A stretch of DNA of 36,445 bases from an uncultured virus (IMG/VR IMGVR_UViG_3300017643_000041). Its lineage: Duplodnaviria > Heunggongvirae > Uroviricota > Caudoviricetes. The notes beneath the pieces were generated by a model, which was given only the letters and a program-made list of their open reading frames with translations, was not told the origin of the DNA and ran no database searches. The position numbers and the translations under genes were made by a program. Shown piece by piece: positions 1 to 36,445 of the stretch (positions are counted from its first letter, which is position 1; every line of letters starts with the position of its first letter). The stretch lies in the IMG/VR virus record IMGVR_UViG_3300017643_000041; one strand, written 5' to 3'.

Positions 1-1
1 T

Positions 2-472
2 GTAGAGGAAAAATGGAATTCCCCGGAAGCAGTAATGGCGAGAGCATTAGGATTTGCTAAAAAGCAATTGGAGCTTGTTAAAGCAGAAAATATGGCTTTT
101 GCTAACCGTCTTGCTTTACAAAACCAGCAAATTTTAGAATTACAGCCTAAAGCAAGTTATTACGACATTGTTCTTCAATGCAAGGATTTAGTGCCTATTT
201 CTGTTATTGCTAAGGATTACGGGTGGAGCGCCGGTCGCATGAATAAATATTTACACGAATGTGGCGTGCAGTTTAAGCAGGGTAAGATTTGGTTGTTGTA
301 TCAAGCTTATGCAGAGAAGGGCTTTACAAGTACAAAGACTTTTATTTCTCCTGACGCTCATGGAGATATGCATAATTATGTCCATACGTATTGGACGCAA
401 GCTGGTAGGCTCTTTATTTACGACCTGCTTAAAGCTGATGCTATATTGCCAATCGTGGAAAGGGAGGCTTAA
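2..472 (+). CDS. Phage antirepressor with KilAC C-terminal domain (5' truncated by window)
   Basis: Frame is open from base 2 (VEEKWNSPEAVMARAL). Contains LQPKASYYD, IAKDYG and TYWTQAGRLFIYDLLK, typical of KilAC antirepressors. Confidence 0.9.
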   Translation, partial: VEEKWNSPEAVMARALGFAKKQLELVKAENMAFANRLALQNQQILELQPKASYYDIVLQCKDLVPISVIAKDYGWSAGRMNKYLHECGVQFKQGKIWLLYQAYAEKGFTSTKTFISPDAHGDMHNYVHTYWTQAGRLFIYDLLKADAILPIVEREA

Positions 473-475
473 GTT

Positions 476-2719
476 ATGCGTTTTACTTTATGCACATCAA
501 CTATTGAGGGTAGTACACAAAATTGTGTTTACCCTCACAAAAAGATAATTGCGGACGAAAATTCGCTGGCAGAGGCTGCAAAGTATGATCATGTAACTGC
601 TGAATATAGAAACAGCTACCGAAGCTCAGATAACTTCATCCAGTCAGACTGTATTCCTATGGACTGTGATAATGATAATTCTGAGGATGAGAAAGCTTGG
701 GTTACGCCTTTAGAAGTATCACTGGCGTTCCCGGACGTTAGTTTTGCTGTGGTCTATAGCAGAAACAATATGAAAGCTAAAGGGACAAAGGTAGCAAGAC
801 CAAAATTTCACGTTTATTTTCCTATTCAGCCCTGCACAAATGTTAAAGAATATACAGACATAAAAAAGCAGATAGCAGCTCATTTTAAACACTTTGATGA
901 AAATGCCTTGGATAGTGCTCGTTTTCTTTTTGGTACAGATAAGCCCAAGGTTGAGCTATGGGAGGGCAGTAGGACAGTAACCGATTTTATCTATGAAGAT
1001 GCTTTTTCAGCCTGGGAGAAAAGTTTAGAAGAAGTGCCAGAAGGCAAGCGCAATAGTACTATGAGCCATTTTGCTGGACGCATATTGAAACGCTTTGGTA
1101 ATACGGAAAAGGCCTATGAACTTTTTCTTAAGAAAGCTGAAAAATGCACTCCACCTCTACCTGAAGAAGAACTTAAGACCATTTGGCATAGTGCTGTGAA
1201 ATTTGGGGAGAAAGTGGAAAACCAAGAAGGCTATATACCACCTGAGAAATATAACTCTGAGTACAAGTTGAAACCGCTAGATTACTCAGATGTAGGACAA
1301 GCTACGATTATGGCTAAAGAATATGTAAATATGCTTAGGTATTCTCCTGCTACAGATTACCTTGTTTATAACGGTAGCTATTGGGAAGAGTCTAGACCAA
1401 AGTCTCAGGCTGTAGCTCAAGAGCTTACCTATCGTCAATTAGAAGAAGCAGAAGTAGAAATGAAAAAAGTTATGCAGGAGATGATGGGGAACGGTGCATG
1501 GGAAGTGCTGGTGGCAGTAGGCCCTAAAAAGGCACCACAATCAATGAATGAAAAACAACTTAATTCCTTTAAAAAGTATCAGGAAGCAGTGGTATATAGG
1601 AACTACGCTATTAAGCGCAGGGATAGTAAGTATATTACCTCAGCATTAAAAGAAGTAAGGCCAATGTTAGAAATTGAACAGCGTATTTTAGACACGGATG
1701 AGTATTTGCTTAACACTCCAACTTTTACCTTTGATTTACAGATAGGTATAAATGGTGCTAGAGAGCATAATCCTATGCATCTCATCACCAAGCAAACAGC
1801 AGTGGACCCTAGTGAAGAGGGAATGAGTCTTTGGCAGGATGCTTTAGATACTATTTTCGAGAAAGATACTAGTCTTATTCAATATGTTCAAGAAGTTACC
1901 GGCCTTGCTGCGATAGGTAAAGTGTATGAAGAATCACTCATTATTTCTTATGGTGAAGGTCGTAATGGCAAGTCTACCTTCTGGAATGTTATCTCTAGGG
2001 TATTAGGTTCCTATAGTGGGAATATTTCTGCAGATGTTTTGACTGTAGGTTGTAAGCGCAATGTGAAACCAGAGCTTGCAGAAGCTAAGGGGAAAAGACT
2101 TTTAATTGCAGCTGAGCTGGAAGAAGGAATGCGTCTTAATACTTCTAATGTTAAGCAATTATGCTCTACGGATGAAATTTATGCGGAGAAAAAGTATAAG
2201 GACCCATTTAGCTATGTGCCTACTCATACTTTAGTACTTTATACTAACCACTTGCCTAAGGTTGGGGCAATTGATGCTGGAACTTGGCGCAGGTTAGTCG
2301 TTATTCCTTTTGGTGCAAAAATTGAAGGTAGCGCCGATGTTAAGAATTTTGCGGATTACCTATTTGAAAATGCGGCAGGAGCTATTCTTAGTTGGATTAT
2401 CGAGGGTGCTAGGCTCGTTGCTGAACACGATATGAAAATTGCCAAGCCTGAAAAGGTGCGAATAGCTATTGGTCAATACAGGGAAAGCAATAATTGGTTT
2501 GGACATTTTCTGGAAGACTGCTGTGAAATTGCTTCAGATAAAATGGAAAAATCTGGTGAGCTATATAACGAATACAGGAGTTTTTGTTTGCAAAATGGTG
2601 AATATGTACGAAGTTCTGCAGATTTCTATAAAGCACTGGAAAGTAATGGTTATGAAAAAATTAGGACTAACAAGGGTCGATTTATTAAGGGCTTATGCCT
2701 AAAGTCAGAGTTTGAATAA
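476..2719 (+). CDS. Phage P4/D5-family primase-helicase (primase N-terminus, PriCT, SF3 helicase)
   Basis: MDCDND and RPKFHVYFP primase motifs, PEGKRNSTM PriCT motif, Walker A YGEGRNGKST, and GTWRRL. Confidence 0.92.
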   Translation: MRFTLCTSTIEGSTQNCVYPHKKIIADENSLAEAAKYDHVTAEYRNSYRSSDNFIQSDCIPMDCDNDNSEDEKAWVTPLEVSLAFPDVSFAVVYSRNNMKAKGTKVARPKFHVYFPIQPCTNVKEYTDIKKQIAAHFKHFDENALDSARFLFGTDKPKVELWEGSRTVTDFIYEDAFSAWEKSLEEVPEGKRNSTMSHFAGRILKRFGNTEKAYELFLKKAEKCTPPLPEEELKTIWHSAVKFGEKVENQEGYIPPEKYNSEYKLKPLDYSDVGQATIMAKEYVNMLRYSPATDYLVYNGSYWEESRPKSQAVAQELTYRQLEEAEVEMKKVMQEMMGNGAWEVLVAVGPKKAPQSMNEKQLNSFKKYQEAVVYRNYAIKRRDSKYITSALKEVRPMLEIEQRILDTDEYLLNTPTFTFDLQIGINGAREHNPMHLITKQTAVDPSEEGMSLWQDALDTIFEKDTSLIQYVQEVTGLAAIGKVYEESLIISYGEGRNGKSTFWNVISRVLGSYSGNISADVLTVGCKRNVKPELAEAKGKRLLIAAELEEGMRLNTSNVKQLCSTDEIYAEKKYKDPFSYVPTHTLVLYTNHLPKVGAIDAGTWRRLVVIPFGAKIEGSADVKNFADYLFENAAGAILSWIIEGARLVAEHDMKIAKPEKVRIAIGQYRESNNWFGHFLEDCCEIASDKMEKSGELYNEYRSFCLQNGEYVRSSADFYKALESNGYEKIRTNKGRFIKGLCLKSEFE

Positions 2720-2726
2720 TATAAGA

Positions 2727-2820
2727 GTGACACCCATGACAGTCATATATATAACTTTTTATATAGGGTTAAAAAATATCATATATAAATATATATAGAA
2801 ATATATGCCATGGGTGACAC
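2727..2820. other. Putative phage replication origin: AT-rich tract flanked by a 15-bp imperfect inverted repeat
   Basis: GTGACACCCATGACA (2727-2741) and TGCCATGGGTGACAC (2806-2820) are reverse complements with 2 mismatches. They enclose (AT)n-rich DNA directly downstream of the primase. Confidence 0.55.
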
Positions 2821-2843
2821 AACTTAAAAATGAGGTTGATTTT

Positions 2844-3125
2844 ATGCGTGAAAAGGTAATCGAGCAAAGGCTCGTTAAAGCAGTAAAAGGCTTGGGAGGA
2901 ATTAGTCCCAAGTTTGTAAGTCCTGGCTTATCCGGTATGCCAGACAGAATAGTTTTATTGCCTGATGGGAAGGTTGGCTTTGTAGAAGTAAAGGCACCTG
3001 GTAAAAAACCAAGAGCCTTGCAGGTAGTAAGGCATGAGAAGTTAAGAGAGTTAGGCTTTAAGGTATTTGTCCTTGATGGGGAAGAACAGATTGGAGAGGT
3101 GCTACATGCAATTCAAACCACATAA
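2844..3125 (+). CDS. VRR-NUC domain nuclease
   Basis: MREKVIEQRL, GMPDRIVL and FVEVKAPG PD-(D/E)xK motifs; GAGG RBS before ATG 2844. Confidence 0.92.
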   Translation: MREKVIEQRLVKAVKGLGGISPKFVSPGLSGMPDRIVLLPDGKVGFVEVKAPGKKPRALQVVRHEKLRELGFKVFVLDGEEQIGEVLHAIQTT

Positions 3126-4446
3126 ATATCAAGAGTATGCAACTAACTTTGTTTTGGATAACCCGATCGCTGCAGTTTTCTTAAATTGTGGCATGGGAAA
3201 AACAATTATAGCTCTTACCGCAATACGTGAACTCATGTTAGAGCGGTTCGATGTCTCCAAAACACTTATAATAGGACCACTTAGGCCGATTAGAGATACT
3301 TGGCCATCGGAAATAAGAAAGTGGGATCACTTAGGCGATTTGCGAATGTCGGTAGTGGTAGGCACTGAGCACCAAAGAAAAGCTGCCTTAGCTACAGAGG
3401 CTGAGATTTATGTTATCAATAGGGAGAATGTGGAGTGGCTTGTTAAAAATTATCCTTGGGACTTTGACATGGTTGTTATCGATGAGCTGTCCAGCTTTAA
3501 ATCCTATAGCGCTAAAAGGTTTAAAAGCCTTTTAAAAGTAAGACCGAAGATTAAACGCATCGTAGGCCTTACCGGTACACCTTCTAGTAATGGCCTGATG
3601 GATTTATGGGCAGAGTTTAGAATCCTAGATTTAGGTAAGAGACTAGGTAGGTTTATTACAGGCTTTAGGCATGACTTCTTTACACCGGACAAACGCAATC
3701 AGCAAATCGTCTTTTCCTACAAAGCACTACCGGGAGCAGAGGAGTGTATCTACAAGCTAATCTCGGACATTACCATCTCCATGAAGTCGGTAGATTTCTT
3801 AGATATGCCCAAGTGCCTTATGAACACTGTAGAGGTTAGCCTATCCGAAAAGGAACGTGAGCTATACGATAAGCTCAAAAAGGATATGGTGCTTGCTGTA
3901 GGTAGTGAAGAGATAGATGCTGTGAATGCTGCAGCTCTTAGCAATAAGCTTCTCCAAATGGCTAATGGCGCTGTCTATGGTGAGGACAAGAGCGTGATTG
4001 CTATCCACGATAAAAAGCTTGATGCCTTGGAGGACTTAATCGAAGGAGCTAATGGTAAGCCTGTCCTTATAGCGTATTGGTTTAAGCATGACCTAGAGCG
4101 TATTAAAAACCGCTTTAAGGTACGTGAGATTAAAGAAAGCCAGGATATCACAGATTGGAATAAAGGCGAAATACCTGTGGCAGTTATCCATCCAGCCTCT
4201 GCCGGTCATGGTTTAAATCTACAAGCCGGTGGTTCTACCCTCATTTGGTTCGGCTTAACTTGGAGTTTGGAGCTTTACCAACAAACCAATGCCAGACTCT
4301 GGAGACAGGGACAGAAAGATACCGTTATAATCCACCACATCGTCTCTAAAGGCACGATAGATGAGAACGTGATACTTGCCCTAGGCAGGAAGAATAAAAC
4401 GCAGGACGAGCTTATAAACGCTGTTAAAGCAAATCTTAGGAGGTAG
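3106..4446 (+). CDS. SNF2-family helicase
   Basis: GMGKT, VVIDELS, LTGTP, SAGHGLNLQ and ARLWRQGQ motifs; start at MQFKPHKYQ after GGAGAGGT. Confidence 0.93.
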   Translation: MQFKPHKYQEYATNFVLDNPIAAVFLNCGMGKTIIALTAIRELMLERFDVSKTLIIGPLRPIRDTWPSEIRKWDHLGDLRMSVVVGTEHQRKAALATEAEIYVINRENVEWLVKNYPWDFDMVVIDELSSFKSYSAKRFKSLLKVRPKIKRIVGLTGTPSSNGLMDLWAEFRILDLGKRLGRFITGFRHDFFTPDKRNQQIVFSYKALPGAEECIYKLISDITISMKSVDFLDMPKCLMNTVEVSLSEKERELYDKLKKDMVLAVGSEEIDAVNAAALSNKLLQMANGAVYGEDKSVIAIHDKKLDALEDLIEGANGKPVLIAYWFKHDLERIKNRFKVREIKESQDITDWNKGEIPVAVIHPASAGHGLNLQAGGSTLIWFGLTWSLELYQQTNARLWRQGQKDTVIIHHIVSKGTIDENVILALGRKNKTQDELINAVKANLRR

Positions 4447-4451
4447 GAAGT

Positions 4452-4682
4452 ATGGAAGATAAAGTAAATCACCCTAAACACTATACAAATGGCAAGGTGG
4501 AGTGTATTGATGCCCTAGAAGCTGCTACTACAGGCCTAATTGGTATTGAAGCAGTTTGTACGGCTAATGCCATTAAGTATCTGTGGCGGTGGAAGTACAA
4601 GAACGGAGTAGAAGATTTAGAAAAGGCCAAGTGGTATATAGATAGACTCCTAAAGGAGGTACATCATGCTAAGACCATATGA
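4452..4682 (+). CDS. DUF3310 phage protein
   Basis: DKVNHPKHY...ECIDA...NAIKYLWRWKYKNGVEDLEKAKWY signature. Confidence 0.88.
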   Translation: MEDKVNHPKHYTNGKVECIDALEAATTGLIGIEAVCTANAIKYLWRWKYKNGVEDLEKAKWYIDRLLKEVHHAKTI

Positions 4683-4884
4683 AGAATTAGCCAATGCTGT
4701 TGTTTTACAAGCTGTTGAAGATTATCGCAAGGCTGGGAAGGATATTGCTAAGGGTAAGAAGTTAGCTACATCCAAAGCCGAGCAAAGAAGAATAACTCGT
4801 TTTATTAAATCTAAATGGTTTACCATGCTGACGGAAGTCAGACCGGAGCTTTTACTAAAGCAATTGCAAAAGGAGGAATATTAA
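4666..4884 (+). CDS. Conserved phage hypothetical protein
   Basis: PYEELANAVVLQAVEDYR...FIKSKWF pattern; AAGGAGG RBS. Confidence 0.8.
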   Translation: MLRPYEELANAVVLQAVEDYRKAGKDIAKGKKLATSKAEQRRITRFIKSKWFTMLTEVRPELLLKQLQKEEY

Positions 4885-4885
4885 T

Positions 4886-5311
4886 ATGACACCTAAGGAA
4901 TATATGGAAGAGGCCTATCTAGTTGACCAAATCATTGATGCAAAGCTTGAGCAGGTACAGTCCTTGAAGGAGTTGTCCACTAAAGCTACAAGTACTATCA
5001 GCGACATGCCAAGGAGTGCTACGCCTAATTTAAAGCAAATGGAAACAGTGATTTGTAAGCTGGTTGACCTGCAGCGAGAGATTAACTGCGATATTGATAG
5101 GCTAGTGGATTTAAAACGAGAAAGGATGCAGGTAATTAAATACCTTGATAGACCGGAGCAGCGAGTTGTTCTAGAGCTAAGGTATTTAAACTTTAAGAAA
5201 TGGTCGGTGATAGCAAGCATTACAGGTTTTAGTATTCGTCAATTGTATAGAATCCATGATGAAGCCCTAAATTCTCTAAAAAAAATAAAACATGTCACTC
5301 TTTTGTTGTAG
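4886..5311 (+). CDS. Late transcriptional activator (DUF1492/RinA/ArpU-like)
   Basis: C-terminal sigma-4-like HTH (VLELRYLNFKKWSVIA...SIRQLYRIHDEAL), located immediately before the packaging genes. Confidence 0.82.
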   Translation: MTPKEYMEEAYLVDQIIDAKLEQVQSLKELSTKATSTISDMPRSATPNLKQMETVICKLVDLQREINCDIDRLVDLKRERMQVIKYLDRPEQRVVLELRYLNFKKWSVIASITGFSIRQLYRIHDEALNSLKKIKHVTLLL

Positions 5312-5338
5312 ATGTCACTATGCCCTTTGTGATATGAT
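5292..5338 (+). promoter_or_regulatory. Putative late promoter with activator-binding direct repeats
   Basis: ATGTCACT at 5292-5299 and 5312-5319 (20-bp period), followed by extended -10 TGaTATGAT at 5330-5338. Confidence 0.6.
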
Positions 5339-5368
5339 ATACTCAGCAAAAGAATATAAAGTGGTACC

Positions 5369-5404
5369 AAGCCTTAGAGGGCACGAACCTCTAGGGCTTT
5401 TTAT
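5369..5404 (+). terminator. Intrinsic terminator-like hairpin in the late leader
   Basis: AAGCCTTAGAGG / CCTCTAGGGCTT stem followed by a T tract. Confidence 0.65.
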
Positions 5405-5430
5405 ATGCCCAAATTCAGGAGGAAGTAGAT

Positions 5431-5541
5431 ATGGATTTAAAGACTAAACATAAATTAAAGCAAGAGAAAGCTCATGCCATGAAGCTGAGACGCAAGGCAA
5501 AGCTACTAGAAAGGTTGGTGCGTAATGCCCAAACGACCTAA
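5431..5541 (+). CDS. Small basic hypothetical protein, 36 aa (not in ORF track)
   Basis: AGGAGG RBS; MDLKTKHKLKQEKAHAMKLRRKAKLLERLVRNAQTT*; overlaps the HNH start. Confidence 0.55.
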   Translation: MDLKTKHKLKQEKAHAMKLRRKAKLLERLVRNAQTT

Positions 5542-5875
5542 GAGACCCTGCGGTTATCCAGGCTGCCCAGAGCTGACCGAGGGTAGCTATTGCGAGAAAC
5601 ACCAAAAGGAAGTGTATTCACACTACAACAAATATAGACGTGACCCTGAGAGCAAGAGACGCTACGGCAGAGCTTGGAAACGGATACGTGACAGATACAT
5701 AGCTAAAGAACCTTTTTGTGAGCTGTGCAAAGCTAGTGGCAGGATGGTCTTAGCTGAAGAGGTGCATCACATTAAACCTATAAGTGCCGGCGGAGACAGT
5801 AGCGAAGAAAACCTCATGGCTCTTTGCAAGAGCTGCCACTCTAGAATTACAAGACAGTATCAGCGGAGCTTGTAG
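5525..5875 (+). CDS. Terminase-associated HNH endonuclease
   Basis: MPKRPKRPC..PGC, CELC, EEVHHIKPI and NLMALCKSCH motifs; upstream of terS. Confidence 0.93.
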   Translation: MPKRPKRPCGYPGCPELTEGSYCEKHQKEVYSHYNKYRRDPESKRRYGRAWKRIRDRYIAKEPFCELCKASGRMVLAEEVHHIKPISAGGDSSEENLMALCKSCHSRITRQYQRSL

Positions 5876-5924
5876 ATAGCCTGTTTATCACGTTTGTGAC
5901 GAGTGACACCACGCAACCCTAGGA

Positions 5925-6020
5925 AAAATGAGGGGTGGGGGAGTTGAAATCTCTAGAACGCAGTGCCAGAGCCAGCGACCGCCTCTATCACGCACAAAAA
6001 CAGCGAAATCAAAAGGGTAA
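5925..6020. other. Probable cos/packaging initiation region
   Basis: Intergenic HNH-terS position with a G-run (GGGGTGGGGAG), AAATCTCTA and a GC-rich core, as expected for HNH-assisted cos phages. The exact cut site cannot be determined. Confidence 0.5.
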
Positions 6021-6034
6021 TAGGAGGAAATCAA

Positions 6035-6586
6035 ATGCCCACGAAGTCAAATAACACCGGTGGACGTGGCGGAGCAAGGCCAGGAGCCGGGAGAAAGAAA
6101 AAAGCGGTGGTTGAAAAAGCTACAAATGGTAACCCTGGAGGGCGCAAATTAGAGATATTAGACATACCGGAAATCAAAGGTGTGGAAATGCCTAAGCCTA
6201 ATGAGCTTTTATCCGCTGAGCAAAGAGATGGTAGCATTTTACAAGCCGCTAGTATTTACGAGGAAACTTGGCAGTGGCTGAAGAGCGTAGGCTGTAGTGC
6301 GAAAGTATCTACGCAACTTTTAGAACGCTACGCAATGGCAAGTGCCAGGTGGATTCAATGCGAGGAGATGACGAACAAGCTAGGCATGCTTTCCGTCCAT
6401 CCAACCACGAAAGCTCCCATTCCGTCTCCTTTTATAAATATCGGTATTAATTATATGAATCAAGCCATGAGGCTATGGAATGAAATATTTCAAATAGTAA
6501 AAGAAAATTGTAGCACTGACTATGACGCACCTACTCCTCAGATGGATTTGATGGAGCGTCTACTTAGGGCGAGAGAGAATAGGTGA
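6035..6586 (+). CDS. terS: Terminase small subunit (P27-like)
   Basis: MPTKSNNTGGRGGARPGAGRKKK N-terminus and HPTT..PIPSPF motif; AGGAGG RBS; follows HNH. Confidence 0.88.
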   Translation: MPTKSNNTGGRGGARPGAGRKKKAVVEKATNGNPGGRKLEILDIPEIKGVEMPKPNELLSAEQRDGSILQAASIYEETWQWLKSVGCSAKVSTQLLERYAMASARWIQCEEMTNKLGMLSVHPTTKAPIPSPFINIGINYMNQAMRLWNEIFQIVKENCSTDYDAPTPQMDLMERLLRARENR

Positions 6587-6590
6587 TGAC

Positions 6591-7826
6591 ATGGATAAAA
6601 GCACGCAATATTATTTAGCTGATGTCAAAGAGCTAATACCATATGCTAGAAACGCAAGAACTCACTCCGATGAGCAGATTGCTCAAATTGCAGCGTCTAT
6701 AAGGGAGTTCGGTTTCTTGTCTCCTATCATTGTGTCAAAGGACAATACCATTCTTTGTGGCCATGGGAGGTTTTACGCAGCACAAAGATTAGGCCTTACT
6801 AAAGTGCCTTGCATTAAAGAGGAATACTTAACGGAAACGCAGCGCAGAGCGTATATCTTAGCCGATAACAAATTGTCCTTAAATGCCGGTTGGGATAATG
6901 AAATGCTTGCTGTGGAGTTAGAGGATTTACAGAACAGCTTTGATATAAATTTAATTGGCTTTGACGCTAAGGAATTAGCTGCTCTCTTTGACGATGGATT
7001 GGACGCTAAAGACGATGACTTCGATGTGGACGAAGAACTTAAGAAACCGTGCTTTAGTAAAGCTGGTGACTTGTGGCATTTAGGAAAGCATCGCTTGGTT
7101 TGTGGAGATAGCACAAAAGTTGCTACCTATGACCTGCTCATGGATGGTAAAGAAGCAAATCTAGTAGTGACGGACCCGCCTTATAATGTAAATTACGAGG
7201 GTAGTGCTGGTAAGATTAAAAATGACAATATGGAAAACAGTGCTTTTTACCAATTCTTGTTAGATGCCTTTACTAATACAGAAAAGGTCATGGCTCAAGA
7301 TGCTAGTATTTATGTTTTTCATGCTGATACAGAAGGGCTTAATTTCCGCAGGGCATTTGCCGATGCGGGTTTTTATTTATCCGGCACTTGTATTTGGAAG
7401 AAGCAAAGCCTAGTCTTAGGGCGCTCTCCGTATCAATGGCAGCATGAGCCTGTGCTTTTTGGTTGGAAACGTAAGGGCAAGCATGAGTGGTACACAGGCA
7501 GAAAAGAATCTACTATTTGGGAGTTTGATAAGCCTAAGAAAAATGGTGATCATCCTACCATGAAACCTGTCCCACTTTTGGCATATCCAATTAAAAATTC
7601 TAGCATGAGCAATTGTATCGTCCTCGATCCCTTTGGAGGGAGTGGGTCTACACTAATTGCTTGTGAGCAAACGAATAGAATTTGCTTTACGACAGAGCTG
7701 GATGAGAAGTATTGCGATGTAATTGTGAAACGCTATATTGAGCAGGTTGGTTCTAGTAGTGATGTGAAACTAGAACGTGACGGTGTGCTTTTAAAGTACG
7801 AAGAAGTGCCGGGAACTAGCTCTTAG
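6591..7826 (+). CDS. ParB/Srx-domain fused N6/N4 DNA methyltransferase
   Basis: N-terminal PYARNARTHS...GHGR...LADNK (ParB), followed by TDPPY, HPTMKP and LDPFGGSGST (beta-class MTase). Confidence 0.93.
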   Translation: MDKSTQYYLADVKELIPYARNARTHSDEQIAQIAASIREFGFLSPIIVSKDNTILCGHGRFYAAQRLGLTKVPCIKEEYLTETQRRAYILADNKLSLNAGWDNEMLAVELEDLQNSFDINLIGFDAKELAALFDDGLDAKDDDFDVDEELKKPCFSKAGDLWHLGKHRLVCGDSTKVATYDLLMDGKEANLVVTDPPYNVNYEGSAGKIKNDNMENSAFYQFLLDAFTNTEKVMAQDASIYVFHADTEGLNFRRAFADAGFYLSGTCIWKKQSLVLGRSPYQWQHEPVLFGWKRKGKHEWYTGRKESTIWEFDKPKKNGDHPTMKPVPLLAYPIKNSSMSNCIVLDPFGGSGSTLIACEQTNRICFTTELDEKYCDVIVKRYIEQVGSSSDVKLERDGVLLKYEEVPGTSS

Positions 7827-7836
7827 CCTAGCTGTG

Positions 7837-7907
7837 AAGTATACAGTATCTCTTGCCTAATTAGCTTGCTATTATGTGCCTTTAGAGCGAATATGTACAT
7901 AACAAAA
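7837..7907 (+). repeat. Promoter-like direct repeat, copy 1
   Basis: 62/71 ungapped identity to 9017-9087; contains TTGCTA and precedes an RBS. Confidence 0.85.
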
Positions 7908-7925
7908 CAAAGCGAGGCACACAAA

Positions 7926-8615
7926 ATGAAAATCAATTTTAACTTAAAAGGCGAAGAGAGAAAGGCTTTAGTAAAGGCAGTTAGCGAATTAACAGGTGCA
8001 AAGGCCACTTACCAAGGAGTGCCAAGCATGGCTTACATGGTAGATTATTTCACCATCACCAAAGAGGGCAACTTAGAATTTGACGATAGGGCAGACAGTG
8101 AGGAGATTGAAAACTTGCTGGACGGTTTGGCAGAGCGTGGTTTTACCCTCCATGATGAAAAGCTAGAAGCTATGGCAGCAAAGCTGAATGCGGTGGAAGA
8201 AACTTCTGAAGAAGCTGAAAAGATAGACTACACTATTAGCATTCCCTTGGAACATGTAGATTGCGGTAAGCTAACCAAGATTCTAGAGGTCAAAGGTGAC
8301 CTTATTAAAAAGGCGCTAGGTATTGAAGAACTACCCATTAAGATTGATGCAGAGAAGGTTTCCTTCCCTTGGTTTAGAATTGAGCCTGAATACGAAACTT
8401 GCCAAGCGATGGCGGAGCTTGTGGTAGCACTTTGCAAAATGAGTAAAGACCAAAAACGCATTACCGCTCAAAAGAAAGAAGTGGACAACGAAAAATACGC
8501 CTTAAGATGTTTTCTTTTAAGGCTCGGCTTTATCGGCAAAGAATACAAAGAAATCAGAAAGACCTTGCTTAGTAAACTTTCCGGTAACGCAGCTTTCAAG
8601 GGAGGTGCGAAATAA
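7926..8615 (+). CDS. Phage accessory protein ('virulence-related' family of Firmicutes prophages)
   Basis: ERKALVKAVSEL..A.YQGVPSMAY and NEKYALRCFLLRLGFIGKEYK..RK.LL..LSGNAAFK motifs. Confidence 0.8.
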   Translation: MKINFNLKGEERKALVKAVSELTGAKATYQGVPSMAYMVDYFTITKEGNLEFDDRADSEEIENLLDGLAERGFTLHDEKLEAMAAKLNAVEETSEEAEKIDYTISIPLEHVDCGKLTKILEVKGDLIKKALGIEELPIKIDAEKVSFPWFRIEPEYETCQAMAELVVALCKMSKDQKRITAQKKEVDNEKYALRCFLLRLGFIGKEYKEIRKTLLSKLSGNAAFKGGAK

Positions 8616-8845
8616 TGAACTTCCCATCTAGAGAAACAGTGGAACATTTAAGAAAGCGTTATCCCGTAGGAGCTACAGTGGAGCTTCTGCGCATGGAAGA
8701 TTTTCAAGCTCCTCCTATTGGTACAAGAGGCACGGTGACAGGCGTGGATGACGCAGGTTCCGTGATGGTTAATTGGCGTAATGGCAGCAGCCTGTCAGTG
8801 GCCTATGGTGAAGATTTATGTAGGGTGGTGCGAGATAATGAATAA
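8615..8845 (+). CDS. DUF4314 protein
   Basis: YPVGATVELLRMED.QAPPIGTRGTVTGVDDAG...W.NGSSL signature; TAATG translational coupling. Confidence 0.85.
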   Translation: MNFPSRETVEHLRKRYPVGATVELLRMEDFQAPPIGTRGTVTGVDDAGSVMVNWRNGSSLSVAYGEDLCRVVRDNE

Positions 8846-9017
8846 AGCTAAAATACGTGCTCAGATATTAGCTATCCGCGACTCCGGCGAAACTAATATG
8901 TTTGCTGTAAATATGGTGCGGGTCCTGGCTAATTCCAAAGGCTACTATGAATTGGTGCTTTTTATTGAGGAGCACAAGGCAGAATATGTGCATTTCATCC
9001 TCACAGGAGAACTGTAA
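8838..9017 (+). CDS. DUF5049 protein
   Basis: QILAIRDSGETNMF...YVHFILTGE signature. Confidence 0.82.
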   Translation: MNKAKIRAQILAIRDSGETNMFAVNMVRVLANSKGYYELVLFIEEHKAEYVHFILTGEL

Positions 9018-9087
9018 AGTATACAGTATCTCTCACAGTATTCGCTTGCTATTATGTGTCTTTAGAGCGAATATGTGTATAACAAAA
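9017..9087 (+). repeat. Promoter-like direct repeat, copy 2
   Basis: 62/71 identity to 7837-7907; followed by AAGGAGG. Confidence 0.85.
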
Positions 9088-9105
9088 GCAAAGGAGGAAA
9101 GCACC

Positions 9106-9333
9106 ATGTGGAGAGAAGGAGCACTGGTTTTAGGAAAGGGTAACATTTACCATTACGAGATTAAGGTTTATGAGGAGCCAAGTGAGTACGGTATTGAAGG
9201 CGGTAAGATTTCCAAGCTGCTGATAAAACAGGACGGCAAAGAAGTAGCCTCCTACGATAGAGGGTGGGATGTTGAGCCAACATCGGAAGAAGCAGAACTT
9301 GCCCTAGCCATTTTATTGAAAGAGCACAATTAA
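9106..9333 (+). CDS. Phage accessory hypothetical protein
   Basis: MWREG...EEPSEYGIEGGKISKL...YDRGWDVEP pattern; strong RBS. Confidence 0.82.
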   Translation: MWREGALVLGKGNIYHYEIKVYEEPSEYGIEGGKISKLLIKQDGKEVASYDRGWDVEPTSEEAELALAILLKEHN

Positions 9334-9345
9334 GGAGGACGCACC

Positions 9346-9708
9346 ATGAAGAACCTACAATTGCTAGACGACTTACACGCAGGAAGACTTGAGGGCAAAG
9401 ATTTAGGAGATATAAACCACACAGCCTTTTGGGCCTACATTTACAGCCAAGAAGCTGATAATGAAACCTTGAACTTTAATGAAGTCATTTGGGACCACGA
9501 TGTAGAAGATATCATCAAATTTTGCCATGCATTTGCTATCAACGAAATTACCATTAGCAGCAACTTCTCGGGACTTATTCCTACCTTAGCCTTATTTGAA
9601 AAACTAGGCTGCAAGCTAGAGGGCTTGACCGAAGTTAACGATAGATTCAAAGATTACGCTACTGGCGAGGTGAAAAAGCTGCCGGCGCTTAAGATAAAGA
9701 TTGCTTAA
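9346..9708 (+). CDS. Phage accessory hypothetical protein
   Basis: FWAY..S...LNFNEVIWDHD...ITISSNFSGL pattern; AAGGAGG RBS. Confidence 0.82.
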   Translation: MKNLQLLDDLHAGRLEGKDLGDINHTAFWAYIYSQEADNETLNFNEVIWDHDVEDIIKFCHAFAINEITISSNFSGLIPTLALFEKLGCKLEGLTEVNDRFKDYATGEVKKLPALKIKIA

Positions 9709-9749
9709 CAACTAAATAAAGACACAGGGCCATACGGCTCTGTATCTCG

Positions 9750-9777
9750 TAGTCACCTTTGGGGGTGGCTATTTTTT
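9750..9777 (+). terminator. Intrinsic terminator closing the accessory cassette
   Basis: TAGTCACCT / GGGTGGCTA stem plus TTTTTT, preceded by a second hairpin at about 9722-9748. Confidence 0.7.
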
Positions 9778-9804
9778 GTGCCAGAAAAGGGGGGAGGTGA
9801 GCAC

Positions 9805-11403
9805 TTGTGGAAATTGAAAAGGTACAAACCTACAAAATTTAAAGCTAAGACATCAACCTATGATAAGGAAGCTGCGGATTATGCTGTGGGTTTCGTAGGA
9901 TGTCTTAGTCACACTAAAGGAACATGGGCTGGTAAGCCTTTTGAGCTTATTGACTGGCAAGAGCAGATTATCCGAGATGTCTTTGGTACCTTAAAGCCTA
10001 ATGGCTATAGGCAATTTAACACAGCATATATTGAGATACCCAAAAAAATGGGGAAAAGTGAGCTGGCAGCTGCTGTAGCTTTACTCCTTTGTTGTGGTGA
10101 TGGAGAGGAACGAGCAGAGGTTTACGGCTGCGCGGCTGATAGACAACAAGCTACTATCGTCTTTGATGTAGCTGCAGACATGGTACGCATGTGTCCTGCT
10201 TTAAATAAACGCGTGAAGATACTAGCATCTCAAAAAAGAATTATCTTTGCTCCGACCAATAGCTTTTACCAAGTGCTATCTGCTGAAGCCTATTCTAAGC
10301 ATGGCTTTAATATTCATGGTGTAGTCTTTGATGAATTGCACACCCAGCCTAATAGAAAGCTTTTTGATGTTATGACTAAAGGTTCTGGGGACGCAAGAAT
10401 GCAACCATTGTATTTCTTAATTACTACAGCCGGAACAGATACTAATTCTATTTGCTACGAAACGCATCAAAAAGCTAAGGATATTTTAGAAGGACGCAAG
10501 CATGATGAAACCTTTTACCCAGTAATTTATGGCGCTGAAGAAACCGATGATTGGACTGATCCCAAAGTGTGGAAGAAAGCTAATCCTTCCCTTGATATTA
10601 CCGTAGGCATAGATAAGGTCAAAGCAGCATGTGAGTCTGCTCAGCAAAATCCTGCTGAAGAAAACTCCTTTAGACAGCTTCGCCTTAACCAATGGGTAAA
10701 ACAAGCTATTCGCTGGATGCCTATGGATAAATGGGATGCTTGTGCTTTTCCGGTGAATGAAGATAGTCTAAAAGGCAGAGCTTGCTATGGGGGACTTGAT
10801 TTATCTTCGACTACGGATATAACGGCTTTCGTTTTAGTATTTCCACCAGAAGATGAAAACGATAAATACATTGTTTTACCATATTTTTGGGTACCAGAGG
10901 AAACGTTAGACCTTAGGGTAAGACGTGACCATGTGCCTTATGATACTTGGCAGAAGCTCGGCAAGATAGAGACCACAGAAGGCAACGTAGTGCATTATGG
11001 CTATATTGAAAAGTTCATCGAGCAGTTAGGCGAGAAGTATAACATTCGTGAAATAGCCTTTGATAGATGGGGTGCTGTGCAGATGGTGCAGAACCTAGAG
11101 GGCATGGGGTTTACTGTTATTCCCTTCGGACAGGGCTTTAAAGATATGAGTCCACCTACTAAGGAGCTGATGAAGCTTACCTTGGAGCAGAAAATAGCGC
11201 ATGGTGGTCATCCAGTTCTGCGTTGGATGATGGATAACATTTTCATTCGCTCCGACCCTGCCGGCAATATTAAAGCAGATAAAGAAAAGTCCACGGAGAA
11301 GATAGATGGTGCCATTGCTACCATCATGGCTCTTGATAGGTCGCTAAGAAATGATGGCGTTAGTGGTTCTGTGTATGACGAGAGAGGACTTTTGGTCTTG
11401 TAG
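9805..11403 (+). CDS. terL: Terminase large subunit
   Basis: EIPKKMGKSEL Walker A, VVFDELH Walker B, GGLDLS and KIDG nuclease motifs; TTG start after GGAGGTG. Confidence 0.96.
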   Translation: MWKLKRYKPTKFKAKTSTYDKEAADYAVGFVGCLSHTKGTWAGKPFELIDWQEQIIRDVFGTLKPNGYRQFNTAYIEIPKKMGKSELAAAVALLLCCGDGEERAEVYGCAADRQQATIVFDVAADMVRMCPALNKRVKILASQKRIIFAPTNSFYQVLSAEAYSKHGFNIHGVVFDELHTQPNRKLFDVMTKGSGDARMQPLYFLITTAGTDTNSICYETHQKAKDILEGRKHDETFYPVIYGAEETDDWTDPKVWKKANPSLDITVGIDKVKAACESAQQNPAEENSFRQLRLNQWVKQAIRWMPMDKWDACAFPVNEDSLKGRACYGGLDLSSTTDITAFVLVFPPEDENDKYIVLPYFWVPEETLDLRVRRDHVPYDTWQKLGKIETTEGNVVHYGYIEKFIEQLGEKYNIREIAFDRWGAVQMVQNLEGMGFTVIPFGQGFKDMSPPTKELMKLTLEQKIAHGGHPVLRWMMDNIFIRSDPAGNIKADKEKSTEKIDGAIATIMALDRSLRNDGVSGSVYDERGLLVL

Positions 11404-11426
11404 TTAAAGATACCAAGGTTTATAAT
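11398..11426 (+). promoter_or_regulatory. Sigma-70-type moron promoter
   Basis: TTGTAG-17 bp-TATAAT; the -35 overlaps the terL stop codon. Confidence 0.65.
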
Positions 11427-11458
11427 ATAAATAGATAATAAATTCGGGGGTGTTTTCG

Positions 11459-12145
11459 ATGAAGAAAAAAACAATTTTATTTCTTATAATGTTTTCTCTT
11501 GTATGTAACTGTGTTTCAGCTACATCGACCGTTATGTTAAAAAATACATCTGCTAAAGAGTTATCAAATTTCATAATTACTAATTTTGTTGTGCCAGGAA
11601 ATGGGCAACTACTCTGGCAGACGGATAATAGTATTGCCATTAATTTAAAGTCTTATAGCCAAAACACATTTAACCAAGTAATGTTTGGTAATGACGTGCA
11701 ATGTAGATACACATTCAACTTTGCACCTATAGATAATGACTTGTCAACAGGTATTGATTGTGAAATAATAATGCATCCTAATACTGCTAGAGAAATGAGA
11801 AGCGAAAATAAGGCAACGAGAAAAGAAACAGAAAAATTAGTAAATATTTTTGAAATAACATTTAATGGCGTATACAGATTTGGCATGGATTATAAAGCTA
11901 AATCTAAAGGATTGCTTATTACAGATATTACACAGGGGGGAGCCTTTCAATTCGCTAATATCAATGTTGGTGAAACAATAGTTAGCTTGAATGGTAAGAC
12001 CGTTAAAGAACTTGGAAAGGAAGGTGTGGATGACCTTATTAGATTACATAATACTATAGAATTTGGTATAGAAAATTCGAGTAAAATTGTCAGAAATGTT
12101 AAAGTTGAAAAAAAATACTATCCACCAGTTGGTAGAAATAAATAA
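11459..12145 (+). CDS. Moron: exported protein with C-terminal PDZ-like domain
   Basis: Signal peptide MKKKTILFLIMFSLVCNCVSA; RFGMDY...LLITDITQGGAFQFANINVGETIVSLNG PDZ pattern; AT-rich, with its own promoter and terminator. Confidence 0.8.
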   Translation: MKKKTILFLIMFSLVCNCVSATSTVMLKNTSAKELSNFIITNFVVPGNGQLLWQTDNSIAINLKSYSQNTFNQVMFGNDVQCRYTFNFAPIDNDLSTGIDCEIIMHPNTAREMRSENKATRKETEKLVNIFEITFNGVYRFGMDYKAKSKGLLITDITQGGAFQFANINVGETIVSLNGKTVKELGKEGVDDLIRLHNTIEFGIENSSKIVRNVKVEKKYYPPVGRNK

Positions 12146-12156
12146 GAGTGAATGTG

Positions 12157-12190
12157 GAAAAGGACGTTTTTAATGGAGCGTCCTTTTCTT
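12157..12190 (+). terminator. Intrinsic terminator after the PDZ moron
   Basis: GAAAAGGACG / CGTCCTTTTC stem followed by a T-rich tail. Confidence 0.75.
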
Positions 12191-13549
12191 ATGCCCAAAA
12201 TCAAGGAGGCGATTAAGATTTTAGAGATTTTACACAGATTATTTAGGACGAGGGCAGAACCTCAAAACAGTATCAATGGAGACAATTTACGGTTCTTTTG
12301 GGGTGCTACCTCTAGTGGCAAGAGCGTCAATGAACGTAGTTCGCTCCAAATGACGGCTGTATACTCTTGCGTCAGAATATTATCTGAAACCGTGGCAGGC
12401 CTGCCCTTACACGTCTATCGGTATAACGAAGCCGGTGGTAAGGAAAAGGCTATCGACCATCCTTTGTATAGGCTACTCCATGATGAGCCAAATACGGAGA
12501 TGACCGCTTTTGCTTTTAGGGAAACCTTAATGAGCCATTTACTCCTGTGGGGTAATGCCTATGCTCAGATTATTAGAAATGGCAGAGGAGAGGTCATTGG
12601 ACTATACCCTCTCATGCCTAACAAAATGAAAGTAGATAGAGACAATAGGGGCAACATTTACTACACCTATTCACGCACTCAAGACGATACCAAGCTTAGT
12701 AAACCTGGGGAAGTAGTGCTTAGCCCTCACGAAGTTCTACATATTCCCGGTCTTGGCTTTGATGGTATCATCGGTTATTCGCCCATTGCTATGGCGAAAA
12801 ACGCAGTAGGTATGGCTATTGCTTGCGAGGAATATGGTGCTAAATTTTTTGCTAATGGTGCAGCTCCCGGTGGTGTGCTAGAACATCCGGGCATCGTGAA
12901 AGACCCAGAAAGGGTGCGTCAAAGTTGGAATAGCGTCTACCAAGGAAGTAGCAATTCTCATAAGGTAGCAGTGCTGGAAGAAGGTATGAAATATACACCT
13001 ATTGGTATTTCGCCTGAGCAAGCACAGTTTTTGGAAACAAGAAAATTTCAAATCAATGAGATAGCTCGCATTTTCAGAGTCCCTCCCCATATGGTAGGTG
13101 ACCTTGAAAAGTCGAGCTTTTCTAATATAGAGCAGCAAAGCATGGAGTTTGTAAAATACACCTTGGACCCGTGGGTGGTGCGCTGGGAGCAGACAATTAA
13201 CCGTATGCTTTTTTCTAGCGAAGAAAAGAAAACCTACTTTGTGAAGTTTAATGTAGACGGCCTTTTACGTGGCGATTATCAAAGTCGCATGAATGGCTAT
13301 GCTACGGCAAGACAAAACGGGTGGATGAGTGCTAACGATATTCGAGAATTAGAGAATTTGGACAAAATACCGGTTGAGCTAGGTGGAGACTTATATCTCA
13401 TTAATGGGAGTATGACGAAACTAGAAGATGCCGGTATTTTTGCGAGGAAGGAGGAAAACAACGATGAAGAAGTTTTGGAAGTGGGAGACGAGGAAGATGG
13501 TCAACAAAGAAACCAACGAGGAAGTCGAGGAGCGCATGCTAATCATTAA
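12191..13549 (+). CDS. HK97-family portal protein (start uncertain)
   Basis: AVYSCVRILSETVAGLP, LLLWGNAY, GYSPI, EIARIFRVPP and FSNIEQQ motifs. Confidence 0.95.
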   Translation: MPKIKEAIKILEILHRLFRTRAEPQNSINGDNLRFFWGATSSGKSVNERSSLQMTAVYSCVRILSETVAGLPLHVYRYNEAGGKEKAIDHPLYRLLHDEPNTEMTAFAFRETLMSHLLLWGNAYAQIIRNGRGEVIGLYPLMPNKMKVDRDNRGNIYYTYSRTQDDTKLSKPGEVVLSPHEVLHIPGLGFDGIIGYSPIAMAKNAVGMAIACEEYGAKFFANGAAPGGVLEHPGIVKDPERVRQSWNSVYQGSSNSHKVAVLEEGMKYTPIGISPEQAQFLETRKFQINEIARIFRVPPHMVGDLEKSSFSNIEQQSMEFVKYTLDPWVVRWEQTINRMLFSSEEKKTYFVKFNVDGLLRGDYQSRMNGYATARQNGWMSANDIRELENLDKIPVELGGDLYLINGSMTKLEDAGIFARKEENNDEEVLEVGDEEDGQQRNQRGSRGAHANH

Positions 13550-14219
13550 CGGTACTATTGCTGCAGAGAGTTGGCTGGATGATGACGTGACGCCTAAGAT
13601 TTTTAAGGAAGAATTGTTAGCTGGCACAGGCGATGTGACAGTTTGGATTAATAGTCCGGGCGGTGACTGCATCGCAGCTGCGCAAATCTACACTATGCTT
13701 TCGCAGTACAAAGGCAATGTCACTGTGAAAATTGATGGAGTAGCAGCAAGTGCAGCTTCCGTCATTGCAATGGCAGGACGTAAAGTCTTAATGAGTCCTG
13801 TATCTATGCTTATGGTGCATAATCCGGCTACTTGGGCCGCAGGAGACAAGGCTGAATTTCAAAAGGTAATAGCTATGCTTAATGAAGTAAAGGAGAGCAT
13901 TATTAATGCCTATGAGCGTAAGAGTAGTCTTAGCAGAACGCAACTTGCCCATCTCATGGACGAGGAAAGTTGGATGAATGCTAACAAGGCTGTGGAGCTT
14001 GGCTTTGCCGATGGTATTTTGGAGCGCAAGAGCGTTGAAAATAATATTGAAATGCCTGTGGTAGCGGAGATTTATTCTAAGGCTTATGTCACTAATTGCT
14101 TTAAAGAGAAAATCATTAAAATGTGCAAAATTGCTGCGCCAGTAAAAGAGGAAGAACTGATAGGAACTTCGGTAGATAAGTATTTGGAAGAACTAAATCG
14201 TATAAAAAATCATATATAA
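13464..14219 (+). CDS. ClpP-like head maturation protease
   Basis: WINSPGGD, GVAASAASVI, MVHNP and LGFAD motifs; GGAGG RBS before MKKFWKW. Confidence 0.94.
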   Translation: MKKFWKWETRKMVNKETNEEVEERMLIINGTIAAESWLDDDVTPKIFKEELLAGTGDVTVWINSPGGDCIAAAQIYTMLSQYKGNVTVKIDGVAASAASVIAMAGRKVLMSPVSMLMVHNPATWAAGDKAEFQKVIAMLNEVKESIINAYERKSSLSRTQLAHLMDEESWMNANKAVELGFADGILERKSVENNIEMPVVAEIYSKAYVTNCFKEKIIKMCKIAAPVKEEELIGTSVDKYLEELNRIKNHI

Positions 14220-14236
14220 CCTAGGAGGAATTTAAC

Positions 14237-15403
14237 ATGAATGTAAATGAATTGCGTGAAAAGAGAACTAAATTATGGGAAGGCGCTAAGGCGTACTTAG
14301 AAACTCATCGTAATGAGAAGGGAACGTTAAACGCTGAGGATGATGCAGCCTATAATCGGATGATGGAAGATATGGACGCTTTGGGCAAGGAAATCAAGCG
14401 TATGGAAAAGCAGGAAGCTATGGACAAAGAATTAAACCTAGCTATTTCCACTCCCTTAACTGCTAAACCTCAAACAGGCACTATGGCTGAAAAGGAAGGC
14501 CGCGCAAGTGATGCCTACAGAGAAGCCATGCTGGTAGCACTGCGCAGTCAATTTAAGCAAGTGCGTGATGTCTTGCAAGAAGGGGTGGACACAGATGGTG
14601 GCTATTTAGTGCCGGAGGAATATGACTCTCGTTTAATTGATATCTTAAACGAAGAGAATATTATGCGTAATCTTGGCCATAAAATCACTACTTCCGGTGA
14701 TCACAAGATTAACATCGCAGCTACTAAACCTGCAGCAGCATGGATTGATGAGGGGGAAGCACTGACCTTTGGTGATGCTACCTTTAGTCAAACCTTACTG
14801 GACGCCCATAAGCTCCACGTAGCTATTAAGGTGACGGAGGAACTGCTCTACGATAACGCTTTCAATTTAGAAAGCTACATCATCACTGAGTTTGGTAAGG
14901 CATTAGCTAATGCTGAAGAGGATGCCTTCTTAAATGGTGATGGTACTGGTAAGCCTCTAGGTTTATTTGCTGAAACCGGTGGTGGCACTTTGGCTGAAAC
15001 TTTAACCGCTGGCATTAAGTCTGACGATATGATTAGCCTTATTTATGCGTTAAAGAGACCTTATCGCAAGAGCGCCTCCTTCATTATGAATGATCAAACC
15101 TTGATTGCTTTGCGTAAATTAAAGGATACCAACGGAGCCTATATTTGGCAGCCTTCTTACCAAGCAGGTGAGCCGGACAGAATCCTAGGCTATGCTATTC
15201 ACACCTCTGCTTATGCGCCAAAGGACGCTATTGCCTTTGGTGACTATAGCTACTACAATATCGGTGATCGTGGTACTCGCAGCATGAGTGTACTTCGTGA
15301 GCTTTTTGCCGGTAACGGTATGATTGGCTATGTAGCAAAGGAACGTGTGGATGGTAAATTAATCCTTCCTGAAGCAGTGCAAATCTTAAAGCTAGGCGCA
15401 TAG
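14237..15403 (+). CDS. HK97-fold major capsid protein
   Basis: DGGYLVPEE, AFLNGDGTGKPLG, LRKLKD.NG.YIWQP and ERVDG motifs. Confidence 0.95.
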   Translation: MNVNELREKRTKLWEGAKAYLETHRNEKGTLNAEDDAAYNRMMEDMDALGKEIKRMEKQEAMDKELNLAISTPLTAKPQTGTMAEKEGRASDAYREAMLVALRSQFKQVRDVLQEGVDTDGGYLVPEEYDSRLIDILNEENIMRNLGHKITTSGDHKINIAATKPAAAWIDEGEALTFGDATFSQTLLDAHKLHVAIKVTEELLYDNAFNLESYIITEFGKALANAEEDAFLNGDGTGKPLGLFAETGGGTLAETLTAGIKSDDMISLIYALKRPYRKSASFIMNDQTLIALRKLKDTNGAYIWQPSYQAGEPDRILGYAIHTSAYAPKDAIAFGDYSYYNIGDRGTRSMSVLRELFAGNGMIGYVAKERVDGKLILPEAVQILKLGA

Positions 15404-15413
15404 GAGGCAATAA

Positions 15414-15686
15414 ATGGCAGAGCTATTAATTACAGTAGCAGAAGCCAAAGAATATTTGCGAGTGGACGGAGATGGGGAGGATAAACTCATCTCCTCCCTT
15501 ATTCTCTTGGCTCAAAAATATGTAAGTGATGTTTTGAAATGGGATGTATCGGAAGAACGCATGGAACCACCCATTAAGCAGGCTATCTTAATAGTCACTG
15601 AGCACTTTTATGAGGAGCGTAGCGGTGCTGATGTGCCCAAGGTGGTCATGACACTTCTTCGCCCTTACAGAAATGTGGGGTGGTAG
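15414..15686 (+). CDS. Head-tail connector (gp6-like)
   Basis: EAKEYLRVD...EDKLI...QAIL...FYEER signature. Confidence 0.9.
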   Translation: MAELLITVAEAKEYLRVDGDGEDKLISSLILLAQKYVSDVLKWDVSEERMEPPIKQAILIVTEHFYEERSGADVPKVVMTLLRPYRNVGW

Positions 15687-15687
15687 T

Positions 15688-16026
15688 ATGAATCCAGGAC
15701 AGCTTAATAGTAGAATTACCTTAAAGCATTTAGTGAAGGTGGAAGACGAAGCCGGTGGCTACGAGGAGCATTATGAGCCTTATGCTACAGTGTGGTCTAA
15801 AGTGGTCAATAAGACCGCAGCTAAAAGTTTAGAAGCAGAAGAAATTATATCCATAGCAGACTATGAAATTACCCTTAGATTTAGAAAAGACGTTCTTTTT
15901 ACGGACAGAGCCTATTCAATTGACAAAGAATTTATTCAGCTCGCACCCAGTGTAGATGTCCTCGAAAAGCACAAATATCTAAAACTTTTAGTAAGACAAG
16001 TAGTACCGGAGGGGCTAGATGAGTGA
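15688..16026 (+). CDS. Head closure / head-tail adaptor
   Basis: MNPGQLNSRITL...DEAGG...TVWS...ITLRFR signature. Confidence 0.88.
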   Translation: MNPGQLNSRITLKHLVKVEDEAGGYEEHYEPYATVWSKVVNKTAAKSLEAEEIISIADYEITLRFRKDVLFTDRAYSIDKEFIQLAPSVDVLEKHKYLKLLVRQVVPEGLDE

Positions 16027-16378
16027 AATTAAAGTAGATGGACTCGAACGTACAGTTTCGAAGTTACAGGAAATGCGTATCGCGTCCTCAGAGGTAGTGC
16101 AAAAGGAAACTAGAGCCGGTGCTAATGAAATACGTAAGCGTGCTAGGCAATTAGCACCTAAACGTACCGGTAAGCTGCGCAAAAGTATTAAGGCGAAGCG
16201 GTGCAAGACCAAGGATGGTTATTTGGTGAAGCCGTACTATTACGTAGCTCGTTTTCAAGAGTATGGCACTAGGCGTGGCACTCCTGCGGTAGGCTTTATG
16301 AAACGCACCAGAGAAGAACTCCTGCCTAAAGTGCAGGAGCACATTATGGCTGCCATCGCAAAGGTGGTGGGCAAATGA
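16019..16378 (+). CDS. HK97 gp10-family neck/tail protein
   Basis: APKRTGKLRKSI and FQEYGT motifs. Confidence 0.88.
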   Translation: MSEIKVDGLERTVSKLQEMRIASSEVVQKETRAGANEIRKRARQLAPKRTGKLRKSIKAKRCKTKDGYLVKPYYYVARFQEYGTRRGTPAVGFMKRTREELLPKVQEHIMAAIAKVVGK

Positions 16379-16752
16379 ATTTGCAGCTTATTAATAAGTC
16401 TATTTACGATAGACTGCGAAATATCAAAGGTATTACCGTAGCAGATAGCGTTACAGTAAATGCCAAACGTCCCTATATAGTGTTGGCTGAAACAACAGTT
16501 ACTTCCTGGAACTCCAAAACCACCCAAGGTTATGAAGTCACCACGGGAGTACTTGTTTATTCGGACTATAAGGGTGATAAGGAAATAAATGAAATTGTGG
16601 CCAAGGTACATGAAGTGCTTAGTAGTAAGATTTTATTGCCTTTAGGCTACAAGGTCATCACGCAAAGCATTGAAACAGTTAGTGTGGAGCGGATGGAAGA
16701 GTACCGAGAAGCACAGCTAGATGTAAATTTAAAAATATTTAAGGGGGAATAA
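16375..16752 (+). CDS. Tail completion/terminator (DUF3168-like)
   Basis: PYIVLAE and VYSDYKGDKEI motifs; synteny. Confidence 0.82.
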   Translation: MNLQLINKSIYDRLRNIKGITVADSVTVNAKRPYIVLAETTVTSWNSKTTQGYEVTTGVLVYSDYKGDKEINEIVAKVHEVLSSKILLPLGYKVITQSIETVSVERMEEYREAQLDVNLKIFKGE

Positions 16753-16755
16753 ACC

Positions 16756-17202
16756 ATGAGTGGAACACCAGTAGATGGCGTAGATTTTTTAATTAGTGTG
16801 AATACAAGTACGACAGCAGTACCGGAATACAAGATTTTAGGGGGTCAGAGGAGTGCTACCTTTAAGCGTCAGGCTGACGAAATAGATGCCAGTTCTAAAA
16901 CCAGTGAAGGTTGGAAGGATACTATTCCAGGGCTTCGCAGCTGGGGCATTGATGCAGATGCCTTAGTGCTAGAAAGTGACGATGCCTACGCAAAGCTTGA
17001 CGAGTGCTATATGAATAGAACTCCTGTGGATATTAAGTATACGCGCAAGGACGGCTCCTTTTGGACGGGCAAGGCAACTATTACCGACCTTTCCGAATCC
17101 AGTCCTCATAACGATGTAGCAACCTATACCTTGACCTTGTCCGGTATTGGTAAGCCGGTAAGAACTGAGGCAGAAGTAGCAGGAACGGAGGATGGCGAAT
17201 GA
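16756..17202 (+). CDS. Major tail protein (TP901-1-like)
   Basis: GGQRSATFKRQADEIDASSK...GLRSWGID...TYTLTLSG.G signature. Confidence 0.9.
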   Translation: MSGTPVDGVDFLISVNTSTTAVPEYKILGGQRSATFKRQADEIDASSKTSEGWKDTIPGLRSWGIDADALVLESDDAYAKLDECYMNRTPVDIKYTRKDGSFWTGKATITDLSESSPHNDVATYTLTLSGIGKPVRTEAEVAGTEDGE

Positions 17203-17543
17203 TTTATATTAAACTAGATGGTAAAGATAAACCCTTGCGTTATGACATCAACTCCGTGACACGTATTGAAGAACTCTTTGGTGGTAAGAGTTTAATTACT
17301 ATGCTTTCTAATCCTGCCTATTTTGGCTTTAGTCTTATTCGCGCTCTCTTATGGGGCGGTTTAAGATATCGTGAAAAAGGTTTAACCTTGGACAGAACGG
17401 GCCTCCTCATGCAGGAATATTTAGATGCAGGTGGTTCTTTGGGAGATATTAGCGATAAGGTAATGGCTGCTCTTATGGAAGCTGGTATCTTTAAAGCAAA
17501 TGCTGAGGAAGAAGTGAGCGAAGAGGAAGAGGGTTTAAACTAG
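17199..17543 (+). CDS. Tail assembly chaperone G
   Basis: Lies between the major tail and tape measure genes; ends in slippery GGG TTT AAA C just before the stop. Confidence 0.85.
   Translation: MIYIKLDGKDKPLRYDINSVTRIEELFGGKSLITMLSNPAYFGFSLIRALLWGGLRYREKGLTLDRTGLLMQEYLDAGGSLGDISDKVMAALMEAGIFKANAEEEVSEEEEGLN
17531..17540 (+). other. Programmed -1 ribosomal frameshift site (G GGT TTA / T TTA AAC)
   Basis: Two overlapping X XXY YYZ heptamers in the correct phase. The -1 frame is open from here into ORF 17573-17881. Confidence 0.85.
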
Positions 17544-17572
17544 CTCAGTCTTGCACGGAATATGCTGAGGAG

Positions 17573-17881
17573 ATGGCAGGATATGCTCTGGTGGAACTTG
17601 GCCTTAAGCCTTGGGAATTTAAAAGGCTTACCCTTAGTGAATTTATGCGCATGCTAAAGCTTCAAAGGGAGGCTAAGCGCCAAGGGTATATCCGCAGGGC
17701 TGAGCTAGTAACTATTGTGATAAACGCCTGTGGAATGAATCTCAAAAAGGGCGTAGAAGTAAAAGATTTATTAGGTTTCGATCCCTACAAGAAGGAAACG
17801 GAACTAATTACCAAAGAAACTGCAGCAGAAGATTTGGCGCTACTTAAACAAAAGCTAGGAGGTGAGAGCAGTGGACGCTAA
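17573..17881 (+). CDS. Tail assembly chaperone T segment (expressed as G-T fusion)
   Basis: LGLKPWEFKRLTLSEF motif typical of gpT; lies in the -1 frame of G. Confidence 0.8.
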   Translation: MAGYALVELGLKPWEFKRLTLSEFMRMLKLQREAKRQGYIRRAELVTIVINACGMNLKKGVEVKDLLGFDPYKKETELITKETAAEDLALLKQKLGGESSGR

Positions 17882-20858
17882 GACTATGACTATCTTTGTT
17901 AGGGCAAATATTGAGAACCTAAGCAAGAATTTAGCTCAAGTAGAAAAGAACATGAATACGGTCTTTGGTAAAAATACCATGCAGCTATCTAAAAAGTTTG
18001 CATTAGGCATAGGGGCAGCAGCTGCTGCTCTCGGTGCTTTTAGTGCTGCCTGTATCAGTGCTGCAGATAAAGAGCAGGAAACTATCCGTATGTATACCAG
18101 CCTTATTGGCAGTGCGAAAGAAGCTAAAGCTCTCATGGCGGACTTATCTAATTGGGGTACCAATGTACCTTTTAATATGGATGAGATGGAAAACACAGCT
18201 AAGAAGCTCCTAGCTACAGGCGTAGCAGCTCAAGACCTCATTCCTATTCTAGATAATCTAGGTAATGCAGCTGCTATGACCGGTAGTGGGCAAGCTGGAA
18301 TAGACGCTATGACGGACGCTATTAGCCGTATGAGCATGACCGGCACTGCCACCTCTAAGGATATGAAGCTCTTAATTAATAACCAAGTGGATGCCTATGG
18401 GTATTTAGCTAAATACCTAAATACGGACGTTGCCACAGCTATGGACATGGTGAAGAATAAGAGCGTGGATAGCGGTACTGTGATAAACGCTTTAATGCAA
18501 GGTATGCAAAAGGACTTCAAGGGCGGTATGGATAACATGGAAAAGTCCATCTCCGGTATGCTAGGTACTATTAAGTACAACCTTGGTGAGGCGATGGAGG
18601 ATATCGGTGGAGCTCTCATGGATAGCTTTGGTATTACTGACATCATGGCAAAAGCCACCGAAGCAGTGCGCAAATTCACTGTAGCCATTAAAACCTATGG
18701 CGTCAGAGAAACATTAGAGAATTTCGTACCGCCTTGGCTGGAAGGGACTATTTTAGCTATTGCAGCTGCTATGCTAGGCGCAGCAGTTCCGTCCATTTTA
18801 GCTATGGCAGCTTCCTTAGCCTCGGCAGTCGTAGCAGCCTTGCCCTTTATTGCTGTGGCAGCTGCCTTAGCTGTGGTAGCTTTTGTGGTATATAAAGCGT
18901 GGGAGCCGCTAGGAGATTTATTTAGTAATGTGTGGAGCTATATTGTTAGCTCCTGCACGAAAGCCTGCAACAGCGTTTTAAATACCTTGTATGGCTTTGT
19001 GCAAAAGGCTATTAATTATTTAAGACCGGTCTTTGATTTATTTGGTATGGATGCTGCTGCAGATAGATGGTCTGCTGCCGTAAGTAAGAAGCTACAAGTA
19101 ACTTCAGAAAATATCGTCACAGCAAACGAAAAGCAAAAAGCAGCTAGTAGCGGTATGGATATGTCCGTAGATGCTATTATGGCAAAATTAAAGGGGAGCG
19201 GTAAGACTATCTTTGATGTGCCGGATATACTGGCAGATACCAAATGGCAGGGGTGGCATGGAAAGACTGTAGAAGGTAGCAGTGGTGCCAGTGGTACGGA
19301 TAAGAAGATAAATTCCATAGATAAGAACACGGCAGCTATTGCTAAAAGCACTACCAGTGGCAAGATAGCGGTAGACAAAATGCGTGCTCTCCAAGGTAAG
19401 ATTGCTTTTTACGCAGCAGATGGTACGAATTGTATGCGTACTATTGGTATGGCTTTAGAAGGTACGCCTTTTGAAGGTGTTATCAATGTAGATACTGCCT
19501 ACGAGATTGCGAAAAAAGAAGGCCTTGATAGAGGGACAGATTATACACCTAAAGCTGGGGATACTATTCTAGTGGGTGGCTATGATAAATATGGCAATTG
19601 GGACCCACGTATGCACGCTGCTATGGTCACAGAAAATAATGGCGTTATCCAAAATGGGAAAAGCCATAACGGGGTATATGAATCTGGCCTTACTCCTCAG
19701 CAGATGTTTGGGGACGATATTACTGGCTATATTGCGACAAGTCAGCTTTTCGGAGATAGCTATGATGCCGTAGGGAAAAAGAGTGCTAAGAGCTTAGTAC
19801 AACAAGCTGCAGAATGGGCAGAAAAGTTAAATGCCATCAAGGATAAGGCTAAAGAAATAGCTACAGAAGTAAATAATCGGCTAGAGCTTGTAGGCCTTAA
19901 AGGCGTAAGGCGAGATTTGATAGAAGTAAACCAAGAAGCTAAAAAGAACATAAGCGACATGGAAAACCGCTATAGGGATATGTCCTTAGAGTTTCAAAAG
20001 GCAGATGCTCTAGAACAAGAGGCTATGAAGCAAGCCTGGAAGGATGCCGGTATTGCTTTTGAAGAACTTGAGAATAAGAAAGTAGCCTTTGCTGCGCAGA
20101 CTGCCAAGGAGCGTCAGCTCATAGAAGCTGAAACACAGCAGAAGATTAAAGACTTAAATTATGAGCGTCAAAAGTTTATAGATGATTTGGATGAAGCTAA
20201 AAAAGATGGGGACTTCACTCGTGCCTATGACCTTTTAAATACAGAAGAAGCTTTAAATGACCTACGTCTAGAAAATGCTAAGAACTTTGTGGATGGCTAT
20301 ATAAGTGTATGGAAAACTGCTCATACTGGCTATATAGATGCCCTAAAGAATTCTATTGGTGAAGTAAATAGTTCCTTTGAGAGCTTTTTCCAAAGTGTAT
20401 TGTCCGGTAAGAAGAACCTGGGCGATGCCTTTGTAGATTTACTTTCTAGCTTTGTCAGTATGGTGCAGGAGATGGTAGCTCGTTGGGCAGCAGCAGAGCT
20501 TACGGAGAAAATCTTCGGTGGCTTTAGGAAAAAGGATAATACTTCTAGTGGTGGCGGTGGTAGCTTTTTAGGCAATCTAGGCGGCGCTATTGTAAGCTCC
20601 CTCTTTAGCATTCCAGGTAAAGCCAGCGGTGGTGTTGCAAGTGGTTTAACCTTGGTGGGTGAATATGGGCCTGAGTTAGTCCGCTTTAATAGTCCGTCTA
20701 GGGTATTTAATAATAGAGATACCAGAGCACTTTTAGGTGGCGGCGGAAACGTTAATATGTATGTGAATACTCCGGACGCAGAAAGCTTTAAACAGTCTAG
20801 AGCACAAATAACCTCTGGCCTTGCTGCCATGGTAGCTAGGGGAAGGAGAAACAGTTAA
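17871..20858 (+). CDS. Tape measure protein with internal NlpC/P60-CHAP-like domain
   Basis: Long Ala-rich helical ORF with TMP N-domain and hydrophobic segment; C-terminal LVGEYGPEL and TPDAESFKQS motifs; GTG start after GGAGGTG. Confidence 0.92.
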   Translation: MDAKTMTIFVRANIENLSKNLAQVEKNMNTVFGKNTMQLSKKFALGIGAAAAALGAFSAACISAADKEQETIRMYTSLIGSAKEAKALMADLSNWGTNVPFNMDEMENTAKKLLATGVAAQDLIPILDNLGNAAAMTGSGQAGIDAMTDAISRMSMTGTATSKDMKLLINNQVDAYGYLAKYLNTDVATAMDMVKNKSVDSGTVINALMQGMQKDFKGGMDNMEKSISGMLGTIKYNLGEAMEDIGGALMDSFGITDIMAKATEAVRKFTVAIKTYGVRETLENFVPPWLEGTILAIAAAMLGAAVPSILAMAASLASAVVAALPFIAVAAALAVVAFVVYKAWEPLGDLFSNVWSYIVSSCTKACNSVLNTLYGFVQKAINYLRPVFDLFGMDAAADRWSAAVSKKLQVTSENIVTANEKQKAASSGMDMSVDAIMAKLKGSGKTIFDVPDILADTKWQGWHGKTVEGSSGASGTDKKINSIDKNTAAIAKSTTSGKIAVDKMRALQGKIAFYAADGTNCMRTIGMALEGTPFEGVINVDTAYEIAKKEGLDRGTDYTPKAGDTILVGGYDKYGNWDPRMHAAMVTENNGVIQNGKSHNGVYESGLTPQQMFGDDITGYIATSQLFGDSYDAVGKKSAKSLVQQAAEWAEKLNAIKDKAKEIATEVNNRLELVGLKGVRRDLIEVNQEAKKNISDMENRYRDMSLEFQKADALEQEAMKQAWKDAGIAFEELENKKVAFAAQTAKERQLIEAETQQKIKDLNYERQKFIDDLDEAKKDGDFTRAYDLLNTEEALNDLRLENAKNFVDGYISVWKTAHTGYIDALKNSIGEVNSSFESFFQSVLSGKKNLGDAFVDLLSSFVSMVQEMVARWAAAELTEKIFGGFRKKDNTSSGGGGSFLGNLGGAIVSSLFSIPGKASGGVASGLTLVGEYGPELVRFNSPSRVFNNRDTRALLGGGGNVNMYVNTPDAESFKQSRAQITSGLAAMVARGRRNS

Positions 20859-21532
20859 TGAGTTCATTATTTCATGAAGTAAGATTTCCATTAACAGTAG
20901 GGGCTGGGTCCACTTTTGGACCTAGCTATTCTACGGATATTGTTACTATGCCTAATGGGGCAGAGCAAAGAAACGTGAATTGGAGCTACCCAAGATGTTC
21001 AGGTAGCGTATCTATGCCTGTCAGAGAAGAGGAAGATTTTTATAAGCTTTTGACCTTTTTTCACAATCGCTGCGGTCGTGCCTATGGTTTTCGCTTTTAT
21101 GATTACTTTGATCATGTTGGGAACAGGGAATATTTAGGCAGGGGTGATGGTGGCATTAAAACCTTCCAACTGCGTAAATATTACATTGATGAAGAGCTGT
21201 GGATTGCTAAAGAACGGAAGATAGTAAAGCCTATAGAAGGTAGTTTGCATATCTACTTCATACCTATTGACGAGAAGGAGGACTTCTCTTGGCAGAAGGC
21301 TGTGGAGATAAAGCAAAATAAAGAAGGCGATGAACAGCTCTTTAATTGGAGCTGTGATTATAGCGCAGGTCTTATTACCTTTAATGTAGCTCCTGCTGTC
21401 AATACGCTAGTCGTAGCATCATTTAACTTTGATGTTCCGGTACGTTTTGACACCGACTCCATGACGGCTAATTGGGAATTAGTCCAAGCAGCAGGCTGGA
21501 CAGACGTGCCCTTGATAGAATTGAAGTTATGA
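20858..21532 (+). CDS. DUF2460 distal tail protein (GTA g12-like)
   Basis: FHEVRFP...GP.YSTDIV...G.EQRN.NW...GFRF.D..D...FDVPVRFDTD signature. Confidence 0.9.
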   Translation: MSSLFHEVRFPLTVGAGSTFGPSYSTDIVTMPNGAEQRNVNWSYPRCSGSVSMPVREEEDFYKLLTFFHNRCGRAYGFRFYDYFDHVGNREYLGRGDGGIKTFQLRKYYIDEELWIAKERKIVKPIEGSLHIYFIPIDEKEDFSWQKAVEIKQNKEGDEQLFNWSCDYSAGLITFNVAPAVNTLVVASFNFDVPVRFDTDSMTANWELVQAAGWTDVPLIELKL

Positions 21533-21561
21533 GTATTGTAAAACAGCTAAACGAAAATACA

Positions 21562-21590
21562 TTGCTGTAAATCATCTAAAAGCTTATAAT
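21562..21590 (+). promoter_or_regulatory. Sigma-70-type moron promoter
   Basis: TTGCTG-17 bp-TATAAT. Confidence 0.7.
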
Positions 21591-21620
21591 AAAAAAAGAG
21601 AGCTTTATGGGGGTGATTGT

Positions 21621-22928
21621 ATGAATACACTTAGTTTTAGACTAGATAGATTTGAATTTGGTGCTGATTCAAAACCAACCTTTGTTACGAGGATATTTAT
21701 TGATGGTAAAGATTTTCTTGATATGATTGTTGATTACGAAAAGGAGTTTCTAGCAATTGGTAATGAAAAGGGTGCAGAAGGTGGTTTTGTACCTATTTAT
21801 ATTAGTGAGCTATATAACAATTTAACAAAGCATTGTTATAATCCCGTATTTGACTGGGAGGCTAATATTTTTGGCTGCGTTTGTGGTGTCACAGAATGTG
21901 AACCATTTACTATACGTGTTGATGAGGGGAGACGTGTTGTAGTTTGGTACGACTTTAGCAGGGCGTTTCGAGGAGATTGGACATATAGAAATTTAGGACC
22001 ATATGTTTTTGAAAAAGAACAATATGATGATGCTATAGCGAGGTTAAAAGTATGGATGGATAATGATGACCTTGCTATGGAAGAATACTGTTTCCAAATG
22101 GTTATTGATATTGCTGATAAAATCGTTAACTTTCTAAAAAAATTGCCGCGCGATCCCAAAGTAAGCTTACCTGGTTCTTTTTGGACATCGATGGTTTATT
22201 TCTTTCAAGATGAAGATGAAGTTTATTGGGATAGGTATGATGATATTCTAGACGGTCAATTTTATAATATCTATTTTCCTTCAGAGGATATTGATAAAGA
22301 TATGCTGGAACGGTATTTTGATGCACTGGACTCAGATGAATTTAAGCCCATTGATAAAGTGAAAAATGCCGTAAAAAGACGAATTTATAACATGGCTGAA
22401 AATGAAGAATTACCAATTGAAGAGGATGAACTAGAAGATGAAAACGAAAATGATGAGGACAGTAATGAGTATGCCCACTGGGACGAAGATGACGAGGACC
22501 GTAATGATGATTTGGAGGACCAGATAAAACCTGAATTGGTAAAAGAAGAATGTTTAAGAAGACTCAAATTAATAGTTCTGGATGAAACATGTATTAGCGA
22601 ATTTGATAAATATGATACAGTTATGATAAGTGAGCCGCCTAAAGGTGCTTTATATGGACTAGAAACAGAGGATAAGGAAAACATCGCAAAACTAGAGGGC
22701 ATTAATCATTGCAAGGTATATTTGATTGTGAGATCATTTACTAACTTAGGAACGATGGATTCTTTCTTGTTTGTAAATAACAGACAATCTGAATGGGAGC
22801 ATCTAAAAGAACAATTAAAAGAAGGTTATGCACAGGCTTATGTCATAAATCATGATATATATGGTGTGGACTACGGGACTATTGGTTTACAAATGGCAAG
22901 TGGAGGTGCTCCAATAAGAAAGTTTTAG
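21621..22928 (+). CDS. Moron: acidic multidomain hypothetical protein
   Basis: 435-aa AT-rich ORF with its own promoter, RBS and terminator, interrupting the tail operon. Confidence 0.85.
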   Translation: MNTLSFRLDRFEFGADSKPTFVTRIFIDGKDFLDMIVDYEKEFLAIGNEKGAEGGFVPIYISELYNNLTKHCYNPVFDWEANIFGCVCGVTECEPFTIRVDEGRRVVVWYDFSRAFRGDWTYRNLGPYVFEKEQYDDAIARLKVWMDNDDLAMEEYCFQMVIDIADKIVNFLKKLPRDPKVSLPGSFWTSMVYFFQDEDEVYWDRYDDILDGQFYNIYFPSEDIDKDMLERYFDALDSDEFKPIDKVKNAVKRRIYNMAENEELPIEEDELEDENENDEDSNEYAHWDEDDEDRNDDLEDQIKPELVKEECLRRLKLIVLDETCISEFDKYDTVMISEPPKGALYGLETEDKENIAKLEGINHCKVYLIVRSFTNLGTMDSFLFVNNRQSEWEHLKEQLKEGYAQAYVINHDIYGVDYGTIGLQMASGGAPIRKF

Positions 22929-22936
22929 CTTTTTTT

Positions 22937-22972
22937 AAGCATTATCACATTAAATTGTGGTAGTGCTTTTTT
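22937..22972 (+). terminator. Intrinsic terminator after the moron
   Basis: AAGCATTATCACA / TGTGGTAGTGCTT stem (G-U pairs) plus T tract. Confidence 0.75.
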
Positions 22973-22994
22973 ATTGCCAGAAAAAGGAGGAGCT

Positions 22995-23357
22995 ATGAGT
23001 GTATTAAGTATTTATGGTGGTGATGTTACGGCAGGAGATGCAGATGGTGACCTAATTACCAATGAGCGTAAGCTGGCCTTAAAAGGACTGCGTGGTAATC
23101 CAGTCACCAAAACATATGCCCTAAGAACCTTGGGTACTTCTACTCCTGCCTTAGTTGTGAAGATGGACATTATAGGACCACAGAAGGAATGGTTTAGCAT
23201 TTCCCTGGACGGGAGCAAATGGGGCAATCATTTAGACGTGGCCTATATTAAAGGGGAGAATGTTTTATTCTTTATTAAATGCAATGTACCAGAAGACGCT
23301 GATTATGGTAATAACCTAGCTAACTTCTTGGTACTGGATTATTTTGGAGGTGTGTAA
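22995..23357 (+). CDS. Putative tail accessory protein (GxxDG family, copy 1)
   Basis: AAGGAGG RBS; SIYGGDVTAGDADGDLI and YALRT motifs. Confidence 0.75.
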   Translation: MSVLSIYGGDVTAGDADGDLITNERKLALKGLRGNPVTKTYALRTLGTSTPALVVKMDIIGPQKEWFSISLDGSKWGNHLDVAYIKGENVLFFIKCNVPEDADYGNNLANFLVLDYFGGV

Positions 23358-23358
23358 T

Positions 23359-23808
23359 TTGGGACTGCATTTTATTATAAATGGCAAAGAGGGCGCACAA
23401 GATGGAGAGGAGCTTAGTCAAGGTGACTTTACTAACCCTCTACTTTTTGATGGTTTTTATCCTGCCGCAGGTGTAACTCTCTATAAAGGAAAAACCATAT
23501 TTTTACGAGCGGATGAAGGTGAAGAGTACTATCTAGTGCAGGTGGAAATCAGAGGTGCTAATGCGCGTAAGTTTTACGTGGCTAATGGGGTAGGTTCAAA
23601 CTATGGTATGGACTATTATGGCAGCTCTGTCAATGATTCTATTAACTACGGTGGAATTTATTACTATCGTGATGGATTGCTCTTAGGTAAGGTAGGAGAT
23701 ACCAATACGCCTATTAAAATATTAGCTTTGGTCAATGGTAATGAGGATGATAGTCCTGACCTTACCACAAAAATTTATGCAAGGAGCTGTTACAATGGCG
23801 CATCTTAA
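23359..23808 (+). CDS. Putative tail accessory protein (GxxDG family, copy 2)
   Basis: TTG start after GGAGG; INGKEGAQDGEEL and IFLRADEG motifs. Confidence 0.72.
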   Translation: MGLHFIINGKEGAQDGEELSQGDFTNPLLFDGFYPAAGVTLYKGKTIFLRADEGEEYYLVQVEIRGANARKFYVANGVGSNYGMDYYGSSVNDSINYGGIYYYRDGLLLGKVGDTNTPIKILALVNGNEDDSPDLTTKIYARSCYNGAS

Positions 23809-24241
23809 AGTTTATTTAAAAGGAACTCCTGGAGCTGCAGATGGTGAGGAGTGGACGGACGATACCACCATTAAGGGCATTATGACTAATACTCAAGCCA
23901 GTAGTAGAGGTCATGGTTGTGCTTTTTTGCCGATTTGTTTACGCTGCGAAGAAGGCTTTAAAGCTAGTAATGTAAAGCTAGTAGGCGTGAATAAGACCTA
24001 CTATGTAATGTTCTATAGCGGTTATAATGATTCTGATCAATATTTTAGAACCTTAGAGCGGTTTAAAAAAGTGATGGCTAGCTGTAGTAAGAATGTTAAT
24101 TCTCTCTATTCTTCTGCTACAGGAATTGATGTAGGCACGACCAATGTGCTGATCGTACTTGCCGTTATGGGAAATATTGACGATAGTACTTCTTTAACAG
24201 ATTTAATCTCTATTTCGTATATTGAGGATGCGGTAGCATGA
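23795..24241 (+). CDS. Putative tail accessory protein (GxxDG family, copy 3)
   Basis: AAGGAG RBS; VYLKGTPGAADGEEW and ICLRCEEG motifs. Confidence 0.72.
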   Translation: MAHLKVYLKGTPGAADGEEWTDDTTIKGIMTNTQASSRGHGCAFLPICLRCEEGFKASNVKLVGVNKTYYVMFYSGYNDSDQYFRTLERFKKVMASCSKNVNSLYSSATGIDVGTTNVLIVLAVMGNIDDSTSLTDLISISYIEDAVA

Positions 24242-25527
24242 ATGAAGTAATTGTTTTAAAAGCTAAAAGGCAGATAAATGTGGTTGCGGACAACGAAATA
24301 ACGGGTGACGTTAAGCGTGTCTATAGCTCCGTTCCACTCATGCTAAAAGCAAAAAGAGCCATAAACATTCCAAGTGATGGTGAAATAACTGGTGATGTGG
24401 AGCGCAGCTATGAGCCTGGAGGATTTACGCTTAAAGCTAAACGTGCTATTAATACTCCTGCTGATAGGGGAATAAAAGCTGATGTGGAGCGTATCTGGAC
24501 AACAGGCGGTATTCGCATTAAAGGTAAACGGCTCATCAATGTTCCTGCTGATAACGAAATACAGGGCGATTTTATTCGTATCGCCTTTGTAACTTTAGAC
24601 CATATGTCGGAGCGACATAATATTCTTTTAACGGTAGAGCAGCCCTATGGCATACCTTGGATGCAAAGCGAAATCGTCCATAGCGCTTGGTGCTGGAAAC
24701 TTACACGCACGGATGGTGTGGTATTGGGCTTTACTTCTCATGATCAGGATATTATCTATAACGGAGTAACCTATAAAGCAGCTACTGGTTTTGCCCCATC
24801 GGCGGTTTCTACTTCCGGAGACATGGCCGTAGATAATCTTGATGCGGAAGGAATGCTTCGAGGGGACTCTATTACTGCAGAAGATTTACGCAAGGGGCTT
24901 TATACCAATGCTGCTATTGAGGTATTTCTCATCAATTACCAAAATATTAAAGACGAAGTATTCCTCATGCGTAAAGGGACTTTAGGAGAAGTGACCTATG
25001 GCAAGAACGGCTTTAAGGCGGAAATACGTGGCCTTATGGAAGCCTACCAACAACAAACTGGCAAGGTGTATCAAAAGAGCTGCCGGACGAATTTAGGCAG
25101 TCGTGAATGTGGTATGTATCTACCAAATCTTACTTTTAGTGGCTATGTGAAAGGTATCCAAGAAGATGGTAGTTTTGTGATAGATGTAAAGCAGGCTGAG
25201 GACTATTTCTCCTACGGGATTATTACTTTTACCTCTGGAAAGAACGCTGGTAGCCAAATGGAGATAAAGAAGTACCATGCCAATGGTAGGACGGAGCTAT
25301 TTTTGCCTTTAGGTGAACCAGTGGGTCTAGGTGATACTTTTACTATTGTGGCCGGCTGTGATGGGAATGCTACTACTTGTAGAAATAGATTTCATAATCT
25401 GGTGAATTTCAGAGGCGAGCCTTATATCATCGGGAATTCTTATTCAGCTAGTTATCCGGTCAGCTCCTCTAACAATATAGTCAGCGAAGGTGAAGATGTG
25501 AGAGTAGGTGCATATAAATGGGAATAA
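24238..25527 (+). CDS. DUF2163/BR0599 baseplate hub protein (GTA g13-like) with N-terminal 29-aa repeats
   Basis: CWKLTRTDGVVLGFTSHD, CRTNLG..EC and AGCD....TC..RF.NLVNFRGEP motifs. Confidence 0.9.
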   Translation: MNEVIVLKAKRQINVVADNEITGDVKRVYSSVPLMLKAKRAINIPSDGEITGDVERSYEPGGFTLKAKRAINTPADRGIKADVERIWTTGGIRIKGKRLINVPADNEIQGDFIRIAFVTLDHMSERHNILLTVEQPYGIPWMQSEIVHSAWCWKLTRTDGVVLGFTSHDQDIIYNGVTYKAATGFAPSAVSTSGDMAVDNLDAEGMLRGDSITAEDLRKGLYTNAAIEVFLINYQNIKDEVFLMRKGTLGEVTYGKNGFKAEIRGLMEAYQQQTGKVYQKSCRTNLGSRECGMYLPNLTFSGYVKGIQEDGSFVIDVKQAEDYFSYGIITFTSGKNAGSQMEIKKYHANGRTELFLPLGEPVGLGDTFTIVAGCDGNATTCRNRFHNLVNFRGEPYIIGNSYSASYPVSSSNNIVSEGEDVRVGAYKWE

Positions 25528-25955
25528 CACGAAATGAAATAGTGGTAGAGGCTCAAGGATGGGTTGGTACTAAATGGCAACATCAGCAAGCCAAGAAGGG
25601 TGTAGCTTGTGATTGCGCAGGTCTTGCCAGAGGTGTTTATGCTGAAGTATCTGGTACGCATGTGGAAGTCATGGATTATCCACAAAGCTGGCATTTGTTT
25701 AAGAAGGAAGAGCGACTTTACGAAACATGCCAAGAACTTATGGATGAAGTAGCTCTTACCAGCATTAAACCTGGAGATGTTTTGCTCTTTGCTTTTAGAC
25801 CGAGGTTTGTTAGTCACCATCTTGGCATCTACATTGGTCGCAATTTGTTTATTCATAGCGATATGGATGCAGGAAAGGTGATAGTAAGTCGTTTGGACAG
25901 CTTTTGGAAAGGTAGATTGCGCAGTGCTTTTAAGTTTCGGGAGGTGGTGGACTAA
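25518..25955 (+). CDS. NlpC/P60 tail peptidase (GTA g14-like)
   Basis: WVGTKWQHQ..KKGVACDCAGL, PGDVLLF, HLGI and FIHS motifs. Confidence 0.92.
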   Translation: MGITRNEIVVEAQGWVGTKWQHQQAKKGVACDCAGLARGVYAEVSGTHVEVMDYPQSWHLFKKEERLYETCQELMDEVALTSIKPGDVLLFAFRPRFVSHHLGIYIGRNLFIHSDMDAGKVIVSRLDSFWKGRLRSAFKFREVVD

Positions 25956-28174
25956 TGGCAACTATTGCAGCGAGCCTAGTCTTAGCTGCTAATCCTATGA
26001 GCTTTTTCAGCTCTTTTTTAGTCATGGCAGCTGCTAGTATGGTAGATAGCTATATTATCTCTGCTTTAACGCCTGGTTCAGAAGTAAGTCAAGGTCAGGT
26101 AAATGATCTCTCCGTTCAAACTTGCACAGTAGGTACTGGTATGGCCAAAGGCTACGGCAAGGTAAGACTTACTGGAAATATTATCTGGGGGACGAAGTTT
26201 ACCGAGCATATTAAGAAAACAACTTCTTCTTCTGGAGGTAAGGGCGGTGGCGGAGCTAAAACTACCACAACTACTTATACCTATTCTGCATCCTTTGCTA
26301 TTGCATTGGCCAATGGCCCTATTGTAGGCATTGGTGATGTATGGGCGGATGGCAATGATATATCTTTAAAGGACTTAGATTACAGACTTTATACGGGAAC
26401 AGACACGCAAATGCCTGATGACTTTATGGAGGCTATCGAAGGTGCAGGAAATGTGCCAGCCTATAGAGGTATGGCTTACATTGTCTTTCGTAATGTTATC
26501 TTGACGGACTTTGGTAATAGAATACCTACCTTTAGCTTTGTGGTAGAGTTTCCTAAAAATGATTTAAAAGAAATAGTGGAAGATATTAGTGAAGAAGCAG
26601 GACTTATTATTCAGCAGGAAGTAGATGCTACTAGCTTAGAAGGGCTCAAGGTAGATGGCTTTCTCCGCAGTGGTACTAAAACCTTCCGTGAGCAAATGGA
26701 AGAGCTAAGAGTGGTACACATCTTTGAAGGTGTGGAGCGCTTTGGGAAGATAGTCTTTGCTCCTCGTGACTTTTCTAGGGTAATAGCAGTAAGCTCAGGA
26801 GAAATAGGAGCCTATGAGAATAAAGCCAGTGATGAGCCTATTGCTACAGCTACCAAGTATGATATGGAGTTACCGAGACGTCTTACCATTAAATATCTGT
26901 CCAAGGATAATGATTACCAGACTGGTAGTCAAACTGGCTACAGACAATTAACCGGTGCTATTACGGAGCAAAGCGTATCTACTTCTGTAGTTTTAACAGA
27001 TAGCGCAGCTAAGGCCGTAGCAGAGATGAGGTTGTACGAATTATGGATGGCAAGGACTAGTCATGATTTTAAGCTACCCATGAAGTATGGCTATATTTTG
27101 CCGGGAGATATTTTGCAATTATCCATGCCCAATGCTACAGGTACACAGCTGGTGGTAGTAAACAAGGCGAACTTTGGTAGACCTGGCATAAATGTAATAT
27201 CTGCTACCAATGTGAATGCTAGTAACTATAAGCTAGTAACGCGTCCGGTGGATGAAGTGCCAGATGTCATAGAAAGTATTCCTAGTGAAGTATTTGTTTT
27301 TATTCTAGATTTTTCCAAGGTGCCTATGGATACTGCTAGCGGTGATGATTACATTTATCTAGCTATTGGTGCTAAGCAATTCTATGGCGCTAATGTTTAC
27401 CGCTCTTATGATGCAGGCGTAAGCTACGAGCATCAGCTAACTTTTACTGGAGCCGCTACCTTTGGCAAGGCACTTACTGTTCTAGAAGGTGCAAATCATC
27501 AGTATTGGGATAATGGGCATAGCGTAGATATTGAACTAGCTGCAGGAGCTTTGGAAAGCCATAGCAAAGAAGAACTTTTGAACTTTGCCAATGCTGCAGT
27601 TTTGGGTGATGAGGTTATTCAATTTACAAATGCCGAGCTTATAGCAGAAAATACCTATAGGCTGAGTGGTCTACTTAGAGGACGCAATGGAACTGAGCAT
27701 AGGGTAAATAGTCATGTCATAGGAGAACGATTTATTCTTCTAAGTGTTAGTGGCGTAATGCAGTTGCCTATTTCTACAGAAGATTGGTATTCAGAGGTTA
27801 ATCTGAAGATTGGGCCTAGGGTACATAACATCATCAACGATAGCTACAAAAACTACAACTTCACACCTCAAGGTGAAATTTATAGGCCTTGGAGCGTGTG
27901 TAGCGTAAAAGTAAAGCGTGATGGTGCGAAATACATGATTTCATGGAAACGCAGAACTCGTAAAAATGGCGCCTGGAAGGATTATGCAGATGTGCCTTTA
28001 AGTGAAAATACCGAGGCCTACGAAGTGGAGCTATTAGATAAAGCTGGTAAGGTGTTAGAAACTAGAAGTACTGGTGTACCTAGCCTAGAATACGAAGGAG
28101 CAGGTTACATGGCCAGAATTTATCAAATTAGTGAAGTCAGAGGTAGGGGCCTAGGAATGGAGGTAATTTTATGA
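25955..28174 (+). CDS. Central tail tip / host-specificity protein (Phage-tail_3, GTA g15-like)
   Basis: YG.VRL.GNIIW, GGKGGGG, PAYRGMAYIVF, DFGNRIP, YRLSGLLRGRNGTE and WKRRTR motifs. Confidence 0.9.
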   Translation: MATIAASLVLAANPMSFFSSFLVMAAASMVDSYIISALTPGSEVSQGQVNDLSVQTCTVGTGMAKGYGKVRLTGNIIWGTKFTEHIKKTTSSSGGKGGGGAKTTTTTYTYSASFAIALANGPIVGIGDVWADGNDISLKDLDYRLYTGTDTQMPDDFMEAIEGAGNVPAYRGMAYIVFRNVILTDFGNRIPTFSFVVEFPKNDLKEIVEDISEEAGLIIQQEVDATSLEGLKVDGFLRSGTKTFREQMEELRVVHIFEGVERFGKIVFAPRDFSRVIAVSSGEIGAYENKASDEPIATATKYDMELPRRLTIKYLSKDNDYQTGSQTGYRQLTGAITEQSVSTSVVLTDSAAKAVAEMRLYELWMARTSHDFKLPMKYGYILPGDILQLSMPNATGTQLVVVNKANFGRPGINVISATNVNASNYKLVTRPVDEVPDVIESIPSEVFVFILDFSKVPMDTASGDDYIYLAIGAKQFYGANVYRSYDAGVSYEHQLTFTGAATFGKALTVLEGANHQYWDNGHSVDIELAAGALESHSKEELLNFANAAVLGDEVIQFTNAELIAENTYRLSGLLRGRNGTEHRVNSHVIGERFILLSVSGVMQLPISTEDWYSEVNLKIGPRVHNIINDSYKNYNFTPQGEIYRPWSVCSVKVKRDGAKYMISWKRRTRKNGAWKDYADVPLSENTEAYEVELLDKAGKVLETRSTGVPSLEYEGAGYMARIYQISEVRGRGLGMEVIL

Positions 28175-28578
28175 TGACAAAAAGAATAGGACTGGAATAC
28201 CTAGAGGTAAACCAATCCCAAAAGGAAGTAACGGTAAATGAAGCCTTTAATAGGCTAGACCTTTTCGTAGGCCTTACTGTAGATAATATTTTGAGCAGTC
28301 CTCCTAGCAGTGCTAGTGAAGGGGCTGCTTTTTTAGTAGGTACAAATCCTACTGGGGCCTTTAGTGGCAAGAAAAACTATATTGCACATTACCTCAATGG
28401 CGCATACGAATTCTATGCTCCCATTGAAGGGATGAGGATATATGTGACTTCTAGCAAAGAGGACTACAGATATTTATGTGCTACTTGGCTGAAGATAACT
28501 GAACCAAATATTCAAGTAGTGACAAGCCTTCCGACAAATCTTGTGGCTGGTGTTATTTATATGGTGACGGAATCATGA
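28171..28578 (+). CDS. DUF2793 tail fibre-associated protein
   Basis: QSQKEVTVNEAFNRLD...PTGAFSG...P.EG signature. Confidence 0.88.
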   Translation: MMTKRIGLEYLEVNQSQKEVTVNEAFNRLDLFVGLTVDNILSSPPSSASEGAAFLVGTNPTGAFSGKKNYIAHYLNGAYEFYAPIEGMRIYVTSSKEDYRYLCATWLKITEPNIQVVTSLPTNLVAGVIYMVTES

Positions 28579-29078
28579 TTACTATTGGGGGAAAAAAGGT
28601 GAAAAATATCATGGTAGGCAGTAAAAATGTCAGCAAAGTCTATGTTGGCAGCAAGCTAGTATGGTCAAGTGGTGAAATGCCAGTCGAGCCTACCAACATT
28701 TATGATAAGTTTGTGGCAGATATTTGGGCCTATGTGCGCTATGCAAATAAGGTATTTAATATTTCTACCAATGCTAGTAACCTCATGGCACGCTGCGTGG
28801 TAGAGCCTAAAACGACTTATATTGTAGAAATACTCATGGATACACGCTTTAGGGTATTTAGCTATACGGGCCAGCCGGTAAGTGGAACAGAGCTAAGCGC
28901 GGTCTTAATAGATGAGCTGGACGATAATGGGGAAGGTTCTCTTAATGCTAAACGCAGACTTACAATTACCACGGGCGCTGATCATAATATGCTTTATATC
29001 GGCTATTGGACAAGTACTGGTAGTTTAAGTTCAGAAGATGTGAGAAATAGCATAAAAATATATAAGGAGAGTGATTAA
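28575..29078 (+). CDS. Putative receptor-binding / fibre accessory protein
   Basis: N-terminal repeated (I/V)xVGSKxV motif ending in VW, followed by a beta-rich domain; last tail gene. Confidence 0.65.
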   Translation: MITIGGKKVKNIMVGSKNVSKVYVGSKLVWSSGEMPVEPTNIYDKFVADIWAYVRYANKVFNISTNASNLMARCVVEPKTTYIVEILMDTRFRVFSYTGQPVSGTELSAVLIDELDDNGEGSLNAKRRLTITTGADHNMLYIGYWTSTGSLSSEDVRNSIKIYKESD

Positions 29079-29588
29079 ATGAATAAGGAAGCATTATATG
29101 GGGCTATTATGGATAGCCTCAAGAATTTACAGGACGTCTGGGCAGTAAAGCTCATGACGTCTTTTTTCTTGGCGGTAGTATACAATCTGCACGTGCAGCT
29201 CCTAGTAGCTTTCGCTGTTTTAGTGTTTTTAGACTTAGGCACTAAGTGGCTGGCATTATCCAAGATGCATTTGGAGAACCAAGGCAAGGAAACAAATCTT
29301 TGGTATGAGCTGAAGAATATACCAAAAGCAAGACGAGCTGGCTATATTCGCTCTATGGAAATGAAAAATAGATTTATTGGCAAGATGTTCATTTACTGCC
29401 TTTTGACTTTTGCCGGAGGTCTTGTAGATGTGATGCTCGTATCTCAAGCCAAGCCATCACTTGCTGTGGCACTAGTTGTAGGCTATTTATCCGTCAATGA
29501 GCTTTTATCTATTGTAGAGAATTTGGAAGATGCTGGCGTAGAAGAAGCGAAACGCCTTAAAGAAATTATCGATAAGAAAAGGGGTTAG
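29079..29588 (+). CDS. Phage holin (holin_4-like)
   Basis: Several hydrophobic segments, LDLGTK and ELLSIVENL...G motifs; adjacent to the endolysin. Confidence 0.88.
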   Translation: MNKEALYGAIMDSLKNLQDVWAVKLMTSFFLAVVYNLHVQLLVAFAVLVFLDLGTKWLALSKMHLENQGKETNLWYELKNIPKARRAGYIRSMEMKNRFIGKMFIYCLLTFAGGLVDVMLVSQAKPSLAVALVVGYLSVNELLSIVENLEDAGVEEAKRLKEIIDKKRG

Positions 29589-29593
29589 AATTT

Positions 29594-30139
29594 ATGAAGA
29601 AGATATCCTTAATTAAATTACGCAAACTAGCAAGACGTGCCAATGGCTATGTGGACACCATTTATGTCCATTGGAGTGCCGGGCGCTACCATCAGTTTTT
29701 TGACGATTACCATATCAATGTGGATGATGATGGCAGTATCTATATTAGCACTACTGACCTTACAGAAACCTTGCCACATACCTGGCAGAGAAATAGCAGA
29801 GCTATTGGTATCTGCTTTGCCGGCTGCTATGGGGCAGAGCCTCATAATGGCTTTGATACCGACTTTGGTGACTATCCACCTACGCAAGCTCAAATGGATG
29901 GAGTATGTCAAGCTATTGCAATTTTGTGTGAGGAGCTAGGCCTGCCTGTGGATTATGAGCATGTAAAGACTCACTGCGAGGCAGCAGAGGAAGATGACTA
30001 TGGACCCAGTACGACTTGTGAGCGTTGGGACTTGTGGTATTTACCAGATTTACCTAATGAAGAGGCGGTTAAACATGGTGGAGAGGTAATTCGTGGCAAA
30101 ACGGCCTGGTGGCAGAAAAAAACTGACCATAACATTTGA
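29594..30139 (+). CDS. Endolysin, N-acetylmuramoyl-L-alanine amidase (Amidase_2)
   Basis: IYVHWSA, YHINVDDDG, HTWQRNS.AIGI, PTQAQ and TH motifs; no cell-wall-binding domain. Confidence 0.9.
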   Translation: MKKISLIKLRKLARRANGYVDTIYVHWSAGRYHQFFDDYHINVDDDGSIYISTTDLTETLPHTWQRNSRAIGICFAGCYGAEPHNGFDTDFGDYPPTQAQMDGVCQAIAILCEELGLPVDYEHVKTHCEAAEEDDYGPSTTCERWDLWYLPDLPNEEAVKHGGEVIRGKTAWWQKKTDHNI

Positions 30140-30157
30140 GTATGGTCAGTTAAAGTA

Positions 30158-30451
30158 TTATTTAGCTAAAGGTGCAATTACTAAAGTTTTTCCTAAGGGA
30201 GCAAGAACCTTTAGCACCGTACTAAGATTGGGAGAGGTACTTCCTTTTTCCATTCTAGCAATGATGGGTTGCTTAACACCGCTAAGCTCTTCTAATTTCT
30301 TTTGACTAAGACCTTGTTCGTGTCGCGCTTTTATAAGCTCACCAATTAGAGCTACTCGCAGATTACTGGCTGCTATTTCTTCTGGGGTAAAGAATTCCTT
30401 TTCTACTTCATCCCAGCTGTGTCCAATAGGACTAAATTTTTTAGTGGTCAT
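30158..30451 (-). CDS. XRE/HigA-like HTH antitoxin (orphan)
   Basis: FTPEEIAASNLRVALIGELIKAR.EQGLSQKKLEELSGVKQPIIARMEKG, typical of antitoxins partnered with RelE/Gp49 toxins; AAGGAG RBS. Confidence 0.85.
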   Translation of the reverse strand: MTTKKFSPIGHSWDEVEKEFFTPEEIAASNLRVALIGELIKARHEQGLSQKKLEELSGVKQPIIARMEKGSTSPNLSTVLKVLAPLGKTLVIAPLAK

Positions 30452-30486
30452 TTCTATTTGCTCCTTTCAGCGTATTCCTTATACAT

Positions 30487-30515
30487 ACAATACTTTAAAG
30501 TTATTGAAAATGCAA
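30487..30515 (-). promoter_or_regulatory. Antitoxin promoter with palindromic operator
   Basis: Minus strand TTGCAT-17 bp-TATTGT; palindrome ACTTTAAAGT (30492-30501) lies in the spacer next to the -10. Confidence 0.6.
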
Positions 30516-30692
30516 GTCATAATGCAAAAAATGCCATAAAGAATATTGGCAAAAAAACCTCTGAAAAACGACCGCGAGATTTGCCCTGTGAGCGGTTTTT
30601 AGAAGGTGGTTGGTACTGTTTGACCTATGAAAAAACGACTATAATACACACTTTGAGCATTATAGCCGTTTATTAGAATTTGAGGTGGTGAA

Positions 30693-31058
30693 ATGGATAA
30701 TGAAAAGAAAAAATATATGCTTTGCGGTGCTGTTTGCTTTGTGCTTATTTTGCTTGCCGGCTATTTCTTATGCAGGGACGTATCAGATAACGGAACAGGA
30801 ACTCGCCCAATTAGAGATGAACTTACTACAGCTACAGGAAAGCAACGAGCACTCACAAAAGGAATTGAAGGAGTTGAAGCTAGAACTGAAAACATCCAAG
30901 AGCGAGTTAGTAAAAGCGAAGCAGGAATTGACGCTGCTACAGACCGAGCTGAGGACGTTGAGGGAAAACTCACTAGCTCAGGAGAGCTTATTGCAAAATG
31001 CCAACAAATCCTTAGAGATATACGCGCAAGAGGAGAAGCAAAGAACGAAAGCAATTAG
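30693..31058 (+). CDS. Putative inner-membrane spanin: N-terminal TM plus coiled coil
   Basis: KKK followed by a ~20-aa hydrophobic anchor, heptad-like region and a single C-terminal Cys; GAGGTG RBS; end of lysis cassette. Confidence 0.65.
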   Translation: MDNEKKKYMLCGAVCFVLILLAGYFLCRDVSDNGTGTRPIRDELTTATGKQRALTKGIEGVEARTENIQERVSKSEAGIDAATDRAEDVEGKLTSSGELIAKCQQILRDIRARGEAKNESN

Positions 31059-31122
31059 GACTCAGCGCAATGTGGCATATGGCATTGGCGTAGGATTACT
31101 CTATGCTTTGATAAGGAAATAG
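30700..31122 (+). CDS. Putative spanin partner: signal peptide, coiled coil, C-terminal hydrophobic tail (+1 frame overlap)
   Basis: MKRKNICFAVLFALCLFCLPAISYA signal peptide, Leu/Gln/Glu heptads, VAYGIGVGLLYALIRK tail. Confidence 0.7.
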   Translation: MKRKNICFAVLFALCLFCLPAISYAGTYQITEQELAQLEMNLLQLQESNEHSQKELKELKLELKTSKSELVKAKQELTLLQTELRTLRENSLAQESLLQNANKSLEIYAQEEKQRTKAIRTQRNVAYGIGVGLLYALIRK

Positions 31123-31132
31123 TGGCTTTACT

Positions 31133-31173
31133 TACCCATCAGGGATTAAATTCCTTGGTGGGTATATTTTTTT
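31133..31173 (+). terminator. Terminator at the end of the late operon
   Basis: TACCCATCAGGGA / TCCTTGGTGGGTA stem plus T tract. Confidence 0.8.
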
Positions 31174-31176
31174 GTG

Positions 31177-31207
31177 AAAAAGACCGCCAGCATATAGCTA
31201 ACGGTCT
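31177..31207 (-). terminator. Terminator for the reverse-strand sigma-like gene
   Basis: AGACCG / CGGTCT stem with an A run at 31177-31181 (U tract on the minus strand). Confidence 0.55.
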
Positions 31208-31214
31208 AATGAAA

Positions 31215-31745
31215 CTAAATGATTAAATCTGGATATTTTTCGCGGATGCAAGAAGCAATTTTTTTGAGTCTAGATAACATGGTTGTACGGTGAATGCCTA
31301 ATTTGTTAGCAATGTCAGTGTCGGATAAACCATTAAGACGCATTGATGCCACTTTTAGTGCAAGTGGAGCAACGGTTTGTAGATGCTCGATAATATCCCC
31401 AGCTATAAATTGGTTGTCCACGGCATCTTCAAATGGTAAAATATCTGCTTCAAGAAATTCAAGCATATTGAAATCTTGACCTTCGTCAGATTGGTAAATA
31501 TAATCTAACGAGAGCTGGTTGCCAGCAACTTTGTACTTGCAGGCTTCACAGTCCATGTCACAGAACCACCATTTTTTTCTTGGACAGATGCATTTACCGC
31601 ATCGTTGTTGAGATTGGCGGTAGTAACTAATATGCTTTGTGCTTTCTCGATATACGTCTTCAGAAACCGGTACCCATATTTTTTGAGAACGTAGATAAAT
31701 ACTGAAGTTTTGCTCTTTTTTGCTTTGATTGTCATTGATTGCCAT
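31215..31745 (-). CDS. Mobile-element sigma-70 region-4-like HTH regulator with Cys-rich motif
   Basis: CICP....W.CDMDCEAC motif and C-terminal GLSDTDIANKLGIHRTTMLSRLKK HTH; GAGGAG RBS. Confidence 0.8.
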   Translation of the reverse strand: MAINDNQSKKEQNFSIYLRSQKIWVPVSEDVYRESTKHISYYRQSQQRCGKCICPRKKWWFCDMDCEACKYKVAGNQLSLDYIYQSDEGQDFNMLEFLEADILPFEDAVDNQFIAGDIIEHLQTVAPLALKVASMRLNGLSDTDIANKLGIHRTTMLSRLKKIASCIREKYPDLII

Positions 31746-31751
31746 TTGATT

Positions 31752-31946
31752 TCTCCTCTCGAATTGTCGAGAAGCGGAGATAAACCAAATGGCTGCCAGT
31801 ATTGCTTTTCATAAGATGGTCACCTCATACGGATTGCTCCGCCTCAAATTGGTGACCAGCCGTTCGTTAAGCTGGCACTGTATATTCAATTTCTTCCATC
31901 CATCAGCTACGAACACACTACCCGGCCGGGATAATAGTGAGCTGAT
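31752..31946 (-). ncRNA. Candidate structured cis-regulatory leader RNA
   Basis: Multiple nested and alternative stems, one of which sequesters the RBS (detailed in findings). Confidence 0.5.
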
Positions 31947-32061
31947 TTCAGGAAAAGTAGTTTAATGTCATGCTTGGGACGTGCAGTTTGACGGTATGTG
32001 TCCTTTTCTCAATGTAAAAATCCATAATGAACATGAAATATCCTTTTCACAAACTAAAAGT

Positions 32062-32090
32062 TTGATAAATGGACACAGGCGTGATATAAT
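32062..32090 (+). promoter_or_regulatory. Sigma-70 promoter of the defence operon
   Basis: TTGATA-17 bp-TATAAT with TG extension. Confidence 0.75.
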
Positions 32091-32228
32091 ATTAAAAACT
32101 AATTTTGCGTCAAATCCCCTGTGCCATTTGTTCTGCTTTTATTATAGAAAATGGCCCTTATTGATTTGGGGATGGTTTGGAGCACCGTGGTACATCGTGG
32201 TACAAATTAACGAGAAGGAGAAATATGC

Positions 32229-33365
32229 GTGGAATTCAAAGTATTTTTTTCAATGCTAAAAAACCGAATATCAGATGGTGCGGATGTCCCGTATTTCTTC
32301 AGAGATTTAATTGCGATGATTACGGATGTTGCGGAAGATGAATGGGGCACACCGAAAGACCCGTCAACGAAGTTATCAAAGGAAAGCACAATTCGGTCAT
32401 ATGCGAAGCGAAATTTGTCCCAGAAATTTGCGCAAAGCATTGTTTACAGACTGACACCAGAAGCCTTTGTAAGTACAATTGAAGATCGTCCGGATACAGT
32501 GCTGCGTCTGTTAGCCGAGGATTACAAGGGCTATGATGCATCTGCTGATGAGAGCAATATTGCAACACTGTTGGCGAATTGTTTTGTAGATATCATTCGC
32601 AGGACTGCCGGACTTGTGCAGCAGACAGAGTTAGAGAGGCAGAAGCAGATTCAGGCAGAAGTTGATATAAGAAACAGGTACGGAGATTACTTGATTAATG
32701 AAGCCGGTTATACATGTCCGTTTCCGGGTTGCGGGCATTCTCTTGTGATTAGCAATACTGGAAAGTCGACGAATTTGTTCAATGTTGCGCTTATAGATAA
32801 GAAAAAAGCGCCAGAGGTTTCAAACCTACTGGCGCTGTGTCCGAGATGCTATGGTACATATTCTGTTGATGATAATCCAAAGATTAGTAAGGAACTTAAA
32901 TCTGTAAAAAAAATAATTATAAGTCACAATAAAAACATACAGCTACTGGATGACCTTCCGCTTGAAAAAGGGATTGTTGGTGTTATATCAAGGATACCGA
33001 AATTGAATGAAAAGGAACTATCAGTGGTATCTTTTGACCCAAAGGAGATTCAGCAAAAGCTGGAGCCTTCTGAGAATATGGCACTTTATATAACGGTAAA
33101 AACGTATGTGGCTACTTACTATGTTAAGCTTCGTGAAATCATGATGAATGCTGATAAACGTGGAAGCATTGATTATGACGAAGTACAAGACCAGATGCGA
33201 GCAATATATAAACGCATGAAAAAGACGAAAAAATCGAATGCGGAAATATTCAACGAGATTGCGCAGAAAATCCACAAGGTGAGCCTACAAGAGGATATTT
33301 ACTGCCAAATTGTTGTATCCTACTTCATTCAGAGTTGCGAGGTGTTTGATGCAATTACCGAATAA
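32229..33365 (+). CDS. lmuA: Lamassu/ABC-three-component effector (HNH-like Zn domain plus CTD)
   Basis: CPFPGC...NLLALCPRC and C-terminal IVVSYFIQSCEVFD, characteristic of ABC-3C CTDs; operon context. Confidence 0.8.
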   Translation: MEFKVFFSMLKNRISDGADVPYFFRDLIAMITDVAEDEWGTPKDPSTKLSKESTIRSYAKRNLSQKFAQSIVYRLTPEAFVSTIEDRPDTVLRLLAEDYKGYDASADESNIATLLANCFVDIIRRTAGLVQQTELERQKQIQAEVDIRNRYGDYLINEAGYTCPFPGCGHSLVISNTGKSTNLFNVALIDKKKAPEVSNLLALCPRCYGTYSVDDNPKISKELKSVKKIIISHNKNIQLLDDLPLEKGIVGVISRIPKLNEKELSVVSFDPKEIQQKLEPSENMALYITVKTYVATYYVKLREIMMNADKRGSIDYDEVQDQMRAIYKRMKKTKKSNAEIFNEIAQKIHKVSLQEDIYCQIVVSYFIQSCEVFDAITE

Positions 33366-33573
33366 ATTATATTCATACAAAAACAGTACGCTTGCATTGA
33401 TGCCGGTCGTACTAAATGAAATTAAACAAAATCCAATACCTGTGGAGTCTTTATATATCCGATTAAGATCTATACTAAAAGACCCAACAGACTTTATGTC
33501 CGTAATGGATTGTTTGTATGCACTCCGGGCAGTAGATATCAATGATGAGGGGGAGGTGTTTATATGCTTATAG
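33349..33573 (+). CDS. lmuC: ABC-three-component middle component
   Basis: MQLPNKLYSYKNSTL...MDCLYAL pattern; small gene coupled between the effector and the ATPase. Confidence 0.8.
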   Translation: MQLPNKLYSYKNSTLALMPVVLNEIKQNPIPVESLYIRLRSILKDPTDFMSVMDCLYALRAVDINDEGEVFICL

Positions 33574-35228
33574 AAATGTGGTCACCTGCTTTCAAAGAAA
33601 AAGGTGAACAGCGCCCACCGATTAGGTTTAAAAAAGGACTGAATGTTGTTCTCGGCAAAGAGGACGGCGCTATGTCTATTGGTAAATCATCAGCACTTCT
33701 TGCGATAGATTTTGTATTTGGTGGAAATACCTACATTAAGAGTGATGGTGTAAGCAAAGAAGGCCATCATATCATTTATTTTGCTTTTGAATTCGATGGA
33801 GATAAGAAATACTTTGCCAGAAATACAGGTGCTGCTGATACAGTACAAATTTGCGACAGCAACTACGAACTTACGGGTAATAGTTTTTCAAAGTCTGAAT
33901 TTGTGGAATGGCTGAAAGTGCAGTATAAAATGGACTTCACAGGCATTTCCTTTAGAACTGCGCTAAGTAGCTTCTTCCGAGTGTACGGCAAGAAAAATAC
34001 CGATGAGTTGAATCCGCTTCAGGGTGTGCGTGGACAGAATATGGAGAAATCCATAACCACCATTTTGACCATTTTTGATGTTTACAAAGAAATAGCTGGC
34101 CTTAAGGCAAGCGTCGAAGAGCACAAAAAGAAGCTTGATGCTTATAAGACTGCCAGAAAATATAATTTTATCTCTGACCTTGTCGGTGGAAAAACGAAAT
34201 ATGAGGAAAACCTTGCGAAGATTCGTTCTCTAGAGCTTCAGCTAAGTACGTTGATGGAGGAAGCGGAAAAAGGACATACGGAAGATGAGATAGAAAAGAA
34301 CAAGCAGAAGTCTACCTTAACCACAGCTAAGTTGAATATAGAAACAGCGATACACTCCAAGGAAATGAAGCTACGTCTTGTGAAAATGAGCCTGGAGTAT
34401 GGACTATATCCGACAGAAGCCGATATGTCGGCTTTGCAGGAGTTCTTTCCGAATGTAAATTTACGAAAACTGTATGAAGTTGAAATGTATCATCAGAAAC
34501 TGGCGAAAATTCTTGATGCACAGTTTTTGAATGAGCAGACTGCTATTGAAAACGAAATTACAATGCTACAATCACAGCTCGAAGATGTGAAAACGCAAAT
34601 CAAGGAACTCGGTTTTGTTGGAAATCTTTCAAAGGAATTTCTGGACAGACATTCTGAAATAAAGGGTGAAATAGATGCCTTGAATACACAGAATCAAGCT
34701 TATCTTACGTTGACAGACCTTCAGGAAGCCAAGGCTGCGGCAGATGAAATATTGAAAAGAAGTATTGAAGACATCCTTCGTGAAATAGAAACGAAGCTCA
34801 ATACCAAAATGAAACAAATTAATGATTCCTTGTTTAGCACGCCGAGAAAACCGCCTCATATTCATTTCAATGAGTATAACAGCTATAGGTTTGAAACACC
34901 CGACGATACAGGCACAGGCTCAAACTTCAAGGGCATGATTGTATATGATTTGGCCGTTTTCTTACAAACGGCGCTTCCGGCGATTGCTCATGATTCCCTA
35001 CTTTTCAAGAACATTGAGAAGGACGTGGAGGATGGAATCATTCGTATCTATGACAGTACAGAGAAACAGGTGTTTATAGCATATGATAAACAGGGCGACT
35101 GTAGGCCCAAAACCAGAGAGTGCTTAGAAAGAAACGCAGTGCTCAGACTATCTACAGATGGTTGCGAATTATATGGCAGGTCATGGAACAAGGAGGAAGG
35201 TGCACAAAATGAAGATGAGCTACAATAA
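33564..35228 (+). CDS. lmuB: SMC-like ABC ATPase (DUF2326), Lamassu sensor
   Basis: FKKGLNVVLG...SIGKSS Walker A, long coiled coil, DTGTG signature, IAHDS Walker B, QVFIAYDK. Confidence 0.88.
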   Translation: MLIEMWSPAFKEKGEQRPPIRFKKGLNVVLGKEDGAMSIGKSSALLAIDFVFGGNTYIKSDGVSKEGHHIIYFAFEFDGDKKYFARNTGAADTVQICDSNYELTGNSFSKSEFVEWLKVQYKMDFTGISFRTALSSFFRVYGKKNTDELNPLQGVRGQNMEKSITTILTIFDVYKEIAGLKASVEEHKKKLDAYKTARKYNFISDLVGGKTKYEENLAKIRSLELQLSTLMEEAEKGHTEDEIEKNKQKSTLTTAKLNIETAIHSKEMKLRLVKMSLEYGLYPTEADMSALQEFFPNVNLRKLYEVEMYHQKLAKILDAQFLNEQTAIENEITMLQSQLEDVKTQIKELGFVGNLSKEFLDRHSEIKGEIDALNTQNQAYLTLTDLQEAKAAADEILKRSIEDILREIETKLNTKMKQINDSLFSTPRKPPHIHFNEYNSYRFETPDDTGTGSNFKGMIVYDLAVFLQTALPAIAHDSLLFKNIEKDVEDGIIRIYDSTEKQVFIAYDKQGDCRPKTRECLERNAVLRLSTDGCELYGRSWNKEEGAQNEDELQ

Positions 35229-35445
35229 GCTATGGAAACTACTAATTGATAAACAACTGAAAAAGTCCGATTTGAGAACGCTTGCAGGCATAAGTTCTTC
35301 TTCACTTGCCAAGCTCGGAAAAGATGAAAATGTGACAACAGAAGTTCTGGTGAGAATCTGTAATGCTTTGCAATGCGATGTTTCAGATATTATGGAATTC
35401 GTGCCGCCGATCGATAAAAGCGCAGAAAACGAAGAGGAGTCCTGA
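35209..35445 (+). CDS. Cro/C1-type XRE HTH regulator
   Basis: MSYNKLWKLLID...SSLAKLGKDENV...IC..L.CDVSDIME signature. Confidence 0.9.
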   Translation: MKMSYNKLWKLLIDKQLKKSDLRTLAGISSSSLAKLGKDENVTTEVLVRICNALQCDVSDIMEFVPPIDKSAENEEES

Positions 35446-35475
35446 TTAACGGACAGCGAAAGGAATAAGATTAGT

Positions 35476-35898
35476 ATGGGCGTAATTATTACGGCCCGGA
35501 AGTTCTCTCCACAGAATCAAGCCGGGCTCTTAAAACCAATCGTTTATTGCTACCCGTATGAAGGCGTTACAGAACACGCCGTGTCAATAAATCTTGAATT
35601 GGCGCAGGCGCTAAAGGCCTTCAAACCAAAACGACGGACAATGCAAATAGAACGCTGTTTTGCGGAAATACTATCGAAGCTCCCGGAAGGAGTGGTGCTG
35701 AAAGATTTTGATGCGCTTTTTAATCCAGCTTACAAAATAGACGTGCTGAAAATATTGGTGAACGCATGTAAGATAAAAACATTTAGTGTGCTGTGGCCAG
35801 GAACCTTTGAGGGAAACAAGCTTATTTATGCCAAAGAAGGTTGTAAAGATTATAAAATCTATGATGTGAAGGACTACGATATTACTTGTATCGTATAA
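35476..35898 (+). CDS. brxF: BREX type 3 protein BrxF
   Basis: SINLELA...DFDALFNPAYKIDVLKIL...VLWPG...LIYA pattern; directly upstream of DUF6079. Confidence 0.8.
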   Translation: MGVIITARKFSPQNQAGLLKPIVYCYPYEGVTEHAVSINLELAQALKAFKPKRRTMQIERCFAEILSKLPEGVVLKDFDALFNPAYKIDVLKILVNACKIKTFSVLWPGTFEGNKLIYAKEGCKDYKIYDVKDYDITCIV

Positions 35899-35911
35899 GG
35901 GGGTAATAGAT

Positions 35912-36445
35912 ATGAAATATTCAGAACTCATTAGTTTTAGCCCAATTGAGTCGACCTTGCAGTTGATTCAGTCCAACAGCAATAAGGCAGAGGAAATCAA
36001 CAACATTAAAACCTACGTGATGTCTGAGGGCATGGCGCAGAGTATGAAAGCACCTGTTATCGACCAGTTACAGATGGATGAGGTCGTTGATAATAAAGGC
36101 GTGCTTATAGTTGGTAATTATGGTACTGGTAAATCTCACTTGATGAGCGTTATCTCTTCCATTGCTAAAGATGCAGACAATTTGCAGTATCTGCAGAATA
36201 AGACCTTTGCAAAAGATGTGGAATGCATCGCAGGCAAATTTGAAGTGCTGCGCATTGAAATTGGTGGCGTTACCATGTCACTTTACGATATTCTGTCGGG
36301 CTACATTCAGGATGACTTCGATAAAAGGAATATCGACTTCGAATTCCCGGAGCAGGCCACTGTTCGGAATCCCAAAAAAGTAATTCAGGATATGATGATT
36401 GCTTTCGCTGAAAAATATCCGGACAAGGGCTATCTGATTGTAGTT
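35912..36445 (+). CDS. brxC: BREX type 3 ATPase BrxC/DUF6079 (3' truncated; not in ORF track)
   Basis: Translated by hand: MKYSELISFSPIESTLQL...VDNKGVLIVGNYGTGKSHLMSVIS (Walker A); open to the window end. Confidence 0.88.
   Translation, partial: MKYSELISFSPIESTLQLIQSNSNKAEEINNIKTYVMSEGMAQSMKAPVIDQLQMDEVVDNKGVLIVGNYGTGKSHLMSVISSIAKDADNLQYLQNKTFAKDVECIAGKFEVLRIEIGGVTMSLYDILSGYIQDDFDKRNIDFEFPEQATVRNPKKVIQDMMIAFAEKYPDKGYLIVV

Follow-up and report, generated by a model that had tools for sequence, protein, structure and literature searches.

Two forward-strand open reading frames that share most of their DNA occupy positions 30693 to 31122 of a 36,445-nt stretch from an uncultured member of the Caudoviricetes (IMG/VR record IMGVR_UViG_3300017643_000041); this whole stretch is called the window here. 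ORF B (30693..31058, + strand; 121 aa) and ORF A (30700..31122, + strand; 140 aa) both start with ATG, and A is read in the +1 frame relative to B. Their overlap (30700-31058) is 359 nt long, which is 359 of the 366 nt of B and 359 of the 423 nt of A. The coordinates, lengths, and +1 relation reported in an earlier reading of this DNA (the sequence-only reading) were all exact. A Shine-Dalgarno-like GAGGTGGTG (30682..30690, + strand; read from the sequence) ends 2 nt 5′ of the B ATG and 9 nt 5′ of the A ATG, and the same motif also stands ahead of the double start in relatives L001 to L021. Promoter-like matches lie upstream of the pair (30494-30532), and an intrinsic-terminator-like hairpin (13 pairs plus a T-run; 31133..31174, + strand) lies directly 3′ of the A stop codon.

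The pair is the last module of a phage lysis cassette, in line with the sequence-only reading. In the window, the cassette includes a 169-aa holin (29079..29588, + strand; Pfam PF05105 Phage_holin_4_1, E = 3e-9; PHROG 199, holin) and a 181-aa endolysin, an N-acetylmuramoyl-L-alanine amidase (29594..30139, + strand; Pfam PF01510 Amidase_2, E = 8e-12; PHROG 5867, E = 1.5e-31). The endolysin has a single domain without a wall-binding domain, and its nearest matches in the phage collection were one uncultured faecal phage and cyanophages. The window pair is not contiguous with it; 553 nt and a reverse-strand helix-turn-helix (HTH) regulator gene (30158..30451, − strand; Pfam HTH_3, E = 1.4e-11), which is outside the lysis module, lie between them. 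The HTH gene is absent at this position in the closest relatives (L001 and L002), where the endolysin-to-pair gap is 128 nt. Across the family, the upstream ORF encoded a peptidoglycan hydrolase in 38 of the 45 distinct loci scanned. These hydrolases belong to five families (Amidase_2, Amidase_3, Glyco_hydro_25, Peptidase_M15_3, or VgrG3-like_C), and all are short single-domain endolysins of 92 to 224 aa. At many loci, no more than 14 nt separate the endolysin stop codon from the start of the pair, or the two overlap, which implies cotranscription; the gap is 100 to 260 nt in many others. A PF05105 holin was found upstream of the pair in the window, L002, L023, and L024, and recombinase genes often lie downstream of the pair.

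The two frames are a genuine dual-coding gene pair, with openness far beyond chance. Interruption of one frame in homologues had been named in the sequence-only reading as evidence against the pair; when this was checked, both frames were intact in 51 distinct related loci, with A identity as low as about 20% and 6 to 20 stops in the third sense frame. Among the first-round sequences, the B frame was open in 25 of 25 and the third frame was full of stops. An overlapping B-profile match accompanied 68 of the 72 ORFs matched by the A profile, and 3 of the other 4 still carry an open B frame bearing a transmembrane (TM) segment; in one genome (L048), A has an internal TAA and B is intact. The probability of an open frame was calculated exactly by dynamic programming, with the other protein fixed and codon usage stated. 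Given the A protein and phage codon usage, the B frame would be open with a probability of 2e-5 in the window; over 14 distinct sequences, the range was 4e-8 to 2e-5. The converse probability, of an open A frame with B fixed, was 2e-6 to 3e-4. Under each gene’s own codon usage, which is already biased, the probability was 3e-4 to 0.1 (median, 0.01; 51 loci), and all 51 are open. A 97-aa antisense ORF (30761-31054) served as an internal control; at least 90 of its codons are open in only 15 of the 51 loci, and it was rejected as a third gene. Substitution classes, pooled from pairs inside three closely related clades, were 0.086 (dNN), 0.130 (dNS), 0.197 (dSN), and 0.76 (dSS); the ordering dNN < dNS and dSN < dSS points to both frames being under purifying selection, A more strongly than B. 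Indels in the family come in blocks of 7 codons, and gene callers chose one frame or the other in differing records. The 51 open loci, the conserved motifs described below, and the purifying selection on both frames bear out the earlier reading of two genes; both are real and conserved.

Every distinct locus has a separate start codon for A and for B, and on that ground programmed frameshifting from one to the other was considered and set aside. The two starts are 4 to 16 nt apart in most loci and farther apart in some; A has a TTG or GTG start, against ATG in B, in 25 of the 51 distinct loci. Some lineages carry a second Shine-Dalgarno sequence, for A, within the first codons of B. With TTG or GTG starts for A in 25 of 51 loci, variable spacing, and a Shine-Dalgarno sequence of A’s own in some lineages, the earlier description of the two proteins as co-initiated 1:1 partners is doubtful.

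By its predicted topology, B would be an i-spanin-like type II membrane protein with a cytoplasmic N terminus. It has a K-rich N terminus, a hydrophobic stretch at residues 8 to 27 (nt 30714-30773), an SDNG motif, and a heptad helical ectodomain, with a conserved Cys103 within CQxILxxIRxRG. The N-terminal hydrophobic segment is present in 50 of 50 relatives (alignment A6). Hydrophobic 3.5-residue periodicity reached z = 11.2 in the window protein, a value that none of 500 shuffles attained, and z exceeded 2 in 50/50 family members; the Atlas model of B is helical (pLDDT, 0.78). Twenty of the 50 B relatives matched phrog_18860 (best E = 7e-8), which is annotated “unknown function,” and six Rz-like spanin PHROG families together account for 11 member-matches in this set (E = 5e-4 to 2e-6). 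Each of these families was matched by 1 to 3 B members, and such matches are weak; a single member-match fell in any other annotated PHROG category. Since A also matches unrelated coiled-coil PHROG families, composition may drive the weak Rz-like matches. Pfam searches over 50 A and 50 B members returned scattered coiled-coil families only, with no Rz match for B.

ORF A starts with MKRKN and a 17-residue hydrophobic core, followed by SYA and then, after the signal peptide (residues 1 to 25; nt 30700-30774), G. The mature N terminus is conserved (TYxITExELxQLE), with a QRN motif further along. A C-terminal hydrophobic segment (residues 125 to 138; nt 31072-31113), after which RK follows, is above threshold in 43 of 50 relatives. 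The AlphaFold2 model of A is a single helix over residues 32 to 139 (mean pLDDT, 88.6), and hydrophobic 3.5-residue periodicity was z = 3.4 in the window (reached by 4 of 500 shuffles) and above 2 in 49/50 family members. Window A has no lipobox, and neither Cys of the signal-peptide core fits one; the strict motif [LVI][ASTVI][GAS]C was seen in one of the 50 relatives and a relaxed version in four, with no Cys conserved. The Sec-type signal without a lipobox that had been read in A thus stands, as does the i-spanin topology read in B, which has its N-terminal TM and its periodic helical ectodomain throughout the 50 relatives. A does not have the marks of an o-spanin, which is a lipoprotein of the outer membrane carrying a lipobox and an acylated Cys. 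Nor does it have those of a unimolecular spanin, a single chain with a lipoprotein signal at its N terminus and a TM domain at its C terminus; A has the C-terminal hydrophobic segment, but with an SPase I-type signal and no lipobox. Nine of the 50 A relatives matched phrog_6631, and window A matched phrog_28255 (E = 4e-4), both of “unknown function”; A relatives also matched tape-measure, SbcC-like, and other coiled-coil PHROG families. Complex prediction for the presumed periplasmic parts, B residues 28 to 121 with A residues 26 to 123 (50-row alignments, run without controls), scored 0.24 and 0.27, where the mark is 0.32; these scores weigh neither way on binding.

Three of the 51 loci (L061, L062, and L063) carry a tail of about 50 aa in place of the terminal helix of A, with the endings …NYKALVW, …WVSVLA, and …WLSVLV. 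In the AlphaFold2 model of the L061 tail, strands were predicted at residues 150 to 158 and 163 to 171 (block pLDDT, 65 to 80). Nothing matched in Pfam when the three tails were searched alone (E up to 10), the L061 variant model had no Foldseek match in the PDB at E ≤ 0.001, and the L062 variant, compared with PDB sequences by phmmer, matched generic coiled coils only (E ≥ 0.2). The L061 tail does match (E of about 1e-6; 35% identity) the C terminus of a single-chain protein that begins with a TM segment and the endings of which are …ATYSW, …LRYTY, or …ITYTF. This protein (L077 to L081) follows holin-like and endolysin-like ORFs at five loci, where neighbors were judged by eye. A putative beta-strand tail with an outer-membrane-protein-like C terminus in the three relatives suggests that the C terminus of A faces or enters the outer membrane.

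Negativicutes are diderm Firmicutes with a lipopolysaccharide outer membrane, lacking a Lol pathway and not known to have outer-membrane lipoproteins. Among the 101 relatives of carrier genome G002, the A profile matched 38, Omp85/BamA was found in 98 (all 38 A-profile genomes included), and Spo0A_C was found in 22; LolA was found in 1, marginally, and LpxC lies near BamA in G002. These counts support the proposal of the sequence-only reading that the hosts are diderm Firmicutes, here without detected LolA, and a monoderm host, which it had named as counting against its proposal, is not indicated. DNA from positions 12000 to 31200 of the window matched prophages in 37 of the 101 genomes, with G029:C5 colinear, and we infer from the relatives’ genomes that the host of the window phage is itself a diderm Firmicute. 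When B proteins were clustered at 90% identity, cluster 4 (representative P0010, 76% identical to window B) included WP_307761001.1, labeled uncultured Phascolarctobacterium sp. (class Negativicutes). Terminase was rejected as a host marker because it is 84 to 88% identical to that of phages of many Firmicutes and does not discriminate among hosts. Searches of 50,697 phage records with tblastn found no match for window A, window B, the L034 B protein, or the L080 single-chain protein; L045 A had one match, in uncultured faecal phage MT836582.1, beside an endolysin homologue, and no cultured phage was among the matches of these five queries. Window positions 28000 to 32000 matched the phage collection by blastn in the HTH gene only. 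Published work reports that Negativicutes have neither LolA nor LolB (PMC5007114), and neither outer-membrane lipoproteins nor Lol have been identified in Veillonella parvula (PMC10665443).

On the conserved dual coding, the lysis context, the diderm hosts, the variant tails of A, and the weak Rz-like matches of B, we lean slightly towards reading the pair as a lipoprotein-free, two-component analogue of spanins that is adapted to diderm Firmicutes (Negativicutes). A and B would be translated off one mRNA, from start codons a few bases apart. The N-terminal helix of B would insert into the inner membrane and its heptad helical rod would extend into the periplasm, as in Rz, while A would be exported by Sec and cut by signal peptidase I, giving a mature rod about 16 nm long with a membrane anchor at its C-terminal end. 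The conserved mature N terminus of A could then meet the conserved C-terminal CQxILxxIRxRG tip of B and, once holin and endolysin had removed the wall, bridging by A and B would lead to disruption or fusion of the outer membrane.

Two-component spanins of Proteobacteria phages are encoded by embedded (lambda Rz/Rz1) or overlapped (P2 LysB/LysC) genes. As with Rz/Rz1, the pair ends a holin-endolysin-spanin cassette, the host has an outer membrane, one partner (B, as predicted) sits in the inner membrane in type II orientation with a coiled coil in the periplasm, and the second gene (A) is read in the +1 frame relative to the first. Rz has a conserved periplasmic Cys, and B has a conserved Cys predicted to be periplasmic; sequence similarity to Rz families is otherwise limited to the weak PHROG matches. 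Unlike Rz1, a small proline-rich lipoprotein embedded late in Rz, A is a 140-aa Sec/SPase I-type coiled coil with a predicted C-terminal anchor and no lipobox, and its overlap with B is almost total, with the two starts 4 to 16 nt apart in most loci. The unimolecular spanin gp11 of T1 is an outer-membrane lipoprotein with an inner-membrane C-terminal TM domain and a beta-rich periplasmic domain. Like gp11, A is one chain with an N-terminal signal and, as predicted, a C-terminal membrane anchor, but it lacks a lipobox, is all-helical, and is always paired with B; the single-chain proteins L077 to L081 likewise appear built to reach both membranes, but with opposite polarity (N-terminal TM and C-terminal beta tail). 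MlaD of V. parvula, one of the envelope-bridging proteins that take the place of lipoprotein-dependent systems in Negativicutes, reaches across the envelope from a TM at its N terminus to a beta-barrel at its C terminus (PMC10665443). It shares with the phage proteins the host clade and an apparent design of N-terminal inner-membrane TM, long helix, and C-terminal beta outer-membrane anchor, which stands in for a lipoprotein partner in the outer membrane. It differs in being a host lipid-transport protein with an MCE domain and a beta-barrel where window A has a helix, and no homology of MlaD to A or B was found.

The terminal helix of A also fits an explanation that we consider unlikely, in which A and B are both inner-membrane proteins acting earlier, as holin/antiholin modulators, in lysis timing, or as a periplasmic complex for detachment of the OmpM-peptidoglycan tether instead of membrane bridging and fusion. 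A hydrophobic helix ending in R/K would ordinarily act as an inner-membrane stop-transfer anchor, which would place A in the same membrane as B with its N-in TM; antiparallel A-B pairing would put both anchors in one membrane, and a position in the lysis cassette would suit such proteins. Against this, the beta-tail variants and the single-chain N-TM/beta-tail protein found at the same cassette position argue for a role across the envelope, and rods of about 90 residues exceed what a modulator needs. Neither A nor B resembled a Pfam holin family (50 members each), and one A member matched a holin PHROG.

Linkage to the endolysin outlasts exchange among five hydrolase families (38 of 45 loci scanned) and is often as close as 14 nt or an overlap, and morons are seldom so widely conserved in position. 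This makes a moron or lysogenic-conversion role, such as in superinfection exclusion or envelope modification, with the pair expressed from the prophage independently of lysis and placed at the end of the late operon, distinctly improbable, even though the window pair looks like a separate unit (reverse gene and 553 nt upstream, promoter-like matches, and its own terminator), many loci have endolysin gaps of 100 to 260 nt, and recombinase genes often follow. That only one frame is coding, the other being a shadow frame of purine-rich, T-poor coiled-coil codon use, is very hard to credit. Some alternative frames of coiled-coil genes contain few stops, the window has a 97-aa ORF on its antisense strand too, and under the genes’ own codon usage the probability of openness rises to 0.1 in single loci; yet the frames are open with a start codon and conserved motifs in 51/51 loci at about 20 to 40% A identity, the N-terminal TM is kept in 50/50, dNN < dNS and dSN < dSS, the antisense frame is retained in 15/51 only, and either frame is picked by gene callers, depending on the record.

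For the spanin-analogue reading, a fuller version is offered tentatively, at somewhat less than even probability: a lipoprotein-independent spanin of Lol-less diderm Firmicutes, in which the B rod would be held in the inner membrane, A would be anchored in the outer membrane by its terminal helix (by a BAM-type beta tail in some lineages), and related phages would have collapsed the two into a single chain. If true, outer-membrane disruption would have a third, independent solution, and the overlap would rank among the longest conserved stretches of fully dual-coding DNA known from any phage. PHROG 18860 (B) and PHROGs 6631 and 28255 (A) carry no functional annotation, and the common DNA of the two is not recorded there. 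A literature search, which covered sources other than subscription journals, turned up no report of spanins or outer-membrane lysis factors in phages of Negativicutes and no description of phage exit through the Negativicute outer membrane without lipoprotein trafficking. Veillonella, Phascolarctobacterium, Dialister, Megasphaera, and related Negativicutes are abundant in the gut and mouth. With about 120 codons read in two frames in 51 distinct loci, the pair offers a clean data set for coiled-coil coevolution within one DNA. Gene callers now report one frame, the choice varying; annotation pipelines could then recognize a third lysis gene, and a spanin analogue without a lipoprotein would be a natural probe of the routes by which proteins reach the outer membrane in Lol-less diderms.

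The window was re-read, and the coordinates given by the sequence-only reading, which had described a membrane coiled-coil pair in two frames as a candidate non-lipoprotein spanin system, proved exact. A ribosome-binding-type sequence, GAGGTGGTG (30682-30690, +), precedes ORF B (121 aa; ATG 30693, stop 31058, +) and ORF A (140 aa; ATG 30700, stop 31122, +), which share 359 nt (30700-31058), A lying in the +1 frame of B. A terminator-like hairpin (31133-31164) lies 3' of the pair. The B protein starts with MDNEKKKY, continues with a hydrophobic stretch of 20 residues and an ectodomain that is polar and periodic, and has a helical model in the protein atlas (pLDDT 0.78). The A protein comprises MKRKN, a hydrophobic core, SYA/G and one periodic helix running to VAYGIGVGLLYALI-RK; AlphaFold2 (50-row alignment) predicted helices at residues 4-18 and 32-139 (mean pLDDT 88.6). 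Hydrophobic periodicity of 3.5 residues was significant for both frames in the window (A, z=3.4; B, z=11.2) and exceeded z=2 in 49/50 A and 50/50 B family members.

Public records call either frame as a gene (4 frame-A and 10 frame-B proteins found). Related DNA from a first round comprised one genome locus and 23 viral-contig loci (L021 being truncated at its contig end). In the window and in each of these 24 loci, the B frame was open throughout. Its start was an ATG lying 7 or 4 nt upstream of the A start, and its stop lay 64 nt (70 in one locus) upstream of the A stop; the third sense frame held many stops. In a second round, 101 genomes (the carrier genome G002 and 100 relatives) were searched with an A profile, 38 matched, and 12 plus 31 more stretches were extracted. 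Across all collected DNA, 72 stop-to-stop ORFs matched the A profile; 68 were overlapped, in the +2 frame, by a match to the B profile. In three others (loci L067, L069 and L070), the +2 frame is open and encodes a hydrophobic segment at its N-terminus, with divergence beyond the reach of the B profile, and the fourth is a fragment of a decayed copy in L043. This second copy (3831-4225) is frame-broken and follows an intact pair at a distance of 1.3 kb; another decayed copy, L048 (G039:C13), has one internal TAA in A and an intact B. Duplicate removal left 51 distinct pairs, and both frames were open in all 51, the comparison that the sequence-only reading had named among its checks.

Chance was modeled in two ways. 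The first kept one protein constant and sampled synonymous codons from 12 long window ORFs; an open B frame given the A protein then had a probability of 4e-8 to 2e-5 per sequence (14 distinct sequences), and the reciprocal probability for A given B was 2e-6 to 3e-4. The second sampled codons from each gene's own usage, on which the overlap has already left its mark, so that this null is conservative; it gave a probability of 3e-4 to 0.1 per locus (median, 0.01; 51 loci). The +1 frame of the same loci contained 6 to 20 stops. The antisense frame, used as a control, was open for at least 90 codons in only 15/51 loci, so an antisense 97-aa ORF in the window (30761-31054, -) was set aside as a by-product of composition.

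Substitution classes were pooled within three close clades (window/L001/L002, L003/L009/L011/L012, and L013/L016/L019). Differences per site were 0.086 for changes non-synonymous in both frames, 0.130 for those silent in B only, 0.197 for those silent in A only, and 0.76 for those silent in both, the pooled pairs being non-independent and the last class small (about 39 sites). This order points to purifying selection in both frames, more strongly on A; A was better conserved than B in 84/91 pairwise comparisons. Indels came as 7-codon blocks, so that neither frame loses its heptad register. Several contigs and genomes have more than one diverged copy of the pair: single viral contigs carry L003/L011, L004/L015, and L005/L018, and there are four copies in G073:C7 and three in G067, which suggests multiple related prophages per host.

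The idea that A and B are co-initiated 1:1 partners gained no support, since A starts with TTG or GTG in 25/51 distinct loci, the spacing between the two starts varies between loci, and one lineage has a candidate ribosome-binding site for A alone. In that lineage (L057, L056, and L059), where the start region of the pair is ATGGAGGTGnnAAAAATTG, A's TTG lies 16 nt after B's ATG, and a GGAGGTG within B's first codons, 7 nt upstream of the TTG, could act as that separate site.

An N-terminal hydrophobic segment in B and an N-terminal signal-like segment in A were each present in 50/50 family members. B carries the motif (S/P)DNGxG directly outside the membrane and the C-terminal motif CQxILxxIRxRG (Cys in 31/50). 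In A, the residues at -1 and -3 are small and precede a conserved (T)YxITExELxxLE; further features are a QRN motif and a short C-terminal stretch that is hydrophobic (above threshold in 43/50) and ends in K/R. The claim that A has no canonical lipobox held, with a strict lipobox in 1/50 relatives and a relaxed one in 4/50. Against PHROG, B matched phrog_18860 (unknown function; 20/50) and six Rz-like spanin families (1 to 3 B members each), and A matched phrog_6631 (unknown function; 9/50) and assorted coiled-coil families. Pfam returned nothing specific for A or B members. The A-frame relative P0002 (81% identical) has a precomputed Pfam accession, PF28006.1, which is missing from the Pfam version scanned, so a recent family may already cover A.

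The window is a tailed-phage genome with terminase, portal-capsid, and tail genes, in which a PF05105 holin (29079-29588) and an Amidase_2 endolysin (29594-30139) were identified with Pfam. The interval from endolysin to pair is 553 nt and includes a reverse-strand HTH_3 regulator gene (30158-30451, -). L001 and L002, the closest relatives, lack the regulator at this place, and their gap of 128 nt contains no gene. The DNA of the regulator gave matches of 68-73% to regulators of Streptococcus satellite phages. Across 45 distinct loci (two near-duplicates and four loci without an upstream ORF within range being left out), the nearest same-strand ORF 5' of the pair was a peptidoglycan hydrolase in 38 (Amidase_2, Amidase_3, Glyco_hydro_25, Peptidase_M15_3, or VgrG3-like_C); six of the rest had no Pfam match and one was DUF4406. 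All of these hydrolases were short (92-224 aa) and single-domain, and in many loci the pair overlapped the hydrolase stop or started no more than 14 nt from it. Linkage to the endolysin outlasts swaps of endolysin family, an argument for regarding the pair as a lysis module.

Downstream in the window are a sigma-like/HTH protein (31215-31745, -; phrog_13787) and a 378-aa protein (32229-33365, +) with the ABC-3C C-terminal domain CTD11 (PF20277, E=3e-36; phrog_6948, E=1e-138), possibly an accessory or defence gene. The sole record with a detectable pair in the phage collection was MT836582.1, a 'Bacteriophage sp.' of 21.8 kb from human faeces that carries no annotation, with an endolysin homologue (16596-17123) followed by an A match (17321-17662).

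The A protein of L001, located in G002, is 84% identical to that of the window. G002 encodes Omp85/BamA and LpxC (444 aa), separated by about 6 kb on contig C22 (20670-28400), and matched neither LptD nor LolA. It is labelled Acholeplasmataceae yet carries BamA and LpxC, and the label looks wrong or the bin mixed. The sequence-only reading would have failed with a monoderm host; BamA was found in 98/101 genomes, including all 38 with an A-profile match, and LolA in 1/101 (marginally), in keeping with diderm, Lol-less hosts. Spo0A_C, a probe that among control genomes matched Bacillus subtilis only, was found in 22/101, and a strong pair match, BamA, and Spo0A occurred together in six (G066, G067, G073, G089, G096, and G100). 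Window DNA from 12000 to 31200 matches prophages in 37/101 relatives, and G029:C5 is co-linear with it, with capsid region, endolysin, and pair in the same order. On clustering at 90% identity, B cluster 4 (representative P0010, 76% identical to window B) included WP_307761001.1, which is encoded on an 863-kb contig and bears the label uncultured Phascolarctobacterium sp., a genus of the class Negativicutes. One report found LolA/LolB homologues in no Negativicute genome (PMC5007114), and another identified no outer-membrane lipoproteins or Lol homologues in Veillonella parvula, whose MlaD spans the envelope via an N-terminal transmembrane (TM) segment and a C-terminal beta-barrel (PMC10665443). 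This literature fits a diderm, Lol-less host.

In three genomes (L061, 2342-2857, -; L063, 2459-2986; L062, 2492-3013), B is intact and A keeps its signal peptide and rod. The C-terminal hydrophobic helix gives way to a tail of about 50 residues with alternating polarity, the endings being ...WVSVLA, ...WLSVLV, and ...NYKALVW. Changes between L061 and L063 are conservative, as expected of a translated protein. AlphaFold2 predicted a helix (35-130) and two strands (150-158 and 163-171; block pLDDT, 65-80) for L061 A. The outer-membrane beta-signal is usually a C-terminal aromatic residue after alternating hydrophobic residues. A search with the L061 tail hit (E about 1e-6) the C-terminal end of another protein, present in five prophage loci of diderm Firmicute genomes: L077 (1501-2073), L078 (1498-2112, -), L079 (1405-2085), L080 (1399-2055), and L081 (1477-2100), the first two being the same loci as L073 and L074. 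This single chain (about 190-225 aa) has an N-terminal TM segment, a linker, and a beta-looking tail ending in ...ATYSW, ...LRYTY, or ...ITYTF. By eye, it follows holin-like and endolysin-like ORFs in L079 and L080, is separated from them by a small ORF or gap in L077 and L078, and has only an endolysin-like ORF upstream in L081. With a polarity opposite to that of T1 gp11, it is a candidate analogue of the unimolecular spanins. The variant tails matched no Pfam family and no solved structure.

In these prophages, the post-endolysin slot therefore holds the A/B pair, the pair with a beta-tail A, or a single chain joining an inner-membrane TM segment to the same beta tail. From these interchangeable occupants, we infer that the module connects the inner and outer membranes, with the C-terminus of A as its outer-membrane end.

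Spanins are well known, also as embedded or overlapped gene pairs. As far as the literature searched shows, a non-lipoprotein partner, near-complete co-extension of the two genes, this host clade, and interchangeable C-terminal anchors are undescribed. In these lysis cassettes of diderm, Lol-less hosts, where both predicted products are conserved and A lacks a lipobox, B would act like an i-spanin and A would be the outer partner, held by its C-terminus instead of a lipid. The end of window A, a hydrophobic helix followed by RK, should stop in the inner membrane and is a weak point of the proposed mechanism. The mature N-terminus of A would contact the C-terminal tip of B, and the resulting bridge would destroy the outer membrane after removal of the wall.

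Follow-up and report, generated by a model that had tools for sequence, protein, structure and literature searches.

A divergent DUF2800 RNA, probably a two-state translational switch, in the leader of a phage regulator gene

The window analysed here is the whole 36,445-nt stretch of DNA from an uncultured virus of the Caudoviricetes (IMG/VR record IMGVR_UViG_3300017643_000041). Coordinates refer to its plus strand, and the leader RNA itself lies on the minus strand, where it precedes a gene for a 176-aa regulator. The features of the locus, in the order in which the RNA is read, are:

32086-32113, minus strand: promoter-like site TTGACG-16-TATTAT, predicted by consensus scan (10/12 matches)
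31957-31980, minus strand: P0 hairpin, GUC (31980-78)-CCAAGCAU-GAC (31969-67), then AUUAAACUAC; outside the Rfam model
31892-31956, minus strand: P1 domain, from the minimum free energy (MFE) structure; matches the Rfam model positions
31956-51 / 31897-92, minus strand: P1 outer stem
31946-37 / 31923-14 and 31908-02, minus strand: P1 middle stem, AUCAGCUCAC
around CCCGGCCGGG, minus strand: P1 apical stem; the 3' internal loop is GUUCGU
31909-31914, minus strand: pseudoknot 5' strand GUUCGU, in the P1 3' internal loop; partner ACGAAC 31867-31862
31872-31877, minus strand: P2 5' strand UGCCAG, partner CUGGCA 31799-31794 (MFE, covariation)
31862-31867, minus strand: pseudoknot 3' strand ACGAAC, in the P2/P2a junction
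P2 5' strand with GCUGG 31860-31856, minus strand: alternative hairpin P2', seen in predicted ALT-state folds
31817-31858, minus strand: P2a stem, UGGUCACC 31858-51 / GGUGACCA 31824-17, enclosing an internal loop and P2b
31837-31845, minus strand: putative anti-sequestor (Shine-Dalgarno mimic) GAGGCGGAG, part internal loop and part P2b 5' strand
31842-38 / 31833-29, minus strand: P2b, GCGGA / UCCGU
31732-31812, minus strand: possible upstream ORF of 26 codons, AUG 31812-10, stop 31734-32
31741-31793, minus strand: P3, hairpin sequestering ribosome-binding site (RBS) and AUG, with UCUCC 31780-76, Shine-Dalgarno (SD) sequence GGAGA 31756-52 and AUG 31745-43
31771-31779, minus strand: anti-SD arm CUCCGCUUC, partner of the anti-sequestor in the ALT helix and also in the P3 5' arm
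31215-31745, minus strand: regulated gene, 176 aa
31177-31206, minus strand: terminator-like hairpin GACCGUUAGC-UAUAU-GCUGGCGGUC and UUUUU, 9 nt past the stop codon

The conserved element exceeds the interval first flagged (31752-31946) and extends from about 31980, at the 5' hairpin P0, to 31741. A transcription start downstream of the stems would have counted against the preliminary description; judged from the sequence, the only promoter-like site of this strand (32113-32086) lies upstream of every stem, and a leader transcribed from this candidate would start about 100 nt upstream of the conserved RNA. The -10 region of the site (TATTATATCAC) is also found, by alignment, in the relatives L094, L128, L110 and L015. 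Its -10 box overlaps that of a divergent plus-strand promoter-like site (32062-32090), and the upstream neighbour of the leader is a divergent ABC-3C defence gene. At the other end, the hairpin at 31177-31206, which an unrelated sRNA model aligned with its own terminator and which the consensus scan did not call, would make the regulator a single-gene unit in the window. Just four contigs in public RNA runs (about 180 nt, from wastewater libraries) fall on this stretch; starts, strand and level are not readable from them, and their loose ends fit a relative of the L028 type, not the window phage.

The regulator protein has a Cys-rich N-terminal half (C52, C62, C66 and C69 are invariant) and a C-terminal sigma4/LuxR-like helix-turn-helix (HTH) below threshold, with a pLDDT of 90.2 for the predicted structure. 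It matches phrog_13787, and relatives were found in 469 clusters at E<=1e-3; these were recovered through alignment-based scans (close protein relatives numbered two by word index and none in a first single-protein scan of viral contigs). The protein had been called sigma-like, which holds as far as the sub-threshold C-terminal HTH of sigma region 4 or LuxR type is concerned (Pfam HTH_30 20.5 bits with a cut-off of 27, Sigma70_ECF 13.1 bits with a cut-off of 21.1; PDB profiles of sigma4/LuxR HTHs against residues ~105-170, E 1e-4 to 1e-3). No sigma region 2 was found, the scores of all NCBIfam sigma models were far under cut-off, and Foldseek gave no significant match to sigma factors (best E 9e-3), so the protein does not show the combination of regions 2 and 4 above curated cut-offs that defines a sigma-70 factor. 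We infer that it may act as a master regulator, as proposed earlier.

The complementary segments of the preliminary description were all found in place when the sequence was read directly. On the plus strand, these are TCTCC 31752-56 with GGAGA 31776-80 and TCTCGA 31757-62 with TCGAGA 31767-72 (both in the RBS hairpin), TGGTCACC 31817-24 with GGTGACCA 31851-58, TGCCAG 31794-99 with CTGGCA 31872-77, the alternative CCAGC 31856-60 with GCTGG 31871-75, and, in the 5' domain, ATCAGCT 31902-08 with AGCTGAT 31940-46, flanking CCCGGCCGGG 31921-30. The competing pairing of 31771-79 with 31837-45 reads GAGGCGGAG : CUCCGCUUC on the minus strand (9 bp, one G-U). The RBS-occluding hairpin is present and longer than had been described (31793-31741), the AUG at 31745-31743 being buried as well; by itself it has a predicted energy of -26.6 kcal/mol. 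The minus strand of 31735-31960 folds with an MFE of -80 kcal/mol against a shuffle mean of -56.8 +/- 4.5 (z -5.12; reached by 0/200 shuffles), and this structure includes the 5' domain, the TGCCAG and TGGTCACC stems and the RBS hairpin. The predicted architecture from 5' to 3' would comprise an optional P0, the P1 domain, the nested P2-P2a-P2b and the long P3 hairpin. The P1 internal loop would pair as a pseudoknot with the junction inside P2, and P3 would stack directly on P2, burying the SD sequence and the start codon.

The leader is a divergent relative of the Rfam DUF2800 RNA (RF02960). A search of Rfam, which the preliminary description had named as a check, matched RF02960 over its full length (model positions 1-158 of 158) at 34.4 bits, with E 7.9e-4 for the 2 kb searched, under the curated gathering score of 60.2 bits, and no RF02960 match was found across the whole window at the gathering threshold. 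The nearest virus record (G001) gives the same match (34.4 bits). In the RF02960 alignment all helices are formed, in order, save three flagged pairs in outer P1, and the window contained no other site for an independent model built from canonical members, which scored this one at 17.3 bits (E 0.006-0.008). The scores of model R1 across relatives form a continuum (225, 127, 100, 85, 30 and 17 bits), along which all members precede homologous genes and retain the pseudoknot and the ALT helix. Of 18 canonical loci, 17 have an RBS hairpin and a ~170-aa Cys-rich ORF no more than ~40 nt beyond the RNA, and this ORF is 25-31% identical to the window protein with invariant cysteines. Sequence-only profiles of the window-like and the canonical group did not cross-match (nhmmer, E<=1e-5), so the homology of the two groups rests on structure and context.

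The window leader and the full Rfam model have P1, P2, P2a and P2b in common, and they share the place ahead of homologous regulator genes, the site of the pseudoknot and the logic of the RBS hairpin; the DUF2800 RNA occurs in phages of Clostridia and relatives. They differ in that the window leader has a longer P2a, a P3 that lacks a U-tract and reaches over the AUG, and a possible additional upstream ORF. The most conserved internal-loop nucleotides of the canonical members (CAAUCCGAA / GGACUG) are absent from the window, which makes a shared ligand pocket less likely; this loop consensus is lost in the window-like and L093-type versions, and the junction AAUA and the P2b GGAG are retained. 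Because the Rfam model stops before P3, the switch platform falls outside the catalogued motif. The gene order in L150 is regulator, two small ORFs and DUF2800 (PF10926, E 4e-163). Other window-like loci likewise run on into the DUF2800 gene, whereas the window regulator stands alone with its own terminator-like hairpin, and PF10926 was absent from the 23 ORFs scanned, a part of the ORFs of the window. The DUF2800 RNA would thus be the leader of a small Cys-rich HTH regulator heading the phage early operon, and not that of the DUF2800 gene, which lies four genes further on.

The DUF2800 RNA was one of 224 candidates reported by Weinberg et al. 2017 (PMC5737381), and the main text of that paper makes no mention of the motif. 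Passages of PMC8143477 on DUF2800 concern protein domains. The identifier RF02960 was not found in the literature searched, and the GenBank phage collection gave no blastn match to the 531-nt leader region. What we add to this catalogued motif, one of many bacterial and phage motifs without known function, is a window-like subfamily that falls below the Rfam threshold as a whole, lacks the U-tract and has a possible upstream ORF, and the occurrence of different leader types ahead of near-identical regulator genes.

The stems, the RBS hairpin and the competing pairing first seen in the window alone recur with compensatory changes among 55-62 distinct relatives, many of which come from similar gut metagenomes and are hence not independent; homologues without covariation would have refuted the preliminary description, and the opposite was seen. 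All helices (P1, P2, P2a, P2b, the pseudoknot, the RBS hairpin and the competing pairing of 9-10 bp) are conserved and covary. Among 61 distinct relatives, 91.3% of 2685 cells in the model helices were paired and 41/46 pairs showed double changes, in an alignment that was fitted to the model (slid controls reached 35-46%). P1 (helices 1-2) had double changes in 17/17 pairs and covaried within the window-like subfamily too, P2 (helix 3) was paired in 78.9% with double changes in 4/6 pairs, and the two helices of the P2a region were paired in 98.3% (helix 4) and 92.3% (helix 5) of this model-fitted alignment. On a MAFFT alignment of 55 distinct sequences, not fitted to structure, the values were 86.1% for P2b and 92.7% for the SD helix of P3. 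P2, P2a and P2b are invariant within the window-like subfamily and therefore uninformative there. The pseudoknot was found as a perfect Watson-Crick run of at least 6 bp at the same place in 55/59 distinct rows, in 7 sequence versions; within the window-like subfamily all of its cells were paired (100%), one pair having changed in both strands. Of the accessory elements, the P0 hairpin with its (A/U)AAAC motif was present in 27/55 distinct leaders with 45 nt of upstream sequence (stem GUC/GAC in 20, GCC/GGC in 5, other versions in 2), and P2' (CCAGC/GCUGG) lies in a different alignment register in canonical members.

In the window sequence taken alone, the competing pairing is at chance level: when the upstream 192 nt were shuffled, 92/1000 shuffles contained a 9-bp match to the hairpin's 5' arm with no more than one G-U (568/1000 with unlimited G-U), and its significance therefore comes only through the relatives. 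On the MAFFT alignment, 97.3% of the 550 ALT cells were paired (slid controls 35-58%), with double changes in 5/10 pairs; changes on both sides affected 30 cells, where shuffles gave 5.3 +/- 2.0 (30 reached by 0/500). RNAalifold (17 sequences) gave the competing helix as the main consensus helix. ALT, the SD helix and P2b exclude one another, and all three are kept on the one alignment; the leader thus has the mutually exclusive platform, joined to a putative sensor domain, by which riboswitches are recognised. Some ALT positions in the internal loop (pairs 18-21) have no partner in the OFF state and still covary with the anti-SD arm, and G-U cells occur in both ALT and P3, as expected for pairing at the RNA level. 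When transcripts were cut just past the anti-SD arm, ALT was part of the MFE structure in 5/6 representatives.

These data are best read as a translational switch that acts in cis by a riboswitch-like logic, and the leader is probably an on/off switch able to hide or expose the ribosome-binding site of the regulator. We give a probability of about 0.68 to the reading that minus-strand ~31980-31741 is the 5' leader of the 176-aa regulator gene, a divergent DUF2800 RNA and a two-state translational switch in cis. In the proposed mechanism, GAGGCGGAG in the P2a loop would mimic the SD arm, being complementary to the anti-SD arm of P3. In the OFF state it would be held in P2b and the internal loop, so that P3 closes and translation is blocked, and in the ON state it would pair with the anti-SD arm, leaving P3 open and the ribosome-binding site exposed; the ON state might be reached by pairing as a pseudoknot while P2a is retained or with P2 refolded to the small hairpin P2'. 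The leader would alternate in vivo between these structures, both of which are conserved. The balance might be shifted by a small ligand, by a host or phage factor on the structured domain or by co-transcriptional folding only. It is doubtful at present that the structured domain acts as a sensor, in the form of a pseudoknotted aptamer that recognises either a small molecule or some conserved host factor. If it were a true sensor, it would decide whether a temperate phage of Clostridia translates the first gene of its early operon, in most relatives transcription past this gene would also be under its control, and prophage early-gene expression or induction would be tied to a host signal.

The leader may be compared with two known translational controls. 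The thiM TPP riboswitch of E. coli is a translational OFF platform in which, as would be the case here, an anti-anti-SD segment in the folded sensor is followed by an anti-SD segment and the SD sequence is sequestered when the sensor is folded. It differs in that the gene context of the window leader implies no ligand, the target is a phage regulator and not a metabolic gene, and the putative pocket nucleotides are not conserved across subfamilies. In the com-mom system of phage Mu, a hairpin likewise conceals the translation start of a phage gene and has to be opened for expression, for which the zinc-finger protein Com, encoded just upstream, is needed, whereas no Com-type gene adjoins the window leader.

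Several other explanations have to be weighed. The leader might be a static translational damper, in which P3 does no more than limit how much regulator is translated or stabilise its mRNA, and the upstream domain has some other task (e.g., processing, stability or early-operon antitermination); the ALT complementarity would then be a mere by-product of the internal segment and the SD arm both having to match one anti-SD arm or one binding factor. The folding energies agree with such a damper, since the full-length MFE structure was the OFF state in 6/6 folds, by 8-14.5 kcal/mol (P3 alone -26.6 vs -14.6 kcal/mol for ALT; the energy models disregard the pseudoknot). In its favour, too, no effector is known, and an RBS hairpin is also present in the quite different leaders of homologous genes. 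It does not account for ALT positions that are unpaired in the OFF fold and yet covary with the anti-SD arm, nor for ALT being the best-kept of the three helices (97.3% paired), and other leader classes, by eye, likewise carry an upstream match to their own anti-SD arm. We consider this explanation unlikely.

Translational coupling through the upstream ORF, as the main route in the window's subfamily, appears quite improbable. Ribosomes loading at GAGGUGA/AUG (31826-31810) would melt P3 and so permit initiation at the main AUG, and folding of P2a would hide the ribosome-binding site of the upstream ORF, the SD-like GAGGUGA (31826-20) being the 3' strand of P2a. The ORF has a 7-nt SD match with a 7-8 nt spacer and is present in 16/17 distinct window-like leaders, with a spacing of 67 or 70 nt to the regulator's AUG; in every case it is in the +1 frame and continues across P3 and the main start, indels within it are multiples of three, and the subfamily has no U-tract after P3. 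However, these sequences are closely related (88% mean identity), so that an open frame of ~23 codons is weak evidence; L094 has AUA where the AUG is expected, in 18/24 of the other DUF2800-type leaders no frame opened by an ATG runs across the main start, and the conserved residues of the peptide fall on RNA-constrained helices. A 49-codon stop-free frame on the RNA strand, common in window-like sequences, was rejected as a gene (L081, L094 and L141 have it interrupted or shortened, and canonical members lack an equivalent).

As to transcription, a U-run of at least 4 nt follows P3 in 39/55 leaders and in 0/11 window-like ones, so control in the window's subfamily would be translational; in most canonical relatives P3 with its U-run may terminate transcription as well. 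The scan tool does not call P3 of the canonical L005 a terminator, so the U-run is no more than a hint, and the window lacks it.

The P4 CI and P1/P7 c4 antisense RNAs, to which the preliminary description had likened the leader, are processed and then repress in trans by blocking a ribosome-binding site. The leader resembles them in being phage-encoded, in pairing near an RBS, in controlling a regulator and in being made from the leader of the controlled operon. If it were an immunity RNA of this kind, a processed leader piece made by a resident prophage would set specificity by pairing with the leader of that phage or of an incoming one, which would suit an element that sits in a phage, whose RNA is far better conserved than the protein and whose leader types are swapped before near-identical regulator genes like immunity modules. 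But the single transcript contains all partners in cis, no terminator or processing signal lies between the structured domain and P3, and the internal segment has the same sense as the SD arm, so that by pairing with the anti-SD arm, in trans too, it would open the RBS and derepress. No C4 RNA was among the 8 Rfam matches listed for 31000-33000 (E up to 10), nor did Rfam C4 (RF01695) match anywhere in the window at the gathering threshold. We regard a trans-acting immunity RNA as very improbable; of the translational riboregulator first proposed, the structured cis leader, the occluding hairpin and the competing pairing stand, and the P4 CI / P1 c4 analogy is not supported.

It is barely credible that the inverted CTCCG-type repeats at P2b and P3 are half-sites of a DNA-binding repressor with incidental RNA pairing, as both being palindromes of one motif ~60-105 bp apart and the HTH of the gene's product might suggest, because ALT and P3 tolerate G-U cells, one arm is an SD sequence properly spaced from the AUG, covariation in P1, P2, P2a and the pseudoknot does not depend on these motifs, and the promoter-like site is 130-330 bp upstream of the repeats.

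With the cis-acting switch as the preferred reading, the DUF2800 RNA would carry a conserved two-state platform around the ribosome-binding site, and an orphan motif becomes a switch model that can be tested directly through defined mutations, both disruptive and compensatory. The leader RNA is 71-93% identical between phages in which the regulator proteins are 27-38% identical, and regulator proteins that are at least 85% identical stand behind at least four leader types, which suggests, at the level of sequence comparison, that leaders are exchangeable control modules. If confirmed, this would bear on the inputs into lysis-lysogeny or immunity decisions of gut prophages, and, if the structured domain were a true sensor, the unrelated leader classes would serve as input modules that can replace one another, for different signals or types of immunity. 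No Rfam family covers these other classes, in which homologous genes nonetheless have an RBS hairpin. In L043 and L048, a gut-2 RNA (RF02990) lies several hundred nt upstream.

An Rfam search links the leader region to a catalogued family. Among the models searched against 31000-33000, one gave a meaningful match, the DUF2800 RNA (RF02960), at 31952-31789 on the minus strand, covering model positions 1-158 of 158; its score is 34.4 bits (E 7.9e-4 for the region searched), below the family's gathering score of 60.2, and nowhere in the window does any Rfam family match at its gathering score. The nearest virus record carries the same match. A degenerate pattern derived from the core of the RF02960 model found 24 viral loci, 20 of which were scanned, and 18 of these 20 contain canonical DUF2800 RNAs (118-161 bits). 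Within about 40 nt downstream of the RNA, all 18 have a hairpin containing a Shine-Dalgarno (SD) sequence and then an ORF; in 17 this encodes a Cys-rich protein of about 170 aa that aligns with the window protein (in L012 the ORF is a different one). The immediate gene of the RNA is therefore the Cys-rich regulator, and the name-giving DUF2800 gene lies further downstream (e.g., in the relative locus L150 the regulator is followed by two small ORFs, then by DUF2800 (PF10926, E 4e-163) and an Enc34-type ssDNA-binding protein). The window element is thus a sub-threshold, structurally consistent and new variant of an RNA family that is already known but functionally unexplained. The main text of the 2017 discovery paper (PMC5737381) contains no discussion of the DUF2800 motif, and the literature mentioning DUF2800, including PMC8143477, appears to concern the protein domain. 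A literature search for "RF02960" returned no mention.

The complementary segments listed in the preliminary description were all recovered in place. The gene downstream runs from 31745 to 31215, which makes the minus strand the functional one. The RNA 31960-31735 folds at -80 kcal/mol, compared with -56.8 +/- 4.5 for dinucleotide shuffles (n=200, z -5.12), none of which (0/200) folds as well, and its minimum free energy fold includes P1 (the 5' domain), P2 (TGCCAG/CTGGCA), P2a (the 8-bp stem), P2b (the small inner hairpin) and P3, the hairpin sequestering the ribosome-binding site (RBS). The RBS-occluding hairpin described earlier is present in this fold but is longer than was described, burying the SD GGAGA (31756-52) together with the AUG (31745-43).

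Features of the leader and its gene in the window
31980-31957, minus: P0, hairpin at the 5' end with an AAAC motif; beyond the span of the Rfam model; shared by 27 of 55 distinct leaders
31914-09 / 31867-62, minus: pseudoknot GUUCGU / ACGAAC, from comparison of seven versions
31732-31826, minus: possible upstream ORF including its SD-like site; 26 codons, AUG 31812-10
31793-31741, minus: P3, from the fold; -26.6 kcal/mol alone
31206-31177, minus: terminator-like hairpin ending the regulator gene, seen in the sequence and uncalled by the scan that gave the promoter-like sites

Alignment-based scans yielded 187 viral relatives; 80 of them, with 62 distinct upstream regions, were retained. A further 41 loci came from genomes of Oscillospiraceae, Ruminococcus, Lachnospiraceae, Clostridium, Selenomonas, Erysipelotrichaceae and others. 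Sequence-only profiles split a window-like subfamily (17 distinct sequences, mean identity 88%) from the canonical members, with no cross-match at E<=1e-5, so that structure and context are what connects the two groups. R1, a covariance model for which 14 canonical leaders were used with the platform included, gave full-length matches along a score continuum (about 225, 127, 100, 85, 30 and 17 bits), and its single match in the window lies at 31956-31743 (17.3 bits, E 0.006-0.008).

Assignment of loci by sequence-only profile
80 viral loci: window-like 21, canonical 22, neither 37
41 genome loci: window-like 3, canonical 21, neither 17

Covariation among homologous leaders, named earlier as a check, was found both in the leader helices (double changes in 41 of 46 pairs) and in the competing helix ALT (5 of 10 pairs), which joins an internal, SD-mimicking segment to the anti-SD arm of P3. 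Across 61 distinct leaders 91.3% of 2685 cells are paired, in an alignment that was fitted to the model and so leans towards structure; slid controls for the same alignment reach 35-46%. A pseudoknot connects the 3' internal loop of P1 with the P2-P2a junction: in 55 of 59 distinct rows a perfect Watson-Crick run of at least 6 bp occurs at one and the same position, and of the other four, two have 5 bp and two are truncated. Seven sequence versions occupy this one site (GCUCAA/UUGAGC, GUUCAG/CUGAAC, AUCCAGU/ACUGGAU, CUUUCCAGU/ACUGGAAAG, GUUCGUA/UACGAAC, GUUCGCA/UGCGAAC and that of the window); the evidence is this set of versions, the pseudoknot being not significant against per-sequence shuffles. 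Within the 17 window-like sequences covariation is seen in P1 and a single double change in the pseudoknot; P2, P2a and P2b are invariant and hence uninformative there.

The competing 9-bp pairing (31845-37 with 31779-71) that had been proposed to free the RBS exists but is unremarkable in the window sequence alone, where a run as long arises in 92 of 1000 shuffles with at most one G-U and in 568 of 1000 with G-U free. Its support is comparative. In an RNAalifold consensus of 17 diverse leaders ALT is the main helix, and when 55 distinct sequences from P2a to the AUG are aligned by MAFFT, with no fitting to structure, 97.3% of its 550 cells are paired (slid controls, 35-58%). Both sides have changed in 30 cells, compared with 5.3 +/- 2.0 for shuffles, of which 0/500 reach that level. 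Pairing in this alignment is 92.7% for the SD helix of P3 and 86.1% for P2b; thus three mutually exclusive helices are all maintained. In the OFF fold (P3 formed) some of the ALT 5' strand stays unpaired within the internal loop, yet it covaries with the anti-SD arm, a behaviour that does not fit ALT as a mere duplicate of the hairpin.

Internal segment / anti-SD arm by leader type
Canonical: CGAAACGGAG / CUCCGUUUCG
Ruminococcus type: GAAUGGAG / CUCCAUUC
L093 type: GAGAUGGAG / CUCCAUCUC
L072 type: GAAGCGGAG / CUCCGCUUC
Window: GAGGCGGAG / CUCCGCUUC

Folding without pseudoknot energies predicted the full-length RNA to be OFF by 8-14.5 kcal/mol in six of six representatives, and an RNA cut just after the anti-SD arm to adopt ALT in five of six, often joined by the small alternative hairpin of the preliminary description. 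ALT and P2a could also form together as a pseudoknot, as that description implied. These predictions would fit a co-transcriptional, riboswitch-type decision, in which P3 would form if the sensor domain were locked, whereas with an unlocked sensor ALT would form first and the SD would emerge free. As to the translational riboregulator suggested earlier, a two-state translational switch, its trigger aside, has good comparative support from the leader sequences, but the analogy with P4 CI and P1 c4 is not supported: the leader is not a C4/CI-type antisense RNA, because C4 is absent from the matches listed at E up to 10 in the Rfam scan of 31000-33000 and the logic is opposite. It would work like translational riboswitch platforms such as thiM.

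The regulated 176-aa protein shares 25-31% identity with the proteins of the canonical loci, invariant residues among them including C52, C62, C66 and C69, and a C-terminal HTH is common to all. It belongs to phrog_13787, a family of unknown function; among 1.84 billion proteins, 469 cluster representatives match it at E<=1e-3. "Sigma-like" is a loose label, because the last ~60 residues gave only sub-threshold matches to sigma region 4 and LuxR-type HTH domains, and Foldseek with the confident AlphaFold model (pLDDT 90.2) returned nothing at E<=1e-3, although its top weak matches are all sigma factors. "Master regulator" is a reading of gene position.

Several traits set the window version apart. 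A U-run of at least four follows P3 in 39 of 55 leaders, which suggests an added terminator role there, and in none of 11 window-like ones, whose P3 reaches over the AUG. A possible upstream ORF (main AUG 67 or 70 nt away) occurs in 16 of the 17 window-like sequences; the 3' strand of P2a doubles as its SD-like GAGGUGA, and the ORF runs through P3 and beyond the main AUG in the +1 frame. An ATG-started frame through the main start is absent in 18 of 24 other leaders. The regulator gene is followed by no DUF2800 operon in the window, in G001 (a virus record with a copy of the leader) and in L028, and, a small XRE gene excepted, it is directed away from the remaining phage genes. The divergent neighbour of the leader is an ABC-3C defence system (CTD11, MC7, DUF2326 ATPase; 32229-35228, plus), after which a DUF6079 protein starts (35912-36445, plus); other ABC-3C variants adjoin the same RNA at the same position in L150 and L094. 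Two opposite-strand promoter-like sites (32062-32113) overlap at a common -10 region (32085-32091), so RNA polymerase binding at them may be mutually exclusive. The first 80 nt of the predicted leader contain an inverted repeat (UGUGUCC...GGACACA), partly kept in L094.

Leader and gene appear in varied combinations. The structured domain of the window is 71-93% identical to those of the other window-like loci, whose proteins are 27-38% identical to that of the window. Conversely, at least four unrelated leader classes precede the proteins of L147-L205, relatives of the L072 protein at least 85% identical. We classified 55 loci with such a protein and 230 nt upstream, dropping partial matches and shorter upstream regions.

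Leader classes ahead of close relatives (at least 85% identity) of the L072 protein
Window-like: 30 of 55 loci
Short, with CUGUGA-type hairpin: 14 of 55
L093-type: 8 of 55
Other canonical-like: 2 of 55
Large terminator-like hairpin: 1 of 55

Like leaders with unlike proteins, and the reverse, mean that leader and gene have been exchanged independently, which speaks against the leader being recognised by its own fast-evolving protein and for an input from the host that is conserved, or a partner encoded separately.

Upstream of homologous genes in L031, L048, L062, L078, L030, L043, L111 and L143 there is a large hairpin with an inner terminator-like stem, whose 5' strand (AAUCCGCCAGA-like) likewise complements the anti-SD arm in the RBS hairpin of its own locus; this class, covered by no Rfam family, has the same logic as the DUF2800-type leader with a different sensor. 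A short-leader class (L053, L064, L066, L067, L112, L115, L122) has an upstream hairpin, CUCCUGUGA-gaaa-UCACAGGAG plus a U-run, which mimics the RBS hairpin of the regulator gene and at some loci precedes a conserved -10 box. A solitary P1-like domain (L142:160-234) lies about 340 nt upstream of the complete DUF2800 RNA of L142, and at L043:198-245 and L048:282-329 gut-2 RNAs (RF02990) match above their cut-off, the homologous regulator genes following several hundred nt downstream.
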